Source: Candidatus Heimdallarchaeota archaeon (GTDB taxonomy: Archaea > Asgardarchaeota > Heimdallarchaeia > Heimdallarchaeales > Kariarchaeaceae). From it: DNA of 53,122 nucleotides. Location: contig WAKA01000180.1 in the NCBI GenBank assembly GCA_015523565.1, positions 1 through 53,122 of the forward strand. The letters run 5' to 3'. The position numbers and the translations under genes are program-made. The first letter of the stretch is position 1, and every line of letters starts with the position of its first letter. Below are positions 1 to 53,122 of this stretch, in pieces. The notes below the pieces were generated by a model. That model ran no database searches and was not told the DNA's origin. It worked only from the letters and a program-made list of their open reading frames with translations.

Positions 1-75
1 GTTTCTGACAATTCACAAGGCTTTTAAATTAATTTTTTGGCGGTTTATTTACTCAATTTCGAGGTGTTTTATCAT

Positions 76-633
76 ATGGGTAAACGTAAATTGAAACTAA
101 AATATTCAATTTTTATAGTAGCAATATTGATTTTGTCATCACTAAGCTTTTCAAATATGGTTAATGCTGACACACTTTATTTGTATAAAGCGGAAGTTTT
201 GTCCTATGTGGTTCATTCACATGACGATGGAACTGGTGAATTTACCATTGAGGGTTATATCCAATTCGATCGAGCTGATAACCCTGTTAAATTATTTTCA
301 TACGATGAAGACGGCGTTGAACCTGGCTACTTAATACCACGAAATGGTCAATATTTAACAATGTTTGACGACCGTTGGGTTGATATTAATGCAAGAATCT
401 GTGTTAAATTAATAGAACGAGACGGTCTTAGTTGGGATGGTCTTACAAGTAATGATAATGTTGTCCCAGCAAATTCATCACAAATTTGTGTTGACGTTTC
501 TGACATTGTAGGAGCCATTGGTACCGTAAATAGTTTTGATTTTTTTGAAAATGGGGATAGTGGTTGTCGAATTTACCTGAAACTGACTTTGATAAATTTT
601 CTAAGGACTGGTGGTGGAGGAAATTGGTTATAA
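76..633 (+). CDS. Secreted hypothetical protein with N-terminal signal peptide
   Basis: ATG at 76 preceded by GAGGTG (61-66). Basic n-region KRKLKLK, hydrophobic h-region, VNA-D cleavage-like site, acidic beta-rich mature part. Confidence 0.7.
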   Translation: MGKRKLKLKYSIFIVAILILSSLSFSNMVNADTLYLYKAEVLSYVVHSHDDGTGEFTIEGYIQFDRADNPVKLFSYDEDGVEPGYLIPRNGQYLTMFDDRWVDINARICVKLIERDGLSWDGLTSNDNVVPANSSQICVDVSDIVGAIGTVNSFDFFENGDSGCRIYLKLTLINFLRTGGGGNWL

Positions 634-743
634 ACCCTGTTAAAATTTTATACGAATAGGAAAGATAATAAATTTTAATAAATTTCATTTGTTTTGTTCT
701 TAAGTCCATATTCTATTGCAGATCAAACTATTGTACTTTTCAA

Positions 744-2201
744 ATGCGGAAAAAATATTTTTTAGGAATAAATTGTTTAATCATGGATTTATCTGCTATG
801 ATGCATTACCATTCGTTTGCCCCACCAAAAACACTGAAGCCATATTATTTCATGTTGTTCCTGTTAGTGGTTGGTGAGGTTTTCTTCTGGAAAGATATTA
901 TTCTGGCGGTTCCAATTGAAGTTGATGGCTTATTGGTTGTCGCCCTTCTGTTTTTGTTTAATGGGATTCTTTTATTTGTCTTAAGCAAATGGCTGGATTT
1001 TGAACAATTGGTTCAGGTAATGGCTGAAAGCATTAGCGGAAGTTTAGTGGGTATTCTGCTGTTTCTTGTAATTGTTTTCTCAATTTTTGCTTTAGGTATC
1101 GTTCCTGCAATATTTTTAATAATTGTCCTCCTTTTTTCAATTGTCTCTTCTAATATAATCTCAACCAATTTTGGTATTGATCTCCTCATTTCACAGATAT
1201 TGGGTTTTAGTCTGGTCTCTTTCCTGCTTGGTGGACTTATTGCCTTGATCTTTCATCCTGTTCATAGGCTTATTGTTGGAAAACCACAAGATCTGTCCTC
1301 AGTTCAAGTTTTTTTAACAGATTTCCAAGAATTGGGCAAAAGAATTAATTTTTATGATGGGAGATTCTATGGTCTTGCCAACGGTTTGGTTATTGACAGG
1401 AAAACCAGTTCCATTTTACATAATGGTGCTTTTGGCATTGTAAACATAATATTTTTTGACCCGTTTCTTCTGGTGCATACGGGTAGATCTCAATTGTTCT
1501 TGTGGGAACATGCAAACGGATGGGCTTTTCATGGGGTTGTTGTCCACGAGGGGGGGTCTTTCACTGTCAAGCGAAAACGGGTTTTCACAGGCTTGTTCAA
1601 AATGAAACTGGTTGATGGGCATCTGTTCCTTGTCATTCGGAACAACAGATACTTGACTTCTGGGATATCGAAGGAAATGCATGCTGAGAAACTTGACTCT
1701 AGTGTCAAGGCAGTTGCAAATTACGGTGACCAATTAGTGCTTCTGAAAGAACTGAAAAAGGCTGGTGCTCTTGCGTCACTCCGTTCTGGAAAAATAACTG
1801 TTGAAATTGGCAATCGAAGGTTGCAATTGGCTGAAAATATAAGTTATCCTAACGATATTGAATTCAGGGGTGATTCCTTTGTTATTGTCGGCTCAAATGG
1901 CGTTTTCCTTTATCATTTTGATGAATCTGATGTGAACTTCGTCAAAAAACTTGTGGGTGGGATTGATGCAGTTTATCAAATAATTCCAAACGATTTCAAT
2001 GATCGTTATTTGTTTGTAAGGACTCAAAGAAATCTAATCTCACTTGTTGATTTCCATATTTCTGGAAATTTAATTGAATATGAATTGCCTGTCGGTTTCA
2101 GGATTCATTCATGCTACAATGGTTATTTGAACATATCAATCTGGAAGCACGCATTCATGCTTCCTTACAAGCACATGGATTCGTTTTTATCCCAATTGTA
2201 G
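744..2201 (+). CDS. Hypothetical membrane protein: about 5 N-terminal TM helices plus a beta-rich (propeller-like) C-terminal domain
   Basis: Long ORF with hydrophobic N-terminal third and short beta-strand patterns after it. Start uncertain (ATG 783 or 798 possible). Confidence 0.6.
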   Translation: MRKKYFLGINCLIMDLSAMMHYHSFAPPKTLKPYYFMLFLLVVGEVFFWKDIILAVPIEVDGLLVVALLFLFNGILLFVLSKWLDFEQLVQVMAESISGSLVGILLFLVIVFSIFALGIVPAIFLIIVLLFSIVSSNIISTNFGIDLLISQILGFSLVSFLLGGLIALIFHPVHRLIVGKPQDLSSVQVFLTDFQELGKRINFYDGRFYGLANGLVIDRKTSSILHNGAFGIVNIIFFDPFLLVHTGRSQLFLWEHANGWAFHGVVVHEGGSFTVKRKRVFTGLFKMKLVDGHLFLVIRNNRYLTSGISKEMHAEKLDSSVKAVANYGDQLVLLKELKKAGALASLRSGKITVEIGNRRLQLAENISYPNDIEFRGDSFVIVGSNGVFLYHFDESDVNFVKKLVGGIDAVYQIIPNDFNDRYLFVRTQRNLISLVDFHISGNLIEYELPVGFRIHSCYNGYLNISIWKHAFMLPYKHMDSFLSQL

Positions 2202-2296
2202 CTGTATACGTCATCTCTACTTGAATATTACTCGTTTTCAACAAATTCCTGTTTCTATAGGTAGAAGTTTTAAGATGAATTTTTTATTGTGAATAA

Positions 2297-3130
2297 ATGG
2301 AGTGGCAGGTCGCTAAAGAGTACGAGGATATTACCTACAAAAAATCAAATGGCGTGGCAAGAATTGCCTTCAATCGACCAGAGGTTCGGAATGCGTTTCG
2401 GCCAAAAACAGTGTTTGAACTTTATGATGCTTTCAAGGACGCCCACGAGGATACTTCAATAGGGGTAGTGCTGTTGGCGGGTGAGGGTCCTTCTCCAAAA
2501 GATGGTGGGTATGCATTTTGCAGTGGTGGTGACCAGCGTGTTCGTGGTTCACAAGGATATGTCGATGACTCAGGCATGCCTCGTTTGAATATTTTGGAAG
2601 TTCAAAGGCAAATCCGATTTATGCCCAAGGTCGTCATTGCAGTTGTTGATGGCTGGGCTGTTGGCGGTGGTCATAGCCTCCATGTCGTTTGTGACATGAC
2701 TCTTGCCTGCAAGGAACATGCTATCTTCAAACAAACTGATGCGGATGTGACAAGTTTCGATGGGGGGTATGGGTCTGCATATCTTGCACGACAGGTTGGG
2801 CAGAAGCGGGCAAGAGAGGTGTTTTTCCTTGGTCGGAATTATAGTGCACAGGACGCATTTGAAATGGGTATGGTCAATGCAGTCGTGCCACATGAAAACC
2901 TTGAGGAAGAGGCTTACAAGTGGGCTCAGGAAATTCTTGATAAATCTCCGACCTCAATCCGGATGTTGAAATTTGCATTTAACCTGATTGATGATGGTCT
3001 TGTCGGTCAGCAAGTGTTCGCAGGCGAGGCGACCCGTCTTGCATACATGACTGAGGAGGCAAAAGAGGGTCGAAATGCATTTTTGGAAAAAAGGAAGCCA
3101 AACTTCAGAGATATCAAATGGTTACCATAA
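2297..3130 (+). CDS. menB: 1,4-dihydroxy-2-naphthoyl-CoA synthase (crotonase fold)
   Basis: Motifs NRPEVRNAFRP, FCSGGDQ, GWAVGGGHSLHVVCD, SFDGGYG, QVFAGEATRLAYMTEEAKEGRNAFLEKRKP. Confidence 0.97.
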   Translation: MEWQVAKEYEDITYKKSNGVARIAFNRPEVRNAFRPKTVFELYDAFKDAHEDTSIGVVLLAGEGPSPKDGGYAFCSGGDQRVRGSQGYVDDSGMPRLNILEVQRQIRFMPKVVIAVVDGWAVGGGHSLHVVCDMTLACKEHAIFKQTDADVTSFDGGYGSAYLARQVGQKRAREVFFLGRNYSAQDAFEMGMVNAVVPHENLEEEAYKWAQEILDKSPTSIRMLKFAFNLIDDGLVGQQVFAGEATRLAYMTEEAKEGRNAFLEKRKPNFRDIKWLP

Positions 3131-3213
3131 ACAGGCGAATTTCCCGCAAATATTTTATGTAACTTTCCATTTTTGTCCGATTAGATTTTATTCACCTTTT
3201 GCGATAATATCAT

Positions 3214-4062
3214 ATGGAATTTTCTGAAACTGAAATTCAAACGATCCACGCGTTGGATGGTACCCAACTTGTTTTGCATATATGGGAACCTTCTTCGGTA
3301 AAAGGTGTCATTTTGGCAATTCATGGGGGAATGGCTCATGGTGGCGATTATGTGACCCCCGCCATGTATTTCATGGAAAAAGGCTATGCAATGGTTGCTC
3401 CAGACCTTCGTGGGCACAAGAAAGAAAAGGTTGATTTAAAAAATTTTGACCTTTACCTAACTGATATCATGGATGTATATAAATGGATGTTGGATCGATA
3501 TGCCGACTTACCATTGTTTGTTTTCGGTCATTCCATGGGTGGCTTGATCGCAACTGTTCTTGGCTTGAAATTTCCTACAGAGATATCTCATGTAAAGGGT
3601 TTTGTATTGTCCTCACCTTATTTCAAAAATGCAGTTCCTGTACCAAAAATATTGGTGATTCTCACACCTTTGTTTGCCTTTTTGACCCCAAGGATGAAAG
3701 TTCCAGCAGAGGACTTTCTCGATTATTTGACGCATGATGAAGAAATTACTGCCCGCCATCATGAGGATGAACGGAAAGGGTTAAGGGGAAAATATGTAAC
3801 TGTCAGATGGGCACATCAAATCATGAAAGGCCAGTCATTTGTAGAAAAGCATATTTCTGAATGGAGATTTCCTTTATACGTGGTTGTTGCAGGGCAAGAT
3901 AAGCTTGCCGATACGTCTTACACTGAAAAATTACTTCAACAAGTGATCCCAAGCCTTTTGAAGTTCAAGAAAGCAGAAGGCAATTATCACGAGAATTTCA
4001 ATGAAACCAATCGGTTGGAGATATATGAAGAGATTTTTGAATGGATGAATTCTGTAGTGTAA
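3214..4062 (+). CDS. Alpha/beta hydrolase, lysophospholipase/monoacylglycerol lipase-like
   Basis: HGGMAH, DLRGH, nucleophile elbow GHSMG, Asp in GQDKLA, His in YHE. Confidence 0.88.
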   Translation: MEFSETEIQTIHALDGTQLVLHIWEPSSVKGVILAIHGGMAHGGDYVTPAMYFMEKGYAMVAPDLRGHKKEKVDLKNFDLYLTDIMDVYKWMLDRYADLPLFVFGHSMGGLIATVLGLKFPTEISHVKGFVLSSPYFKNAVPVPKILVILTPLFAFLTPRMKVPAEDFLDYLTHDEEITARHHEDERKGLRGKYVTVRWAHQIMKGQSFVEKHISEWRFPLYVVVAGQDKLADTSYTEKLLQQVIPSLLKFKKAEGNYHENFNETNRLEIYEEIFEWMNSVV

Positions 4063-4179
4063 ATCCCCATGCTTGTTGTACGATTTTTTTTCTTTCTACT
4101 ACATTCCATACAATAGTTTTTTTTGTATTCGATTTCTTTAATAGTAAATAAAAAAAAAGATAATTTGAGGTTCAAAGGG

Positions 4180-5472
4180 TTGAGAAATATTCAGGAACTA
4201 AAAAAGGCATATCCGCAGGAAATTACCCTGCCAAGGGGTGTAGATGATCCTGTCCTTTTGCTGATAACCTGTGAGGATGAACGGATTGCTAAAAAGTTGA
4301 AACACCATTTCCTTTCATATGGTTATGCAATAGCTGGACCTGCCTATAATTCCGATATGGCTCATTCTTTGTCTCGCAAAATTCCGATTGATGGTTTTGT
4401 TTATCATTTGGGTAATGATCTTGGAGAAATATTGTCCTTTTTCAAGGTTTTGCAGGAATTTTCTTTCCTGCCTGTTGTTTTCCTTGGGCAGATTGATGCA
4501 ACCGTCCGGCTTAGAATAAAGAAATTGGAAAATCCTTATTTTGCAACAGATTATCCTATTGCTGACCAACCCACCCTTCTTAAAGAAATGAACCGATTAT
4601 TTGGGAATCGTGGCGGAACCATTCCTGAACTTCTGATCTTTGCAAATGCAACTTTCAATGAAATGGTGTCACTAGCAAGAAGGAAAGAAAAAAGGGAGGT
4701 TGAACACATCATTTCGGAAATTGTGGGGCAATTGCCGAGCAGATGGGATAGCTTTGCCTTTGAAAATGATCCTTCTCCTACTTTAATTTACCTTTCACAG
4801 GCACCTTTTGACCGATCACAATTTTTTGTCATGCTAGAATTGCTTTTCAATGATTTGGAAGAAACCATCAATGACAAACTGAATGTGACTTGGGGCGCCG
4901 ATTTCATTAACGATGCAATTCTTCAGGCAATTGCCAGATATAAGTTTAAGGATGAATTGGTTTTAAACTTTGCAAAAGTCCGGGGATTGCCAGATCTGAA
5001 TATCAAACAGCTTGTTCAGAAAGTTACTGAGGCAGAAGGTTTTATTGGGGTGGGATACATTGAACTTAGTGATCATGGTCCTGAATTATTGAAAATGAAA
5101 GCAGACCCTGGCTTGGAAATGTTGATCAATGAGCAAACTGTTGCCCAACTTATCTCTATTGTTGGACAAGGTGAGAGCTATCGCGAAGGGCAATTTGGGA
5201 TTGTCCCGTTATTGCAAAGCCAAGATTATGTGGCTATTCTTTCAAGCAAGATCCTTGACTCCGAGACATTGGAAGATATTCGTATGGCTGGAAGATCGCT
5301 TACCTTGATCTTTGTGGTGATTCACAAGAACTTTTCCAATTTAGCAATGGACAAATCATTTCTTAAGGAAACCATGTCAGAATACTATTCTCTGGATAAT
5401 GTCAAGCAGGTCACTGATGAGTTAATTGAAAATATTTACCAGAAATTCAAATTCATTCTTCCTGTATCCTGA
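4180..5472 (+). CDS. Pseudo-receiver domain protein with a C-terminal longin/uDENN-like domain
   Basis: N-terminus LLITCEDERIAKKLKHHFLSYGYAIAG resembles a REC domain but lacks the acceptor Asp. C-terminus has ELSDHGPE...GQGESYREGQFG...DIRMAGR. TTG 4180 is the likely start; the ORF is open from 4123. Confidence 0.55.
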   Translation: MRNIQELKKAYPQEITLPRGVDDPVLLLITCEDERIAKKLKHHFLSYGYAIAGPAYNSDMAHSLSRKIPIDGFVYHLGNDLGEILSFFKVLQEFSFLPVVFLGQIDATVRLRIKKLENPYFATDYPIADQPTLLKEMNRLFGNRGGTIPELLIFANATFNEMVSLARRKEKREVEHIISEIVGQLPSRWDSFAFENDPSPTLIYLSQAPFDRSQFFVMLELLFNDLEETINDKLNVTWGADFINDAILQAIARYKFKDELVLNFAKVRGLPDLNIKQLVQKVTEAEGFIGVGYIELSDHGPELLKMKADPGLEMLINEQTVAQLISIVGQGESYREGQFGIVPLLQSQDYVAILSSKILDSETLEDIRMAGRSLTLIFVVIHKNFSNLAMDKSFLKETMSEYYSLDNVKQVTDELIENIYQKFKFILPVS

Positions 5473-5479
5473 GATAAAT

Positions 5480-7459
5480 TCATTCTTCCTGCATTTTATG
5501 GAGGTATATAAATCCCAACCTATCCATTTTAGCTTTCCAATGGGGCGGCACCCAAATTGTGCTGTCCCCTTGTTCAACTATAAACGGTCCTATTTTTTCA
5601 AAGTTCTTTCCAATATCTTTCTTTTGGTATACCTCTACGGGTCCCACGTCAAAAACCTTTCTTTTTCCTATTGGTTTAGGATCTGGATAAGTTTCCACTT
5701 CAGGAAGAACAGGATCTGGATGGTGTTTTATTGCAGTAACTCTTGCCGCAACAAACTCCAAAGGTTCTTCTTCGTCTGCAAATCCATACTGTGTTCGGTG
5801 TTCTTCCAAAAATCGATTTCTTGTATTGGCAATGGTTTTCTCCCAAGGAACAGTCAACTCAAATGATTGACCCACGAATCTTATGTCCAACATTCTGATA
5901 AATTGGTCTGGTTTGTTTCCATCTTTTGCCATCTGATTCACAAGTTCTTTTTCCATTTCCATGAAGATGGATTCAATTTCATTTTCATTTATTTCTCCTT
6001 CCCTTTTCAGTATTCCTTGACTTTTATCATATTTGTAATCGGCAGACAGCAAACCAAATGCGGACCAAATTCCTGGATATGGGGGAATGATGGTTTCAGT
6101 CATCCCCATTATGTCTGCAAGCTCTGCGGCATGTACTGGGCCCGCCCCTCCAAAAGCCAAAAGGGAAAAGTTTCTTGGATCAACCCCCCGTTCTGTGGAG
6201 ACTGCCCTTAACGCCTTTGCAATGTTTTCATGGAAAATTCTACGGATTCCCTTTATGCAACTCTCTAATGTAATGCCCAATTCTTTGGCCAATCCCTTAA
6301 GAGCTTCTTCAGATAATTCCTTATTTAAGGTAATGGCACCTTCTCCAAGTGAACTTGGAAGTATTCCATACAATAGGTCTGCATCAGTAACTGTTGGATA
6401 TTTTCCTCCTTTTCCGTAAGCCGCTGGTCCTGGATCCGCCCCTGCACTTTGAGGTCCCACTCTAAGAAGTCCTGCTGATGTCCAGGCAATTGACCCTCCT
6501 CCTGCCCCGATTGTCTGCACGTCCACCGACGGAACTGAAATTGGGATTCCACCTAGTTTCAGTCCATATAACACGGTTCCTTTTTTCTCCTTTACTTGTG
6601 CCACATCACTGGAAGTTCCTCCAATGTCTAAAGAGATGATGTTGTCTCTCCCTGTTATTCTTGCAGTAAATTCGGCGGCAAGCACACCCCCTGCCAATCC
6701 AGAAACCATTATTTCCACAGGTCGCATGCTTAGGCGTTGTGGTACGGCAAGTCCGTTATTGGATTTTATTATGGCAATTTTCGCATGTTTACTTGCTTTT
6801 TGAACTTTGAATGCTAACCTCTCCACATAGCTTGAAATAAGTGGCTTTACATATGCGTCTGCAATGGTTGTCGAAAAACGTTCATATTCCCTGTATTCTG
6901 GTACAACCTTTGAGGAAACGGATATGGGTATTCCCAGTTTTTCCAACTCTTTCTCTAGTTCAAGCTCATGTTTTGGATTTAAAAAACTAAATAGAAATCC
7001 TATTGCAATCGATTCTGGCTGTAGGCTTTGAATTTGATCAATAACCTGATTGATATCCTCGTCAGAAAGTCCTGTTCTGATGGTACCATCGGATAAAACC
7101 CTTTCATTCACAGTTATTCTCATGTCTTGAGGGACAAGGGGTACTGGTCTAGTGGGGATGATGGAATAAATGTCAAGACGGTTTTGTCTGCCTATCTCAA
7201 CAACATCTCTAAATCCTTTTGTGGTTATAAACAAGACTTTTGCCCCTTTTCTTTCAAGCATGGCATTAGTTGCTACTGTTGTACCATGCAACAGCTCTTC
7301 AAACGCCCCGTCCAATTTTTCTAGAATAAGGTCTACTGCCTCCGTTGGATCTTTTGGTGTGGACAAAACCTTGATGACTTTTAATTTTTTGTCTCCAATG
7401 GCTATTGCATCGGAAAAACTTCCCCCTATATCAATGCCTATAATCTGCCAAGAATGCAC
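5480..7459 (-). CDS. Hydantoinase/5-oxoprolinase subunit A (ATP-dependent)
   Basis: GIDIGGSFSD, HGTTVATNA, LDIGGTSSD, GAGGGS, GPQSAGADPGP, FGGAGPVHA. Likely GTG start at 7459; the ORF is open to 7549. Confidence 0.93.
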   Translation of the reverse strand: MHSWQIIGIDIGGSFSDAIAIGDKKLKVIKVLSTPKDPTEAVDLILEKLDGAFEELLHGTTVATNAMLERKGAKVLFITTKGFRDVVEIGRQNRLDIYSIIPTRPVPLVPQDMRITVNERVLSDGTIRTGLSDEDINQVIDQIQSLQPESIAIGFLFSFLNPKHELELEKELEKLGIPISVSSKVVPEYREYERFSTTIADAYVKPLISSYVERLAFKVQKASKHAKIAIIKSNNGLAVPQRLSMRPVEIMVSGLAGGVLAAEFTARITGRDNIISLDIGGTSSDVAQVKEKKGTVLYGLKLGGIPISVPSVDVQTIGAGGGSIAWTSAGLLRVGPQSAGADPGPAAYGKGGKYPTVTDADLLYGILPSSLGEGAITLNKELSEEALKGLAKELGITLESCIKGIRRIFHENIAKALRAVSTERGVDPRNFSLLAFGGAGPVHAAELADIMGMTETIIPPYPGIWSAFGLLSADYKYDKSQGILKREGEINENEIESIFMEMEKELVNQMAKDGNKPDQFIRMLDIRFVGQSFELTVPWEKTIANTRNRFLEEHRTQYGFADEEEPLEFVAARVTAIKHHPDPVLPEVETYPDPKPIGKRKVFDVGPVEVYQKKDIGKNFEKIGPFIVEQGDSTIWVPPHWKAKMDRLGFIYLHKMQEE

Positions 7460-7508
7460 ATGGTAGAAATAAGTCTGGCTGTTTAAGCCTTTTTGATTTT
7501 GGCAATCC

Positions 7509-7850
7509 CTAAATCTTACATTCGTGTTTTCTTTTTCTTTGGAAAGCATGAAGGAGTAATGTCAAGAACTTCTTTACGGGATATGCTTCCGCAACTTGTC
7601 CCATCAACTTTCCCAAAGGAAGTAGCCTCATGAGCTCAGTAATCGCCTCTGATTCTGAATACCACTTGTTACCTTTTACGACATGAAAACTTTTCCAATA
7701 CTGTAAATGCCCAATTCTTGCAATTCCTTCTTCCAAAATCATTGGATTTGACATGTTTACCACCTTTGTTTCCCTTCCTACAATATACCTGATTATTTTT
7801 GCAAATTTAGTACAGATGGAACAATCGTCGTCGTAGGTAATAATTGCCAC
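7509..7850 (-). CDS. DCC1-like thiol-disulfide oxidoreductase (DUF393 family)
   Basis: N-terminal YDDDCSIC (DxxCxxC) motif, about 113 aa, likely GTG start at 7850. Confidence 0.7.
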   Translation of the reverse strand: MAIITYDDDCSICTKFAKIIRYIVGRETKVVNMSNPMILEEGIARIGHLQYWKSFHVVKGNKWYSESEAITELMRLLPLGKLMGQVAEAYPVKKFLTLLLHAFQRKRKHECKI

Positions 7851-7951
7851 AATCAAATATTCCCAATGATGCAATTATTATTTTGCATAAATCCAATTAT
7901 TTTACTCTATTCTGGGGAAATTCATTAAAGTTGCAAATTTTGTCCTTATTC

Positions 7952-8854
7952 ATGAAACAAGCAATCTCTATTTCCTTAGGAAGCAAATCGAGAGATCATA
8001 AGGGTGTCATTGAACTTGGTGGTGAAAAAATAGAGGTACAAAGAATAGGGACAGATGGGGACACGACAAAGATGCAGATCCTTTACAGGGATCTTGACGG
8101 GAAGGTTGACGCTTTTGGTGCAGGTGGTTTTCTTTTTGGGTTCCATGTTGAAGACAAATTTTATGAACTTCGCACGGTCAAAAAACTGACAAAATATATT
8201 AAAAAAACCCCTATTGTTGATGGGAATGGTGTCAAAGACACAATTGAACGCACCTCATTGCAAAAAGTTTGGGATGAGGTTGCCCCGTTGTTTGAAGACA
8301 AACCAAAAACTGCCCTGTTGACATCTGCTGTCGACAGATATGGCATGGCAAAATCCGTTGAGGAGGCAGGGTTTGAAATGGTGTGTGGTGATTTTTACTT
8401 TGCCTTGGGGATTCCCATTAAAATTAGAAGTTTAAAAGGTGTCAGGCGCCTTGCGCGGGTCATGATGCCCATTGTCTCTTTCTTCCCCCTAAGCTGGCTT
8501 TACCCACTTGGCGAAAAACAAAAGGAAAGGACACCTAAATACGGAAAACTTTTCAAGAATGCCACCTTGATTGCAGGAGACTTTCTTTATACCAAAAAAT
8601 ATTCTCCAGATGACATGAAAGGAAAAATCATTCTGACAAATACCACCACACAAGAAGATCGTGACGACCTATTCGCAAGGGGTGTAGAAGCAATTATTAC
8701 GACCACTCCAGAGATCGGAGGTCGATCCTTTGGGACAAATGTCCTTGAAGCGGCAATTGTTGCCCACGTTGGATTGGGTCGCCCATTGACCTCTGAAGAA
8801 ATGAAAGAACAAGTTGAGAAATTGGGTCTTAAACCACAAGTTCATTTTCCCTGA
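7952..8854 (+). CDS. Conserved protein of the family auto-annotated 'quinate 5-dehydrogenase' (function unverified)
   Basis: SISLGSKSRDH, RIGTDGD, DGKVDAFG, PIVDGNGVK, SAVDRYGMA, GRSFGTNVLEA. ATG at 7952. Confidence 0.7.
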   Translation: MKQAISISLGSKSRDHKGVIELGGEKIEVQRIGTDGDTTKMQILYRDLDGKVDAFGAGGFLFGFHVEDKFYELRTVKKLTKYIKKTPIVDGNGVKDTIERTSLQKVWDEVAPLFEDKPKTALLTSAVDRYGMAKSVEEAGFEMVCGDFYFALGIPIKIRSLKGVRRLARVMMPIVSFFPLSWLYPLGEKQKERTPKYGKLFKNATLIAGDFLYTKKYSPDDMKGKIILTNTTTQEDRDDLFARGVEAIITTTPEIGGRSFGTNVLEAAIVAHVGLGRPLTSEEMKEQVEKLGLKPQVHFP

Positions 8855-8865
8855 GGTGGAATGCA

Positions 8866-9690
8866 ATGAAATATAAGGTTCCTTTTATTGTCCTCGCAGG
8901 TAGCCCCCCTACCAGAGATCAATTGATGGAATATGCAAATACAGACTATAAAGCATTGATAGATATCAATGGTAAACCCATGTTGACCCGAGTGTTGGAG
9001 GCAATTCGAGATTCCAACAGAGCTTCGTATATCCTCATAGTTGGTCTTCCCAAAGATAAAATAGAGTTGCCTGAAGGCATAGATGCAAATATCGTTGAAT
9101 TCTATGAAATTGAAGGCAAACAGGTTGACAAGATCATCAATTCATGCAAATATATTTATGACTTGGGTCAAAAAAATCCTGACATATTCCCTAAAGGCTC
9201 TTATCATACTGTGATAACAACTTCAGACATCCCTGCATTGACAGGTAGAACAATAGATGATTATTTGGATAGGTGCTTTGAAACAGATCATGCTTTCTAT
9301 TATTGTGTGGTTGAAAAAGAACACATGGAAAGGGAATTTCCCAATAGCGGTAGATCATGGATTAAAATGGATGGGAACAAATACTGTGGCGCTGATTTAG
9401 CCCTTTTCGATGTCACCTATGCGGAGCAATCCTATGATTTGCTTAAAGTAATCACGGAAAATCGAAAATCTTTCACCAAGGCTCTCTTCAAGGCTTCTCC
9501 AATCACGTTTTTCAAATATGTCCTCAAAATCGCAAAAATGAAAGATGTAGAGCGACTGATGACAAAGATTTTCGGCTTTCCCTCCAAGCTTATTATCGAC
9601 GAGGATGCTCGTATTGCTTTTGATGTTGACAAGCCTTACCAACTGGATTTGATGCGTTCTTACATTTCTTTACATGAAACTCCCAAGTAA
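8866..9690 (+). CDS. MobA-like NTP transferase (GT-A fold nucleotidyltransferase)
   Basis: IVLAG, KALIDINGKPML, TSDIP, FDVDKP. SD-like GAGGTG upstream; 11-nt gap from the previous gene. Confidence 0.8.
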   Translation: MKYKVPFIVLAGSPPTRDQLMEYANTDYKALIDINGKPMLTRVLEAIRDSNRASYILIVGLPKDKIELPEGIDANIVEFYEIEGKQVDKIINSCKYIYDLGQKNPDIFPKGSYHTVITTSDIPALTGRTIDDYLDRCFETDHAFYYCVVEKEHMEREFPNSGRSWIKMDGNKYCGADLALFDVTYAEQSYDLLKVITENRKSFTKALFKASPITFFKYVLKIAKMKDVERLMTKIFGFPSKLIIDEDARIAFDVDKPYQLDLMRSYISLHETPK

Positions 9691-10986
9691 TGTTCTTTCT
9701 ATAAACTCATCCGCGATCCATTTGAGATTTGTCGCTTGTTCCCTATCAATTGTTTCTTCCATGAATTTCAACTTGCTGATGCTCCTTTCAATTGATATGT
9801 CATACAGTGATTTTTCCGTTTGCATTACCTTTTCTCCTATTCTGCACCCGCAGGCAATCCCGTCCAGAAAAAGTTCTTTGATCTCATTTGAAACAGCGGC
9901 ATGTACTAAATCCATAGCCACTTTTTCTAAAGATGCATTGAATGACTTGGTAGTAAACTCAAGCATTGCTGCAATGACTGCACCCGCATTAGCCAAAAAA
10001 TCTGGAATGACAGTCACTCCGTTTTCTTCCAAAACTTTTCTTCCTTCAAATGAAAAGGGATAATTTGCGGCAGGCACAATGATTTTAGTTCTTGCTTTGA
10101 CAATTCTTTCTGCAATTTCTTGATCTATTCTCTCAACTCTTGTCCCTGGCACCAGTAGGTCGACAGTTACATCAAACAATGCATCTGTATCTAGTAATTC
10201 TATATCAAGGTCATAAATGAAATGGTCTCCCTTTTCCAAAAAAAGAGGCATGATCTTGTCAATGTCAAAATATCCCTCATCTGTGCAGTATTCTGAGTTT
10301 TTCTTCGCCACCACTGTCCCGAATCGATTAGAGAACGCCTTTAGTTTTGCCCTTCCCTTCAATAATTTTGCAATTCCGCTTCCAACTTTTCCAAACCCCT
10401 CTATTGAGTAATTTATTCCATCGAGTGGATCAACTTCTTTTTGAGTGGCATTTAATGTCTTGAATGTTTCTTCTGCCGCCACAACAATCCCATACCCTGT
10501 CAATATATTATCCAAAGGCAGTTCAAATTTTTCAGAAATCTGAGAAAGTAGGCCTTTTCTGGCTATATTCCCCATTCCATTTACTCTCAATGCATCTAAA
10601 TACCCTTCTTCAGAAGTCCCCATGTCTGGACCAGTTACCAATTGGATAAAAACGTCATTTGGATAACCTGTACAGGCTTTCATCTTAATGTTTCCAAGGT
10701 TTGCTCCCTTTATGAAGTCCGCAATCTCCCCGACAAATTCTTCTAGAACCTTTTGATCATATGGTTCATTACTTATGCCGCATTTAGCTCCTGAAAACGG
10801 AAGCTGATATGTTGCAAGTTTCAATGCCATTGATATTGATAACTTCTCAACTTCCTCTTTTGTGACATTGGGCATCATCCTAATTCCTCCGATACATAAC
10901 GGAAATTTTGTATGGGCAAACGAAACAAAAGCTCTTTCTTTATTGAAACAATATGTAAGAGGCTCGAATTCACTCCTCTCGTCCAT
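9670..10986 (-). CDS. Glu/Leu/Phe/Val dehydrogenase family protein (divergent)
   Basis: GGIRM, MALK, GAKCGI, GPDMGT, Rossmann motif EGFGKVG, PDFLANAG. Confidence 0.85.
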   Translation of the reverse strand: MDERSEFEPLTYCFNKERAFVSFAHTKFPLCIGGIRMMPNVTKEEVEKLSISMALKLATYQLPFSGAKCGISNEPYDQKVLEEFVGEIADFIKGANLGNIKMKACTGYPNDVFIQLVTGPDMGTSEEGYLDALRVNGMGNIARKGLLSQISEKFELPLDNILTGYGIVVAAEETFKTLNATQKEVDPLDGINYSIEGFGKVGSGIAKLLKGRAKLKAFSNRFGTVVAKKNSEYCTDEGYFDIDKIMPLFLEKGDHFIYDLDIELLDTDALFDVTVDLLVPGTRVERIDQEIAERIVKARTKIIVPAANYPFSFEGRKVLEENGVTVIPDFLANAGAVIAAMLEFTTKSFNASLEKVAMDLVHAAVSNEIKELFLDGIACGCRIGEKVMQTEKSLYDISIERSISKLKFMEETIDREQATNLKWIADEFIERTLLGSFM

Positions 10987-11110
10987 AATGATCTTCTTTT
11001 AATGTGGTTTATCAAAAATTCCAATTCCCATTGAATATTTGTTCAACATAGTGTTGCTTCCTGTACCAACCAAAACATGAATAAAGTGCTTTTTCATCAA
11101 TTGTTATTGA

Positions 11111-12331
11111 TTGCCGAACACTCATGATCAATTATTCAAGCCTTGGTATCTTTTTATTTTCGGATTTTTCTATTTTGGTCAGGGCTATTCGCTTGGCTCA
11201 CTTGCATTGATGTTTCCAATTTATATTAGGGATGTCCTAAACGTCAATGATGAGGCAACAACAATATTCATCAGTTCGATGCTCCTCTTTCCATGGTATT
11301 TGAAAGCAGTTTATGGTTTTCTTTCTGACAACTTTCGCATCGGTAGATTTGGTAGAAGAAAGCCATTTCTGATTTTTGCCGCTCTTTTATCTTTTTATGG
11401 ATGGACAACATTGGAACTATACAAATCTGTCAATTTGGGATTTATAATAAGTGCCTTGGCTTTGGCTTTGGGCTCTGCAATTTCCGATACTGTCATTGAT
11501 GGTTTGGGAGTTGAATTAACTCCAACTGAATATATCTCTAGACTTCAAGGCACCTCTTGGGCTGGAAGAGGCATTGGCATTGGCATGACTGGAATTGTGT
11601 CTTCCTTACTTGTAAAGTATTTTGGCTGGAAAACCATGATCGACGTATCTGCTTTTTTTGGGATTGCAATGGTTTTTTCTGTATTGATTCTTCCTGAATC
11701 CCCTGTTTCAGCAAACTTAAATCTTCGAAATTCCCTTTCCAGCATCTCTTCAATGTTGTCTGGATCTATTTCAAAACTGCTCTATATTCTCTTTTCTGGA
11801 GCATCTCTTACAATAATTCCCCTTTTTTCATTTCTTCTGAACAATGATTTGGGTTATCCAGTTGAAAACTTTGCAATTCCCTCTTTCCTTTTCTCTATTG
11901 GGGTGTTTTTCGGTTCTTATTCAATGGCATATCTTTTCATCAAGAATGAAACAAAAGCAAAAATTCTGCTTATTCATTTGCTATTCCTGACTACTATTGT
12001 TTTTGGAATGATTGCGGCAGAACTAAGATATCCATATCTTGTTAACATTTTTTTTGTAGCCTCTGGCTTTGGTACAGGATTGGTTGAATCGTACCAACTA
12101 AAAGTGATCCAAGAACTGTCTCCTGAAGATGTTGAAAGCACTGCCTTTGCAATATGGACTGGTATCTCAAATGTTGGACAATTTATTGTCGGAGGAATTG
12201 TCTTTTCACAAATTAGCAAACTTCTGAAACTAGAATTGATGAAAGTTATTCAACTGACCCATATTTGTGTCATATTTTCCATTATCGCCCTGTTTAAGTT
12301 CAAGTTTCATGAAAATCGTTCTGCTATATAG
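11111..12331 (+). CDS. MFS transporter (AmpG/BT1-like)
   Basis: About 12 TM helices; FPWYLK, SDNFRIGRFGRRKPF motif A, DTVIDG. Confidence 0.85.
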   Translation: MPNTHDQLFKPWYLFIFGFFYFGQGYSLGSLALMFPIYIRDVLNVNDEATTIFISSMLLFPWYLKAVYGFLSDNFRIGRFGRRKPFLIFAALLSFYGWTTLELYKSVNLGFIISALALALGSAISDTVIDGLGVELTPTEYISRLQGTSWAGRGIGIGMTGIVSSLLVKYFGWKTMIDVSAFFGIAMVFSVLILPESPVSANLNLRNSLSSISSMLSGSISKLLYILFSGASLTIIPLFSFLLNNDLGYPVENFAIPSFLFSIGVFFGSYSMAYLFIKNETKAKILLIHLLFLTTIVFGMIAAELRYPYLVNIFFVASGFGTGLVESYQLKVIQELSPEDVESTAFAIWTGISNVGQFIVGGIVFSQISKLLKLELMKVIQLTHICVIFSIIALFKFKFHENRSAI

Positions 12332-13395
12332 TAATCCTCTGACTGATCTTGGAAATCATGAATTACGATCGCATTTCGCTTCTGCAATGCCACAATTGTA
12401 AACAGGATATTCAATCCTTTTATATCTGGGTTTTTGTCAATTCTCAATGTTTTGAGGGTTCTGATTGCATCCAAATCAGGTAGTGTTTGCAATTTGTTTG
12501 AATCAAGTGTCAATGTATCCAACGGTAAATTAATTATGCTTCTTGGAATTCTTTTCAGTCTATTCCTTGAAAGATAAAGATATTTAAGCCCTATGCAATT
12601 CCCGATTGTACTTGGAAGTTCTGAAATGTGGTTGTCTTGAAGCCACAACATTTCCAGTTGTTCCAAGAATCCAATGGAGCTGGGAATGTTCTGTATCTGG
12701 TTGTTGTGTGCAAAAAGTTGCCACAAATTTCTCAGCAGTCCGATTGCTTCAGGAATTTGATCAATGAAATTATACTGGATGAATAGTTTTCTCAATTGTG
12801 AAAGTCTATCTATGTCATTTGGCAATGAAGAAAGCTTGTTGTTCTGCAAATGAAGAATTCTAAGGTTCACCAATTTTGTCAATGATTTTGGAAGTGTCTC
12901 GATTTCATTATATGAGATGTCAAGCTCCTTAAGTTTAGTCAAATTTCCAATTGTTTCTGGAAGTTCTGTAATTTGGTTCTTGCCAAGATTCAAGTACTCC
13001 AAATTCCTTAGTTCTCCAATGCTTTCTGGTATTTTTCGTATCCTGTTAGACGAAACATTAAGTCTTTTAAGGTTTTTGAGATCGCCAAGCTCTTCTGGGA
13101 GTCGATAGATATAATTGTTTGAAATAAACAAGTGTTTTAACTTTTTCAATTCGAAAATTTCTGGTGGCAGATCATCTATTCCAGTAAAAGAAAGGTGTAA
13201 GCCTTCCAAATTTTCAAACAACCCTATCTCTTTTGGAACTTTTTTGATGTATCTATCTGTCAATCTTAGATAAATCAGATCGCCATTCTCATCAAACTGG
13301 GAACGCTCATACGTTTTTACCTTTCCCCTAATGGAGCAACCAAGTGCGCGTTCCAGTTCCTCAACCTTATTCATTGGATTATATACTTTTTCCAT
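12307..13395 (-). CDS. Leucine-rich repeat protein (about 13 repeats of 23 aa)
   Basis: Repeated LxxLxLxxNxIxxLPxxIGxLxx. Confidence 0.95.
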   Translation of the reverse strand: MEKVYNPMNKVEELERALGCSIRGKVKTYERSQFDENGDLIYLRLTDRYIKKVPKEIGLFENLEGLHLSFTGIDDLPPEIFELKKLKHLFISNNYIYRLPEELGDLKNLKRLNVSSNRIRKIPESIGELRNLEYLNLGKNQITELPETIGNLTKLKELDISYNEIETLPKSLTKLVNLRILHLQNNKLSSLPNDIDRLSQLRKLFIQYNFIDQIPEAIGLLRNLWQLFAHNNQIQNIPSSIGFLEQLEMLWLQDNHISELPSTIGNCIGLKYLYLSRNRLKRIPRSIINLPLDTLTLDSNKLQTLPDLDAIRTLKTLRIDKNPDIKGLNILFTIVALQKRNAIVIHDFQDQSEDYYIAERFS

Positions 13396-13431
13396 CTTAA
13401 AATTAAAAAAAGTTGTTATTCAATATAATCA

Positions 13432-14100
13432 TTAATTCTTTTTTTGTAATGCAATCAAAAATGGGTTGTTTATTTTTTCAAATGCAATGGTGGATGCATC
13501 TCCATGTCCTGGCCAAAAGTCTGTATTGTTTGGAAGCTTCTCAACTAATTTCTTAAGTGATTTGTCCATTGTCTCTGGATCGCTGAAAGGAAAATCGGTT
13601 CGACCTATTGAAAGTTGAAAGAGTACATCACCTGTGAATGCTAAATTGGAATCTTCCACATAATATACCGTGGATCCAGGTGTATGACCTGGTGCATGGA
13701 TTGCCTCTATTCTGATACCTTCCAAATTCAAAATGATATCTGGCTCTATCCATTCGTCTGGCATTGAAATCGTTTTTGAAGGGAAACCAAACCTTTGTGG
13801 CCACTGGTTGAAGTCTGGTAATGGTTCCTTTTCAAATTTGCTTGCATATATTTTGCATCCATCCCCTGAAATTTTTTTGACTTCCCCTGCCCAACCTATG
13901 TGATCAAAATGTCCATGCGTAATAAGTATATGCTTAATCGGAGTTCCCCTATCCATCATTCTCTTCGCTATGTCAACTGCTTCTGGACCTCCTGGATCAA
14001 TCATGATCATTTTGTCCGTTCTGGAAAAAACAAAGCAGTTTGTCGCCAACGGAGAAAGAACACTATGTTCCCAATAACTGGCTTGCAAAATTGATTTCAC
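13432..14100 (-). CDS. MBL-fold hydrolase, glyoxalase II/YcbL-like
   Basis: IDPG, THGHFDH, PGHTPG, FTGDVLF, GRTD, PGHG. Confidence 0.9.
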   Translation of the reverse strand: MKSILQASYWEHSVLSPLATNCFVFSRTDKMIMIDPGGPEAVDIAKRMMDRGTPIKHILITHGHFDHIGWAGEVKKISGDGCKIYASKFEKEPLPDFNQWPQRFGFPSKTISMPDEWIEPDIILNLEGIRIEAIHAPGHTPGSTVYYVEDSNLAFTGDVLFQLSIGRTDFPFSDPETMDKSLKKLVEKLPNNTDFWPGHGDASTIAFEKINNPFLIALQKKN

Positions 14101-14161
14101 ATATGGTCTTCATGCTGAATTATCTTATTATTTGCTATTGCTCTTGGGTGATTTGCAATAA

Positions 14162-15586
14162 TTAAAATCCAAAAAAGCCTTGGATAACTGGCAATGCAAC
14201 ACCCCCAAGAGCACTAAGTTTCGGTAAATATGCCTTGACATAAAATGAAAGGGACTTTGTGAACTTCATCTCCAAGCTGTTTCCAAATAACAATTGCCCT
14301 TCTTCATTTTCTATTTGAACTGTGACAACTTTGTATCCAAATGAATTTGGCTTAAATCTGAACCAAACGGTATCTCCTGTTTGCAATAATGCTGTTAAAA
14401 TACTAAGGACATCTTCACCATCACTGACAAACTTTGGAGGGTCTTCAGGTAATTCAAAAGTTAATCTGTCTAGTGGCATTACAACTTGTTGAGCATGAGG
14501 TTGGACATTGTTGATGTCAGAATTTGTCTTGACAGTTACTCTTGAATTTTCCTCTCCTTTCATGTTCAGGACAAACACCAAAAGACCTGTGGATTCCTTT
14601 ATGCTTCCCTGTTGTGTCTTGCCCATCACATCAAAGTACATCTCTTTCTTCCTGAAGGATTTATAGTCATCCATTAGTTTTATCACTAATTGGTCAACAA
14701 GTCTGAAAACCTCTTCTGCTTGATTCTCAACTTTTCTAACTATGTTCTTGATTTCTTTGTAGGTGAGTCCCGTTTTTTTACCTTTGACAAAAGCGTCATA
14801 ATTTTGTCTGCCCACTACTTCCATGATTTCCTTTTTCTCAATTTCTGGTGTAACCATTTCTGGCAATGATTGACTTAAATAGGAAATCAAAAGTATTCTT
14901 TCCATTGCTCTTTCAACCCTGGTCTCCTGTTTTTCCCCTTTTTCAAATTCTTCTGGAAGAAATGATTCAAGTTCTGCTAACCATTCGTCTATATCCATAT
15001 AGGTTGCAGGATCGAGATATGTCAAAAATACGTCTGACAATAAATTGTCCAAAGTCAATGGGAAAACGTCTGGTTCATAAAAGCCAATCAGCCCTCCTGG
15101 CGAAAAACTGGTCTCTTCAGGATATTCAACAAGGAAGATTACGCTTATTACGATAAATGCAAATGCAATGGCAAGGGTTGTCAGGTTTTTCACCTCTGTC
15201 AGTCCCAAATATTTAACTATATACAAAGAAAATGAAAATATAGAACCTACTGTTATCGCAATTGATAAATTTCTTGCACCGTTCAATGATGAAACAAGAT
15301 CATTATATCCACGAACGCCCTGAACTGGTTTTCCCTCTTTCCGATAACGTGAAACTGCCTTGTCAAACGAAATCTTGAGAAGAATTCCGTTTAATGTATA
15401 GAAGAATGAAAACAAGGTGAACAATGACCAAAAACCTAAGGTCAAAGTTCCTGTAACACTTTGCAATTGTTCTTCCCTAAAACCAAGGCTTAAGAGCAAA
15501 CTAAAGATAATAACACCAAAAGCAGTCATTATCCATTTATTGAATGTCCGCGAAAGTTTGTTGATGGTATTAGCCAAAACAGCCAT
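14162..15586 (-). CDS. Hypothetical membrane protein (4 N-terminal TM helices, large soluble C-terminal part)
   Basis: 474-aa ORF with hydrophobic N-terminal helices; no family recognised. Confidence 0.65.
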   Translation of the reverse strand: MAVLANTINKLSRTFNKWIMTAFGVIIFSLLLSLGFREEQLQSVTGTLTLGFWSLFTLFSFFYTLNGILLKISFDKAVSRYRKEGKPVQGVRGYNDLVSSLNGARNLSIAITVGSIFSFSLYIVKYLGLTEVKNLTTLAIAFAFIVISVIFLVEYPEETSFSPGGLIGFYEPDVFPLTLDNLLSDVFLTYLDPATYMDIDEWLAELESFLPEEFEKGEKQETRVERAMERILLISYLSQSLPEMVTPEIEKKEIMEVVGRQNYDAFVKGKKTGLTYKEIKNIVRKVENQAEEVFRLVDQLVIKLMDDYKSFRKKEMYFDVMGKTQQGSIKESTGLLVFVLNMKGEENSRVTVKTNSDINNVQPHAQQVVMPLDRLTFELPEDPPKFVSDGEDVLSILTALLQTGDTVWFRFKPNSFGYKVVTVQIENEEGQLLFGNSLEMKFTKSLSFYVKAYLPKLSALGGVALPVIQGFFGF

Positions 15587-15652
15587 AAAATGGTCTAAAG
15601 CGACACCATTAAAAAACTACTCTGGCAACTTTCATTTTAAACTAAAATTTTT

Positions 15653-16678
15653 TCAAGTTTCTTTTTCGAAAATTTCCTCAAACTTCTTTATTTCCTCCTC
15701 ATTTGCATTTCTTACCATTGTCATTCCCAAAGGAATTCCCATATCATAAAGATGTCTCCTGAGATTATTGACATTTCGTTCATGATATCTTATGAAATAC
15801 AATAAACCAGTTAAGTATGCTGGACCACTAATGGCTATTAAAGTTATGAAGAGCACAATGACGGCAAGGAAATATACTTCCACAAAACTTAGATTCTGAC
15901 CGTTATCAACAACCAAAGGCAAAATGTCTATCAACAATGAAAGTCCTCCCAAAATCCCTGTGAATCCTAATAGTCTATTCAATGCTCCATTTTTTACATT
16001 TGCCGCAACTTCTCTGACTGTGTTTCGTTTAGTTACCTCCCTAACCGCACTGTCTTGCAATGTCCAAATAACGGGAATCAACCATCCAACCAAGATTGGG
16101 GAAATGAGAAGCACAAATCCTGTCAATGCGCCAAACACTTCCCTTGCCTGACGGAAATTAAGATCAGATTTTGGAAGCATGGCTCTTAAAACAGACGCGA
16201 AAAGTACTGTAACACCAAGACAGGCTGACATTAAGTCAATAAGCCTATCCTTGAAAATTTCTTTCAAATGAGTCATGTCAACATCTGGAACTTCTTCTTC
16301 AATGAAATAGTCCTTATTCGTATCCAGATAAATACCCAATAACATTGAAAGATATTTCTTGATTTTTCCTCCTAGACCAATAAACCTTTGTGTTCCATGA
16401 ACTTTTTCAGAAATGTAACTTTCAAAATTCTCATCCACAAATTTGCTCAAAACCATACGTCCCAATATTTTCCAGCTTCCAATTGCCAAGCCGACAACAA
16501 ATGCAAAAAAGATTATTGCTCCCCCTCCAACAATTAAACCCCAATAATAAAAACTAATCAGAATAAATGCAAACAATCCTGCCCATTTCTTTTTTGAAGG
16601 TCTTGTAACATTAAATTTCAAATGCTCTAGATTGGCAACCTTTGGCTCTAGTATGAATGCACTTGTCATGGTAATCAA
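15653..16678 (-). CDS. Hypothetical polytopic membrane protein
   Basis: About 6 hydrophobic segments; no family recognised. Confidence 0.65.
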   Translation of the reverse strand: MITMTSAFILEPKVANLEHLKFNVTRPSKKKWAGLFAFILISFYYWGLIVGGGAIIFFAFVVGLAIGSWKILGRMVLSKFVDENFESYISEKVHGTQRFIGLGGKIKKYLSMLLGIYLDTNKDYFIEEEVPDVDMTHLKEIFKDRLIDLMSACLGVTVLFASVLRAMLPKSDLNFRQAREVFGALTGFVLLISPILVGWLIPVIWTLQDSAVREVTKRNTVREVAANVKNGALNRLLGFTGILGGLSLLIDILPLVVDNGQNLSFVEVYFLAVIVLFITLIAISGPAYLTGLLYFIRYHERNVNNLRRHLYDMGIPLGMTMVRNANEEEIKKFEEIFEKET

Positions 16679-16729
16679 TAATTCTTCAAAGGATAGTTAT
16701 AAAAATATAACTCATTTAATACATCATTC

Positions 16730-17323
16730 TCAAAAATTGAACTTGGTCAGTTGCTCATGGAAACGGGCTAGTCGTATCTGTTCTTCTTCCAACATACTTG
16801 AAGCTATTTTGAGAACTTTTTTGAGATATTCTTTGGAAACCGCCATTTCACCATCAAACCCAAGAGGCAAAGACATGTGCCCTGTCCCCAAAATTTCAAC
16901 CACAATGCCAGGGCTGATTGACTGAAATTTTGATTTCCCTAATCCTGAATTAAGGGCAAGCTTTACCATTGTTTCTGCATAATCTAGATTTTTCGCACCA
17001 ATATGAAAGTTAGGTGGTTCAAGAAGCATCCATAATTCCTTTTGTTTGAATTCTATTGGGTATCCGATTTTTTCAATTGATAATTCATTAGGGTTATGGG
17101 ACTTGAAAATGAAATCTGTGTGGTATTTGGATCTAACCGCACTTTTACTGATAATTGTCAGTCTTCCTGCACAACTCGAAGTGGTATAATAATGATCAAA
17201 TCCATTAATCAATTCAACCAAGGGAATGACTTCAATGTCGACTTTGTTCTCATCTACTGCATTTGTCCATTTTTTCAAAGCTGCAATCTTTCTTGTTTTG
17301 AAAATATTTTCCACAATGATCAC
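16730..17323 (-). CDS. taw3: tRNA(Phe) wyosine-derivative methyltransferase Taw3/TYW3
   Basis: VD..VIPLVELIN, hallmark YTTSSCAGR, FKSH, EPPNFHI. Confidence 0.88.
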   Translation of the reverse strand: MIIVENIFKTRKIAALKKWTNAVDENKVDIEVIPLVELINGFDHYYTTSSCAGRLTIISKSAVRSKYHTDFIFKSHNPNELSIEKIGYPIEFKQKELWMLLEPPNFHIGAKNLDYAETMVKLALNSGLGKSKFQSISPGIVVEILGTGHMSLPLGFDGEMAVSKEYLKKVLKIASSMLEEEQIRLARFHEQLTKFNF

Positions 17324-18229
17324 TTATCGAAATTCATCAAATACATCTTCTGGTGAAATATTGTTTGCTTTAAGTCCCATTGGGGATTTAAAGGGATTCA
17401 TGCCTGTGGATAATGTCCTCTCAATTTCCTCAAGTGGTTGCCTGTTTTCCTCATAGAATTTTCCAATTGGAATTCTGTCTCCCCATTCAAGTCCTCTTGC
17501 AAACGCTTGGACAATGTCTTTGGGATTATATCCTTCCTCCTCGTCAAGATTATAGATTCTGCTTTCATACCAATCATATGTGTTCAATCTGTTGAAAGTG
17601 ACACATGGGCTTATGTCATCTATGAAGGAAAATCCTTTGTGCTCTATTGCGTCAATAATAGTATCTTCCAAGTGTTTTCCTTGTCCTGAGAATGTCCTTG
17701 CCACATAAGTTGCTCCGGCTCCCAATGCAAGTGTAATTGGATTGATTCTTCTTTCATCAACCCCGTCAGGTGTTGTCAATGTAACCATGTGTTCCTGGGA
17801 TGTTGGAGATGCTTGACCTAACGTTAATCCATAAATTTGATTGTCCATTACAATATAGGTGAGATCCATGTTCCTGCGTGCAGCATGGACAAAATGTCCT
17901 GCTCCAATTCCAAATCCATCCCCATCCCCTCCAACAACAACAACCTTAAGGTCTGGATTTGCCAACTTAATCCCCATTGCTATGGGCAATGCCCTTCCAT
18001 GTGTACCATGAAATCCATATGTGGTCGTAAAATGGGGGAAATTCCCTGAGCATCCTATGCCACTGACAATCACGATTTCCTCCGGCGAATAGCCGAGTCG
18101 AGCAAAGGCTTTCGTTGTGGCGGAGAGTAATCCATAATCTCCACATCCAGGACACCATGAGGGTCGAGGTCCTTTGAAATCTTTAGCACTAAATATTTTT
18201 GTGGTACTGGGTTCTAACGCCGTAGCCAT
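17324..18229 (-). CDS. korB: 2-oxoacid:ferredoxin oxidoreductase beta subunit
   Basis: WCPGCGD, SGIGCS, HGRALP, TPP-binding GDGD, DNQIYGLTLGQ, SPCVTFN. Confidence 0.95.
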   Translation of the reverse strand: MATALEPSTTKIFSAKDFKGPRPSWCPGCGDYGLLSATTKAFARLGYSPEEIVIVSGIGCSGNFPHFTTTYGFHGTHGRALPIAMGIKLANPDLKVVVVGGDGDGFGIGAGHFVHAARRNMDLTYIVMDNQIYGLTLGQASPTSQEHMVTLTTPDGVDERRINPITLALGAGATYVARTFSGQGKHLEDTIIDAIEHKGFSFIDDISPCVTFNRLNTYDWYESRIYNLDEEEGYNPKDIVQAFARGLEWGDRIPIGKFYEENRQPLEEIERTLSTGMNPFKSPMGLKANNISPEDVFDEFR

Positions 18230-18285
18230 ACCTTATCCTCTTCTAGTTGAGTCGTTCTATCATTGAAAAATAATTAAAGGTATAG

Positions 18286-19314
18286 ATGAAGTCGTCAATT
18301 GATGGAAATATTGTCTTAAATTCTATTTGCATTGGATTATGGGAAACCTTTTTGTTTCCAATAGCCTTGGAAAACTTTGTGGATAATGTAACTGAAATAA
18401 AAGCATTCTTGTCACACTATTTCACATTGGAAAAATTAACCCCCTTGAATAAAGGACTTTCAACACTTAAGTATACCTATATTGTCGATAAAGATGATTT
18501 GCGCCGTTTTTCGTCTATGGGACAAATAGAACAAAAAGACATTGAAATTGGACAAAAACTCTTGCTTCGCATTTATTCGGCCTCCACTCATGGTGAAAGG
18601 TTCTACGATTTTGCGATTCGGGAACAAACTGCTCTGGATTGGCTTGAAAAACAACATTTTGATAAAATTCAGGTTCCAAAATTTATTGGGGTTGTTAAAA
18701 CCATTAAGTACCATGCAAACATCGTAACTTGGGTTGAAGGTTCGTCTACATGCGATATGGAAACTTTATTTGATGTTTGGAATTTTATGGACAAGCATTT
18801 CATTGTCACAAATCCTCCTCCCCTTCCCATTCATCATGACATCATAAAAGAATCTGTTTTTGAACTAAAGGAATTCCTGATGTCAACGAATTTTTTTTCT
18901 TCAAACACTAAAAAACTAGTCTCTGAGTTGGATGTGAATGATTTGTATCCACCACCCACCCACGTCATCCATGGCGATTTTCATAGATACAACCTGATTT
19001 ATAATGTCCCGATAGGCATTATTGACTGGGAATACGCCTCACTGGGAGACCCTTGGTTTGATTTGATTTATGAATTGCTCTATGGTTTCAGTCTCCAATC
19101 TTCCCTTCCCATTGATGAATTTCTTGACAATCAGCTTGCAAAACTGAATGTCACAATTCCAGATAATGAACGCATTCTAATTAACTCAATAATGGTCTTG
19201 GTTGTAATGGCTCAATGGTTCTTTTCAAGATACAAAAAAACAAAAAGAGAACATAATTTACAGAAAGGGAGTCGTTGTCTTGACGGAATGCTGAAACTTT
19301 TCCAAAAATTATGA
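18286..19314 (+). CDS. Aminoglycoside phosphotransferase/choline kinase-like protein
   Basis: Brenner motif HGDFHRYNL, IIDWE, GDPWFDL. Start uncertain. Confidence 0.8.
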   Translation: MKSSIDGNIVLNSICIGLWETFLFPIALENFVDNVTEIKAFLSHYFTLEKLTPLNKGLSTLKYTYIVDKDDLRRFSSMGQIEQKDIEIGQKLLLRIYSASTHGERFYDFAIREQTALDWLEKQHFDKIQVPKFIGVVKTIKYHANIVTWVEGSSTCDMETLFDVWNFMDKHFIVTNPPPLPIHHDIIKESVFELKEFLMSTNFFSSNTKKLVSELDVNDLYPPPTHVIHGDFHRYNLIYNVPIGIIDWEYASLGDPWFDLIYELLYGFSLQSSLPIDEFLDNQLAKLNVTIPDNERILINSIMVLVVMAQWFFSRYKKTKREHNLQKGSRCLDGMLKLFQKL

Positions 19315-19357
19315 TGCCCTGTCAATTAAACTTAAATTGTTCTAATTTCTGAATTCA

Positions 19358-20467
19358 TTGGAGGAATGCATATTTACCGACTCATCGAAACTAGACCAAC
19401 TGAGAAATGAAATAAAAGAAATAGACAAACAACTTGTTGAACTAATCTCAAAAAGATTAAGGGTTGCCAAACAAATCGGTCAAATAAAAAGTGTCCAAGG
19501 GCTTCCCATCCGAAATTTCCAAGTGGAGAAAAAAGTGTTTGAACGTGTTTCTCAACTTTCTGAAAAGCTTTCTGTTCCTCAAGAACTTTCAAACGATGTG
19601 TTTGAAAAAATTGTCGCAAACTCTGTTGCCATTCAAGAAAACCTCCCAATGAAAATTCAAAAAGAAACGGAACAGAAGAAAATCTTGATTTTAGGTGGTA
19701 AGGGACGAATGGGACAATGGTTAACACATTATTTCTCATCTTCTGGTCATTGTGTCAAATCTGTTGATCCATCCTATCCTGAAACTGAAGATAACTATCA
19801 AAGTCTTCCTTCTGATTTAAACCAATTTGATGTCATTGCGATCTCTACTCCTCTTCATCGAATTGCAGATGATATTGCTGAAGTCATGGAAAGAAATCCT
19901 TCTGGGCTTATTTTTGACATCGCATCATTGAAATCTGAGATCTTGAAAGTATTGACTGATCATCCGGAATTTAGAAATCTTCAATACGTTTCAGTTCATC
20001 CAATGTTTGGACCTAGTGCAGTCAATCTGCATGGTAAAAATCTGGTTGTCTGCAAGGTGTTTTCTGAAACGCCAGTCGAAAAATTCATCCGCTTTTTTGA
20101 GGACACAGCTGTCAATATCCAAATCATAGATATTTCTGAGCATGACAAGTTGATGGGTTATTCCCTTAACCTTGTGCATCTCATAAACATAATATTGGCG
20201 GATCTTTTGACATCAAATGAATATTCGTTCTCATATCTCAAAAAATTCTCCTCTACCACCTTTGAAAAACAAATCCAAACTACTTATGAAGTCGCCCACG
20301 AAAACCCTGAACTTTATTGGGCTATCCAACATTTTAATTCCTATAGGGACAAATTGTTTGAGGAACTTCAAAAATCTATTTCCAAAGTTCATGACGCATC
20401 AAGAACACAAACTCCCTTTGATTTCATGACAATCTTGGCAAACAGTAGGGCTTATTTTAAATCCTAA
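19358..20467 (+). CDS. tyrA: Bifunctional chorismate mutase/prephenate dehydrogenase
   Basis: AroQ domain LRNEIKEIDKQLVELISKR; PDH domain GGKGRMG, DIASLK, HPMFGP, EHDKLM. Confidence 0.9.
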   Translation: MEECIFTDSSKLDQLRNEIKEIDKQLVELISKRLRVAKQIGQIKSVQGLPIRNFQVEKKVFERVSQLSEKLSVPQELSNDVFEKIVANSVAIQENLPMKIQKETEQKKILILGGKGRMGQWLTHYFSSSGHCVKSVDPSYPETEDNYQSLPSDLNQFDVIAISTPLHRIADDIAEVMERNPSGLIFDIASLKSEILKVLTDHPEFRNLQYVSVHPMFGPSAVNLHGKNLVVCKVFSETPVEKFIRFFEDTAVNIQIIDISEHDKLMGYSLNLVHLINIILADLLTSNEYSFSYLKKFSSTTFEKQIQTTYEVAHENPELYWAIQHFNSYRDKLFEELQKSISKVHDASRTQTPFDFMTILANSRAYFKS

Positions 20468-20529
20468 AACTCATTAATTTTCCAAATTTTGCTCCGATAG
20501 TCTAAAAAAACAAGTGTCCATGTGACTTA

Positions 20530-21756
20530 ATGAGTGATGAAATACGTGTTGATGCCGAAATTGCCTTTGTTGGAAATGGTGAAATTGTCAAGGATGCCAC
20601 TATAGTTTTCAACAACCGGGAAATCGTCTATTTTGGCGAACAAGAACATGCACCTGATGTACCGTTTGAAAGGTCAGTTCCTGCCATGATGCCTGGAATG
20701 TGGGAATGCCATACTCATTTTACAGGCTCTTATACTCCGTCTGTTGAAGCCATGCTTTTCATCAACCCTGTTGTTGGTGCAGCTAGGTGCACTTGGGACT
20801 TGAAAGAAACTTTAAAGGCAGGTTTTACAAGTGTCAGGGAGGTTGGTGGATTTGGTGTTCATCTAAACAAGGCTGTTCAAGAAGGGGCTATTATTGGTCC
20901 ACGAATTTATGGTGCTGGGGATATCTTAAGCATTACTGGTGGTCACGGGGATGTACATTCCGCTCCATTGGCTGTATTGGATGCCATGCAGGAAGGATTG
21001 GGCGCTTTGGTTGATGGTGTTGATGAATGCCTAAAGGGTGTAAGAAAACAATTGAGAAAAGGTGCTGAAATTATCAAAGTTTGTGCGTCTGGTGGTGTTA
21101 TGAGTGAAGTCGATCATCCCATCCATCAGCAATTTTCTCTTGAGGAATTGGTGGCAATTGTAGAGGAAGCAAAACGAGCTGAAAGACAGGTTGCCGCCCA
21201 TTGCCATGGCGCGCCTGGCATAAAAGTCGCATTGGAGGCTGGTGTCAAAACAATTGAGCATGGAACATATTTGGATGAAGACTTGGCTCAAATGATGATT
21301 GAAAAAGATGCAATACTGGTTCCAACACGATATGTTGTGGAAAAACTGTACAAGGCAAGTGCCGCCGCCAATGTTCCAGAATATGCCATGGCAAAATTGA
21401 GGGCCTTGTATGACCAACATTTCGAAGCCATGAAAATTGCAATAAAGGAAGGTGTTAAAATTGCCTTAGGAACTGATATGTTTGTTACTGGCCCCAACGG
21501 AATTTTCAGGCATGGTGACAATGCCGAAGAAATTGGTTATTTGGTTAATGCAGGCATGAAACTTGAAGATGCATTGGTTGCTGCCACTGCGAATGGTCCT
21601 TTGACTGTCGGCAAACTTGCGGGCAAGTCTGGTCAATTGAAAGCAGGCTATGCCCCAGATATTCTCTTACTTAAAGAAAACCCATTAAATGATCCAACAG
21701 TATTGACAAACAAGGAAAATATTCTATCTGTCATTAAACAAGGAGTCTTTTATTGA
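20530..21756 (+). CDS. Metal-dependent amidohydrolase (Xaa-Pro dipeptidase-like)
   Basis: PGMWECHTH, GFTSVRE, TGGHGD, IKVCASGG, AHCHG, IEHG, GTD. Confidence 0.9.
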   Translation: MSDEIRVDAEIAFVGNGEIVKDATIVFNNREIVYFGEQEHAPDVPFERSVPAMMPGMWECHTHFTGSYTPSVEAMLFINPVVGAARCTWDLKETLKAGFTSVREVGGFGVHLNKAVQEGAIIGPRIYGAGDILSITGGHGDVHSAPLAVLDAMQEGLGALVDGVDECLKGVRKQLRKGAEIIKVCASGGVMSEVDHPIHQQFSLEELVAIVEEAKRAERQVAAHCHGAPGIKVALEAGVKTIEHGTYLDEDLAQMMIEKDAILVPTRYVVEKLYKASAAANVPEYAMAKLRALYDQHFEAMKIAIKEGVKIALGTDMFVTGPNGIFRHGDNAEEIGYLVNAGMKLEDALVAATANGPLTVGKLAGKSGQLKAGYAPDILLLKENPLNDPTVLTNKENILSVIKQGVFY

Positions 21757-21757
21757 C

Positions 21758-22189
21758 CTACATCTGCTGATAATTCATTCCCTGACGTGCTGCAATTTTC
21801 TTCTTAACCTTTTCCATTGTCAATGCTGATTTATCATCTTCCTGTATTTGTGTACTTATCCCTGAAAAAGAAGATGTAATGGATTTCTTTGTTCCTGCAT
21901 ATGCCATCCTGTCTCTGACAGATGATTCCATTGGCATCCAAAAGAGAAATAACATTCTTGTATCATCAAGCCCGACCCTGTTTTTTATCGGAAAATCATA
22001 AAGGACATATCTTGGTTCATTGTCTGGCAATGATTGCACCAAATGGTCAAACGGCTCATCACTTCTTTTTTCAAGTGTTATCTGTCCATCATGAATTTTC
22101 AACACCATTCCTTGAGGTTTTTTCTCAAATCTCATTTTGTTGTACTCTTCAATTAGCTCAGGTGGAATTTCAATGCCTGTTGTACTCAT
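21758..22189 (-). CDS. ADF/cofilin family actin-depolymerizing factor homology (ADF-H) protein
   Basis: 143 aa, colinear by eye with eukaryotic cofilins: MSTTGI, LPDNEPRYVLYDF, RMLFLFWMP, VRDRMAYAGTKKSI, GISTQIQ. Confidence 0.9.
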   Translation of the reverse strand: MSTTGIEIPPELIEEYNKMRFEKKPQGMVLKIHDGQITLEKRSDEPFDHLVQSLPDNEPRYVLYDFPIKNRVGLDDTRMLFLFWMPMESSVRDRMAYAGTKKSITSSFSGISTQIQEDDKSALTMEKVKKKIAARQGMNYQQM

Positions 22190-22217
22190 TTTCCTCTTTT
22201 TAGTTTCAATTTCCCCG

Positions 22218-22231
22218 CATATAAACTTTAT
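22218..22231 (-). promoter_or_regulatory. Putative BRE/TATA box of the cofilin-like gene
   Basis: Minus strand reads ATAAAG-TTTATATG about 30 nt upstream of ATG 22189; GAGG lies just before the ATG. Confidence 0.5.
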
Positions 22232-22271
22232 AGGATAAACGGGATTAATTGTGATAATTTGGTTTCACCTG

Positions 22272-22283
22272 CAAATTTAAATT
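22272..22283 (+). promoter_or_regulatory. Putative TATA box of the RNase P RNA gene
   Basis: CAAATTTAAATT centred about 28 nt upstream of the P1 helix start (22306). Confidence 0.5.
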
Positions 22284-22305
22284 CATGGCATCCCATATCC
22301 CCATA

Positions 22306-22586
22306 AGGAGAGACGGTGATGGCTGGCGGAGTCCTTTGGCTCTGAGGAAAGTCCAAGCACCACAAGGCAAGCGGTATAGGCGCAAGCCTATCATGCGAGA
22401 GCATGGCTCTGGTTACAGAAACGAACTTTTCCTTATGGAAATGCTGAAACGAACCACCACCGCTGGTGAAATTGCAAGCAGGATCCTATGAATCGCCTTG
22501 TGAGGATCCGGGTAGCAAGAGTAGATGAATGCCATCAGACCTTGGCTTTTTAGCAGGTCTACAAAACTTGGATTACCGTCTCACCT
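22306..22586 (+). ncRNA. rnpB: RNase P RNA (archaeal)
   Basis: Conserved GAGGAAAGTCC (CR-I), ACAGAAA and TGAAAC, and ACAAAACTTGGATTA (CR-V). P1 helix aggagagacggt/accgtctcacct; P4 pairing aagtccaag/cttggatt. Confidence 0.93.
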
Positions 22587-22587
22587 G

Positions 22588-23250
22588 TTAAAACAGTTCT
22601 TTTGCGTTTTTCATTGGCTTGAATGCCCCAGTATATGATTGGGGGAATCTTACAAAAGCCTCTGCATGGTCTGTTCCAGCTTGTATCCCTCTCAATTTTG
22701 TACGATGGTTATGAAACTGTGAATAGAAGCCTTGACCTCCTTTATGCAATTGACTTTCATAACATTGAATTGCTTTCATCCTTTTATCATTTTCATCTGT
22801 AATATCAACCAAAATTTCAGGGAATGGTATAAGCACTGTGGTTTCTGCACCAAAAACTCCCTTAACTTGATGGGCGTCTCTATCCGCTGTTGTATGGCTA
22901 GCCCACTCCACCGCTTCCAATACGATATGGTGAACTCTTCTATGCTCTCTATGATAATCAAATGGGACGTGTGTTATGATATATTCTGGCTTAATCTCAA
23001 TTATCAAAGATATTATTTGTTTGATAATCTCGTCATTGTTTGCAGGTGTTACATTTCTATTCTTAAGAACAATCGGTCTGGCGCCAAGAATTTTACATGC
23101 AGATTTGAATTCCTCTTCCCTGTTTGGATCCGATGTCACACTGACTGCCCATGCTCCTCCTTTTTTTGCATAAATGGCCAAAGTTCCTCCTGCTGAAAAT
23201 GTCTCATCATCTTGATGTGCAAATATTGTCATAATCCGTTGCTTTTCCAT
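22588..23250 (-). CDS. PIG-L/LmbE-family de-N-acetylase, candidate BshB
   Basis: AHQDDE metal motif, DYHREH, Y.SQ, AEAF. ATG 23250 likely; the ORF is open to 23283. Confidence 0.85.
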   Translation of the reverse strand: MEKQRIMTIFAHQDDETFSAGGTLAIYAKKGGAWAVSVTSDPNREEEFKSACKILGARPIVLKNRNVTPANNDEIIKQIISLIIEIKPEYIITHVPFDYHREHRRVHHIVLEAVEWASHTTADRDAHQVKGVFGAETTVLIPFPEILVDITDENDKRMKAIQCYESQLHKGGQGFYSQFHNHRTKLRGIQAGTDHAEAFVRFPQSYTGAFKPMKNAKELF

Positions 23251-23392
23251 TAAAAACGCTCCAATTTCTAAAAATATTTGCATGTTAAAACTCTCATGTT
23301 GGTGAAATCACTAAATTTTCACAAATCTCTCACAATTTCAAGAATTTCTTCTTGAATCAAGACCACATCCATTTAATCCCACTTTTCGGTGC

Positions 23393-25588
23393 ATGAATAT
23401 GGTCTATTCTTTGGTTGCCTCAAAACTCAATCTCTCTGAAAATCAGGTCAGGACTGTCATGGGACTTGTTGAAAAAGGTGCAACAGTTCCTTTCATTGCA
23501 CGATACAGAAAGGAAATGACAAATGGTCTTGATGAAGAGGCAATTCGGAACATTATTTCTGAAACTGAAAAACAAAAAAAGCTGGCTGATAGGAAACTCT
23601 CCATTATTTCTTCTTTAAAAGAAAGAAACATTCTTTTTGAATCTCTCGAAAACATGATCAAAAATGCCCAGACTCTTGCAGAATTGGAATCCATTTATTC
23701 CCCCTATAAGACGTCAAGAAAAACAAGAGCTCAAAAAGCAAGGGAAATGGGTCTTGACGTATTGGTTGAGAAATTCAAGAAAACACCTCGGCAATTAAGA
23801 AGTATTATGCAGGATTTTCTCTCAACATCATCCTTCGATGAAGAAACGGTTGTGGATGGAATTAAAGACATTATCGCCGAAGATATGAGCGTGAATCAAA
23901 AGAGCAGGGAAAAATCTCTTGTTCTTTCACGCCAACAAGGTTATCTTCAAACCACACCTATTCCCCCAGAAAAACGGAAGGCCGCAAAAGGATATGAAGG
24001 ACAGGAAATGAAAGAATCCAAAATCGCTGAAGATGTAATGCAGCTAAAAATTTCTAGATTACGACCTCACCAGGCGTTGGCACTCAGAAGGGCTGAAAAG
24101 CGTGGTCAAATAAAGCTTAAATGGGAATTTCCTGAAAAAAGGATTATTTCAATACTTAAAGAAAACTTTCCTGTGAAATCAAGGGATATAGATGGCTTTG
24201 CTCAAAAGGTACTTGATGAATCCGCCAAAGATTCATACTCTCGATTATTGGGTCCAAGTCTTCAAAGACAAATTTATCGTGAACTCATAGAAAAAGCCGA
24301 ACAACATTCTATAGATGTATTTGCGAAAAATGTAAAAAACCTACTCTTACAACCCCCTCTTAAGGGTCATAAAATCATGGGACTGGATCCTGGTCTCAGG
24401 ACAGGCACAAAGGTTGCAATAATTGATGAAAATGGCAGTGTATTATATACTAGTACCGTCAATACCCTATCCACTAATTCTGCTGAAAAAGAATTTACCC
24501 ATCTTATCAATACCTATCATGTCACTTATATTGCATTAGGCAATGGTACTGGATCTAGAGATGTAGAAAAAATTCTTTCAAACATTTTCAAGAAAACTGG
24601 GTGCAAATATGCTATTGTTCCAGAAACTGGTGCCTCTGTATATTCCGCAAGTAAATTGGCACAGCAGGAATTTCCAGATCTTGATGTCTCTTTACGTGGT
24701 GCAATTTCCATTGCCCGTAGACTGATGGACCCAATGGCTGAACTCATAAAAATTGATCCCAAATCATTGGGTATTGGTCAATATCAACACGATCTCAATC
24801 AGAAATTACTCCAAAAAAAATTAGATGAGACATTGGAAGAAGTGGTGAACCTTGTTGGTGTTGATGTGAATACTGCATCTAGCCACCTTCTTCAATATGT
24901 GTCTGGGTTGAACAAGAAAATTGCTGATGCAATTGTAAAATTTCGAAAGACTAAACCTATAACAAACCGTGAGATGCTGAAATCAATCAAGGGGATTGGA
25001 GAAAAAACCTTTGAACAGTCCGCAGGTTTTTTGAGGGTATACAACGGCGATAATCCTCTTGATGCGACATCAATCCACCCAGAATCCTACTCTGTAACTA
25101 CTCAATTCCTTAGCAAACTTGGTTTTGAACTTTCAGACCTGCAAAAGAATCATTCTTCTGTTCAAAAAACAATCTCAAAACTTTCTTCCAAACAAATCAA
25201 TTCCTTTATCGAGGAACTTAACATTGGAAAAGAAACCTTTTTGGATATTTTAGATAATCTGAAAAACCCATTTTTTGATCCACGTGGTTCATTCCAAGAA
25301 ACAATGTTTGATCAAAACGTACGAACTATCGAAGATCTTGAGGTTGGCATGATACTTCCTGGCGAAGTCAGAAATGTCACCGATTTTGGTGCGTTTGTTG
25401 ATATAGGTGTTAAACATGATGGTCTTGTTCATATTTCCCAATTGTCCGATAAATTTGTAAACCATCCCAGCGAAGTGGTAAAGGTCGGGCAAAAAGTTCA
25501 TGTGAAAATAATCTCTGTGGAAAAAAATCGGATCTCACTTTCCATGAAAGAAGTAAAAGATAAATCCCTACTTCAAAAAGAAAATTAG
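23393..25588 (+). CDS. tex: Tex transcription accessory protein (YqgF, HhH and S1 domains; Spt6-related)
   Basis: TVPFIARYRKE, GLDPGLRTG, GASVYSAS, DPMAELIKIDPKSLGIGQYQHD, S1 motif FGAFVDIG...GLVHISQ. Confidence 0.95.
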   Translation: MNMVYSLVASKLNLSENQVRTVMGLVEKGATVPFIARYRKEMTNGLDEEAIRNIISETEKQKKLADRKLSIISSLKERNILFESLENMIKNAQTLAELESIYSPYKTSRKTRAQKAREMGLDVLVEKFKKTPRQLRSIMQDFLSTSSFDEETVVDGIKDIIAEDMSVNQKSREKSLVLSRQQGYLQTTPIPPEKRKAAKGYEGQEMKESKIAEDVMQLKISRLRPHQALALRRAEKRGQIKLKWEFPEKRIISILKENFPVKSRDIDGFAQKVLDESAKDSYSRLLGPSLQRQIYRELIEKAEQHSIDVFAKNVKNLLLQPPLKGHKIMGLDPGLRTGTKVAIIDENGSVLYTSTVNTLSTNSAEKEFTHLINTYHVTYIALGNGTGSRDVEKILSNIFKKTGCKYAIVPETGASVYSASKLAQQEFPDLDVSLRGAISIARRLMDPMAELIKIDPKSLGIGQYQHDLNQKLLQKKLDETLEEVVNLVGVDVNTASSHLLQYVSGLNKKIADAIVKFRKTKPITNREMLKSIKGIGEKTFEQSAGFLRVYNGDNPLDATSIHPESYSVTTQFLSKLGFELSDLQKNHSSVQKTISKLSSKQINSFIEELNIGKETFLDILDNLKNPFFDPRGSFQETMFDQNVRTIEDLEVGMILPGEVRNVTDFGAFVDIGVKHDGLVHISQLSDKFVNHPSEVVKVGQKVHVKIISVEKNRISLSMKEVKDKSLLQKEN

Positions 25589-25649
25589 AAAACTTTTATA
25601 CTTTTGAAAGATAATGTAAGCTATCCCTGATAATTTATGGAGATGTCAT

Positions 25650-27827
25650 GTGGTGATGTCGGAACAAATACCCCTTAAAATTCCAGATGAGTATCAATTT
25701 CTGTTTGATGCGATACCTGAAAAAGACAAGGAAAGTTTCTATATAACTTGGGCTCGAATGGAGAATGGAGGGGATCTTTTCCTTGATTTCACGAAATCCA
25801 TAAAAAGAACTCTTGAAATTTGGAAATCACCACACCCTATGTGGCTTTACATTTATTCCAGACTTATTTTTACACAATCACGGTATGATATTCTAGAGAA
25901 ATTGGCAAAACAATATCCCAATGATTCTTCAATAAAACTACATCTTGCACGAGTCATGATTTACAAAACAGAGTTTGACAAGGCAAAAGAGCTGTGCGAT
26001 GATATTCTCCTAAAAATAGACTTGGAAAGAGAGAGCAACTTGCTGGATACCATCATTCTTTTGGACACATATTTCACAATCGGCATGATTCATATTTATA
26101 AAAGAGAGTTTGAGATGGCTGATGAAATAATTGAGAAATATGAAAGCCTGACGGATCAACATCGCGTCAAAAAATGGATCCCCAAATCAGAATTTGCAAG
26201 CTATCTTATTCCATCATACCTCTTAAAATCTCTCAAGGCTTTATACACTGGTCAATTTGATCTGCTCTCTACCACTGTTCATGAAGTCAACAATTGGTTC
26301 CCTGGTGTCAAAGATCTCTGGTATCGAGGTTTCTATCTGAACTTGTCTGGTATCGCAAACATCATGGCAAATGAAACCAACAGGGGGATTCAAGATTTAA
26401 AAATGGCATTAAGATGCTATAAGAAGTTGCATGACAGAAGAGATTATTCCGTGGTTGGGGCTAATCTTGCAGTCACATTGATATTGCAAGGTAAAAGAGG
26501 AGAAGGGCGAGATGTACTTGAATCTCTTCTTGATCCTTTGGAAGAACTCCAAAATTATAATCTTGCATTAACCCATACCTTGTTAGTTAGTAAGTTGTAC
26601 ATGGATGAAAAGAAGAATTCCAAAGCCAAAGAATTATTGCAGAGAGCCGAAAGTCTCGCAAAGAAAGTGGAAATAACCGAACCTGCCACATTTGCATACT
26701 TTGCAATTTTGCATTCCCGACTTGGAAATCCTGAACGGGCAGAGTATTACAGTCAGAAACTGAAGTCAATGATTGACCCTGACCTTTTAAACTTTAAAGG
26801 GGAGATTGAACTTCCTGAAAATACACATGGAAAAGACCTTTATACTGCTATTTGGTATCTGAATGCATCATCAATCCAGTCCATGCTCCAAGGGAATCTC
26901 AAAGATTCATATCAAATTTTGACTCAAGCCCTTGAAATTGCAGAAAAAGAGAACATGTATGATTCTGTCCTTGAGCTTTCAACAGTTTTCATTGAGGTAC
27001 TCCTGAAAAAATATATGATTGAAAATGATACTTCCTACCTTCATGAAGCCATTGACGTTCTTGCAGATTTAAGGCCTCTTATCCTTCAAATTGAAAATCC
27101 CTACTACAATACCCTCATTTTCTTAACACAGATTTACATTCTAATTGCCTTAAATCAAATTAATGCTGCATTGAACCTTGCTGATGAAGTTCAAGACCTT
27201 TATTTGAAAACGGCAGTCGATATCCGTGGGGATCAATCCTATGAATTGGAATTGGTCACCAAGAGATTGGATGCGTTAACTCGCCCTCGAACTCCAGAAG
27301 AAGATGAAATTGGATACAACGTTTGGTTTTTGGGAAATTCCTATGTAAGTAAACTTGCGGCATTTGAGGCAATTAGACTAATCAATGATCTTCAAATCCA
27401 ACAAAGTGCAATCGGTGAAAAACCAAGAGAAACATCATCTAAACCTTCTTTGGTATTGATAACTCAGTCCACTGGTCAAGGTGTTTTTTCAAGAACCATG
27501 GATGAAAACGACCAAATTGATGAACAACTAATTTCTGCATTCCTAATGGCAATATCGACCTTTTCAAAAGAGGTTTTGGGTGGTGGAAGTCTTAACAAGA
27601 TAGAACAGGTAGGGCATGTACTCTTGATGGAACATATTGGAAAGGGATATACCGCAGTTTTGGTTATTAAGGAAGATTCGTATACTATCCGTAAAAAATT
27701 CAAAAAATTCATCAATGAGTTAAAAATGTTGCGTATTACCGATTATTTTGGTATAGAGTCCTTATTATCCCCTGGAGACCCACAATACGAGTTAATCAAC
27801 AATCTTGTTGAAGAGATATTTTTCTAG
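25650..27827 (+). CDS. TPR-like helical repeat protein with a C-terminal longin-like domain
   Basis: TPR-like helices (LNLSGIA...ALRCY, ANLAVTL). C-terminus LITQSTGQGVFS...DEQLISAFLMAISTFSKEV...I.Q is a longin-like pattern. Confidence 0.7.
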   Translation: MVMSEQIPLKIPDEYQFLFDAIPEKDKESFYITWARMENGGDLFLDFTKSIKRTLEIWKSPHPMWLYIYSRLIFTQSRYDILEKLAKQYPNDSSIKLHLARVMIYKTEFDKAKELCDDILLKIDLERESNLLDTIILLDTYFTIGMIHIYKREFEMADEIIEKYESLTDQHRVKKWIPKSEFASYLIPSYLLKSLKALYTGQFDLLSTTVHEVNNWFPGVKDLWYRGFYLNLSGIANIMANETNRGIQDLKMALRCYKKLHDRRDYSVVGANLAVTLILQGKRGEGRDVLESLLDPLEELQNYNLALTHTLLVSKLYMDEKKNSKAKELLQRAESLAKKVEITEPATFAYFAILHSRLGNPERAEYYSQKLKSMIDPDLLNFKGEIELPENTHGKDLYTAIWYLNASSIQSMLQGNLKDSYQILTQALEIAEKENMYDSVLELSTVFIEVLLKKYMIENDTSYLHEAIDVLADLRPLILQIENPYYNTLIFLTQIYILIALNQINAALNLADEVQDLYLKTAVDIRGDQSYELELVTKRLDALTRPRTPEEDEIGYNVWFLGNSYVSKLAAFEAIRLINDLQIQQSAIGEKPRETSSKPSLVLITQSTGQGVFSRTMDENDQIDEQLISAFLMAISTFSKEVLGGGSLNKIEQVGHVLLMEHIGKGYTAVLVIKEDSYTIRKKFKKFINELKMLRITDYFGIESLLSPGDPQYELINNLVEEIFF

Positions 27828-28360
27828 TTTTCTTCTCCATAAAGCTCATCCATAATATGTTTTTGAATTTCAACGACTTCTGATGACGTTTTCGCCTTCG
27901 AATATTTTTCCAATCGTTCAAAATTCAATTGAATGAATGTGTTGCCATACTTGAAGTGACTTGCATATTTTTTTGCCTTGTCCTTATATCCTAAAATCCA
28001 TAGGGCGGCAATGGTTGCCTCAATGGTGTTCAATTTTGTCGGTTTTCCGAAATTCACGGTATTGGCCGCAACAAGAAATGGTAGGGCTCGAGGTATCCCC
28101 TTCTGAAAAAATGGCTTCAATGACTCTATCTGGTTCCAACTCCCATCAATCAACACCAATCCAAACTCTTCTACAACTTCTCTATCTGCAGGTGAAAGGG
28201 CAATGTTTGATATGGGCGAAAGAACAAGTGCCTTTCCTATTTTATTTGCTTTAATGATCTTTGCAAGTCCAAATCTAATCATGCGACTTCCTGAACATTT
28301 CTTGGGATCGCATTGATCAAAATGAATGATTTTTACATTGGGCTTTGACATATGTTCCAC
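27824..28360 (-). CDS. tsr3: rRNA aminocarboxypropyltransferase Tsr3
   Basis: DQCDPKKCSG, LSPAD, DGSW, RALPFLVAANTVNFGKP, LNTIEA. Confidence 0.93.
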   Translation of the reverse strand: MEHMSKPNVKIIHFDQCDPKKCSGSRMIRFGLAKIIKANKIGKALVLSPISNIALSPADREVVEEFGLVLIDGSWNQIESLKPFFQKGIPRALPFLVAANTVNFGKPTKLNTIEATIAALWILGYKDKAKKYASHFKYGNTFIQLNFERLEKYSKAKTSSEVVEIQKHIMDELYGEEN

Positions 28361-28460
28361 TCTTACGTTGGTTTTCTTTTAAAAAATGATTAGTTTTGTT
28401 TTGCCTATCTCTTATAGGTCATCCTAAAATCTTATTTACTTTGCCTTAATTTTTAAAGCA

Positions 28461-29558
28461 TTGAAAATAGGTATTGTTGGCTATCCCACTCTAGGTGGCA
28501 GTGGGATGGTTGCTTTCAACCTTGCATCAGAATTGGCTAATGCAGGTCATATTGTCCATTATATATCCTACAAGCCACCTTTTTTTTATTCCGAAAAATT
28601 AGTTTCTGATAACCTAAAATTCCACCAAGTGCCTATTCAAACATATCCACTCTTCCGCGATATCGGCTCAAATTATGGAATTCAATTAAGTAGCTACCTG
28701 ATTTCTCTACAGAAAAGAGAACCTATGGATCTGATTAACGTTCACTATTCAATTCCACATGCAGTAAGTGCCTATCTTCTAAATCAAGCAACAAATATTC
28801 CTGTCATTAACACTTTTCATGGTTCAGACGTTCATTTATTGGGACAAATGGACAACTTCAATCAGACTCTGAAGGCAGTTCTTCCTTCATTGTATAATAC
28901 GGCTGTATCAAATTTCCTTGCAAAACTTGCCCAAAGAACTTTTGACTTGAAGGAAATTCCCTCTACAATCTACAATTTTGTGGACAATCAAAAATTTTAT
29001 CCGATCCCTTCTGAAAATCGTGAACTCACAATTGTTGCGGCAGGAAACTACAGACCGATTAAACGCTTTCCATTCTTGGTAAAAACCTTCGCAAAAATAT
29101 GCAGAGACTATCCGGATTGGAAGCTTAGAATGATCGGAGATGGTCCTGAAAGATCTCTTTGCTATAAGATTGCTTATGACCTAAAAGTAACGAAACATGT
29201 CGAATTTGTTCCACCAACAAAGAACATTCCTTTAGAGTTGCAAAAAGCTTCAATTTTGGCGGCTCCAAGCCAAATGGAATCTTTTGGGTTGACTATTGCT
29301 GAAGGGATGTCTTCTGGATTACCAATTTGGGCTTCAAGAGTTGGTGGAATTCCTGAAGTCTGTATTCATGGTGAAAATGGTTTGCTTTTCCATCCTAGTG
29401 ATGACCAAGGTGCGGAAATGGCTCTAAGAACACTTATGGATGACCGCTCACTTCGAGAAAGGCTTGGAAAAAAGGCAAGGGAACGAATTTTAAATTATTT
29501 CAATCCACAAAAGATTGTGAATGAGTATTTAAAATTTTACAGGAAAATCGCGAACTAA
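28461..29558 (+). CDS. bshA: N-acetyl-alpha-D-glucosaminyl L-malate synthase (GT4)
   Basis: BshA-typical KIGIVGYPTLGGSG, YPLF, HYSIPHA, FHGSDV, IYNFVD, NYRPIKR, ESFGL..AE. Confidence 0.85.
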   Translation: MKIGIVGYPTLGGSGMVAFNLASELANAGHIVHYISYKPPFFYSEKLVSDNLKFHQVPIQTYPLFRDIGSNYGIQLSSYLISLQKREPMDLINVHYSIPHAVSAYLLNQATNIPVINTFHGSDVHLLGQMDNFNQTLKAVLPSLYNTAVSNFLAKLAQRTFDLKEIPSTIYNFVDNQKFYPIPSENRELTIVAAGNYRPIKRFPFLVKTFAKICRDYPDWKLRMIGDGPERSLCYKIAYDLKVTKHVEFVPPTKNIPLELQKASILAAPSQMESFGLTIAEGMSSGLPIWASRVGGIPEVCIHGENGLLFHPSDDQGAEMALRTLMDDRSLRERLGKKARERILNYFNPQKIVNEYLKFYRKIAN

Positions 29559-31132
29559 GGACATTGATTTGCTCCTCCTCCCCCTGGGGTTTTAATGATC
29601 AATGTTTCTCCCTTTTCAGCTTTAAATGTGGTTCTTCCTTTGAGCATTCTCTTCTTTCCCTCTTTCGAAATTAGAATGTTCTCCCCGTTTGCGCCTGGAC
29701 CTGCTCCGAATATGCCCCATGGCCTAAATTTCCTTCTTTCCGTTTGCAATGAAACAGTGGCATCACTCTGAAATTCATATTCTCTGACAATGCCATTTCC
29801 ACCTGAAAAATCCCCAGTTCCCCCCGACATTTCTCTAATTTCGTATCGTTTGACTATCAATGGAAACTGACTTTCCAATGCTTCTATTGGAGTGTTCTCT
29901 GTGTTAGTCATATGGCATTGTATCGCGGATGTTCCACCTTCCCTGCATGTAGCGCCACTCCCGCCCCCTATTGTTTCATAAATAGTCCAATTGCCATCCT
30001 CCTTTGTGCCGCCAATTATGACATTATTCATGGTTCCTTGAGATGCTGCTGGAAGCCAAGGTATTAACTGAACCATTGCACCAAGAATAGTGTCTACAAT
30101 CCGTTGACTTGTTTCAGTATTCGCACTTGATGTAGCTACCCTGAAATCAGGATTAACAACACTTCTTTTTGGAGCCTTAATTTCTATAGGTCTAAAACAT
30201 CCCCAATTTGTAGGTACGTTTCTTCCAATCAATAGCCTGACAACATAATATGCCGCTGCCGTAGTAATGGAAAAGGGTGCATTGACATTCCCTGGTTGTT
30301 GTGAATCTGATCCTTCAAAATCAAAAATAATACGGTTATCTTCCGTAATGGTTACTTTGCACCTTATTTTTACAGGGTTGTCATTGTATCCATTGGAATC
30401 AAGGTAATCCTCAAATAAAGCACTACCCTTGGGAAATGATTCTATTATTTTTTCAGTTCCTTGTTTTGATTCTTTGAAAAGTGCTTCATGATATTTCTCA
30501 ACCTGTTCAAACTCTGTATTTTGGATCAATTCCTCTAGTCTTTTGACGCCAAGCATCAATGCAGAATATTGGGCATTAAGATCTCCCTTTCTTTCACGGG
30601 GTGTTCTCACATTTTCTAAAATCAGGTCCATGACATCCTTATTGACTTCCCCTTTTGAGAAAAGCTTGATTGGTGGGATGATCAAGCCCTCTTGATACAC
30701 TTCTGTAGAATTTGCAGGTAGTGAGCCTGGTACCATCCCCCCAACGTCTGCATGATGTGCCCGTGTTGCAACAATATACCTTAATTCCATGTTTTTGTCA
30801 AAAACAGGTGCTAAAAGTGAAATATCTGGTAGATGTGTTCCTCCAAATTCTGCACGGGGAGAATTGACAATGATTGCATCCCCTGCTTCCCATTTCCCCT
30901 TATACTTTTCTAAAATTGGTTTCGCCACAAACCCCATAGACCCTAAATGCACAGGAATGGCCTCTGCCTGAGCAACCAACCTCGCTTGATTGTCAAAAAT
31001 GGCACAAGAAAAATCTGCCCTTTCTTTGATGTTGGGTGAATATGATGATTTTCTGAGTACCTTGCTCATTTCTTCTGCAATCCCTTCTAATCTATTTTGA
31101 AGGATTGTCAGGCTAATTGGGTCAATTTCCAT
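29555..31132 (-). CDS. Hydantoinase/5-oxoprolinase subunit B
   Basis: SPNIKERADFSCA, PVHLGSM, GTHLPD, HHADVGG, QEGL, QGTMNN, YETIGGG, TPGGGG. Confidence 0.95.
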   Translation of the reverse strand: MEIDPISLTILQNRLEGIAEEMSKVLRKSSYSPNIKERADFSCAIFDNQARLVAQAEAIPVHLGSMGFVAKPILEKYKGKWEAGDAIIVNSPRAEFGGTHLPDISLLAPVFDKNMELRYIVATRAHHADVGGMVPGSLPANSTEVYQEGLIIPPIKLFSKGEVNKDVMDLILENVRTPRERKGDLNAQYSALMLGVKRLEELIQNTEFEQVEKYHEALFKESKQGTEKIIESFPKGSALFEDYLDSNGYNDNPVKIRCKVTITEDNRIIFDFEGSDSQQPGNVNAPFSITTAAAYYVVRLLIGRNVPTNWGCFRPIEIKAPKRSVVNPDFRVATSSANTETSQRIVDTILGAMVQLIPWLPAASQGTMNNVIIGGTKEDGNWTIYETIGGGSGATCREGGTSAIQCHMTNTENTPIEALESQFPLIVKRYEIREMSGGTGDFSGGNGIVREYEFQSDATVSLQTERRKFRPWGIFGAGPGANGENILISKEGKKRMLKGRTTFKAEKGETLIIKTPGGGGANQCP

Positions 31133-31174
31133 AAGGTATGTCCTGTTCGATATTTCTAAAACCTTGTCAAAACC

Positions 31175-32107
31175 CTATAATTTGATTAAAATATCCGCAA
31201 GTTTTTCAGCATCATCCAACGCCCTGTCCAATGTCTTTTCACCTGGGATAACATCTCCAATTGCAAAAATTGCAGGATGACTTGTTTGATAGCTGTTTGT
31301 AATAATATGGCCATTCTCATCCATTTCAACCAGACCTTTAACAATGTCTGTATTGGGTTGTGGCTCTCCTTCAATAAAAACAACATCGATTTGCAAATCT
31401 TGCCGTCCTTCAACACTGTCGAATTTAATTCCCTCTACAACATCCGATCCATATATCTCCACATTTTCCACCTTTTTGTAGAATTTTACTGAATCATTGT
31501 TTTTCAATGCCTCAAAATGATCAATTTGCGGGACTTCCTCTCCAATCCATAGAACACTTAATTCTCCAACTACTCCAGAAATGAATCTTGCACTTTTTAA
31601 GGTATATTTGTGATTCCCTATGATTGCCGCCTTTCTCCCCTTGAATAAATTGACATCACAAACCGCACAATCAGAAACACCCTTGTGCAAGTATTCAGTT
31701 TCCCCCTTGAAACCAAAATTTTGTTGTTTTGATCCTGTGGCAACAATCAAAATATTTGCATAGAAATCAACCATCTTTGTTTTGATCAAGAGATTTTCGC
31801 CCTTATCCTCAACGAGAATTGCCTTGCTTGATCTATGTTTTACCCCACTTTGTTTTGCCTCCTCCAATTTAGTCTCTATCCATTTCATGCCTTTTGTATC
31901 TGCGTCTATCTTTTCTGAATCTTCAATATACCCTGCCTTTGCGATTTGGGAATCATATGGACTGCCTAAAACATAAACGTCCTTGCCTGATTCTGCTAGT
32001 TTCTTGGCGAGAGTCAGTCCTGCCACACCCGAACCTAAAACCAAAATGTCTGTCTTTACTGGATCAAAAGTAGGCATTGAAAACATATCATATGTCATCC
32101 TTTTCAT
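31175..32107 (-). CDS. Thioredoxin reductase-like FAD oxidoreductase with a degenerate NADPH-binding site
   Basis: GSGVAG, ATG, GVSDCAVCD, FAIGD. The expected GGGxxA motif is replaced by IIGNHKYT. Confidence 0.8.
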   Translation of the reverse strand: MKRMTYDMFSMPTFDPVKTDILVLGSGVAGLTLAKKLAESGKDVYVLGSPYDSQIAKAGYIEDSEKIDADTKGMKWIETKLEEAKQSGVKHRSSKAILVEDKGENLLIKTKMVDFYANILIVATGSKQQNFGFKGETEYLHKGVSDCAVCDVNLFKGRKAAIIGNHKYTLKSARFISGVVGELSVLWIGEEVPQIDHFEALKNNDSVKFYKKVENVEIYGSDVVEGIKFDSVEGRQDLQIDVVFIEGEPQPNTDIVKGLVEMDENGHIITNSYQTSHPAIFAIGDVIPGEKTLDRALDDAEKLADILIKL

Positions 32108-32206
32108 ATAGATTAATGCTTTGTATCAACCCAAACTCATTGATAAATTTTAAAGATTAATGGGGTGATACCATTTAAATTAAAAAGAAATAAAAAAAAG
32201 GAGATT

Positions 32207-33835
32207 ATGGAACATGAGCACAAGGGGATTAACCCTAATGTTCTCTATGATAAAGTTGTCCTTGGTATGGAAAAGGATCTTGGATCTAAACTATGGGGAA
32301 AAGTACCTCAATCAATTGAAAATATCCCGGAATTGATTACCAGAAAAACAAATAAAACCTCAAAAGAAACTCTGAACAAACTTGTAGATGTTCTTAGGGA
32401 TTTTCATCAAACAAACAATGTTTATTCTGAAAAGGTAGAGGCAAACCTCTTAAAAATCAAGAATGGATCCGTTTTTGTCGGACATCAACCTGTCTTGCTT
32501 GGTGGTCCTGGGTTTATTGCAAATAAAATAGCTGCATTGTCAGCAATCACTGATGAATTAGCTAAACATAATATCCACTTTGCGCCTATTTTCATGATTG
32601 GTGATTATGATGGGCTTCAAAAAGAGTTGGGAAGAACATATTATCCCAATCCAATTTCTGGAAATGCAACGATATTGGATGCAGAACGAGCAATTGATGT
32701 TCCAGATGATACCGTAATTCATTCAGTAAATGTTCCTGACGAAAAATGGTTCTTAGAAATCCTTGCTCAACTTGAGTCTTCTTTCAACGGTTTTAAAAAA
32801 CAAGTGAAAGTTTCTGATAAAAGAAAAATTCTTGAAGAACGGTTTTCCCACATTGCTTCCTTTCTTAGATTGACCCATTCTTATTCGAAAACATTTCCAG
32901 ATTTTTTTGTCAAGGTTTGGGGTTATCTGACCAACAAATTAAACGATTATGGGATTGTTTTCCTTCCTACATCTCTGCCGACCATCAGGAAACTCTATGG
33001 TTCCGCTTTATTCAAAATGGCTCAAAACCATGAGATATATGTTCATGAATTTAACGAAACCTACAATTGGATCTCAAGTCTAGGTTATCATCCCACTCTT
33101 CCAAAAAGGGATCTTAAATATCTTCCATTCTTCTATGAATGCCCTTGCACACAATTTCGTGTACCATTGGAAATCAATGGAAACAATGGTCATGGTAAGT
33201 GCAAAAATTGTGGACACACTATTGATATTCCAATTGATGAGCTTGATTCATTCATGAACCACATTGAAAAAATCGGTCCACGTGTTGATTCTTCACAAGT
33301 TGCGTTTCAAGATCTTCTCAACATCCAAGTGCGGATTTCGGGTCCTGGTGAAATTGCCTACTATACAATTGTTTCTCCTGCTGTTCGTGCCGCTGGATTT
33401 GAAACCCCTGTGTTTTTTAAGTACAAAAGGGTCTTCTATAACACCCCTTGGAACGAAAAACTTGGTAAACTTCTTGCTCAACGCAAACAACCTTCATTGC
33501 ATACCTCCGAATTGTTCAAACTTGTCCGAAAGAGAATTGATGCCATAAAAAATGATGACTTGGATAACTTTAGAGATGCAGAAATTTCCATGGATCGTTT
33601 CATTAATGCGACATTTCAAAACCTAGGAAAATATAGGACCAAGCTTGATGCCCAAAAATATTTGTCATGGATGTTCGGGCAGTTTGCGCCCCAAAAATTT
33701 GGACAGGAGGTGTCATGGGTTTGGATAGATATGGCATTACAGACTGGATTGAATGATTATATCCCAACATACCGTCGATTATACCACAAATATTCAATTC
33801 CGGGTTTAAAGCAATTCATCAATACAATGACCTGA
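32207..33835 (+). CDS. bshC: Bacillithiol cysteine-adding enzyme BshC-like
   Basis: VGHQPVLLGGPGFIANK (cf. TGQQxGLxxGPLYxxxK), PIFMIGDYD, GPGEIAYY. ATG 32207 with AGGAG SD and TTTAAAT upstream. Confidence 0.78.
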   Translation: MEHEHKGINPNVLYDKVVLGMEKDLGSKLWGKVPQSIENIPELITRKTNKTSKETLNKLVDVLRDFHQTNNVYSEKVEANLLKIKNGSVFVGHQPVLLGGPGFIANKIAALSAITDELAKHNIHFAPIFMIGDYDGLQKELGRTYYPNPISGNATILDAERAIDVPDDTVIHSVNVPDEKWFLEILAQLESSFNGFKKQVKVSDKRKILEERFSHIASFLRLTHSYSKTFPDFFVKVWGYLTNKLNDYGIVFLPTSLPTIRKLYGSALFKMAQNHEIYVHEFNETYNWISSLGYHPTLPKRDLKYLPFFYECPCTQFRVPLEINGNNGHGKCKNCGHTIDIPIDELDSFMNHIEKIGPRVDSSQVAFQDLLNIQVRISGPGEIAYYTIVSPAVRAAGFETPVFFKYKRVFYNTPWNEKLGKLLAQRKQPSLHTSELFKLVRKRIDAIKNDDLDNFRDAEISMDRFINATFQNLGKYRTKLDAQKYLSWMFGQFAPQKFGQEVSWVWIDMALQTGLNDYIPTYRRLYHKYSIPGLKQFINTMT

Positions 33836-33913
33836 AAAAATTGAAAATCGATCTGTGAATTATCAATTCGTATAAATAGGTAACTTCCATAAAAGGGGTG
33901 AGGCAATCTTAGA

Positions 33914-35848
33914 ATGACTCAGTTCAACTTGCAGGATGCATTGAAAGATCTACCAAAGATCGCTCCTCTTGATTATGATAGACCTGTAGAACGTTTTGCT
34001 GTTAGATGGGGTGGCGCCGCAGGTGACGGTCTCCAATCTACAGGGCTTTTGGTTTCAAAATATTTTAATAAATTGGGATATCATATCCATGGTGTTCCTG
34101 GCAATCAATCCGCTATTAGAGGTGGACACATTTGGTATCACCTTGAATTTTCGACAAAAGAATTCCATAACTACGACAATATGGCAGATATGCTGATTGC
34201 CTTGAATGAATTTTCAATAGGTATGCACCTAAAGGAATTAAAAAAGAAGGGAATTCTCCTCTACAATAACAGTAAACGGGTAAATCTCGACAAATTCAAG
34301 GATCAAATCGAAGAAAAGGAAATTACTGTGATTGCAGTTCCATTAACAAACATTGCCCGTGAAATCGAATTGAAAACTCCTGTTCTTGGAAATACTGTTG
34401 CAGTTGGGGCAATGCTGAAAATTCTTGATTTGCCAACTGAACCCTATCTTGAAACCTTGAAAAAACGATTTTTCACAAAAGAAAGAATTTACAAGATGAA
34501 TGAAGAAGCTCTTCATAAAGGATATGATTTTGTTGATAAAAACACATCCATTCGTCTGAAAATGGCATCAACAACATTGGAGCCTTCACATGGAATTGTC
34601 GTTAACGGAAACCATGGTGTCGCATTGGGTGCCGCCGCCGCAGGACTGAAATTCCTTGCACAATACCCAATCACCCCTGCATCCAGCATTTTGACGTATT
34701 TGGCAAAAAATGCCAAAAAATTTGGAATTGTTGTCAGACAAGTTGAAGATGAAATCTCTGCAATTTCTTCAATAGTCGGTGCAGGATGGGCTGGTGTCAG
34801 GGCAATGACTGCAACATCTGGTCCTGGAATCTCATTGATGGCTGAAAACATTGGATTGGCTGGCATTACGGAAACACCAATTGTTATTGTAGATTCTATG
34901 AGGGGTGGTCCCTCAACAGGCGTCCCAACCAAAACTGAACAAGGAGATTTGTTGCCTGTCATAAATGTAAGCCATGGTGAGTTCCCACGGGCAGTATTTG
35001 CACCTAGGAACATTCAAGAGGCTTATTCCCTCACAGTCAAGGCATTTAATATTGCCGAGAAATATCAAATGCCCGTATTTGTTCTTGTTGATTTTGGTCT
35101 TTCTGAAAGGCTTGAAAATGTCAAACCATTTGATTTTGATGTTGAGATAGACAGGGGTAAAATATGGGATGGGCCAACCGACGAACTTCCTGAATACCAT
35201 AGATATGCATTCACTGACGACGGTATTTCTCCACGGGCATTTCCTCCCTCTCCTGAAGGAAAGCATATTGCAGTCGGTGCCGAGCATGACATCGATTCAT
35301 TTTCACTTGCAGGTCATAAGGCTGGCTTTCCAGAAGCAAGAATTGCAAAAGTCAAAATGTTTGAAAAAAGGTATCGGAAACTGGAAAAACTAGCTAAAGA
35401 GGATATGGCTCCTCCTAAATGGGATGGTCCTGAAAATGCAGACTATACTCTCGTTTGCTGGGGAAGTGTCTATTCCGCATGTATTGAAGCCATGAATGTT
35501 CTTAACCAACAAACTGAATTTACTTGGAATGTATTGAGCTTTGCTGAAATGTATCCTGTTCCCACAGAAAAAGTCAAAACTGAATTATCTAAAATCAATG
35601 CCAGCATAATGGTGGAAGCAAACTATACTGGACAGCTTGAGTACCTGTTGTGGCTTTATGCCCAATGGAGACCAAATGGGAGCATTAGACATATTGATGG
35701 GGAAATTCTTACAGCAACTCGCATTATTTCCTACCTTAAGGACTTGAAATTGGTGGAAGACCCTTACTCAGTTCCATACAGCATTCCTTCCAAAGAATGG
35801 AATGACGTAGGCTATATTGTCGCGAATAAGGCAAGTCATCCACTTTAA
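33914..35848 (+). CDS. korA: 2-oxoacid:ferredoxin oxidoreductase alpha subunit (gamma-alpha fusion)
   Basis: GGAAGDG, IRGGH, YPITPAS, QVEDEI, TATSGPG, RGGPSTGVPTKTEQGD, WGS, EANYTGQL. Confidence 0.95.
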   Translation: MTQFNLQDALKDLPKIAPLDYDRPVERFAVRWGGAAGDGLQSTGLLVSKYFNKLGYHIHGVPGNQSAIRGGHIWYHLEFSTKEFHNYDNMADMLIALNEFSIGMHLKELKKKGILLYNNSKRVNLDKFKDQIEEKEITVIAVPLTNIAREIELKTPVLGNTVAVGAMLKILDLPTEPYLETLKKRFFTKERIYKMNEEALHKGYDFVDKNTSIRLKMASTTLEPSHGIVVNGNHGVALGAAAAGLKFLAQYPITPASSILTYLAKNAKKFGIVVRQVEDEISAISSIVGAGWAGVRAMTATSGPGISLMAENIGLAGITETPIVIVDSMRGGPSTGVPTKTEQGDLLPVINVSHGEFPRAVFAPRNIQEAYSLTVKAFNIAEKYQMPVFVLVDFGLSERLENVKPFDFDVEIDRGKIWDGPTDELPEYHRYAFTDDGISPRAFPPSPEGKHIAVGAEHDIDSFSLAGHKAGFPEARIAKVKMFEKRYRKLEKLAKEDMAPPKWDGPENADYTLVCWGSVYSACIEAMNVLNQQTEFTWNVLSFAEMYPVPTEKVKTELSKINASIMVEANYTGQLEYLLWLYAQWRPNGSIRHIDGEILTATRIISYLKDLKLVEDPYSVPYSIPSKEWNDVGYIVANKASHPL

Positions 35849-35860
35849 TCTTTAAATTCC

Positions 35861-36910
35861 TTATTCATTCAATCTTGCAATCAAATTTTCTACATTCAAT
35901 TCTTCCATAATTTTGTCCCATTCAATCAACTTTTCCTCTTGATCTGGTCTTATAAGACCCCTGATCTTATGAGTTGCTAAGTATTGAACTGTTGTGTATG
36001 TGTCCCAATTTACCAATACAATGGGTATTTTCCTCTCTTGTGCTCTAGCAAGTACTGTTGAGGGCGGATAAATTCCACCTGTCAATATCAGCATCGAGGT
36101 ATCTGTCTCCATGGCTGCTAATGCCAGTGCAGGTCGATCTCCTCCAATAATGACCGCCTTGTTTACCGATCTTCTAAAAAATTTCAACGCACTGTCCAAC
36201 TCCATGGCACCAACTTGGAAATCTTCAACAATTTTATTCTTGCATTCCTCACAGCAAAGATATTTTGCACCCAATAATGAAACAATTTCTTCAACTGTTG
36301 GCGCTGAAAGATTAGATTTGTCAGGAATTACTCCTATCAACGGTATTTGCCATTCCCTTGTTACTGTTTCTGCTATTGCCTTCTCTCTTTCAATAACTTC
36401 CAAGGGAACTAAAGAAAGAACGGTTCCTGTCAATTCTATATCTATATCATTGAAATAAGAGACACCAAGTGCCAAATCATCCAATTGGGAGTCATTCGAA
36501 CCTGATACCAACAGTAACACTTCTGTTTCTAGCATTTTTGCAAGTTCCCTTGCAGAGAGACCTAATGTAGCTAAATAATTCATGGTTTTACAACCTTCAA
36601 CAACTAGGACTTCATATTTTTGGTTCAATGTCTCATAGGCGTTTTTGATTTTTTCAATCAACCTCTCAATTTCCTCTTTACTCAGATCATAATCCCATTC
36701 ACTTATTGTTACTGGGGCGATGGTGTCTTCGTCTTCTTCCATTTTTAGGAACTCTTTTGCAACCAACGCATCTTGATCATCTTTTGAAGCCCTAATTGGT
36801 TTGAAATAACCGACTTTATATCCCTCTTTTACAATTCTCCTGGCAAGTGCCAAAGTAAATGAACTTTTTCCTATACGCTCATGACATGATGTAATCATTA
36901 AATTCTTCAT
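35861..36910 (-). CDS. Phosphotransacetylase N-terminal-like protein (BioD-like P-loop plus DRTGG domain)
   Basis: GKS, VGYFKP, VVEG, VGAM, GGDR, LTGG. 4-nt overlap with the upstream ACD gene. Confidence 0.88.
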   Translation of the reverse strand: MKNLMITSCHERIGKSSFTLALARRIVKEGYKVGYFKPIRASKDDQDALVAKEFLKMEEDEDTIAPVTISEWDYDLSKEEIERLIEKIKNAYETLNQKYEVLVVEGCKTMNYLATLGLSARELAKMLETEVLLLVSGSNDSQLDDLALGVSYFNDIDIELTGTVLSLVPLEVIEREKAIAETVTREWQIPLIGVIPDKSNLSAPTVEEIVSLLGAKYLCCEECKNKIVEDFQVGAMELDSALKFFRRSVNKAVIIGGDRPALALAAMETDTSMLILTGGIYPPSTVLARAQERKIPIVLVNWDTYTTVQYLATHKIRGLIRPDQEEKLIEWDKIMEELNVENLIARLNE

Positions 36911-39081
36911 TGCTCTTCCTCCTGATTTTCTTTCTGTGCAAAATGATCCTCCTTGGATATGGTGATCTTCACATCCACGGCCATTACTCCAATTTCATCT
37001 GCAAACATTGGGTTAATGTCAAGATCTGTTATCTGTGGAAAATCTTGAATTAACTTTGAAATTCTTTCCACTGCCTCAATAATTTGAGGAATGTTTGCCT
37101 TCTTTCCTCCTCTCGCCCCTTGCAAAATTGAAAATACTTTGGTATTTTGCAACATTTCTGTCGCTTCTGTATGTGTAATCGGAATTAAACCAAAACTTAC
37201 ATCCTCATAGACATTGGTATATATGCCGCCTGTTCCAACAATTGCCAAATGACCAAATTGTGGGTCTTTTGAAACTCCTACAATCAGTTCTGTTGATGGG
37301 GTTGCAAGCTGTTGAATATCCACTCCAATCACTTTTGCATGTGGATAATGTTTCCTGGCCGACCGCATCATTTCCTCAAAAGCATCCAAAAGTTCATTCT
37401 CATTTTTGATCCCAATGCGGACACCTCCGATATCTGTCTTATGTAAAATGTTTGGGGATGTAATTTTCAATACCAATGGATATCCAATATTGTTTGCAAT
37501 TTCAATTGCCTCTTTTCTCGAAAAAGCTGTTGCCGTTTCTGGTACCCTTATCCCATATGCACCCGCAACTTTTATTGCTTCGCTTCCCAAAAGGGTTACC
37601 CTTCCTTTTTCTATCACGGCGTCAAATATTTTTTGAACCGTGTCCCTGTCAACATCTGGAAAATCACGGGGCATTTCATAAAATTCTGGTCTTGCCAAAA
37701 TCTCTTGATATTTCCACAACCCTGCAAGGGCAACAACACCTTTCTCTGGAAATGGAAATGCTGGGATGTGGTGTGACTTTAAAATCTGGAGCCCCTTCTC
37801 CATCTCCTTGCCACCAAAAAATGATACCGCTATCGGTTTTGACGGGTATATCTCATTTATTTCAATGATTGTTTTCGCAATTTCCTCTGGTGCGGTCATT
37901 TCCTGCGGTGCCAAAATCACTAAAATCATTCCGACGTTTGGATCTTTCATTGCCAATTCCATTGCAAGCCTATACTCTTTTGCCCCCCCAGTTCCCAACA
38001 CATCAATTGGATTATGAGTTGCCGCGGCAGGATGCAGGTTTTCTTTCAATGTATTGATTGTCTGGGCTGTCAAAGTCGCCAAGTTCAATCCATTAAATTC
38101 TGCATGGTCTGTTGCCAATATTCCTGGTCCGCCTGCATTGGTTATTATGCATAAGTTATTTGATTTTGGCAATGGTTGCCAACTGAATGTTGTTGCCACT
38201 GTAAAAAGATCCTCTACCGTCTCAACTCGAATAACCCCTGCTTTTCTGAAGGCAGTCTCATATGCGGTATTGGCTCCTGCCATGGCTCCAGTATGTGATG
38301 ACGCCGCTTTTGCTCCCGCTTTAGAGATACCTGATTTTATCGCTATTACGGGTTTTTTCCTGACTATACGTCTGCATACATCAATAAATGCTCTTCCCTT
38401 GTTTATCGCTTCAAGATACAAGAGAATCGCTTGTGTATTTCTATCGTTTCCCATTAATTCAATCAATTCTACTTCATCCACATCTAACTTGTTTCCAACA
38501 GAAACAAATTTTGAAAATCCAATTTCTTCCTTGATTGACCAATCCAATATCCCCGTAATCAATGCGCCAGATTGGGAAATAAACCCTAAATTCCCTTTTC
38601 TTGAATTGCTTTTTGTAAAGGTAATATTCATTGGTGTAAAATTGTCAATTAGACCTAAACAATTTGGACCAACGACCCTCATTCCATGTTTCCGTATTTT
38701 TTTGAATAATTTCTGCTCAAGCTTACTGCCTTCAGCCCCAATCTCTTTAAAACCCGCTGAAATTATTAAAACCGCCTTAATTTCCAAAGATGCTGCCTCA
38801 TCAATCAAATCAAGAACAAACTGTGACGGAATGGACACTACAAGAAGATCTATAGGTTCCCCAATCTCCGAAAGGGTCTTATATGCTTTGAGACCTTGGA
38901 CTTCCTTGTGTTTCAGATTTACTGGATAAATCTTGCCTTGATATCCACTTTTCAAAAGATTGTGGAGCAAACTGTATCCTACTTTTGAAGGGTTGTTGGA
39001 TGCCCCAACTATTGCGACACTGCTTGGAGTAAAAAAATTCTGTAAAACCTCAAGATCTTGTACTAATTGCAATTTAACCAT
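36907..39081 (-). CDS. ADP-forming acetate/acyl-CoA ligase, fused alpha-beta
   Basis: VAIVGAS, GPNCLG, SQSGA, SVGNKLD, phospho-His SHTG, TNAGGPG, NPID, ATP-grasp HKTDIGGV, DINP. Confidence 0.95.
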   Translation of the reverse strand: MVKLQLVQDLEVLQNFFTPSSVAIVGASNNPSKVGYSLLHNLLKSGYQGKIYPVNLKHKEVQGLKAYKTLSEIGEPIDLLVVSIPSQFVLDLIDEAASLEIKAVLIISAGFKEIGAEGSKLEQKLFKKIRKHGMRVVGPNCLGLIDNFTPMNITFTKSNSRKGNLGFISQSGALITGILDWSIKEEIGFSKFVSVGNKLDVDEVELIELMGNDRNTQAILLYLEAINKGRAFIDVCRRIVRKKPVIAIKSGISKAGAKAASSHTGAMAGANTAYETAFRKAGVIRVETVEDLFTVATTFSWQPLPKSNNLCIITNAGGPGILATDHAEFNGLNLATLTAQTINTLKENLHPAAATHNPIDVLGTGGAKEYRLAMELAMKDPNVGMILVILAPQEMTAPEEIAKTIIEINEIYPSKPIAVSFFGGKEMEKGLQILKSHHIPAFPFPEKGVVALAGLWKYQEILARPEFYEMPRDFPDVDRDTVQKIFDAVIEKGRVTLLGSEAIKVAGAYGIRVPETATAFSRKEAIEIANNIGYPLVLKITSPNILHKTDIGGVRIGIKNENELLDAFEEMMRSARKHYPHAKVIGVDIQQLATPSTELIVGVSKDPQFGHLAIVGTGGIYTNVYEDVSFGLIPITHTEATEMLQNTKVFSILQGARGGKKANIPQIIEAVERISKLIQDFPQITDLDINPMFADEIGVMAVDVKITISKEDHFAQKENQEEEQ

Positions 39082-39372
39082 AATCTTCCAGCTTTTTGAG
39101 TTATAAAATAATATGAAAACTTACTGGATAATTGCAAAAAATTTTATTGGAAACGAAAAAAAGTAATTCAATATTATCTTTTTAATTTATTGTCCATTTT
39201 TCACCCTCGGTATTTCAATTTCTTCAGCTGATACGATTGTTATCCAATCCTTCCTGATTTATGGTGTAGGTTTTATTATATATGAAAACAACAATTTCAA
39301 TGATATGAATCATTTTCAAAATTTGTCAATCATCAACTGAAAGTATAAATAATCCTATCCAAATAAAAAATT

Positions 39373-40125
39373 GTGTCTTCAACAAAAGAAAAACTCGAAT
39401 TAATTTGGAAAAAAATACGGGAGGATTTTCTTGTTGTACTTTTCACAATGCTTCTGATGGTTACAATCAATTACATTGTGACCATGGGGTTGGGTTGGGG
39501 TAAAAGCATAGCAATCCTTCCTGCCATCAATCAAGATGGTGCATCTATCTATTGGTCAAATACTGCTCCTGATTCCGATGGTGACCAACTTCCCGATTTA
39601 GTCGAACTTACCCCCAAAGGAGAACCTGTGTTGGTGAATGGAAGGGAAGTCGGAAGGGGGACAGGTACCAACCCCCTAAAAGCTGATACGGACGGGGATT
39701 TCTTCCCTGACAATGCTGAAAACAAATTGGGTAGTAATCCAAACAGTTGGATTGACCCTGGTTGGGTTTGGATACTCTGGTTGATATTTCTTGGTATAGT
39801 AGTCTATAAAGTATATATTGAAAAACCTGATAGACTCAGGGAATATATAAAGAACGAAGAAATGATCTCAAAAGCTGTCTCTGGAAAAGGTGGGAAATTT
39901 GCCTATGGCGGCAGCTCAATCTTCAGCAAAAAAGCAGATGAACTGACTGAGGAAGAAAAGAAACAAATTCTAGAAAGTGACGCTCGCTTCCATGAGCTTA
40001 CTGGTCTGCCTGAGGAAGAAGAAGAACCCATCAAACCATCATTCTGGAAACTTTATGGTAAGTCAATCATCCAAATCATAATAATAACAATTGTTGTATT
40101 GATCGGATGGGCAATCATTTCATGA
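39373..40125 (+). CDS. Membrane protein with bacterial TSP3-like Ca-binding DxDGD repeats
   Basis: DSDGDQLPDLVE and GTNPLKADTDGDFFPDNAE...GSNP lie between TM helices; 3 TM in total. Confidence 0.75.
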   Translation: MSSTKEKLELIWKKIREDFLVVLFTMLLMVTINYIVTMGLGWGKSIAILPAINQDGASIYWSNTAPDSDGDQLPDLVELTPKGEPVLVNGREVGRGTGTNPLKADTDGDFFPDNAENKLGSNPNSWIDPGWVWILWLIFLGIVVYKVYIEKPDRLREYIKNEEMISKAVSGKGGKFAYGGSSIFSKKADELTEEEKKQILESDARFHELTGLPEEEEEPIKPSFWKLYGKSIIQIIIITIVVLIGWAIIS

Positions 40126-40159
40126 GAAAGTTAAAATTCACTCCTCATCAATTAATCTT

Positions 40160-41218
40160 GTGGAGATACTTTTCGATAAGGGAATTGCTCTTTCATTGAA
40201 TAATCAAAAACTGTATTTGGATCCCGAAACATCTAAAGTGCCAATTAAATCAAATTGCTTGGTATCCCACTCACATAGTGACCATTCGGCAGGCTTGGGA
40301 AGTGACGGTGCTTCATATTCAACGGCTCCAACCGAATCCCTCTTTAAATCCCTTCATCCCAAAAAATTACGAAATAACGTAACTCTTGATTTCAACTCCC
40401 CAATTGAAATTGGAGATTTTCAAGTTGAGCTTTTTCGTGCAGGTCATCTTTTGGGTGCCGCCCAAATTCTTGTAAGAACCAAAAACATGAATGTTTTCTT
40501 CACTGGTGATTTTTGTCCAGACAACCTTTTAACCGTAAACAAAGCGGAATTCCCAAAAGATGGCATTGACGTACTGATAATTGAAACAACTTATGGAAAT
40601 CCCGTATTGTCATTTCCAGACCGCCAAAATGCCAGAATGGATTTACTGAATTGGGTAATCCAAAAAATTAGTAACAATGTTGTCCCTGTGATCAATGTGG
40701 CTCAATTAGGTGGTGCCCAAGAGCTTATAACTCTGTTTAATCAATTTCTAATGGATATTCCTGTTTATGTTCATCCAAGAATCTGCAAATTGAATTCTGT
40801 CTTTCAAAACCATGGTGTAAAATTGCAATATTCTTCTGTTGATCAATTTGGTGGGGGGGATATGGGGATCATACTTATCCCAAGAGGGGAAAAGACTCTA
40901 CCTTCGGTTCTCAAAGAAAAAAAGATTGCTAGAGGAATGGTTACTGGTCAATCAATAAAATTCAGTTTCCGATCCTACGAATATACTGCTGCATTGACAA
41001 CTCATGCCACCTATCATGAGCTAATAAAAACTGTCAAATTATTGTCGCCTCAATTAGTGGTGACAAGATATTCATATGAAGAAAAATTTGCAGAAACTGT
41101 TAAACAAACTCTCGGAATTCATGCAATTCCTTCCAAATTTTTGAAAAAAAAACAAGTCAACCTTTCAACTCTAGTCAATAAACCAAAAAACCTTTCTCTT
41201 CTAAATTTTTTAGATTAA
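40160..41218 (+). CDS. MBL-fold beta-CASP-like nuclease
   Basis: SHSHSDH, AGHLLGA, FTGDF, IETTYG, THA. Confidence 0.85.
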   Translation: MEILFDKGIALSLNNQKLYLDPETSKVPIKSNCLVSHSHSDHSAGLGSDGASYSTAPTESLFKSLHPKKLRNNVTLDFNSPIEIGDFQVELFRAGHLLGAAQILVRTKNMNVFFTGDFCPDNLLTVNKAEFPKDGIDVLIIETTYGNPVLSFPDRQNARMDLLNWVIQKISNNVVPVINVAQLGGAQELITLFNQFLMDIPVYVHPRICKLNSVFQNHGVKLQYSSVDQFGGGDMGIILIPRGEKTLPSVLKEKKIARGMVTGQSIKFSFRSYEYTAALTTHATYHELIKTVKLLSPQLVVTRYSYEEKFAETVKQTLGIHAIPSKFLKKKQVNLSTLVNKPKNLSLLNFLD

Positions 41219-41604
41219 GCTTTGATTCTCTTGATTGCATTTTCCAACTTGCTAAGGGTTGCAGGTTTTAAGATATATTCATCTACCTGAATTGTTTTCT
41301 TGACACTTGGACGTATTGGTTCACTGGAAATGATAATCAATTTTGTTCTTCTATTGTGTTTCTTGTCAAAATCATTGATGAATCTTGCTAAGGTCGTTCC
41401 ATTTTGTTTAGGTAATACTTGGTCTATGGTGACCAATGTCGGGTTCAATTCCTCAAATTTTTCCATTGCCTCCTCTGCTGTTGCAACCATGTCAACTACT
41501 TCATGCCCCATCTCCAAAAAGTAACGTTTTAGTGCAAGTCTGTTTAAAGGTGAATCGTCCACGATTAATACTCTTTCCATTGCATATCTTTTTCTTTTTA
41601 CCAT
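41215..41604 (-). CDS. Single-domain response regulator (CheY-like)
   Basis: VLIVDD, acceptor Asp in TIDQVLP, ISS, KP. Start may be ATG 41580. Confidence 0.9.
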   Translation of the reverse strand: MVKRKRYAMERVLIVDDSPLNRLALKRYFLEMGHEVVDMVATAEEAMEKFEELNPTLVTIDQVLPKQNGTTLARFINDFDKKHNRRTKLIIISSEPIRPSVKKTIQVDEYILKPATLSKLENAIKRIKA

Positions 41605-41678
41605 TATTATGTATTTTGTAATTGCCTAGTATTAATCCCAATTTCCATTATCTCTTCAAATTCCATTCTAATGGTCTT

Positions 41679-42134
41679 TTATGAAATTTTTCGGACATAT
41701 TCTGCGTGAAGCTTCAATGGCAACCCCATTGAACTTGATGCAATTTCTGCTGTGATTTCTTGGTTGGCATGATCTACCCTTGTAATCCTTGCCCTTGATC
41801 CCTTGAATGGTCCCTTAATGATCTCAACCAAATCCCCTTCCTGCAATCCTTCTATTGCAGGTCGTGGAACCAGAATATCTTCCAATTCTGATAAGTCTAC
41901 GGGTTGATTTTTAATGGGTTTATTATTTACTCCTCTTATTGTGGAAGTTACCTTTTCAATACTTTGAATGTCTGGACCCTCTATGAATATATAGCCTTTA
42001 ATGCCCTCTGTAACCATTACCGAATAAACTGTCCCTTCGTACTGTTCCAATGTACTTGCCTTTCGGTTGATTAGCTGTGCAATTGACTTTTCTTTTCCAT
42101 TGCTTGCTCGAAAAATATAGACTGGCATTTGCAA
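41679..42134 (-). CDS. spt5: Transcription elongation factor Spt5
   Basis: NGN domain (GKEK, KGYIFIE) plus KOW motif (GDLVEIIKGPFKG..ARI). Confidence 0.95.
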   Translation of the reverse strand: MQMPVYIFRASNGKEKSIAQLINRKASTLEQYEGTVYSVMVTEGIKGYIFIEGPDIQSIEKVTSTIRGVNNKPIKNQPVDLSELEDILVPRPAIEGLQEGDLVEIIKGPFKGSRARITRVDHANQEITAEIASSSMGLPLKLHAEYVRKIS

Positions 42135-42137
42135 ACC

Positions 42138-42323
42138 TCATTTTCCAATGGCAAATGAAACAACAAGCTGAACGACAAATCCAATTAATCCTATAAAAAT
42201 AACTCCTAATGCTGTAATCCTGCTTGTGATGATTAATTCTCTTCGTGATGGTCTTTTTGTAGACTGGAACAGCAATCGCTTTGAATTAATATAATATTTC
42301 ATCACTGTTTGTGTAAATCCCAT
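42138..42323 (-). CDS. secE: Protein translocase subunit SecE/Sec61 gamma
   Basis: 61 aa, KRPSRRE, TALGVIFIGLIGF TM helix; directly upstream of spt5. Confidence 0.9.
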   Translation of the reverse strand: MGFTQTVMKYYINSKRLLFQSTKRPSRRELIITSRITALGVIFIGLIGFVVQLVVSFAIGK

Positions 42324-42433
42324 AATTTACTTTAATTCTATTATTGATATAAGATTTGTTATTAGTCTCTTCATTTTCTTTTGTAATGCCTTGATTTACA
42401 AATAATTAAAAAGTGTGCAAATGCCTGATAATT

Positions 42434-43123
42434 ATGGAAGATTCAGTTGATCCTGCACTGGTGAATGACTTGAAGGAATTCTTGGTTGTAGGTGAACAAA
42501 TCGAGTTTTTGGATACTTTCCATGAAACAAAGACTCTTAATCTTATCCTTTCATTGATACTTCTATTAAGCTTTGTTTATTCATTATTTCGCGCATTGGA
42601 AGACCTGTCCTTTTGGATCATTTTCACAATTATCACATTCACTTTCTTCTTGTACTATTCATCTCGAGTTAGGTTGAAAATGCTCTATGCCATTACAAAA
42701 TTCCGGGTTATGAAAATCGAAATCAATCCTGTCAGGAGGTTAGTATTGGGTATTTGGAAATTCTCGAGATACAGCGACCTTCATTTCTCACATGCTGAAA
42801 CTATTCAAATCGGGGTGACCCCATTCAACTCCCGAAGATTCTGGTTGTCAGGGCTTGCCTTGTCTGTTTCATGGTTCATTTTAAATGGTGAGGAAATATT
42901 TTCTTTTCTCCGAAGTGAATCTCCATTAATTCCTATGGCATTGGTTATCTTTCTATATGGGGTAGTTTCTCTTTTTTCAAGCCTCCCACTTGGAAGTGAT
43001 CGGATATTGGTCAACAGTCTTTCTGGATATTCTATGACATTTCCCCTGAAAAAACTAAGGAAAGAGTTTATTGAACTTCTTGTGGATCGCAGTAGAACAT
43101 TTCTCACTTATGGAGTTGATTAA
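42434..43123 (+). CDS. Hypothetical membrane protein (possible bacterial PH-like domain)
   Basis: 4 TM helices; YAITKFRV motif. ATG 42434 likely; the ORF is open from 42413. Confidence 0.6.
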   Translation: MEDSVDPALVNDLKEFLVVGEQIEFLDTFHETKTLNLILSLILLLSFVYSLFRALEDLSFWIIFTIITFTFFLYYSSRVRLKMLYAITKFRVMKIEINPVRRLVLGIWKFSRYSDLHFSHAETIQIGVTPFNSRRFWLSGLALSVSWFILNGEEIFSFLRSESPLIPMALVIFLYGVVSLFSSLPLGSDRILVNSLSGYSMTFPLKKLRKEFIELLVDRSRTFLTYGVD

Positions 43124-45068
43124 GATTTTCCTGATTGGCAAAAAAAAGCAACATAAATATTATCCCATTTTGGCATTCAATGAATTCAAGGACGAATTTT
43201 TAGACCAAGGTGTCGGAATTTCTAGATCTGATATTTATTGGAAGGGATTGGCTTCAGTTGCTCTTTTTTCCATTGTTTCATTTCAAGGTCTTCCATTGTT
43301 GTTTTCTACTATTGGCATGATCATCTTATACTTGACTGATTATCACATCGCCTCTTTCACTTTTACGCGAAAGAGAATCATAATCGAGAAAAAGAAACAA
43401 AAAAGCAGAAGGAAAAAGCTTGCTGTATTTTTTTTACTTATTAGTGGTTTTTCTATTATTTATCCTTTAAACATAGAAATGCAAATTAACATCATGACAT
43501 TTCTAATACCTCCATTGTATCCTGCCCTGCTTTTTTACCTAGTTGCTGTTTTTTATCCTTCCATCCTTCCAATCCTGCCCGCGATTGGTCTTTTTCTCTT
43601 TTCTATTACCACATTTTGGATACTATGGTTTGCATATAGGGATGAGCATGAAATTACAAGCATGCCTTCATCCCATCTGAAAGCTATTTTATTGTCACGA
43701 ACTCATGGATTAAACAAAAAAGGATATTTTGTAATTCTCTTGGTAATGATGCTTCAATTAATCATGAATATTCTCATAAAATATACCGTAACCCCTGTCT
43801 TTAACTTAATTGCTTTTTTCCTGTTTCCATTGACCATTTTTGTTGTTGCCAGGTTCAGAAATGAGGAGAAATATGCTCTAGTAATATACAATAAGAAGGG
43901 CATGCCGATTTCTACTGAAATAATATTTGAAAAAAGTAATTTAAGCAGGGTGAAAAAGGCATTTTCATATTATCTAAATTATCCCCCCTCTTACGATGAA
44001 ACTTTTCCAAAATCCATTATTGATTCCACTTATTTCTCAAAATTTCCAACTGGAAAGTTCTATATACAAAAAAAATTCTACAAGAAAAGTTTCCTCATCA
44101 GTAGATCACTCTCTATTCTCTTATTTATCATTGTTATCCTGATCGATATTTCAAGGGGAGATACCCTTTTTTCTTTTTTCATATTCTTTATTGCGACCAT
44201 TGGTGTCTTTTATGTTTCCAATTTTCTCATGACCAAATTGGTCTATAATCTAACCAACACTGAAGATACTCATTATTTGCTGTTTTCAGATTATTTGGTT
44301 GCTTTTATCTCACAAAACAAGATTTTTTTGGTTACTCTTGCATCATTGGGAGGAATGGAAATCGTCAAACAATTCAACACCAATTTATATGAATTCAATA
44401 ATTTAGGGGGAAAGAAAATAAATTGGAAATTACTGGTTGCCTATGTTCTTGGTCTCCTGTTTTTCGGGTTGATAAGCCAATTTGTAAGATTTGGATTCAT
44501 CAGCCTCTATGGACTGATGAAAATCACCTCTTATTTCTTTACTCTTATCCTTCAAAAATCATTTAATTTTATATTGAATCATCGTTTCATAATTCTTTAT
44601 TTCATTGCTCTATTCTGGCTTGCACTTACTTTAGTTTTGCCTCGTATAATGTTGCTGATCAGGTCTGATTTGATTATCCATACATTACCCAAATCAGATT
44701 TTGAATTTCAATCTGATGAATTGTCAGGATCAATTTTCATAAACAACATTCTTACTTCATTCAAAATGGGGTCTATGAACACGCAAAATAACCGCCCTGT
44801 AGCGGTTCATGCAACGATTGAACTGAAAAACATCAGTGATAAACCTCTGACCCTATTTATTGGAGCCCATGAAAAACAATTCAGTTTAATGCCAAATGAA
44901 CTCAAACGATGCAGAATAAAATCTATTGTAAAGGGGTTGGATATTACCATTCATATTTCCTCTGACGTTTTCCAAACAACTTCCCTGCATTTCAAAAAAA
45001 AGGGGGGAATTGTTTCCGTCGAGAATTTCTTAAAGGCAAAACTTCTGAACTATGTGATCAGACTCTAA
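43071..45068 (+). CDS. Hypothetical polytopic membrane protein
   Basis: 665-aa ORF with many hydrophobic segments. Start uncertain (ATG 43110 possible). Confidence 0.6.
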   Translation: MNFLWIAVEHFSLMELIKIFLIGKKKQHKYYPILAFNEFKDEFLDQGVGISRSDIYWKGLASVALFSIVSFQGLPLLFSTIGMIILYLTDYHIASFTFTRKRIIIEKKKQKSRRKKLAVFFLLISGFSIIYPLNIEMQINIMTFLIPPLYPALLFYLVAVFYPSILPILPAIGLFLFSITTFWILWFAYRDEHEITSMPSSHLKAILLSRTHGLNKKGYFVILLVMMLQLIMNILIKYTVTPVFNLIAFFLFPLTIFVVARFRNEEKYALVIYNKKGMPISTEIIFEKSNLSRVKKAFSYYLNYPPSYDETFPKSIIDSTYFSKFPTGKFYIQKKFYKKSFLISRSLSILLFIIVILIDISRGDTLFSFFIFFIATIGVFYVSNFLMTKLVYNLTNTEDTHYLLFSDYLVAFISQNKIFLVTLASLGGMEIVKQFNTNLYEFNNLGGKKINWKLLVAYVLGLLFFGLISQFVRFGFISLYGLMKITSYFFTLILQKSFNFILNHRFIILYFIALFWLALTLVLPRIMLLIRSDLIIHTLPKSDFEFQSDELSGSIFINNILTSFKMGSMNTQNNRPVAVHATIELKNISDKPLTLFIGAHEKQFSLMPNELKRCRIKSIVKGLDITIHISSDVFQTTSLHFKKKGGIVSVENFLKAKLLNYVIRL

Positions 45069-45121
45069 TGACATATGATGTTATCCAAACACTTTAAGGA
45101 ACATATGAAATATATTACATA

Positions 45122-45496
45122 ATGATCAATCTGGGATCTGTTGACGTTTTCGTCACAATTACCCCTGCTGCACGGAAGGAACTTAAAAGACAGCTTGAAT
45201 TGGCAAAAGACAGAGATTTGGCTGTACGGATTTTTGTCATGCTGGATCGGTTTGCTGGATTTGCTTTTGATCTCGAATTTTCCAAGCCAACAACAAATGA
45301 TTATCAGGCAAAAGTAGATGATATCCCAATTGTCGTCGATAAAAGCTTTCTTGAATATGTTAAGGGAATGGAAATCGATTATGATCCCGAAACCCATGAA
45401 TTTTCTTTAGTCAATAAAAAACCAGCCTATAATTGTGTTCCAGGTTCAAAATTTGAATGTCCTTCCTGCAATTTATACTTGGAAGCAAATTCATAG
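45122..45496 (+). CDS. HesB/IscA-fold protein with an atypical Cys arrangement
   Basis: VTITPAA, VRIFV, DIPIVVD, GMEIDY, F.LVN. Canonical GGC and CGC motifs absent; C-x7-C-x2-C tail. Confidence 0.72.
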   Translation: MINLGSVDVFVTITPAARKELKRQLELAKDRDLAVRIFVMLDRFAGFAFDLEFSKPTTNDYQAKVDDIPIVVDKSFLEYVKGMEIDYDPETHEFSLVNKKPAYNCVPGSKFECPSCNLYLEANS

Positions 45497-45558
45497 TCAA
45501 TAAAAAAATATCGATTAATATATTAAGGAACAGTTGTAGTTAAGCTTAGGAGAGAAAA

Positions 45559-48500
45559 ATGAGTAAAGCAGTGCAAGAAGTTTTCGCACCAGTCCCTCCC
45601 CATAATGATTTTCCAAAAATGGAGGAAAAGATCCTTGAATATTGGAAAAAGAACAAAACCTTCCAAAAAATTCAGGAATTAAGAGCAAAAGAATCAAAAG
45701 GGATCTGGACTTGGTTGGAGGGACCTCCAACAGCCAACGGTCTTCCGCATGCGGGTCATGCCCTGACTCGAACCCTAAAGGATATCATGCTACGTTTCAG
45801 AACAATGCAGGGATATTGGGTTCGACCAAGAATTGGTGGATGGGATTGTCATGGGTTGCCAGTTGAACTTGAAGTTGAAAAACAGATGGGCTTCAAAAAC
45901 AAGCAAGATATAGAAAACTTCGGAATTGAAAAATTCAACAAGCTCTGCAAGGAAAGTGTTCTCAAATACGAAAAAGAATGGCGAGAAATGACTGAGCGTG
46001 TTGGATTTTGGCTTGATCTTGACCATCCTTATATCACCATGGCCGATACTTATATTGAAAGCGTTTGGTGGTCTCTAAAGACTCTATTTGAGAAAGGTCT
46101 TCTCTATAAGGGTGTTCGTGTGGCTCCACTTTGTACCCGGTGTGGAACAACACTTTCCAGCCATGAACTGTCTCAAGGATATAAGGAAGTCAAGGATCCC
46201 GCTATCTTCATAAAATTCGAAGCGGACGATCCTGAACTCGAAGACGTCAAGTTCTTGGCTTGGACAACCACCCCTTGGACTCTTCTCTCCAATGTTATGC
46301 TGTCCGTTCATCCTGATGTCGACTATGTAGTTGTAGAACATGAAGGTGAAAAGCTACTTCTCGCAGAACCATTGGTTGAGAAAGTTTTGAAGGTTAAAAA
46401 GAAACCCTTGAAAAAATTCAAGGGAAAAGAGCTTGAATTCAAAAAATACAAACCACTTTTCCCCTATTTCAAGGATATCGGTGGAAATTCATTTATTGTC
46501 ACAGTTGCTGATTATGTCACTACAGAGGACGGTACTGGAATTGTGCACTCCGCTCCTGCATTTGGTGCTGATGATGCGGAAACTGGTAGGAGATACAATG
46601 CCCCCATAATTCAATGCGTTGGGTTGGATGGGAAATTTACTGAAGATGTCCCTCCTCTCGCGGGCATGTGGGTCAAAGATGCAGACAATAAAATCATCAA
46701 AATGCTCAAAGAAGAAGGCAAGCTCTTCAGAAAGGACGCATATGTTCACCAATATCCCCACTGCTGGAGATGTGATACACCTCTGCTCTATTATGGAACA
46801 GAATCTTGGTTTATTCAGATGTCAAAGCTCCGGGATCAACTTGTTGCTAATAATCAAGGAGTTGCTTGGCAACCAAAATATATCAAGGATGGACGCTTCG
46901 GAAACTTTCTTGAAAATGTCGTTGATTGGAACCTCTCTAGGTCACGATATTGGGGTACTCCTCTTCCAATCTGGGTCTGTGATGACTGTGGACACTCTGT
47001 GGCAATTGGCAGTATTGCTGAACTAAAAGAAAAAGCAGGGAATCTCCCGGAAAACTTTGAGCTTCATAGACCATACGTGGACGAAGTCAAATGGAAATGT
47101 GAAAAATGCAACAAGGGTACTATGATTCGTGAGGAGTATGTGATTGACTGTTGGTATGACTCAGGATCGGCTCCTTTTGCCCAATATCATTATCCATTTG
47201 AGAAACAGGATGAATTTGAACAGGATTTCCCCTTTGATTGGATTACTGAAGCGATTGACCAAACTAGGGGCTGGTTTTACACTCTCATGGCCGTAAACAC
47301 TGCCTTATTCAACAAATCCCCCTATAAATCCGTTCTTTGCATGAACCATATTGTCGATGAACATGGTCGGAAAATGTCTAAAAGCAAAGGCAATACAATC
47401 AATACAAAAGACCTCTTCAAAGCTGTTGGCGCTGATTCAACAAGGTGGTACCTGAGCAAGAGCCCTGCATGGAACCAAACACGTTTCAGTATCAAACTTG
47501 TGGAAGAGGCCCAACGCAAAATGCTTAACACCCTCTGGAATGTTTACAGTTTCTTTGTCACCAATATCAATGTGGATGGTTATGTTCCTAATTCAGATCC
47601 TGTTGATTATTCAGAACGACCTGAAATTGATCAATGGCTTCTTTCTAGGTTACAGAATCTTACCAAGACTGTTGCCAAGGGTGTTGACGAGATGACTTTC
47701 CATGTCTCTGTAAATGCTCTTGACTATTTCATCATTGAAGAGTTGAGTAATTGGTATGTTAGAAGGTCTCGAAGAAGATTCTATACCGATAAGCTTGATG
47801 CTGACAAAAGGTCTGCATATGATACCCTTTATGAATGCTTAACAACCTTGACAAGACTTTTGGCTCCCTTTACTCCATTTTTGGCTGAGGAACTCTTCCT
47901 TAACCTTGAAGGGTCACGTCAAAACAATGGAATCAAGTCTGTCCATTCAGAACTTTTCCCAGAAGCAAAAGAAGAATTGATCAACGTTACGCTTGAAGAA
48001 AAGATGGGCTGGGCATTGAATGCCGTAATCGCTGGAAGGTCTGCACGTTCCGCCGCCAATATTAAACTTAGACAGCCTCTCAAGGAATTAATCATCTCCG
48101 TGAATGACAAAGCCCCTGATTTTACCGACCTTCTCCCAGTCATCGCTGAAGAATTGAACGTCAAGGATGTAAGATTAACAAAAGAAAATGAATCCATGGT
48201 TGAATACAAAATCCTTCCCAATTTAAAGGTTCTCGCCCCCAAAGTGAAGGGTGAAATCACAAAAATCAAGGATTATCTCTCAAACATGCCATTAAATGAG
48301 GCCAAAAAATTTGTGACAACCATGAAAGGCAAGGGTAAGGCTTCCGTGACCATTGACGGTAAGACTTGGGAGTTTACTGAAGATGAGGTAAAAGTTAGCG
48401 AGATCGCTCCCGAAGGATATTCAATGGGCTCTTCAAAAGGTGTTGACGTATTTGTCTCCACTGAAATTACCCCTGAATTAAAATCTGAGGGGTTGGCGAG

Positions 48501-48744
48501 AGAATTGATTCGCCGATACCAAGAAATGAGAAAAACCGCAGACCTTGCATTTACAGACCGTATAGCGTTGGGTATCAGAACCAAAGATGAAACCATTCTT
48601 GGTGCATTTGAAAAATTCAAGAAATATATAATGGGTGAAACTCAGGCAGATAAGGTCATGAAACAATTCAGGGGCGGATATAAACATGAATGGGACATTA
48701 ATGGTTCCAAAGTTACACTTTTCATCAAGAAGTTGAATGTTTAA
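45559..48744 (+). CDS. ileS: Isoleucine--tRNA ligase (archaeal/eukaryotic type)
   Basis: GPPTANGLPHAGH, GWDCHGLP, WTTTPWT, GTGIVH, SRSRYWGTP, DQTRGWF, KMSKS. Confidence 0.98.
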   Translation: MSKAVQEVFAPVPPHNDFPKMEEKILEYWKKNKTFQKIQELRAKESKGIWTWLEGPPTANGLPHAGHALTRTLKDIMLRFRTMQGYWVRPRIGGWDCHGLPVELEVEKQMGFKNKQDIENFGIEKFNKLCKESVLKYEKEWREMTERVGFWLDLDHPYITMADTYIESVWWSLKTLFEKGLLYKGVRVAPLCTRCGTTLSSHELSQGYKEVKDPAIFIKFEADDPELEDVKFLAWTTTPWTLLSNVMLSVHPDVDYVVVEHEGEKLLLAEPLVEKVLKVKKKPLKKFKGKELEFKKYKPLFPYFKDIGGNSFIVTVADYVTTEDGTGIVHSAPAFGADDAETGRRYNAPIIQCVGLDGKFTEDVPPLAGMWVKDADNKIIKMLKEEGKLFRKDAYVHQYPHCWRCDTPLLYYGTESWFIQMSKLRDQLVANNQGVAWQPKYIKDGRFGNFLENVVDWNLSRSRYWGTPLPIWVCDDCGHSVAIGSIAELKEKAGNLPENFELHRPYVDEVKWKCEKCNKGTMIREEYVIDCWYDSGSAPFAQYHYPFEKQDEFEQDFPFDWITEAIDQTRGWFYTLMAVNTALFNKSPYKSVLCMNHIVDEHGRKMSKSKGNTINTKDLFKAVGADSTRWYLSKSPAWNQTRFSIKLVEEAQRKMLNTLWNVYSFFVTNINVDGYVPNSDPVDYSERPEIDQWLLSRLQNLTKTVAKGVDEMTFHVSVNALDYFIIEELSNWYVRRSRRRFYTDKLDADKRSAYDTLYECLTTLTRLLAPFTPFLAEELFLNLEGSRQNNGIKSVHSELFPEAKEELINVTLEEKMGWALNAVIAGRSARSAANIKLRQPLKELIISVNDKAPDFTDLLPVIAEELNVKDVRLTKENESMVEYKILPNLKVLAPKVKGEITKIKDYLSNMPLNEAKKFVTTMKGKGKASVTIDGKTWEFTEDEVKVSEIAPEGYSMGSSKGVDVFVSTEITPELKSEGLARELIRRYQEMRKTADLAFTDRIALGIRTKDETILGAFEKFKKYIMGETQADKVMKQFRGGYKHEWDINGSKVTLFIKKLNV

Positions 48745-48803
48745 ATCATGCATTAACCATTGAGTACAAGAACCCTTAAAATTATTGTTCTTATTTTTAT
48801 CTT

Positions 48804-50660
48804 GTGTCAAATGGAAAACAAGTGTCGCTTGTTAACCTAATACATGATTCTCTCTTTGGGCAAACAACAGAGTATTGGATGCAAAGCCTTTCAGTAACTA
48901 TCTGGTTATTTGGGGGATTGCTTGACGATCCTTACATTTATCTCATTGGAATATTGTCATCCGTTTTTTTCTATCTGCTTTCAATTTTTCAAGAAATTAG
49001 AAGAAACGGCACATTGGATGCTATTCCCTATGGCATAACATCAAAACTTCTTTTTGGTAGTTTAGCATACTTGTTTTATTTTAAATGGGGAAATCAAGGA
49101 CCTCCACAAATAACCGCTTTTTCAATTTCCATCGATGTAAATTATATTTCAATTGTTGTTTTAGCTTCATTGTTCATAGTTTGGGTTATTGGTCGGTCGT
49201 TTGATACAAGAAAATGGCTGTCAAAACTTGATCTCACAAGTTATTTTCTACTGACTATTTCTGGAATTTTTAAGCTATTTCTTCTTATTTTTGCAGTGAG
49301 AATTTATCTCGGATTTAATTTTCCCTATTCATTTTACGAAATGGTATTTGCATCCGCACTTTTAGACCCAATAATTGTTTACTTCTTCCATAAACGTAAT
49401 TTTACCCTTTCCAGTTTTGAATTGGCAGTTTCCGATAAAAAGTTCCCTGCAAACGCTTCTCTCAATTCTTGCATTATGAATATTTTTTATCTTTCTCTTG
49501 GAATATATTGGGGAGAGGATTACATTGAAGAGGCAAAACTTATCCGCGCAATTCTTATCATGTTTCTCTTGTTCTTTTTTACCCAAGGTCGTTCTTCCCT
49601 CCAAAAGTTTGCAAAAAACCCTTTGCAATTCTCTCCTATTGGGGACATTTTGGAAGAAACTCCTGAATTGCTTTCAAGAATCAATCCAGACAACACTCCT
49701 GCATATATTGTTGCAAGTAATGAACGTATTGGGTTAAATTCAGACCTTTCAATTGATCTTCCAAAGAATTCTCTAATTATTCCATTGAAGGAAACAAAAG
49801 GCAAGATTGAAGTTGCAGTTATTGGCTCTTTAAAAGGGATAGATAACAAACACGGTCTTCCTTCTGTTGAAAATCTGGAAGGAATTACCCTCACTCTTTT
49901 TCCGAAAAAGACATTCAAAACCATTGTTTCAAAATCTGACATTTCAACTCTTTCCAAGATTGACTTTGATGCCTTGGGTCTTCCAAATCTAGAAAGTATC
50001 CAAAATCTGCTTCAGATGCAAACCTCCAAAATAAAGAACTGGACTGATCAAGTAACTACAGATCTGACAAAATTTAATCCTGGAAATCTATCAATTCACA
50101 CAGAAAATGGATTTACAAACGTGAACCTTGGGCTAATTCAGGTTCTAGAGCATGAAGGGGATGGTGCTCTGCCTGGATTTACAAGATTCAAAATGCCTGG
50201 TATTCGTGTTCTTGAAACAGAACAAGGAACCATTGTTAAGTTGTTTGGATATGACATTTTTGATCATCCCGATTTTTCATTTGTAAACCTTCCAGGGATT
50301 ACGGTAATTGACTTTGAAGGAAAAGGGACCGTTGCCAAAATTTTTGGAATCAAGGTAGGTGATAATCTCAATCCCGAAAAAATTGACGAACTAAAAAATC
50401 TCTCTCTTTCCCTTATTGCCCAATTTGAAAAACAATTTGACAGCGGCATAGGCAGACTTCTTTCAAGAAAGAAAAGCCTCCCTCTCTTCAATATCTCCTT
50501 CGCGGGTGAATTCCGTCCATTATTCGCATCTCCTTCAAATGAGCAAATTGTTATGGCCTTGCCTCCTGATCATGCAATGCAAATGGAAAAATCAAACAAT
50601 GAACCTCCTCTATTAACCAGTCCTGATTATGAAATAATTGATGAGGAGCCTGAGACATAA
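48804..50660 (+). CDS. Hypothetical membrane protein (about 8 TM helices plus a soluble C-terminal region)
   Basis: Hydrophobic N-terminal 260 aa; C-terminus has short G-centred beta repeats. Confidence 0.6.
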   Translation: MSNGKQVSLVNLIHDSLFGQTTEYWMQSLSVTIWLFGGLLDDPYIYLIGILSSVFFYLLSIFQEIRRNGTLDAIPYGITSKLLFGSLAYLFYFKWGNQGPPQITAFSISIDVNYISIVVLASLFIVWVIGRSFDTRKWLSKLDLTSYFLLTISGIFKLFLLIFAVRIYLGFNFPYSFYEMVFASALLDPIIVYFFHKRNFTLSSFELAVSDKKFPANASLNSCIMNIFYLSLGIYWGEDYIEEAKLIRAILIMFLLFFFTQGRSSLQKFAKNPLQFSPIGDILEETPELLSRINPDNTPAYIVASNERIGLNSDLSIDLPKNSLIIPLKETKGKIEVAVIGSLKGIDNKHGLPSVENLEGITLTLFPKKTFKTIVSKSDISTLSKIDFDALGLPNLESIQNLLQMQTSKIKNWTDQVTTDLTKFNPGNLSIHTENGFTNVNLGLIQVLEHEGDGALPGFTRFKMPGIRVLETEQGTIVKLFGYDIFDHPDFSFVNLPGITVIDFEGKGTVAKIFGIKVGDNLNPEKIDELKNLSLSLIAQFEKQFDSGIGRLLSRKKSLPLFNISFAGEFRPLFASPSNEQIVMALPPDHAMQMEKSNNEPPLLTSPDYEIIDEEPET

Positions 50661-50683
50661 TCTTTTATTATTTTTTGAAACGA

Positions 50684-51046
50684 TTATTCATTTTTCTTGA
50701 GGTCAACATCAAGCCAAGAAACATCCGATTTTGGATTTATGGTCAACATCAGTGTTTTCAAGAGCAATGCCTCTTCTTCTGTCAAAATGTTGTCCCTCAT
50801 TGCTGTGAAATAGCTGTCTGAATACATTTTTTCTTCCAAATCCAGTAACTCATTTCTTTCTTCAGGCGTAATGATATTGTCTTCAACTGCTTTGTCAAAT
50901 ACAGATTCATATACTTCCAAGGATTCTGTCACTGCATCAATAATTGCTTTTTCATCTTCTGTAACAACACCGTCCTCTTTTGCCTTTTCCCATAATTTAT
51001 TGAGCGCTTGGCGTATCAGTTCAAGTCTTTTTTGCGCTTTTTCCAC
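50684..51046 (-). CDS. Small acidic helical protein with three A-x-x-D-(G/N)-x-x-T-x-(D/E)-E repeats
   Basis: AKEDGVVTEDE, AVEDNIITPEE, AMRDNILTEEE. Confidence 0.7.
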   Translation of the reverse strand: MEKAQKRLELIRQALNKLWEKAKEDGVVTEDEKAIIDAVTESLEVYESVFDKAVEDNIITPEERNELLDLEEKMYSDSYFTAMRDNILTEEEALLLKTLMLTINPKSDVSWLDVDLKKNE

Positions 51047-51165
51047 AGATATTGGTTAGTTTATACTTATTTACTATTTCCCATTGAATGATAGTCTATT
51101 AACAAAGTTTATTTATCTTAAAATGCAATTTACAATTGACTCTCTACCAATAGAGAGGTGACAAA

Positions 51166-52245
51166 TTGACTATTTCCCCTAAGCTCTCTGTCCCTGTTAT
51201 CCGGGCAATGAAACCTTCAGATGCAGTTGCAGTTGCGGAACTCGCATTCAAATCAATGAACCCTGTAATTACAAGTGCCTTTAAAGACAAAAAAGAAGAA
51301 GGGATTAAACTTCTTGCCCAGCATTATCGCAAAAATCCCGAAAACATTTTCGTGTTGACAGAGGGTTTGGACATTATTGGTGCAATTAAGATTGTCCTAC
51401 AAAACAATAAGGATTCAATATCAATAGGCTTTCGAGAACTTATCAAGCATTTGGGACTACTCAAAGGCATTCGTGCGGGTTTACTCTTGGCACCATGGGA
51501 TGAATATGCTCCCAAAACCCATGAGGCATTTGTTGAATTCCTTAATGTTGATCCTGAATGGCTTAACTCAGGTGCGGTTGATTTGTTATTGGATAAATGC
51601 AAAGCAATTGCTCAGGAGCATTCCAAGAAATTCCTTAGCATTTTTACGGAAAGCCAAGACTTCCGTACTTTGGGAAGGTTTGAAAAATGGGGTTTCTCCG
51701 ATTATAAAAAATCCACTTCATTTTTGGCAAAACTGTTGGGTGGTCCATACAAATGGAGAAAATTGGTGGCTCCTGTCAGCAACGATCCAATTACCATAAA
51801 AGAAATGGTTCTTCAGAAGGTTCAAATTGTAAAGCAACTCTGGGTTGATCGAAAAGAAGAATTCATTTTCGCAACAAAATTGGCCACAGGTTTGACCGCA
51901 GTCCCAATCATTGCAGGAAGCTTTGCATATTACCGTGGCTATTATTTAGCGGCTTATGGGTGGGTCTTGGTTGTATTGGCGCATCTGATTGGAGTTGCCA
52001 TGGTCTATAAGGAAATTGAATTCGGTCGAATTGCCCTATCAACCGCAGTTGTCCTCGAAAGTGGAAATATGGTTCTTCGTGCCTTGGCAACTTTGTCATG
52101 GACTGATCGCACATGGTTGCTTATTTTGGCTTCAATAAATCTCTATATTGCCTATGTAATGCTATTCAGCCAAACTTATCAAAATGATATGAGAGAGACA
52201 GCTCCTCTTGAAAAACCCAAACCGATTGAGAATTTCTGGAAATAA
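51166..52245 (+). CDS. GNAT-fold domain fused to a 4-TM C-terminal membrane domain
   Basis: IRAMKPSD, FVEFLNVDPEW...G, FEKWGF; acetyl-CoA motif degenerate. GAGGTG SD upstream of the TTG. Confidence 0.7.
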   Translation: MTISPKLSVPVIRAMKPSDAVAVAELAFKSMNPVITSAFKDKKEEGIKLLAQHYRKNPENIFVLTEGLDIIGAIKIVLQNNKDSISIGFRELIKHLGLLKGIRAGLLLAPWDEYAPKTHEAFVEFLNVDPEWLNSGAVDLLLDKCKAIAQEHSKKFLSIFTESQDFRTLGRFEKWGFSDYKKSTSFLAKLLGGPYKWRKLVAPVSNDPITIKEMVLQKVQIVKQLWVDRKEEFIFATKLATGLTAVPIIAGSFAYYRGYYLAAYGWVLVVLAHLIGVAMVYKEIEFGRIALSTAVVLESGNMVLRALATLSWTDRTWLLILASINLYIAYVMLFSQTYQNDMRETAPLEKPKPIENFWK

Positions 52246-52249
52246 TTTA

Positions 52250-52987
52250 TCAATCCAAAAGGTACTTCTTAATCCTTCGTTCCAGAAAATCTGGTTCATC
52301 ATGCATAAGCCCAATAACTCCTGAAATATTCAATATAGTGTTTATCGAACTGTATGGAAGTTTGGCCACCTGATTCAATTCCTCTTCAGTTAAACTATTC
52401 AGTTGCGTCTGAAAGGTTTTCATAATTGCTGATTCCAAAGAATTCATGAACTTTGCAAAATTTATCCGTGTGTTTTCCACAGGGTAGATAGACTTAAGTA
52501 AACTCAGTAATGCAATTCCCTTTTGTGAATCCTGATGAATTCCATCATCTCTGCAAGCAATGCAATTTTCATCACATAATTTGTCCTTGAAATCCTCGTC
52601 CTCTTTTCTTTGGATGAAAAAAACTTTGGCAGTTCTCCCCCAAATTTTTTCTGTTGCAGTTTGACCCTTGATCACCCTTTGACCAACTTCGTCAATCAGT
52701 CCACCATTTTTCAATTCTCTCAGATATCTATAAATTGTCTTTTCTGATTTCGCTTTTGTCCTTGACCCCGCATATGTAGAATACAATTCTGTAATTTCCT
52801 TGACTGTGAAACTACCATGTCTCAGTAACGCTAAAATGGGATACAAATCGTTCCTAAGCATTAAGTTTATCTTTTCAGGGTCTGAAATGAATTCTATGGT
52901 TTTTGGCTGGGTATGGATAATATCGAAAAACTCTTGTTCGTCTTCTTCCAATTCGTTCTTCTCATCACTAAAATTATCTTTATCCAT
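52250..52987 (-). CDS. ArsR-like winged helix-turn-helix protein
   Basis: ILALLRHGSFTVKEI...KTIYRYLRELKNGGLI...EKIWGRTAKVF. Confidence 0.75.
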   Translation of the reverse strand: MDKDNFSDEKNELEEDEQEFFDIIHTQPKTIEFISDPEKINLMLRNDLYPILALLRHGSFTVKEITELYSTYAGSRTKAKSEKTIYRYLRELKNGGLIDEVGQRVIKGQTATEKIWGRTAKVFFIQRKEDEDFKDKLCDENCIACRDDGIHQDSQKGIALLSLLKSIYPVENTRINFAKFMNSLESAIMKTFQTQLNSLTEEELNQVAKLPYSSINTILNISGVIGLMHDEPDFLERRIKKYLLD

Positions 52988-53122
52988 GATTTAAATTAAA
53001 TAAACCTCATTTTATATCTTTTCTAAAATTCTAATCTCTTGAGTGAAAAGTGAAGGAATAAAATTTATCCTTTTGTCTATCGTATTCTCAAAAAAATTGA
53101 TTTGCATATACATGCTTAGAAA

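Follow-up and report, generated by a model that had tools for sequence, protein, structure and literature searches.

A candidate Asgard-type pathway for bacillithiol or a close analogue in a Heimdallarchaeota archaeon

Results

Gene set and proposed pathway

Three genes in a 53,122-nucleotide stretch of DNA from Candidatus Heimdallarchaeota archaeon (hereafter the window) probably encode an Asgard-type bacillithiol (BSH) pathway, the product of which would be BSH or a close Cys-GlcN analogue; we estimate the probability of this reading at about two thirds. In the proposed pathway, BshA would link the GlcNAc of UDP-GlcNAc to L-malate, a PIG-L zinc enzyme would take off the acetyl group to give GlcN-malate, and a BshC-like enzyme would put cysteine on the free amine, with Cys-GlcN-malate or a compound very much like it as the product. 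For the oxidised disulfide, an NADPH-dependent YpdA/Bdr homologue whose gene lies on a different contig of the genome would act as the recycling enzyme. All substrates and products named here are predictions. Because the BshB and BshC equivalog cut-offs are not reached, the identity of the product and its standing as the main thiol of the cell are what we infer from the gene families.

The genes for BshA (28461..29558, plus strand), the PIG-L/LmbE zinc de-N-acetylase (22588..23250, minus strand), and the BshC-like protein (32207..33835, plus strand) are all intact and are spread over 11 kb, which confirms a sequence-only reading of the window that had placed a BshA-like GT4 glycosyltransferase, a BshC-like ligase, and a PIG-L protein within about this distance. 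They are separated by unrelated genes and do not form an operon in this genus. The gene order of the window is repeated in another genome of the genus, which comes from different samples, and bshA, the PIG-L gene, and bshC are immediate neighbours in Asgard genomes that are less closely related; therefore, we dismiss a chance grouping of the three genes. Hydantoinase B (29555-31132) lies between bshA and the gene of a thioredoxin reductase (TrxR)-like flavoprotein only in this genus and not in the related loci L017–L020, and we do not count it as a member of the system. A single hydrothermal-vent study accounts for the four DNA runs that match positions 28461-33835; one of these runs may be the source of the window, and no RNA runs matching this segment are listed.

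BshA

The product of bshA, which has a TTG start and 365 residues, is a retaining GT4 glycosyltransferase and a predicted N-acetylglucosaminyl-L-malate synthase. It scores 286.7 bits against the TIGR03999 equivalog model, the curated cut-off of which is 273.7, with residues 1–364 aligned to positions 1–374 of the 375 in the model, and 284.7 bits in a six-frame search of the genome. By this curated cut-off of NCBI, the protein is BshA. Its best solved relatives are all BshA enzymes (PDB: 2jjm, 3mbo, 5d00, 6n1x; E 6e-61 to 7e-51) and cover residues 1–365, whereas the next best, MshA (E 8.5e-20), covers only the donor half. MshA and other GT4 enzymes align with BshA only from about residue 86–190 on, and the MshA model is likewise restricted to the donor half, with 67.8 bits against a cut-off of 462.5. 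The matches of the N-terminal acceptor half are confined to BshA families and structures, and the predicted substrates are UDP-GlcNAc and L-malate. The window protein has the lowest score among the full-length BshA proteins of the phylum sample. The named relatives returned for it belong to Heimdall archaea, Bathyarchaeota, Acidobacteriota, and Melioribacteraceae, with no Firmicutes, no Deinococcus, and no outgroup among them.

PIG-L deacetylase

The open reading frame of the deacetylase extends over positions 22588-23283 of the minus strand, and its orthologues begin at the methionine that gives 22588-23250. The protein matches PF02585 with 66.6 bits (cut-off 28.2). The genome has four PIG-L paralogues, this one included, and none of them reaches a BshB cut-off. 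The window copy scores 69.9 bits against the 182.5 required for BshB1 (TIGR04001) and 64.4 bits against the 195.25 required for BshB2 (TIGR04000), and the other three paralogues are similarly below the BshB cut-offs, with 92.2, 82.4, and 71.7 bits. The MshB model gives 34 bits against a cut-off of 224.

Among the four paralogues, only the window copy is orthologous to the PIG-L genes that adjoin bshA or bshC in other Asgard genomes. It is 57–64% identical to those of loci L015, L017, and L019 and 38% identical to that of L020, whereas the other three paralogues of this genome are at just 23–27% identity. An orthologue adjoins bshA/bshC in L017, L019, L020, and many genomes of families f10 and f16, for example at G103:C4 165734-169312 and G075:C1 1043640-1047274. 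Across six orthologues, His12, Asp15, and His103, the predicted zinc ligands, do not vary, nor do the AHxDDE motif and the last histidine of DY(H/N)xxH; these align with BC1534, where the zinc ligands are His12, Asp15, and His113. A search of the PDB with the single sequence does not separate BshB (E 1.6e-8) from diacetylchitobiose deacetylase (E 5e-8). However, the profile of the orthologue group is nearer to the BshB structures 2ixd (E 9e-24) and 6p2t (E 1.7e-23) than to diacetylchitobiose deacetylases (E 1e-16), the kinship that the sequence-only reading had named as counting against it. Its orthology and co-occurrence make the window PIG-L protein a candidate for the missing middle enzyme of the Asgard bsh set.

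BshC-like protein

The open reading frame of the BshC-like protein opens at 32165; a GGAG box precedes the ATG at 32207 by 5 nt, and this start agrees with the 542-residue form of the protein in the databases. Residues 49–417 match PF10079 with 63.1 bits, above the gathering cut-off of 27, and so the family assignment made from the sequence alone holds. The TIGR03998 equivalog cut-off of 265.8 is not reached by the 66 bits of the window protein, whereas true bacterial BshC representatives score 417–538 bits. Another match to TIGR03998, on contig C167, has an E-value of 0.0018 and an internal TAG and was dismissed as a chance hit.

The AlphaFold model of the protein, with a pLDDT of 93.9, has as its closest solved fold that of B. 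subtilis BshC (PDB: 4wbd; Foldseek E 1.9e-21, TM 0.70/0.70, 585 aligned columns), and the next solved fold is that of class I LysRS, with a TM score of 0.39. The two BshC-type proteins have the motifs GQQ..GGP..NK, PxF..D.D, and GPGE..Y in common at about 16% overall identity. The window protein also contains a cysteine-rich, zinc-ribbon-like insert that is absent from Bacillus BshC. An exhaustive profile search aligned true bacterial BshC proteins over just positions ~6–480 of 541, with roughly 100 bits, and a sharp score gap divides them from the BshC-like clade. The protein is predicted to be a cysteine-adding enzyme with a BshC fold and a possible zinc site in the insert, and its proposed activity is the addition of cysteine to GlcN-malate. 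Reconstitution of the BshC reaction has not been reported, including for the bacterial enzyme.

Distribution across the phylum

The three genes occur in the same families of the phylum, as a survey of 251 genomes counted by family demonstrates. BshA is present in 9/9 genomes of family f1, 25/26 of f2, 56/59 of f10, and 16/19 of f16; the PIG-L orthologue in 9/9, 26/26, 57/59, and 17/19; and the BshC-like protein in 9/9, 25/26, 56/59, and 17/19, respectively. These tallies nearly coincide, and there is almost nothing in most other families; across the phylum, over 100 genomes carry the set. Family f5, of the same class, has the BshC-like gene, and neither BshA nor the PIG-L orthologue was found there with the queries and thresholds used. 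In family f6, also of this class, BshC passes TIGR03998 (380–386 bits), BshA scores 405–423 bits, and the two genes are ~700 bases apart. Searches of f6 found neither the window-type BshC-like protein nor the PIG-L orthologue, and the class therefore has two distinct bsh gene sets.

Thiol reductases and other proposed partners

A YpdA/Bdr homologue is encoded elsewhere in the genome (contig G000 C134, 11344-12306), which strengthens the case for the BSH-type reading. It scores 370.6 bits against the TIGR04018 cut-off of 339.9, which among the control genomes is passed only by the BSH producers B. subtilis, Thermus, and Deinococcus, and it matches B. cereus Bdr (PDB: 7a76) with an E-value of 1.2e-68. 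The homologue is present in just 8 of the 251 genomes. It has valine at the position of Firmicute Cys14, a residue that is also replaced in the YpdA proteins of other phyla (bioRxiv 10.1101/2020.12.02.408641). Two DinB-family proteins, one of them MST/DUF1572-like, are encoded in the genome, and one related contig has three DinB/MST genes beside bshA. Searches of the 90%-complete genome for the bacilliredoxins BrxA/B (PF06491) and BrxC/YtxJ (TIGR04019) gave no match at E <= 0.01, which speaks against a BSH-type system. In its favour, no glutathione genes, including one for gamma-glutamylcysteine ligase, were found in this genome.

The TrxR-like flavoprotein (31175..32107, minus strand) scores 143.9 bits against TIGR01292, under the cut-off of 343. 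It retains the redox centre CAVC, of the CxxC type, and has G(N/S)H(K/E)YT instead of the NADPH-binding glycine motif GxGxxA in all five aligned orthologues. Its gene and bshC are transcribed divergently from a common AT-rich intergenic region of 99 bp (32108..32206). The two genes are divergently transcribed neighbours in 9/9 genomes of the window's family in which both were located; orthologues of the flavoprotein are present in 10/11 genomes of the family and in 0/29 of the remainder of the order. The protein probably serves the thiol system as a second reductase, specific to the family, that would use another electron donor, a role that we infer from its neighbourhood and motifs.

The TrxR-like protein is the one partner proposed in the sequence-only reading that gained comparative support. 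The metallo-beta-lactamase (13432-14100, minus strand), described there as glyoxalase-II-like, gives just a generic Lactamase_B match and lies 9 kb away from the PIG-L gene, with unrelated genes in between, and the metallo-beta-lactamase near the bshC of locus L018 differs from it in length. The DCC1-like open reading frame (7509-7874, minus strand) is marginal, with 28.7 bits against a Pfam cut-off of 27.8, a surplus of 0.9 bits, and lies 15 kb away; one DCC1-like gene is located 5 kb from bshC in L018. We consider this support too thin.

Discussion

Alternative explanations

The sequence-only reading held that this archaeon makes bacillithiol or a variant of it; the tests of family membership agree with the claim, whereas the BshB-like and BshC-like proteins fall short of the equivalog cut-offs. 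As the deacetylase and ligase belong to divergent branches, they may have co-evolved with another substrate, and the product could be a different Cys-GlcN thiol, with an aglycone other than malate or a modified cysteine. Such a product would fit the missed BshB and BshC cut-offs, the score gap and the cysteine-rich insert that set the BshC-like clade apart, the BshA scores of this genus, which are the lowest in the phylum, and the presence, on one related contig, of a gene for inositol-1-phosphate synthase close to the cluster; N-methyl-BSH is an example of a natural BSH variant. Nevertheless, the full length of BshA, acceptor domain included, is matched above the malate-synthase equivalog cut-off, and the YpdA/Bdr homologue above its cut-off points to a BSH-like disulfide, so that we regard a different thiol as unlikely. 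It is a speculative and rather doubtful idea that the Asgard-type BshC-like/PIG-L branch makes an undescribed Cys-GlcN thiol for which, in this family, the TrxR-like protein would serve as a dedicated reductase, driven by ferredoxin or deazaflavin, or even as a missing protein partner whose absence has so far thwarted the reconstitution of BshC reactions. If true, Asgard archaea would have their own low-molecular-weight thiol redox system.

PIG-A of glycosylphosphatidylinositol (GPI) synthesis is also a GT4 enzyme, and PIG-L, which acts in the same process, is the namesake of the Pfam family. The window's GT4 and PIG-L proteins might thus build a GlcN glycolipid or glycoconjugate, GPI-like or glucosaminyl-archaetidylinositol, to which the BshC-like protein would add another acyl or aminoacyl group. 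The unproven chemistry of the BshC family, in which no reaction has been reconstituted, and the BshC-like gene of family f5, where no BshA or PIG-L orthologue was detected with the settings used, leave some room for this explanation. However, the GT4 matches BshA over its full length and the domain search reported no PIG-A domain on it, the YpdA/Bdr and DinB/MST-type proteins suit a thiol system, and the association of the three genes parallels the bacterial BSH set; we consider a pathway that makes no soluble thiol very improbable. Misbinned or misassembled bacterial DNA is hardly credible as the source of the genes. BSH genes are typically bacterial, and the metagenome assembly is fragmented (233 contigs, 1.95% estimated contamination), but the same contig carries the archaeal and Asgard hallmark genes for cofilin/ADF, Spt5 NGN-KOW, Tsr3, and TYW3, its G+C content is even (0.34–0.42), its gene order recurs in the congener from other samples, and the set is present in over 100 genomes across the phylum.

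Comparison with known systems

Asgard archaea are the nearest known relatives of eukaryotes, and, to our knowledge, a low-molecular-weight thiol has never been measured in any of them. A Cys-GlcN-type thiol in the window's family is a concrete prediction for thiol profiling. The divergent BshC proteins, with their possible zinc site and conserved flavoprotein neighbour, could provide fresh material for the unsolved BshC reaction.

The idea of Asgard BshA and BshC is already in print and is less new than the sequence-only reading implied; NCBI protein names BshA and BshC are in use for Heimdall proteins. The review of Rawat and Maupin-Furlow (2020) lists only BshA and BshC homologues for Asgard archaea, plus two YpdA homologues, and reports BSH from bacteria only, with no detection in any archaeon; in a RefSeq survey of 2025, the complete BSH pathway was not reported for any archaeon. 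Our analysis adds a candidate for the middle enzyme by orthology and co-occurrence, a bona fide YpdA/Bdr in the window's family, and the two bsh gene sets of the class.

Both the three enzyme families and the logical order of their steps agree between the gene set described here and the BshA-BshB1/B2-BshC and YpdA/Bdr system of B. subtilis, B. anthracis, S. aureus, Deinococcus, and Thermus. The two systems are alike in BshA and YpdA/Bdr proteins that pass curated cut-offs, in the zinc ligands of PIG-L, and in the fold and motifs of BshC. In contrast to the bacterial system, the BshB-like and BshC-like enzymes form Asgard-specific branches that stay far under the equivalog cut-offs, the BshC-like protein has the cysteine-rich insert, YpdA has valine for Firmicute Cys14, bacilliredoxins were not found, a TrxR-like gene whose product has no NADPH site is paired with bshC, and the host of the predicted pathway is an archaeon. 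The bacterial-type genes of f6, within the same Asgard class, differ from those of the window in that BshC of f6 passes TIGR03998. The mycothiol pathway of Actinobacteria, MshA-MshB-MshC, follows the same logic of a GT4 enzyme, a PIG-L deacetylase, and a cysteine ligase that give a Cys-GlcN core; however, the ligase is the CysRS-like MshC in Actinobacteria and BshC-like in the Asgard set.

Putative bacillithiol genes and their archaeal context

The three genes that the sequence-only reading placed within about 11 kb are all intact and located where it had put them: the glycosyltransferase (GT4) gene bshA (28461–29558, + strand), the PIG-L deacetylase gene (22588–23250, − strand), and the bshC-like gene (32207–33835, + strand). 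The DNA originates from hydrothermal-vent metagenomes, and the contig is archaeal. It has an even G+C content and carries genes for Spt5, Tsr3, TYW3, and cofilin/ADF, and the named relatives of the BshC-like protein are from Heimdallarchaeota LC_2 and Kariarchaeaceae MAGs. The cofilin/ADF-family gene (21758–22189, − strand; 143 aa; PF00241, 87.9 bits), which encodes a eukaryote-like signature protein, is directly downstream of the PIG-L gene. A full-length Tex/Spt6-like protein with Tex_N, YqgF, HHH, and S1 domains (23393–25588, + strand) is encoded beside the PIG-L gene here and in a congener (L015). The genes for the A and B subunits of hydantoinase/oxoprolinase (5480–7549 and 29555–31132, both − strand) are separated by 22 kb, and only in the window's genus is the B gene flanked by bshA and the TrxR-like gene.

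BshA and the BshC-like protein

BshA, the putative GlcNAc-malate synthase, scores 286.7 bits over its whole length on the NCBI BshA equivalog model (TIGR03999, cut-off 273.7). Its closest solved structures are all BshA enzymes, matched over the full length with E-values of 6e-61 to 7e-51, which bears out the earlier description of the GT4 as BshA-like. The matches of MshA and other GT4 enzymes are confined to the donor half.

The BshC-like protein starts at the ATG at 32207, which is preceded by a GGAG box and agrees with the 542-aa database form. The protein scores 63.1 bits on PF10079 (cut-off 27), and its sole PDB sequence match is BshC of Bacillus subtilis (E 4e-6). The AlphaFold model, built from an alignment of 25 relatives, is confident (pLDDT 93.9), and a Foldseek search ranked B. 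subtilis BshC (PDB: 4wbd) far first, with an E-value of 1.9e-21 and a TM-score of 0.70 by both lengths; the runner-up, class I LysRS, reached 0.39. Thus the proposed assignment to BshC holds for family and predicted fold, but not for the BshC equivalog (TIGR03998), on which the protein reaches only 66 bits against a cut-off of 265.8. When 1.84 billion representatives were searched exhaustively with a profile, the archaeal clade matched over the full length with 250–800 bits, below which scores drop sharply to about 120 bits and lower. True bacterial BshC proteins (417–538 bits on TIGR03998) are at or below about 120 bits, mostly matched over the N-terminal 400–480 positions, and other BshC-like proteins without a TIGR03998 match are also in this range. 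Among the columns that do not vary within the archaeal clade are the motifs G-Q-Q...G-G-P...N-K, P-x-F...D-x-D, and G-P-G-E-x-x-Y, which align with Bacillus BshC. A further feature of this clade is a Cys-rich element, C-x-C or C-x4-C followed by C-x2-C, that lies in a small beta subdomain and contains two invariant cysteines; Bacillus BshC lacks cysteines at this position. The modeled fold, shared motifs, score gap, and Cys-rich element indicate that the protein belongs to the BshC superfamily, yet forms a separate, uncharacterised branch.

Identification of the BshB candidate

The PIG-L protein passes PF02585, and its top NCBIfam models are BshB1 and BshB2, both far under their cut-offs. The genome encodes four PIG-L paralogues, none of which reaches a BshB cut-off. 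In more distant Asgard relatives, the bshC-like gene directly adjoins the GT4 and PIG-L genes: the order is TrxR-like, BshC, GT4, PIG-L in L017; GT4, PIG-L, TrxR-like, BshC in L019; and PIG-L, then GT4 overlapping BshC in L020. The window PIG-L shares 57–64% identity with the PIG-Ls of L015, L017, and L019 and 38% with its L020 counterpart, and the three other paralogues are only 23–27% identical in the same comparison. This gene neighbourhood settles which of the four is the BshB candidate. A profile of six orthologues, in which three zinc ligands are invariant, matches solved BshB structures (2ixd, E 9e-24; 6p2t, E 1.7e-23) ahead of diacetylchitobiose deacetylase (1e-16) and MshB (5e-9). The earlier suggestion that this PIG-L acts as BshB is supported by orthology and profile, but not by the BshB1 and BshB2 cut-offs.

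The remaining paralogues, on contigs C25 (L003:1489–2184), C126 (L004:1204–1896), and C203 (L005:1201–1920), share 34–37% mutual identity. Their BshB1 scores of 72–92 bits are above that of the cluster-linked copy and below the cut-off; they are possibly a conjugate amidase or chitobiose deacetylase.

Possible redox partners and other thiol-related genes

The TrxR-like protein (31175–32107, − strand) retains the FAD motifs and CxxC, and its NADPH glycine motif is changed to G(N/S)H(K/E)YT in all five aligned orthologues. Orthologues were found in 10 of 11 genomes of the window's family and in none of 29 other genomes of the order. In 9/9 genomes in which both were located, the gene adjoins the bshC-like gene and is oriented divergently from it, in keeping with its proposed role as a partner; the MBL and DCC1-like ORF, also put forward as partners, lack comparative support of this kind.

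A homologue of the bacillithiol disulfide reductase YpdA/Bdr is encoded on another contig of the genome (C134, 11344–12306; L007:1489–2535). It scores 370.6 bits (cut-off 339.9) and matches B. cereus Bdr with an E-value of 1.2e-68. Of 14 control genomes, those of B. subtilis, Thermus, and Deinococcus were the only ones with a score above the cut-off of this model. In the homologue, Val takes the place of the Firmicute residue Cys14, which is reported to be buried and to be substituted in other phyla (bioRxiv 10.1101/2020.12.02.408641). The ypdA gene is unlinked to the bsh genes; in one genome (G045), it is on the same contig, about 170 kb apart.

The 90%-complete genome has two DinB-family genes, one MST/DUF1572-like, and no match to BrxA/B, YtxJ, GshA, or GCS2. 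On the JGI 3300075153 contig holding P0036, three tandem genes of the DinB_2/MST-type thiol S-transferase family directly adjoin bshA, and an inositol-1-phosphate synthase gene is 1 kb from the PIG-L gene.

Distribution in the phylum

Each of the three queries was run against one sample of the phylum comprising 251 genomes. BshA exceeds its cut-off in 111 genomes; at E ≤ 1e-55 it is found in 118, including 9/9 of the window's family f1, 25/26 of the sister family f2, 56/59 of f10, and 16/19 of f16. The other two tallies, from the kind of co-occurrence survey that the sequence-only reading had proposed, are nearly equal to this in these families: the PIG-L orthologue is present in 113 genomes (9/9, 26/26, 57/59, and 17/19, respectively) and the BshC-like protein in 133 (9/9, 25/26, 56/59, and 17/19). 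The searches detected little or nothing of the three-gene set in most other families of the sample, such as f13 (0–2/54). YpdA exceeds its cut-off in eight of the 251 genomes, all from f1 (6/9) or f2 (two genomes). The three genes are contiguous in f10 and f16 (for example, G103:C4 165734–169312); therefore, a compact cluster is the usual arrangement, and the 11-kb spread, which recurs in a congener, is local to the window's genus.

Two other families of the class differ. In f6, a very high-scoring BshA (405–423 bits) is encoded about 700 bases from a canonical bacterial-type BshC, which is over the TIGR03998 cut-off at 380–386 bits (L024, G229:C90:60715–65241; L025, G119:C20:26840–31354), and searches of the sample found neither the Asgard-type bshC-like gene nor the PIG-L orthologue there. 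One archaeal class thus holds two different sets of bsh genes, archaeal-type and bacterial-type. In f5, a more divergent bshC-like gene occurs in 15/17 genomes, and neither BshA nor the PIG-L orthologue turned up at the thresholds used. A representative (L026, G136:C6:180500–199500, at 8659–10326, − strand; PF10079 25 bits, below cut-off) adjoins a class I/II aminotransferase gene. A gene of similar size adjoins bshC in both L020 and L027; Pfam classes the L020 gene as an aminotransferase.

Proposed pathway and comparison with known systems

The best explanation of these genes is an Asgard-type bacillithiol pathway, for which we infer all substrates and products. BshA would act first, followed by the PIG-L deacetylase and a cysteine-adding step by the BshC-like enzyme. 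In the window's family, recycling of the disulfide would fall to YpdA, perhaps with the TrxR-like protein as an additional reductase. BshA and YpdA argue for bacillithiol itself as the product; the divergent PIG-L and BshC-like enzymes leave room for an analogue.

Rawat and Maupin-Furlow (2020) listed 39 archaeal InterPro matches each for BshA and BshC, mostly from Asgard archaea, and only two for YpdA, and noted that bacillithiol had never been detected in archaea. A 2025 RefSeq survey counted zero archaea with a complete pathway. The names BshA and BshC are already attached to Heimdall proteins at NCBI. New here are the identification of the BshB candidate by orthology, the YpdA homologue confined to the window's family and part of its sister family, the strict pairing of the TrxR-like and bshC genes, and the presence of archaeal-type and bacterial-type bsh sets side by side in one class.
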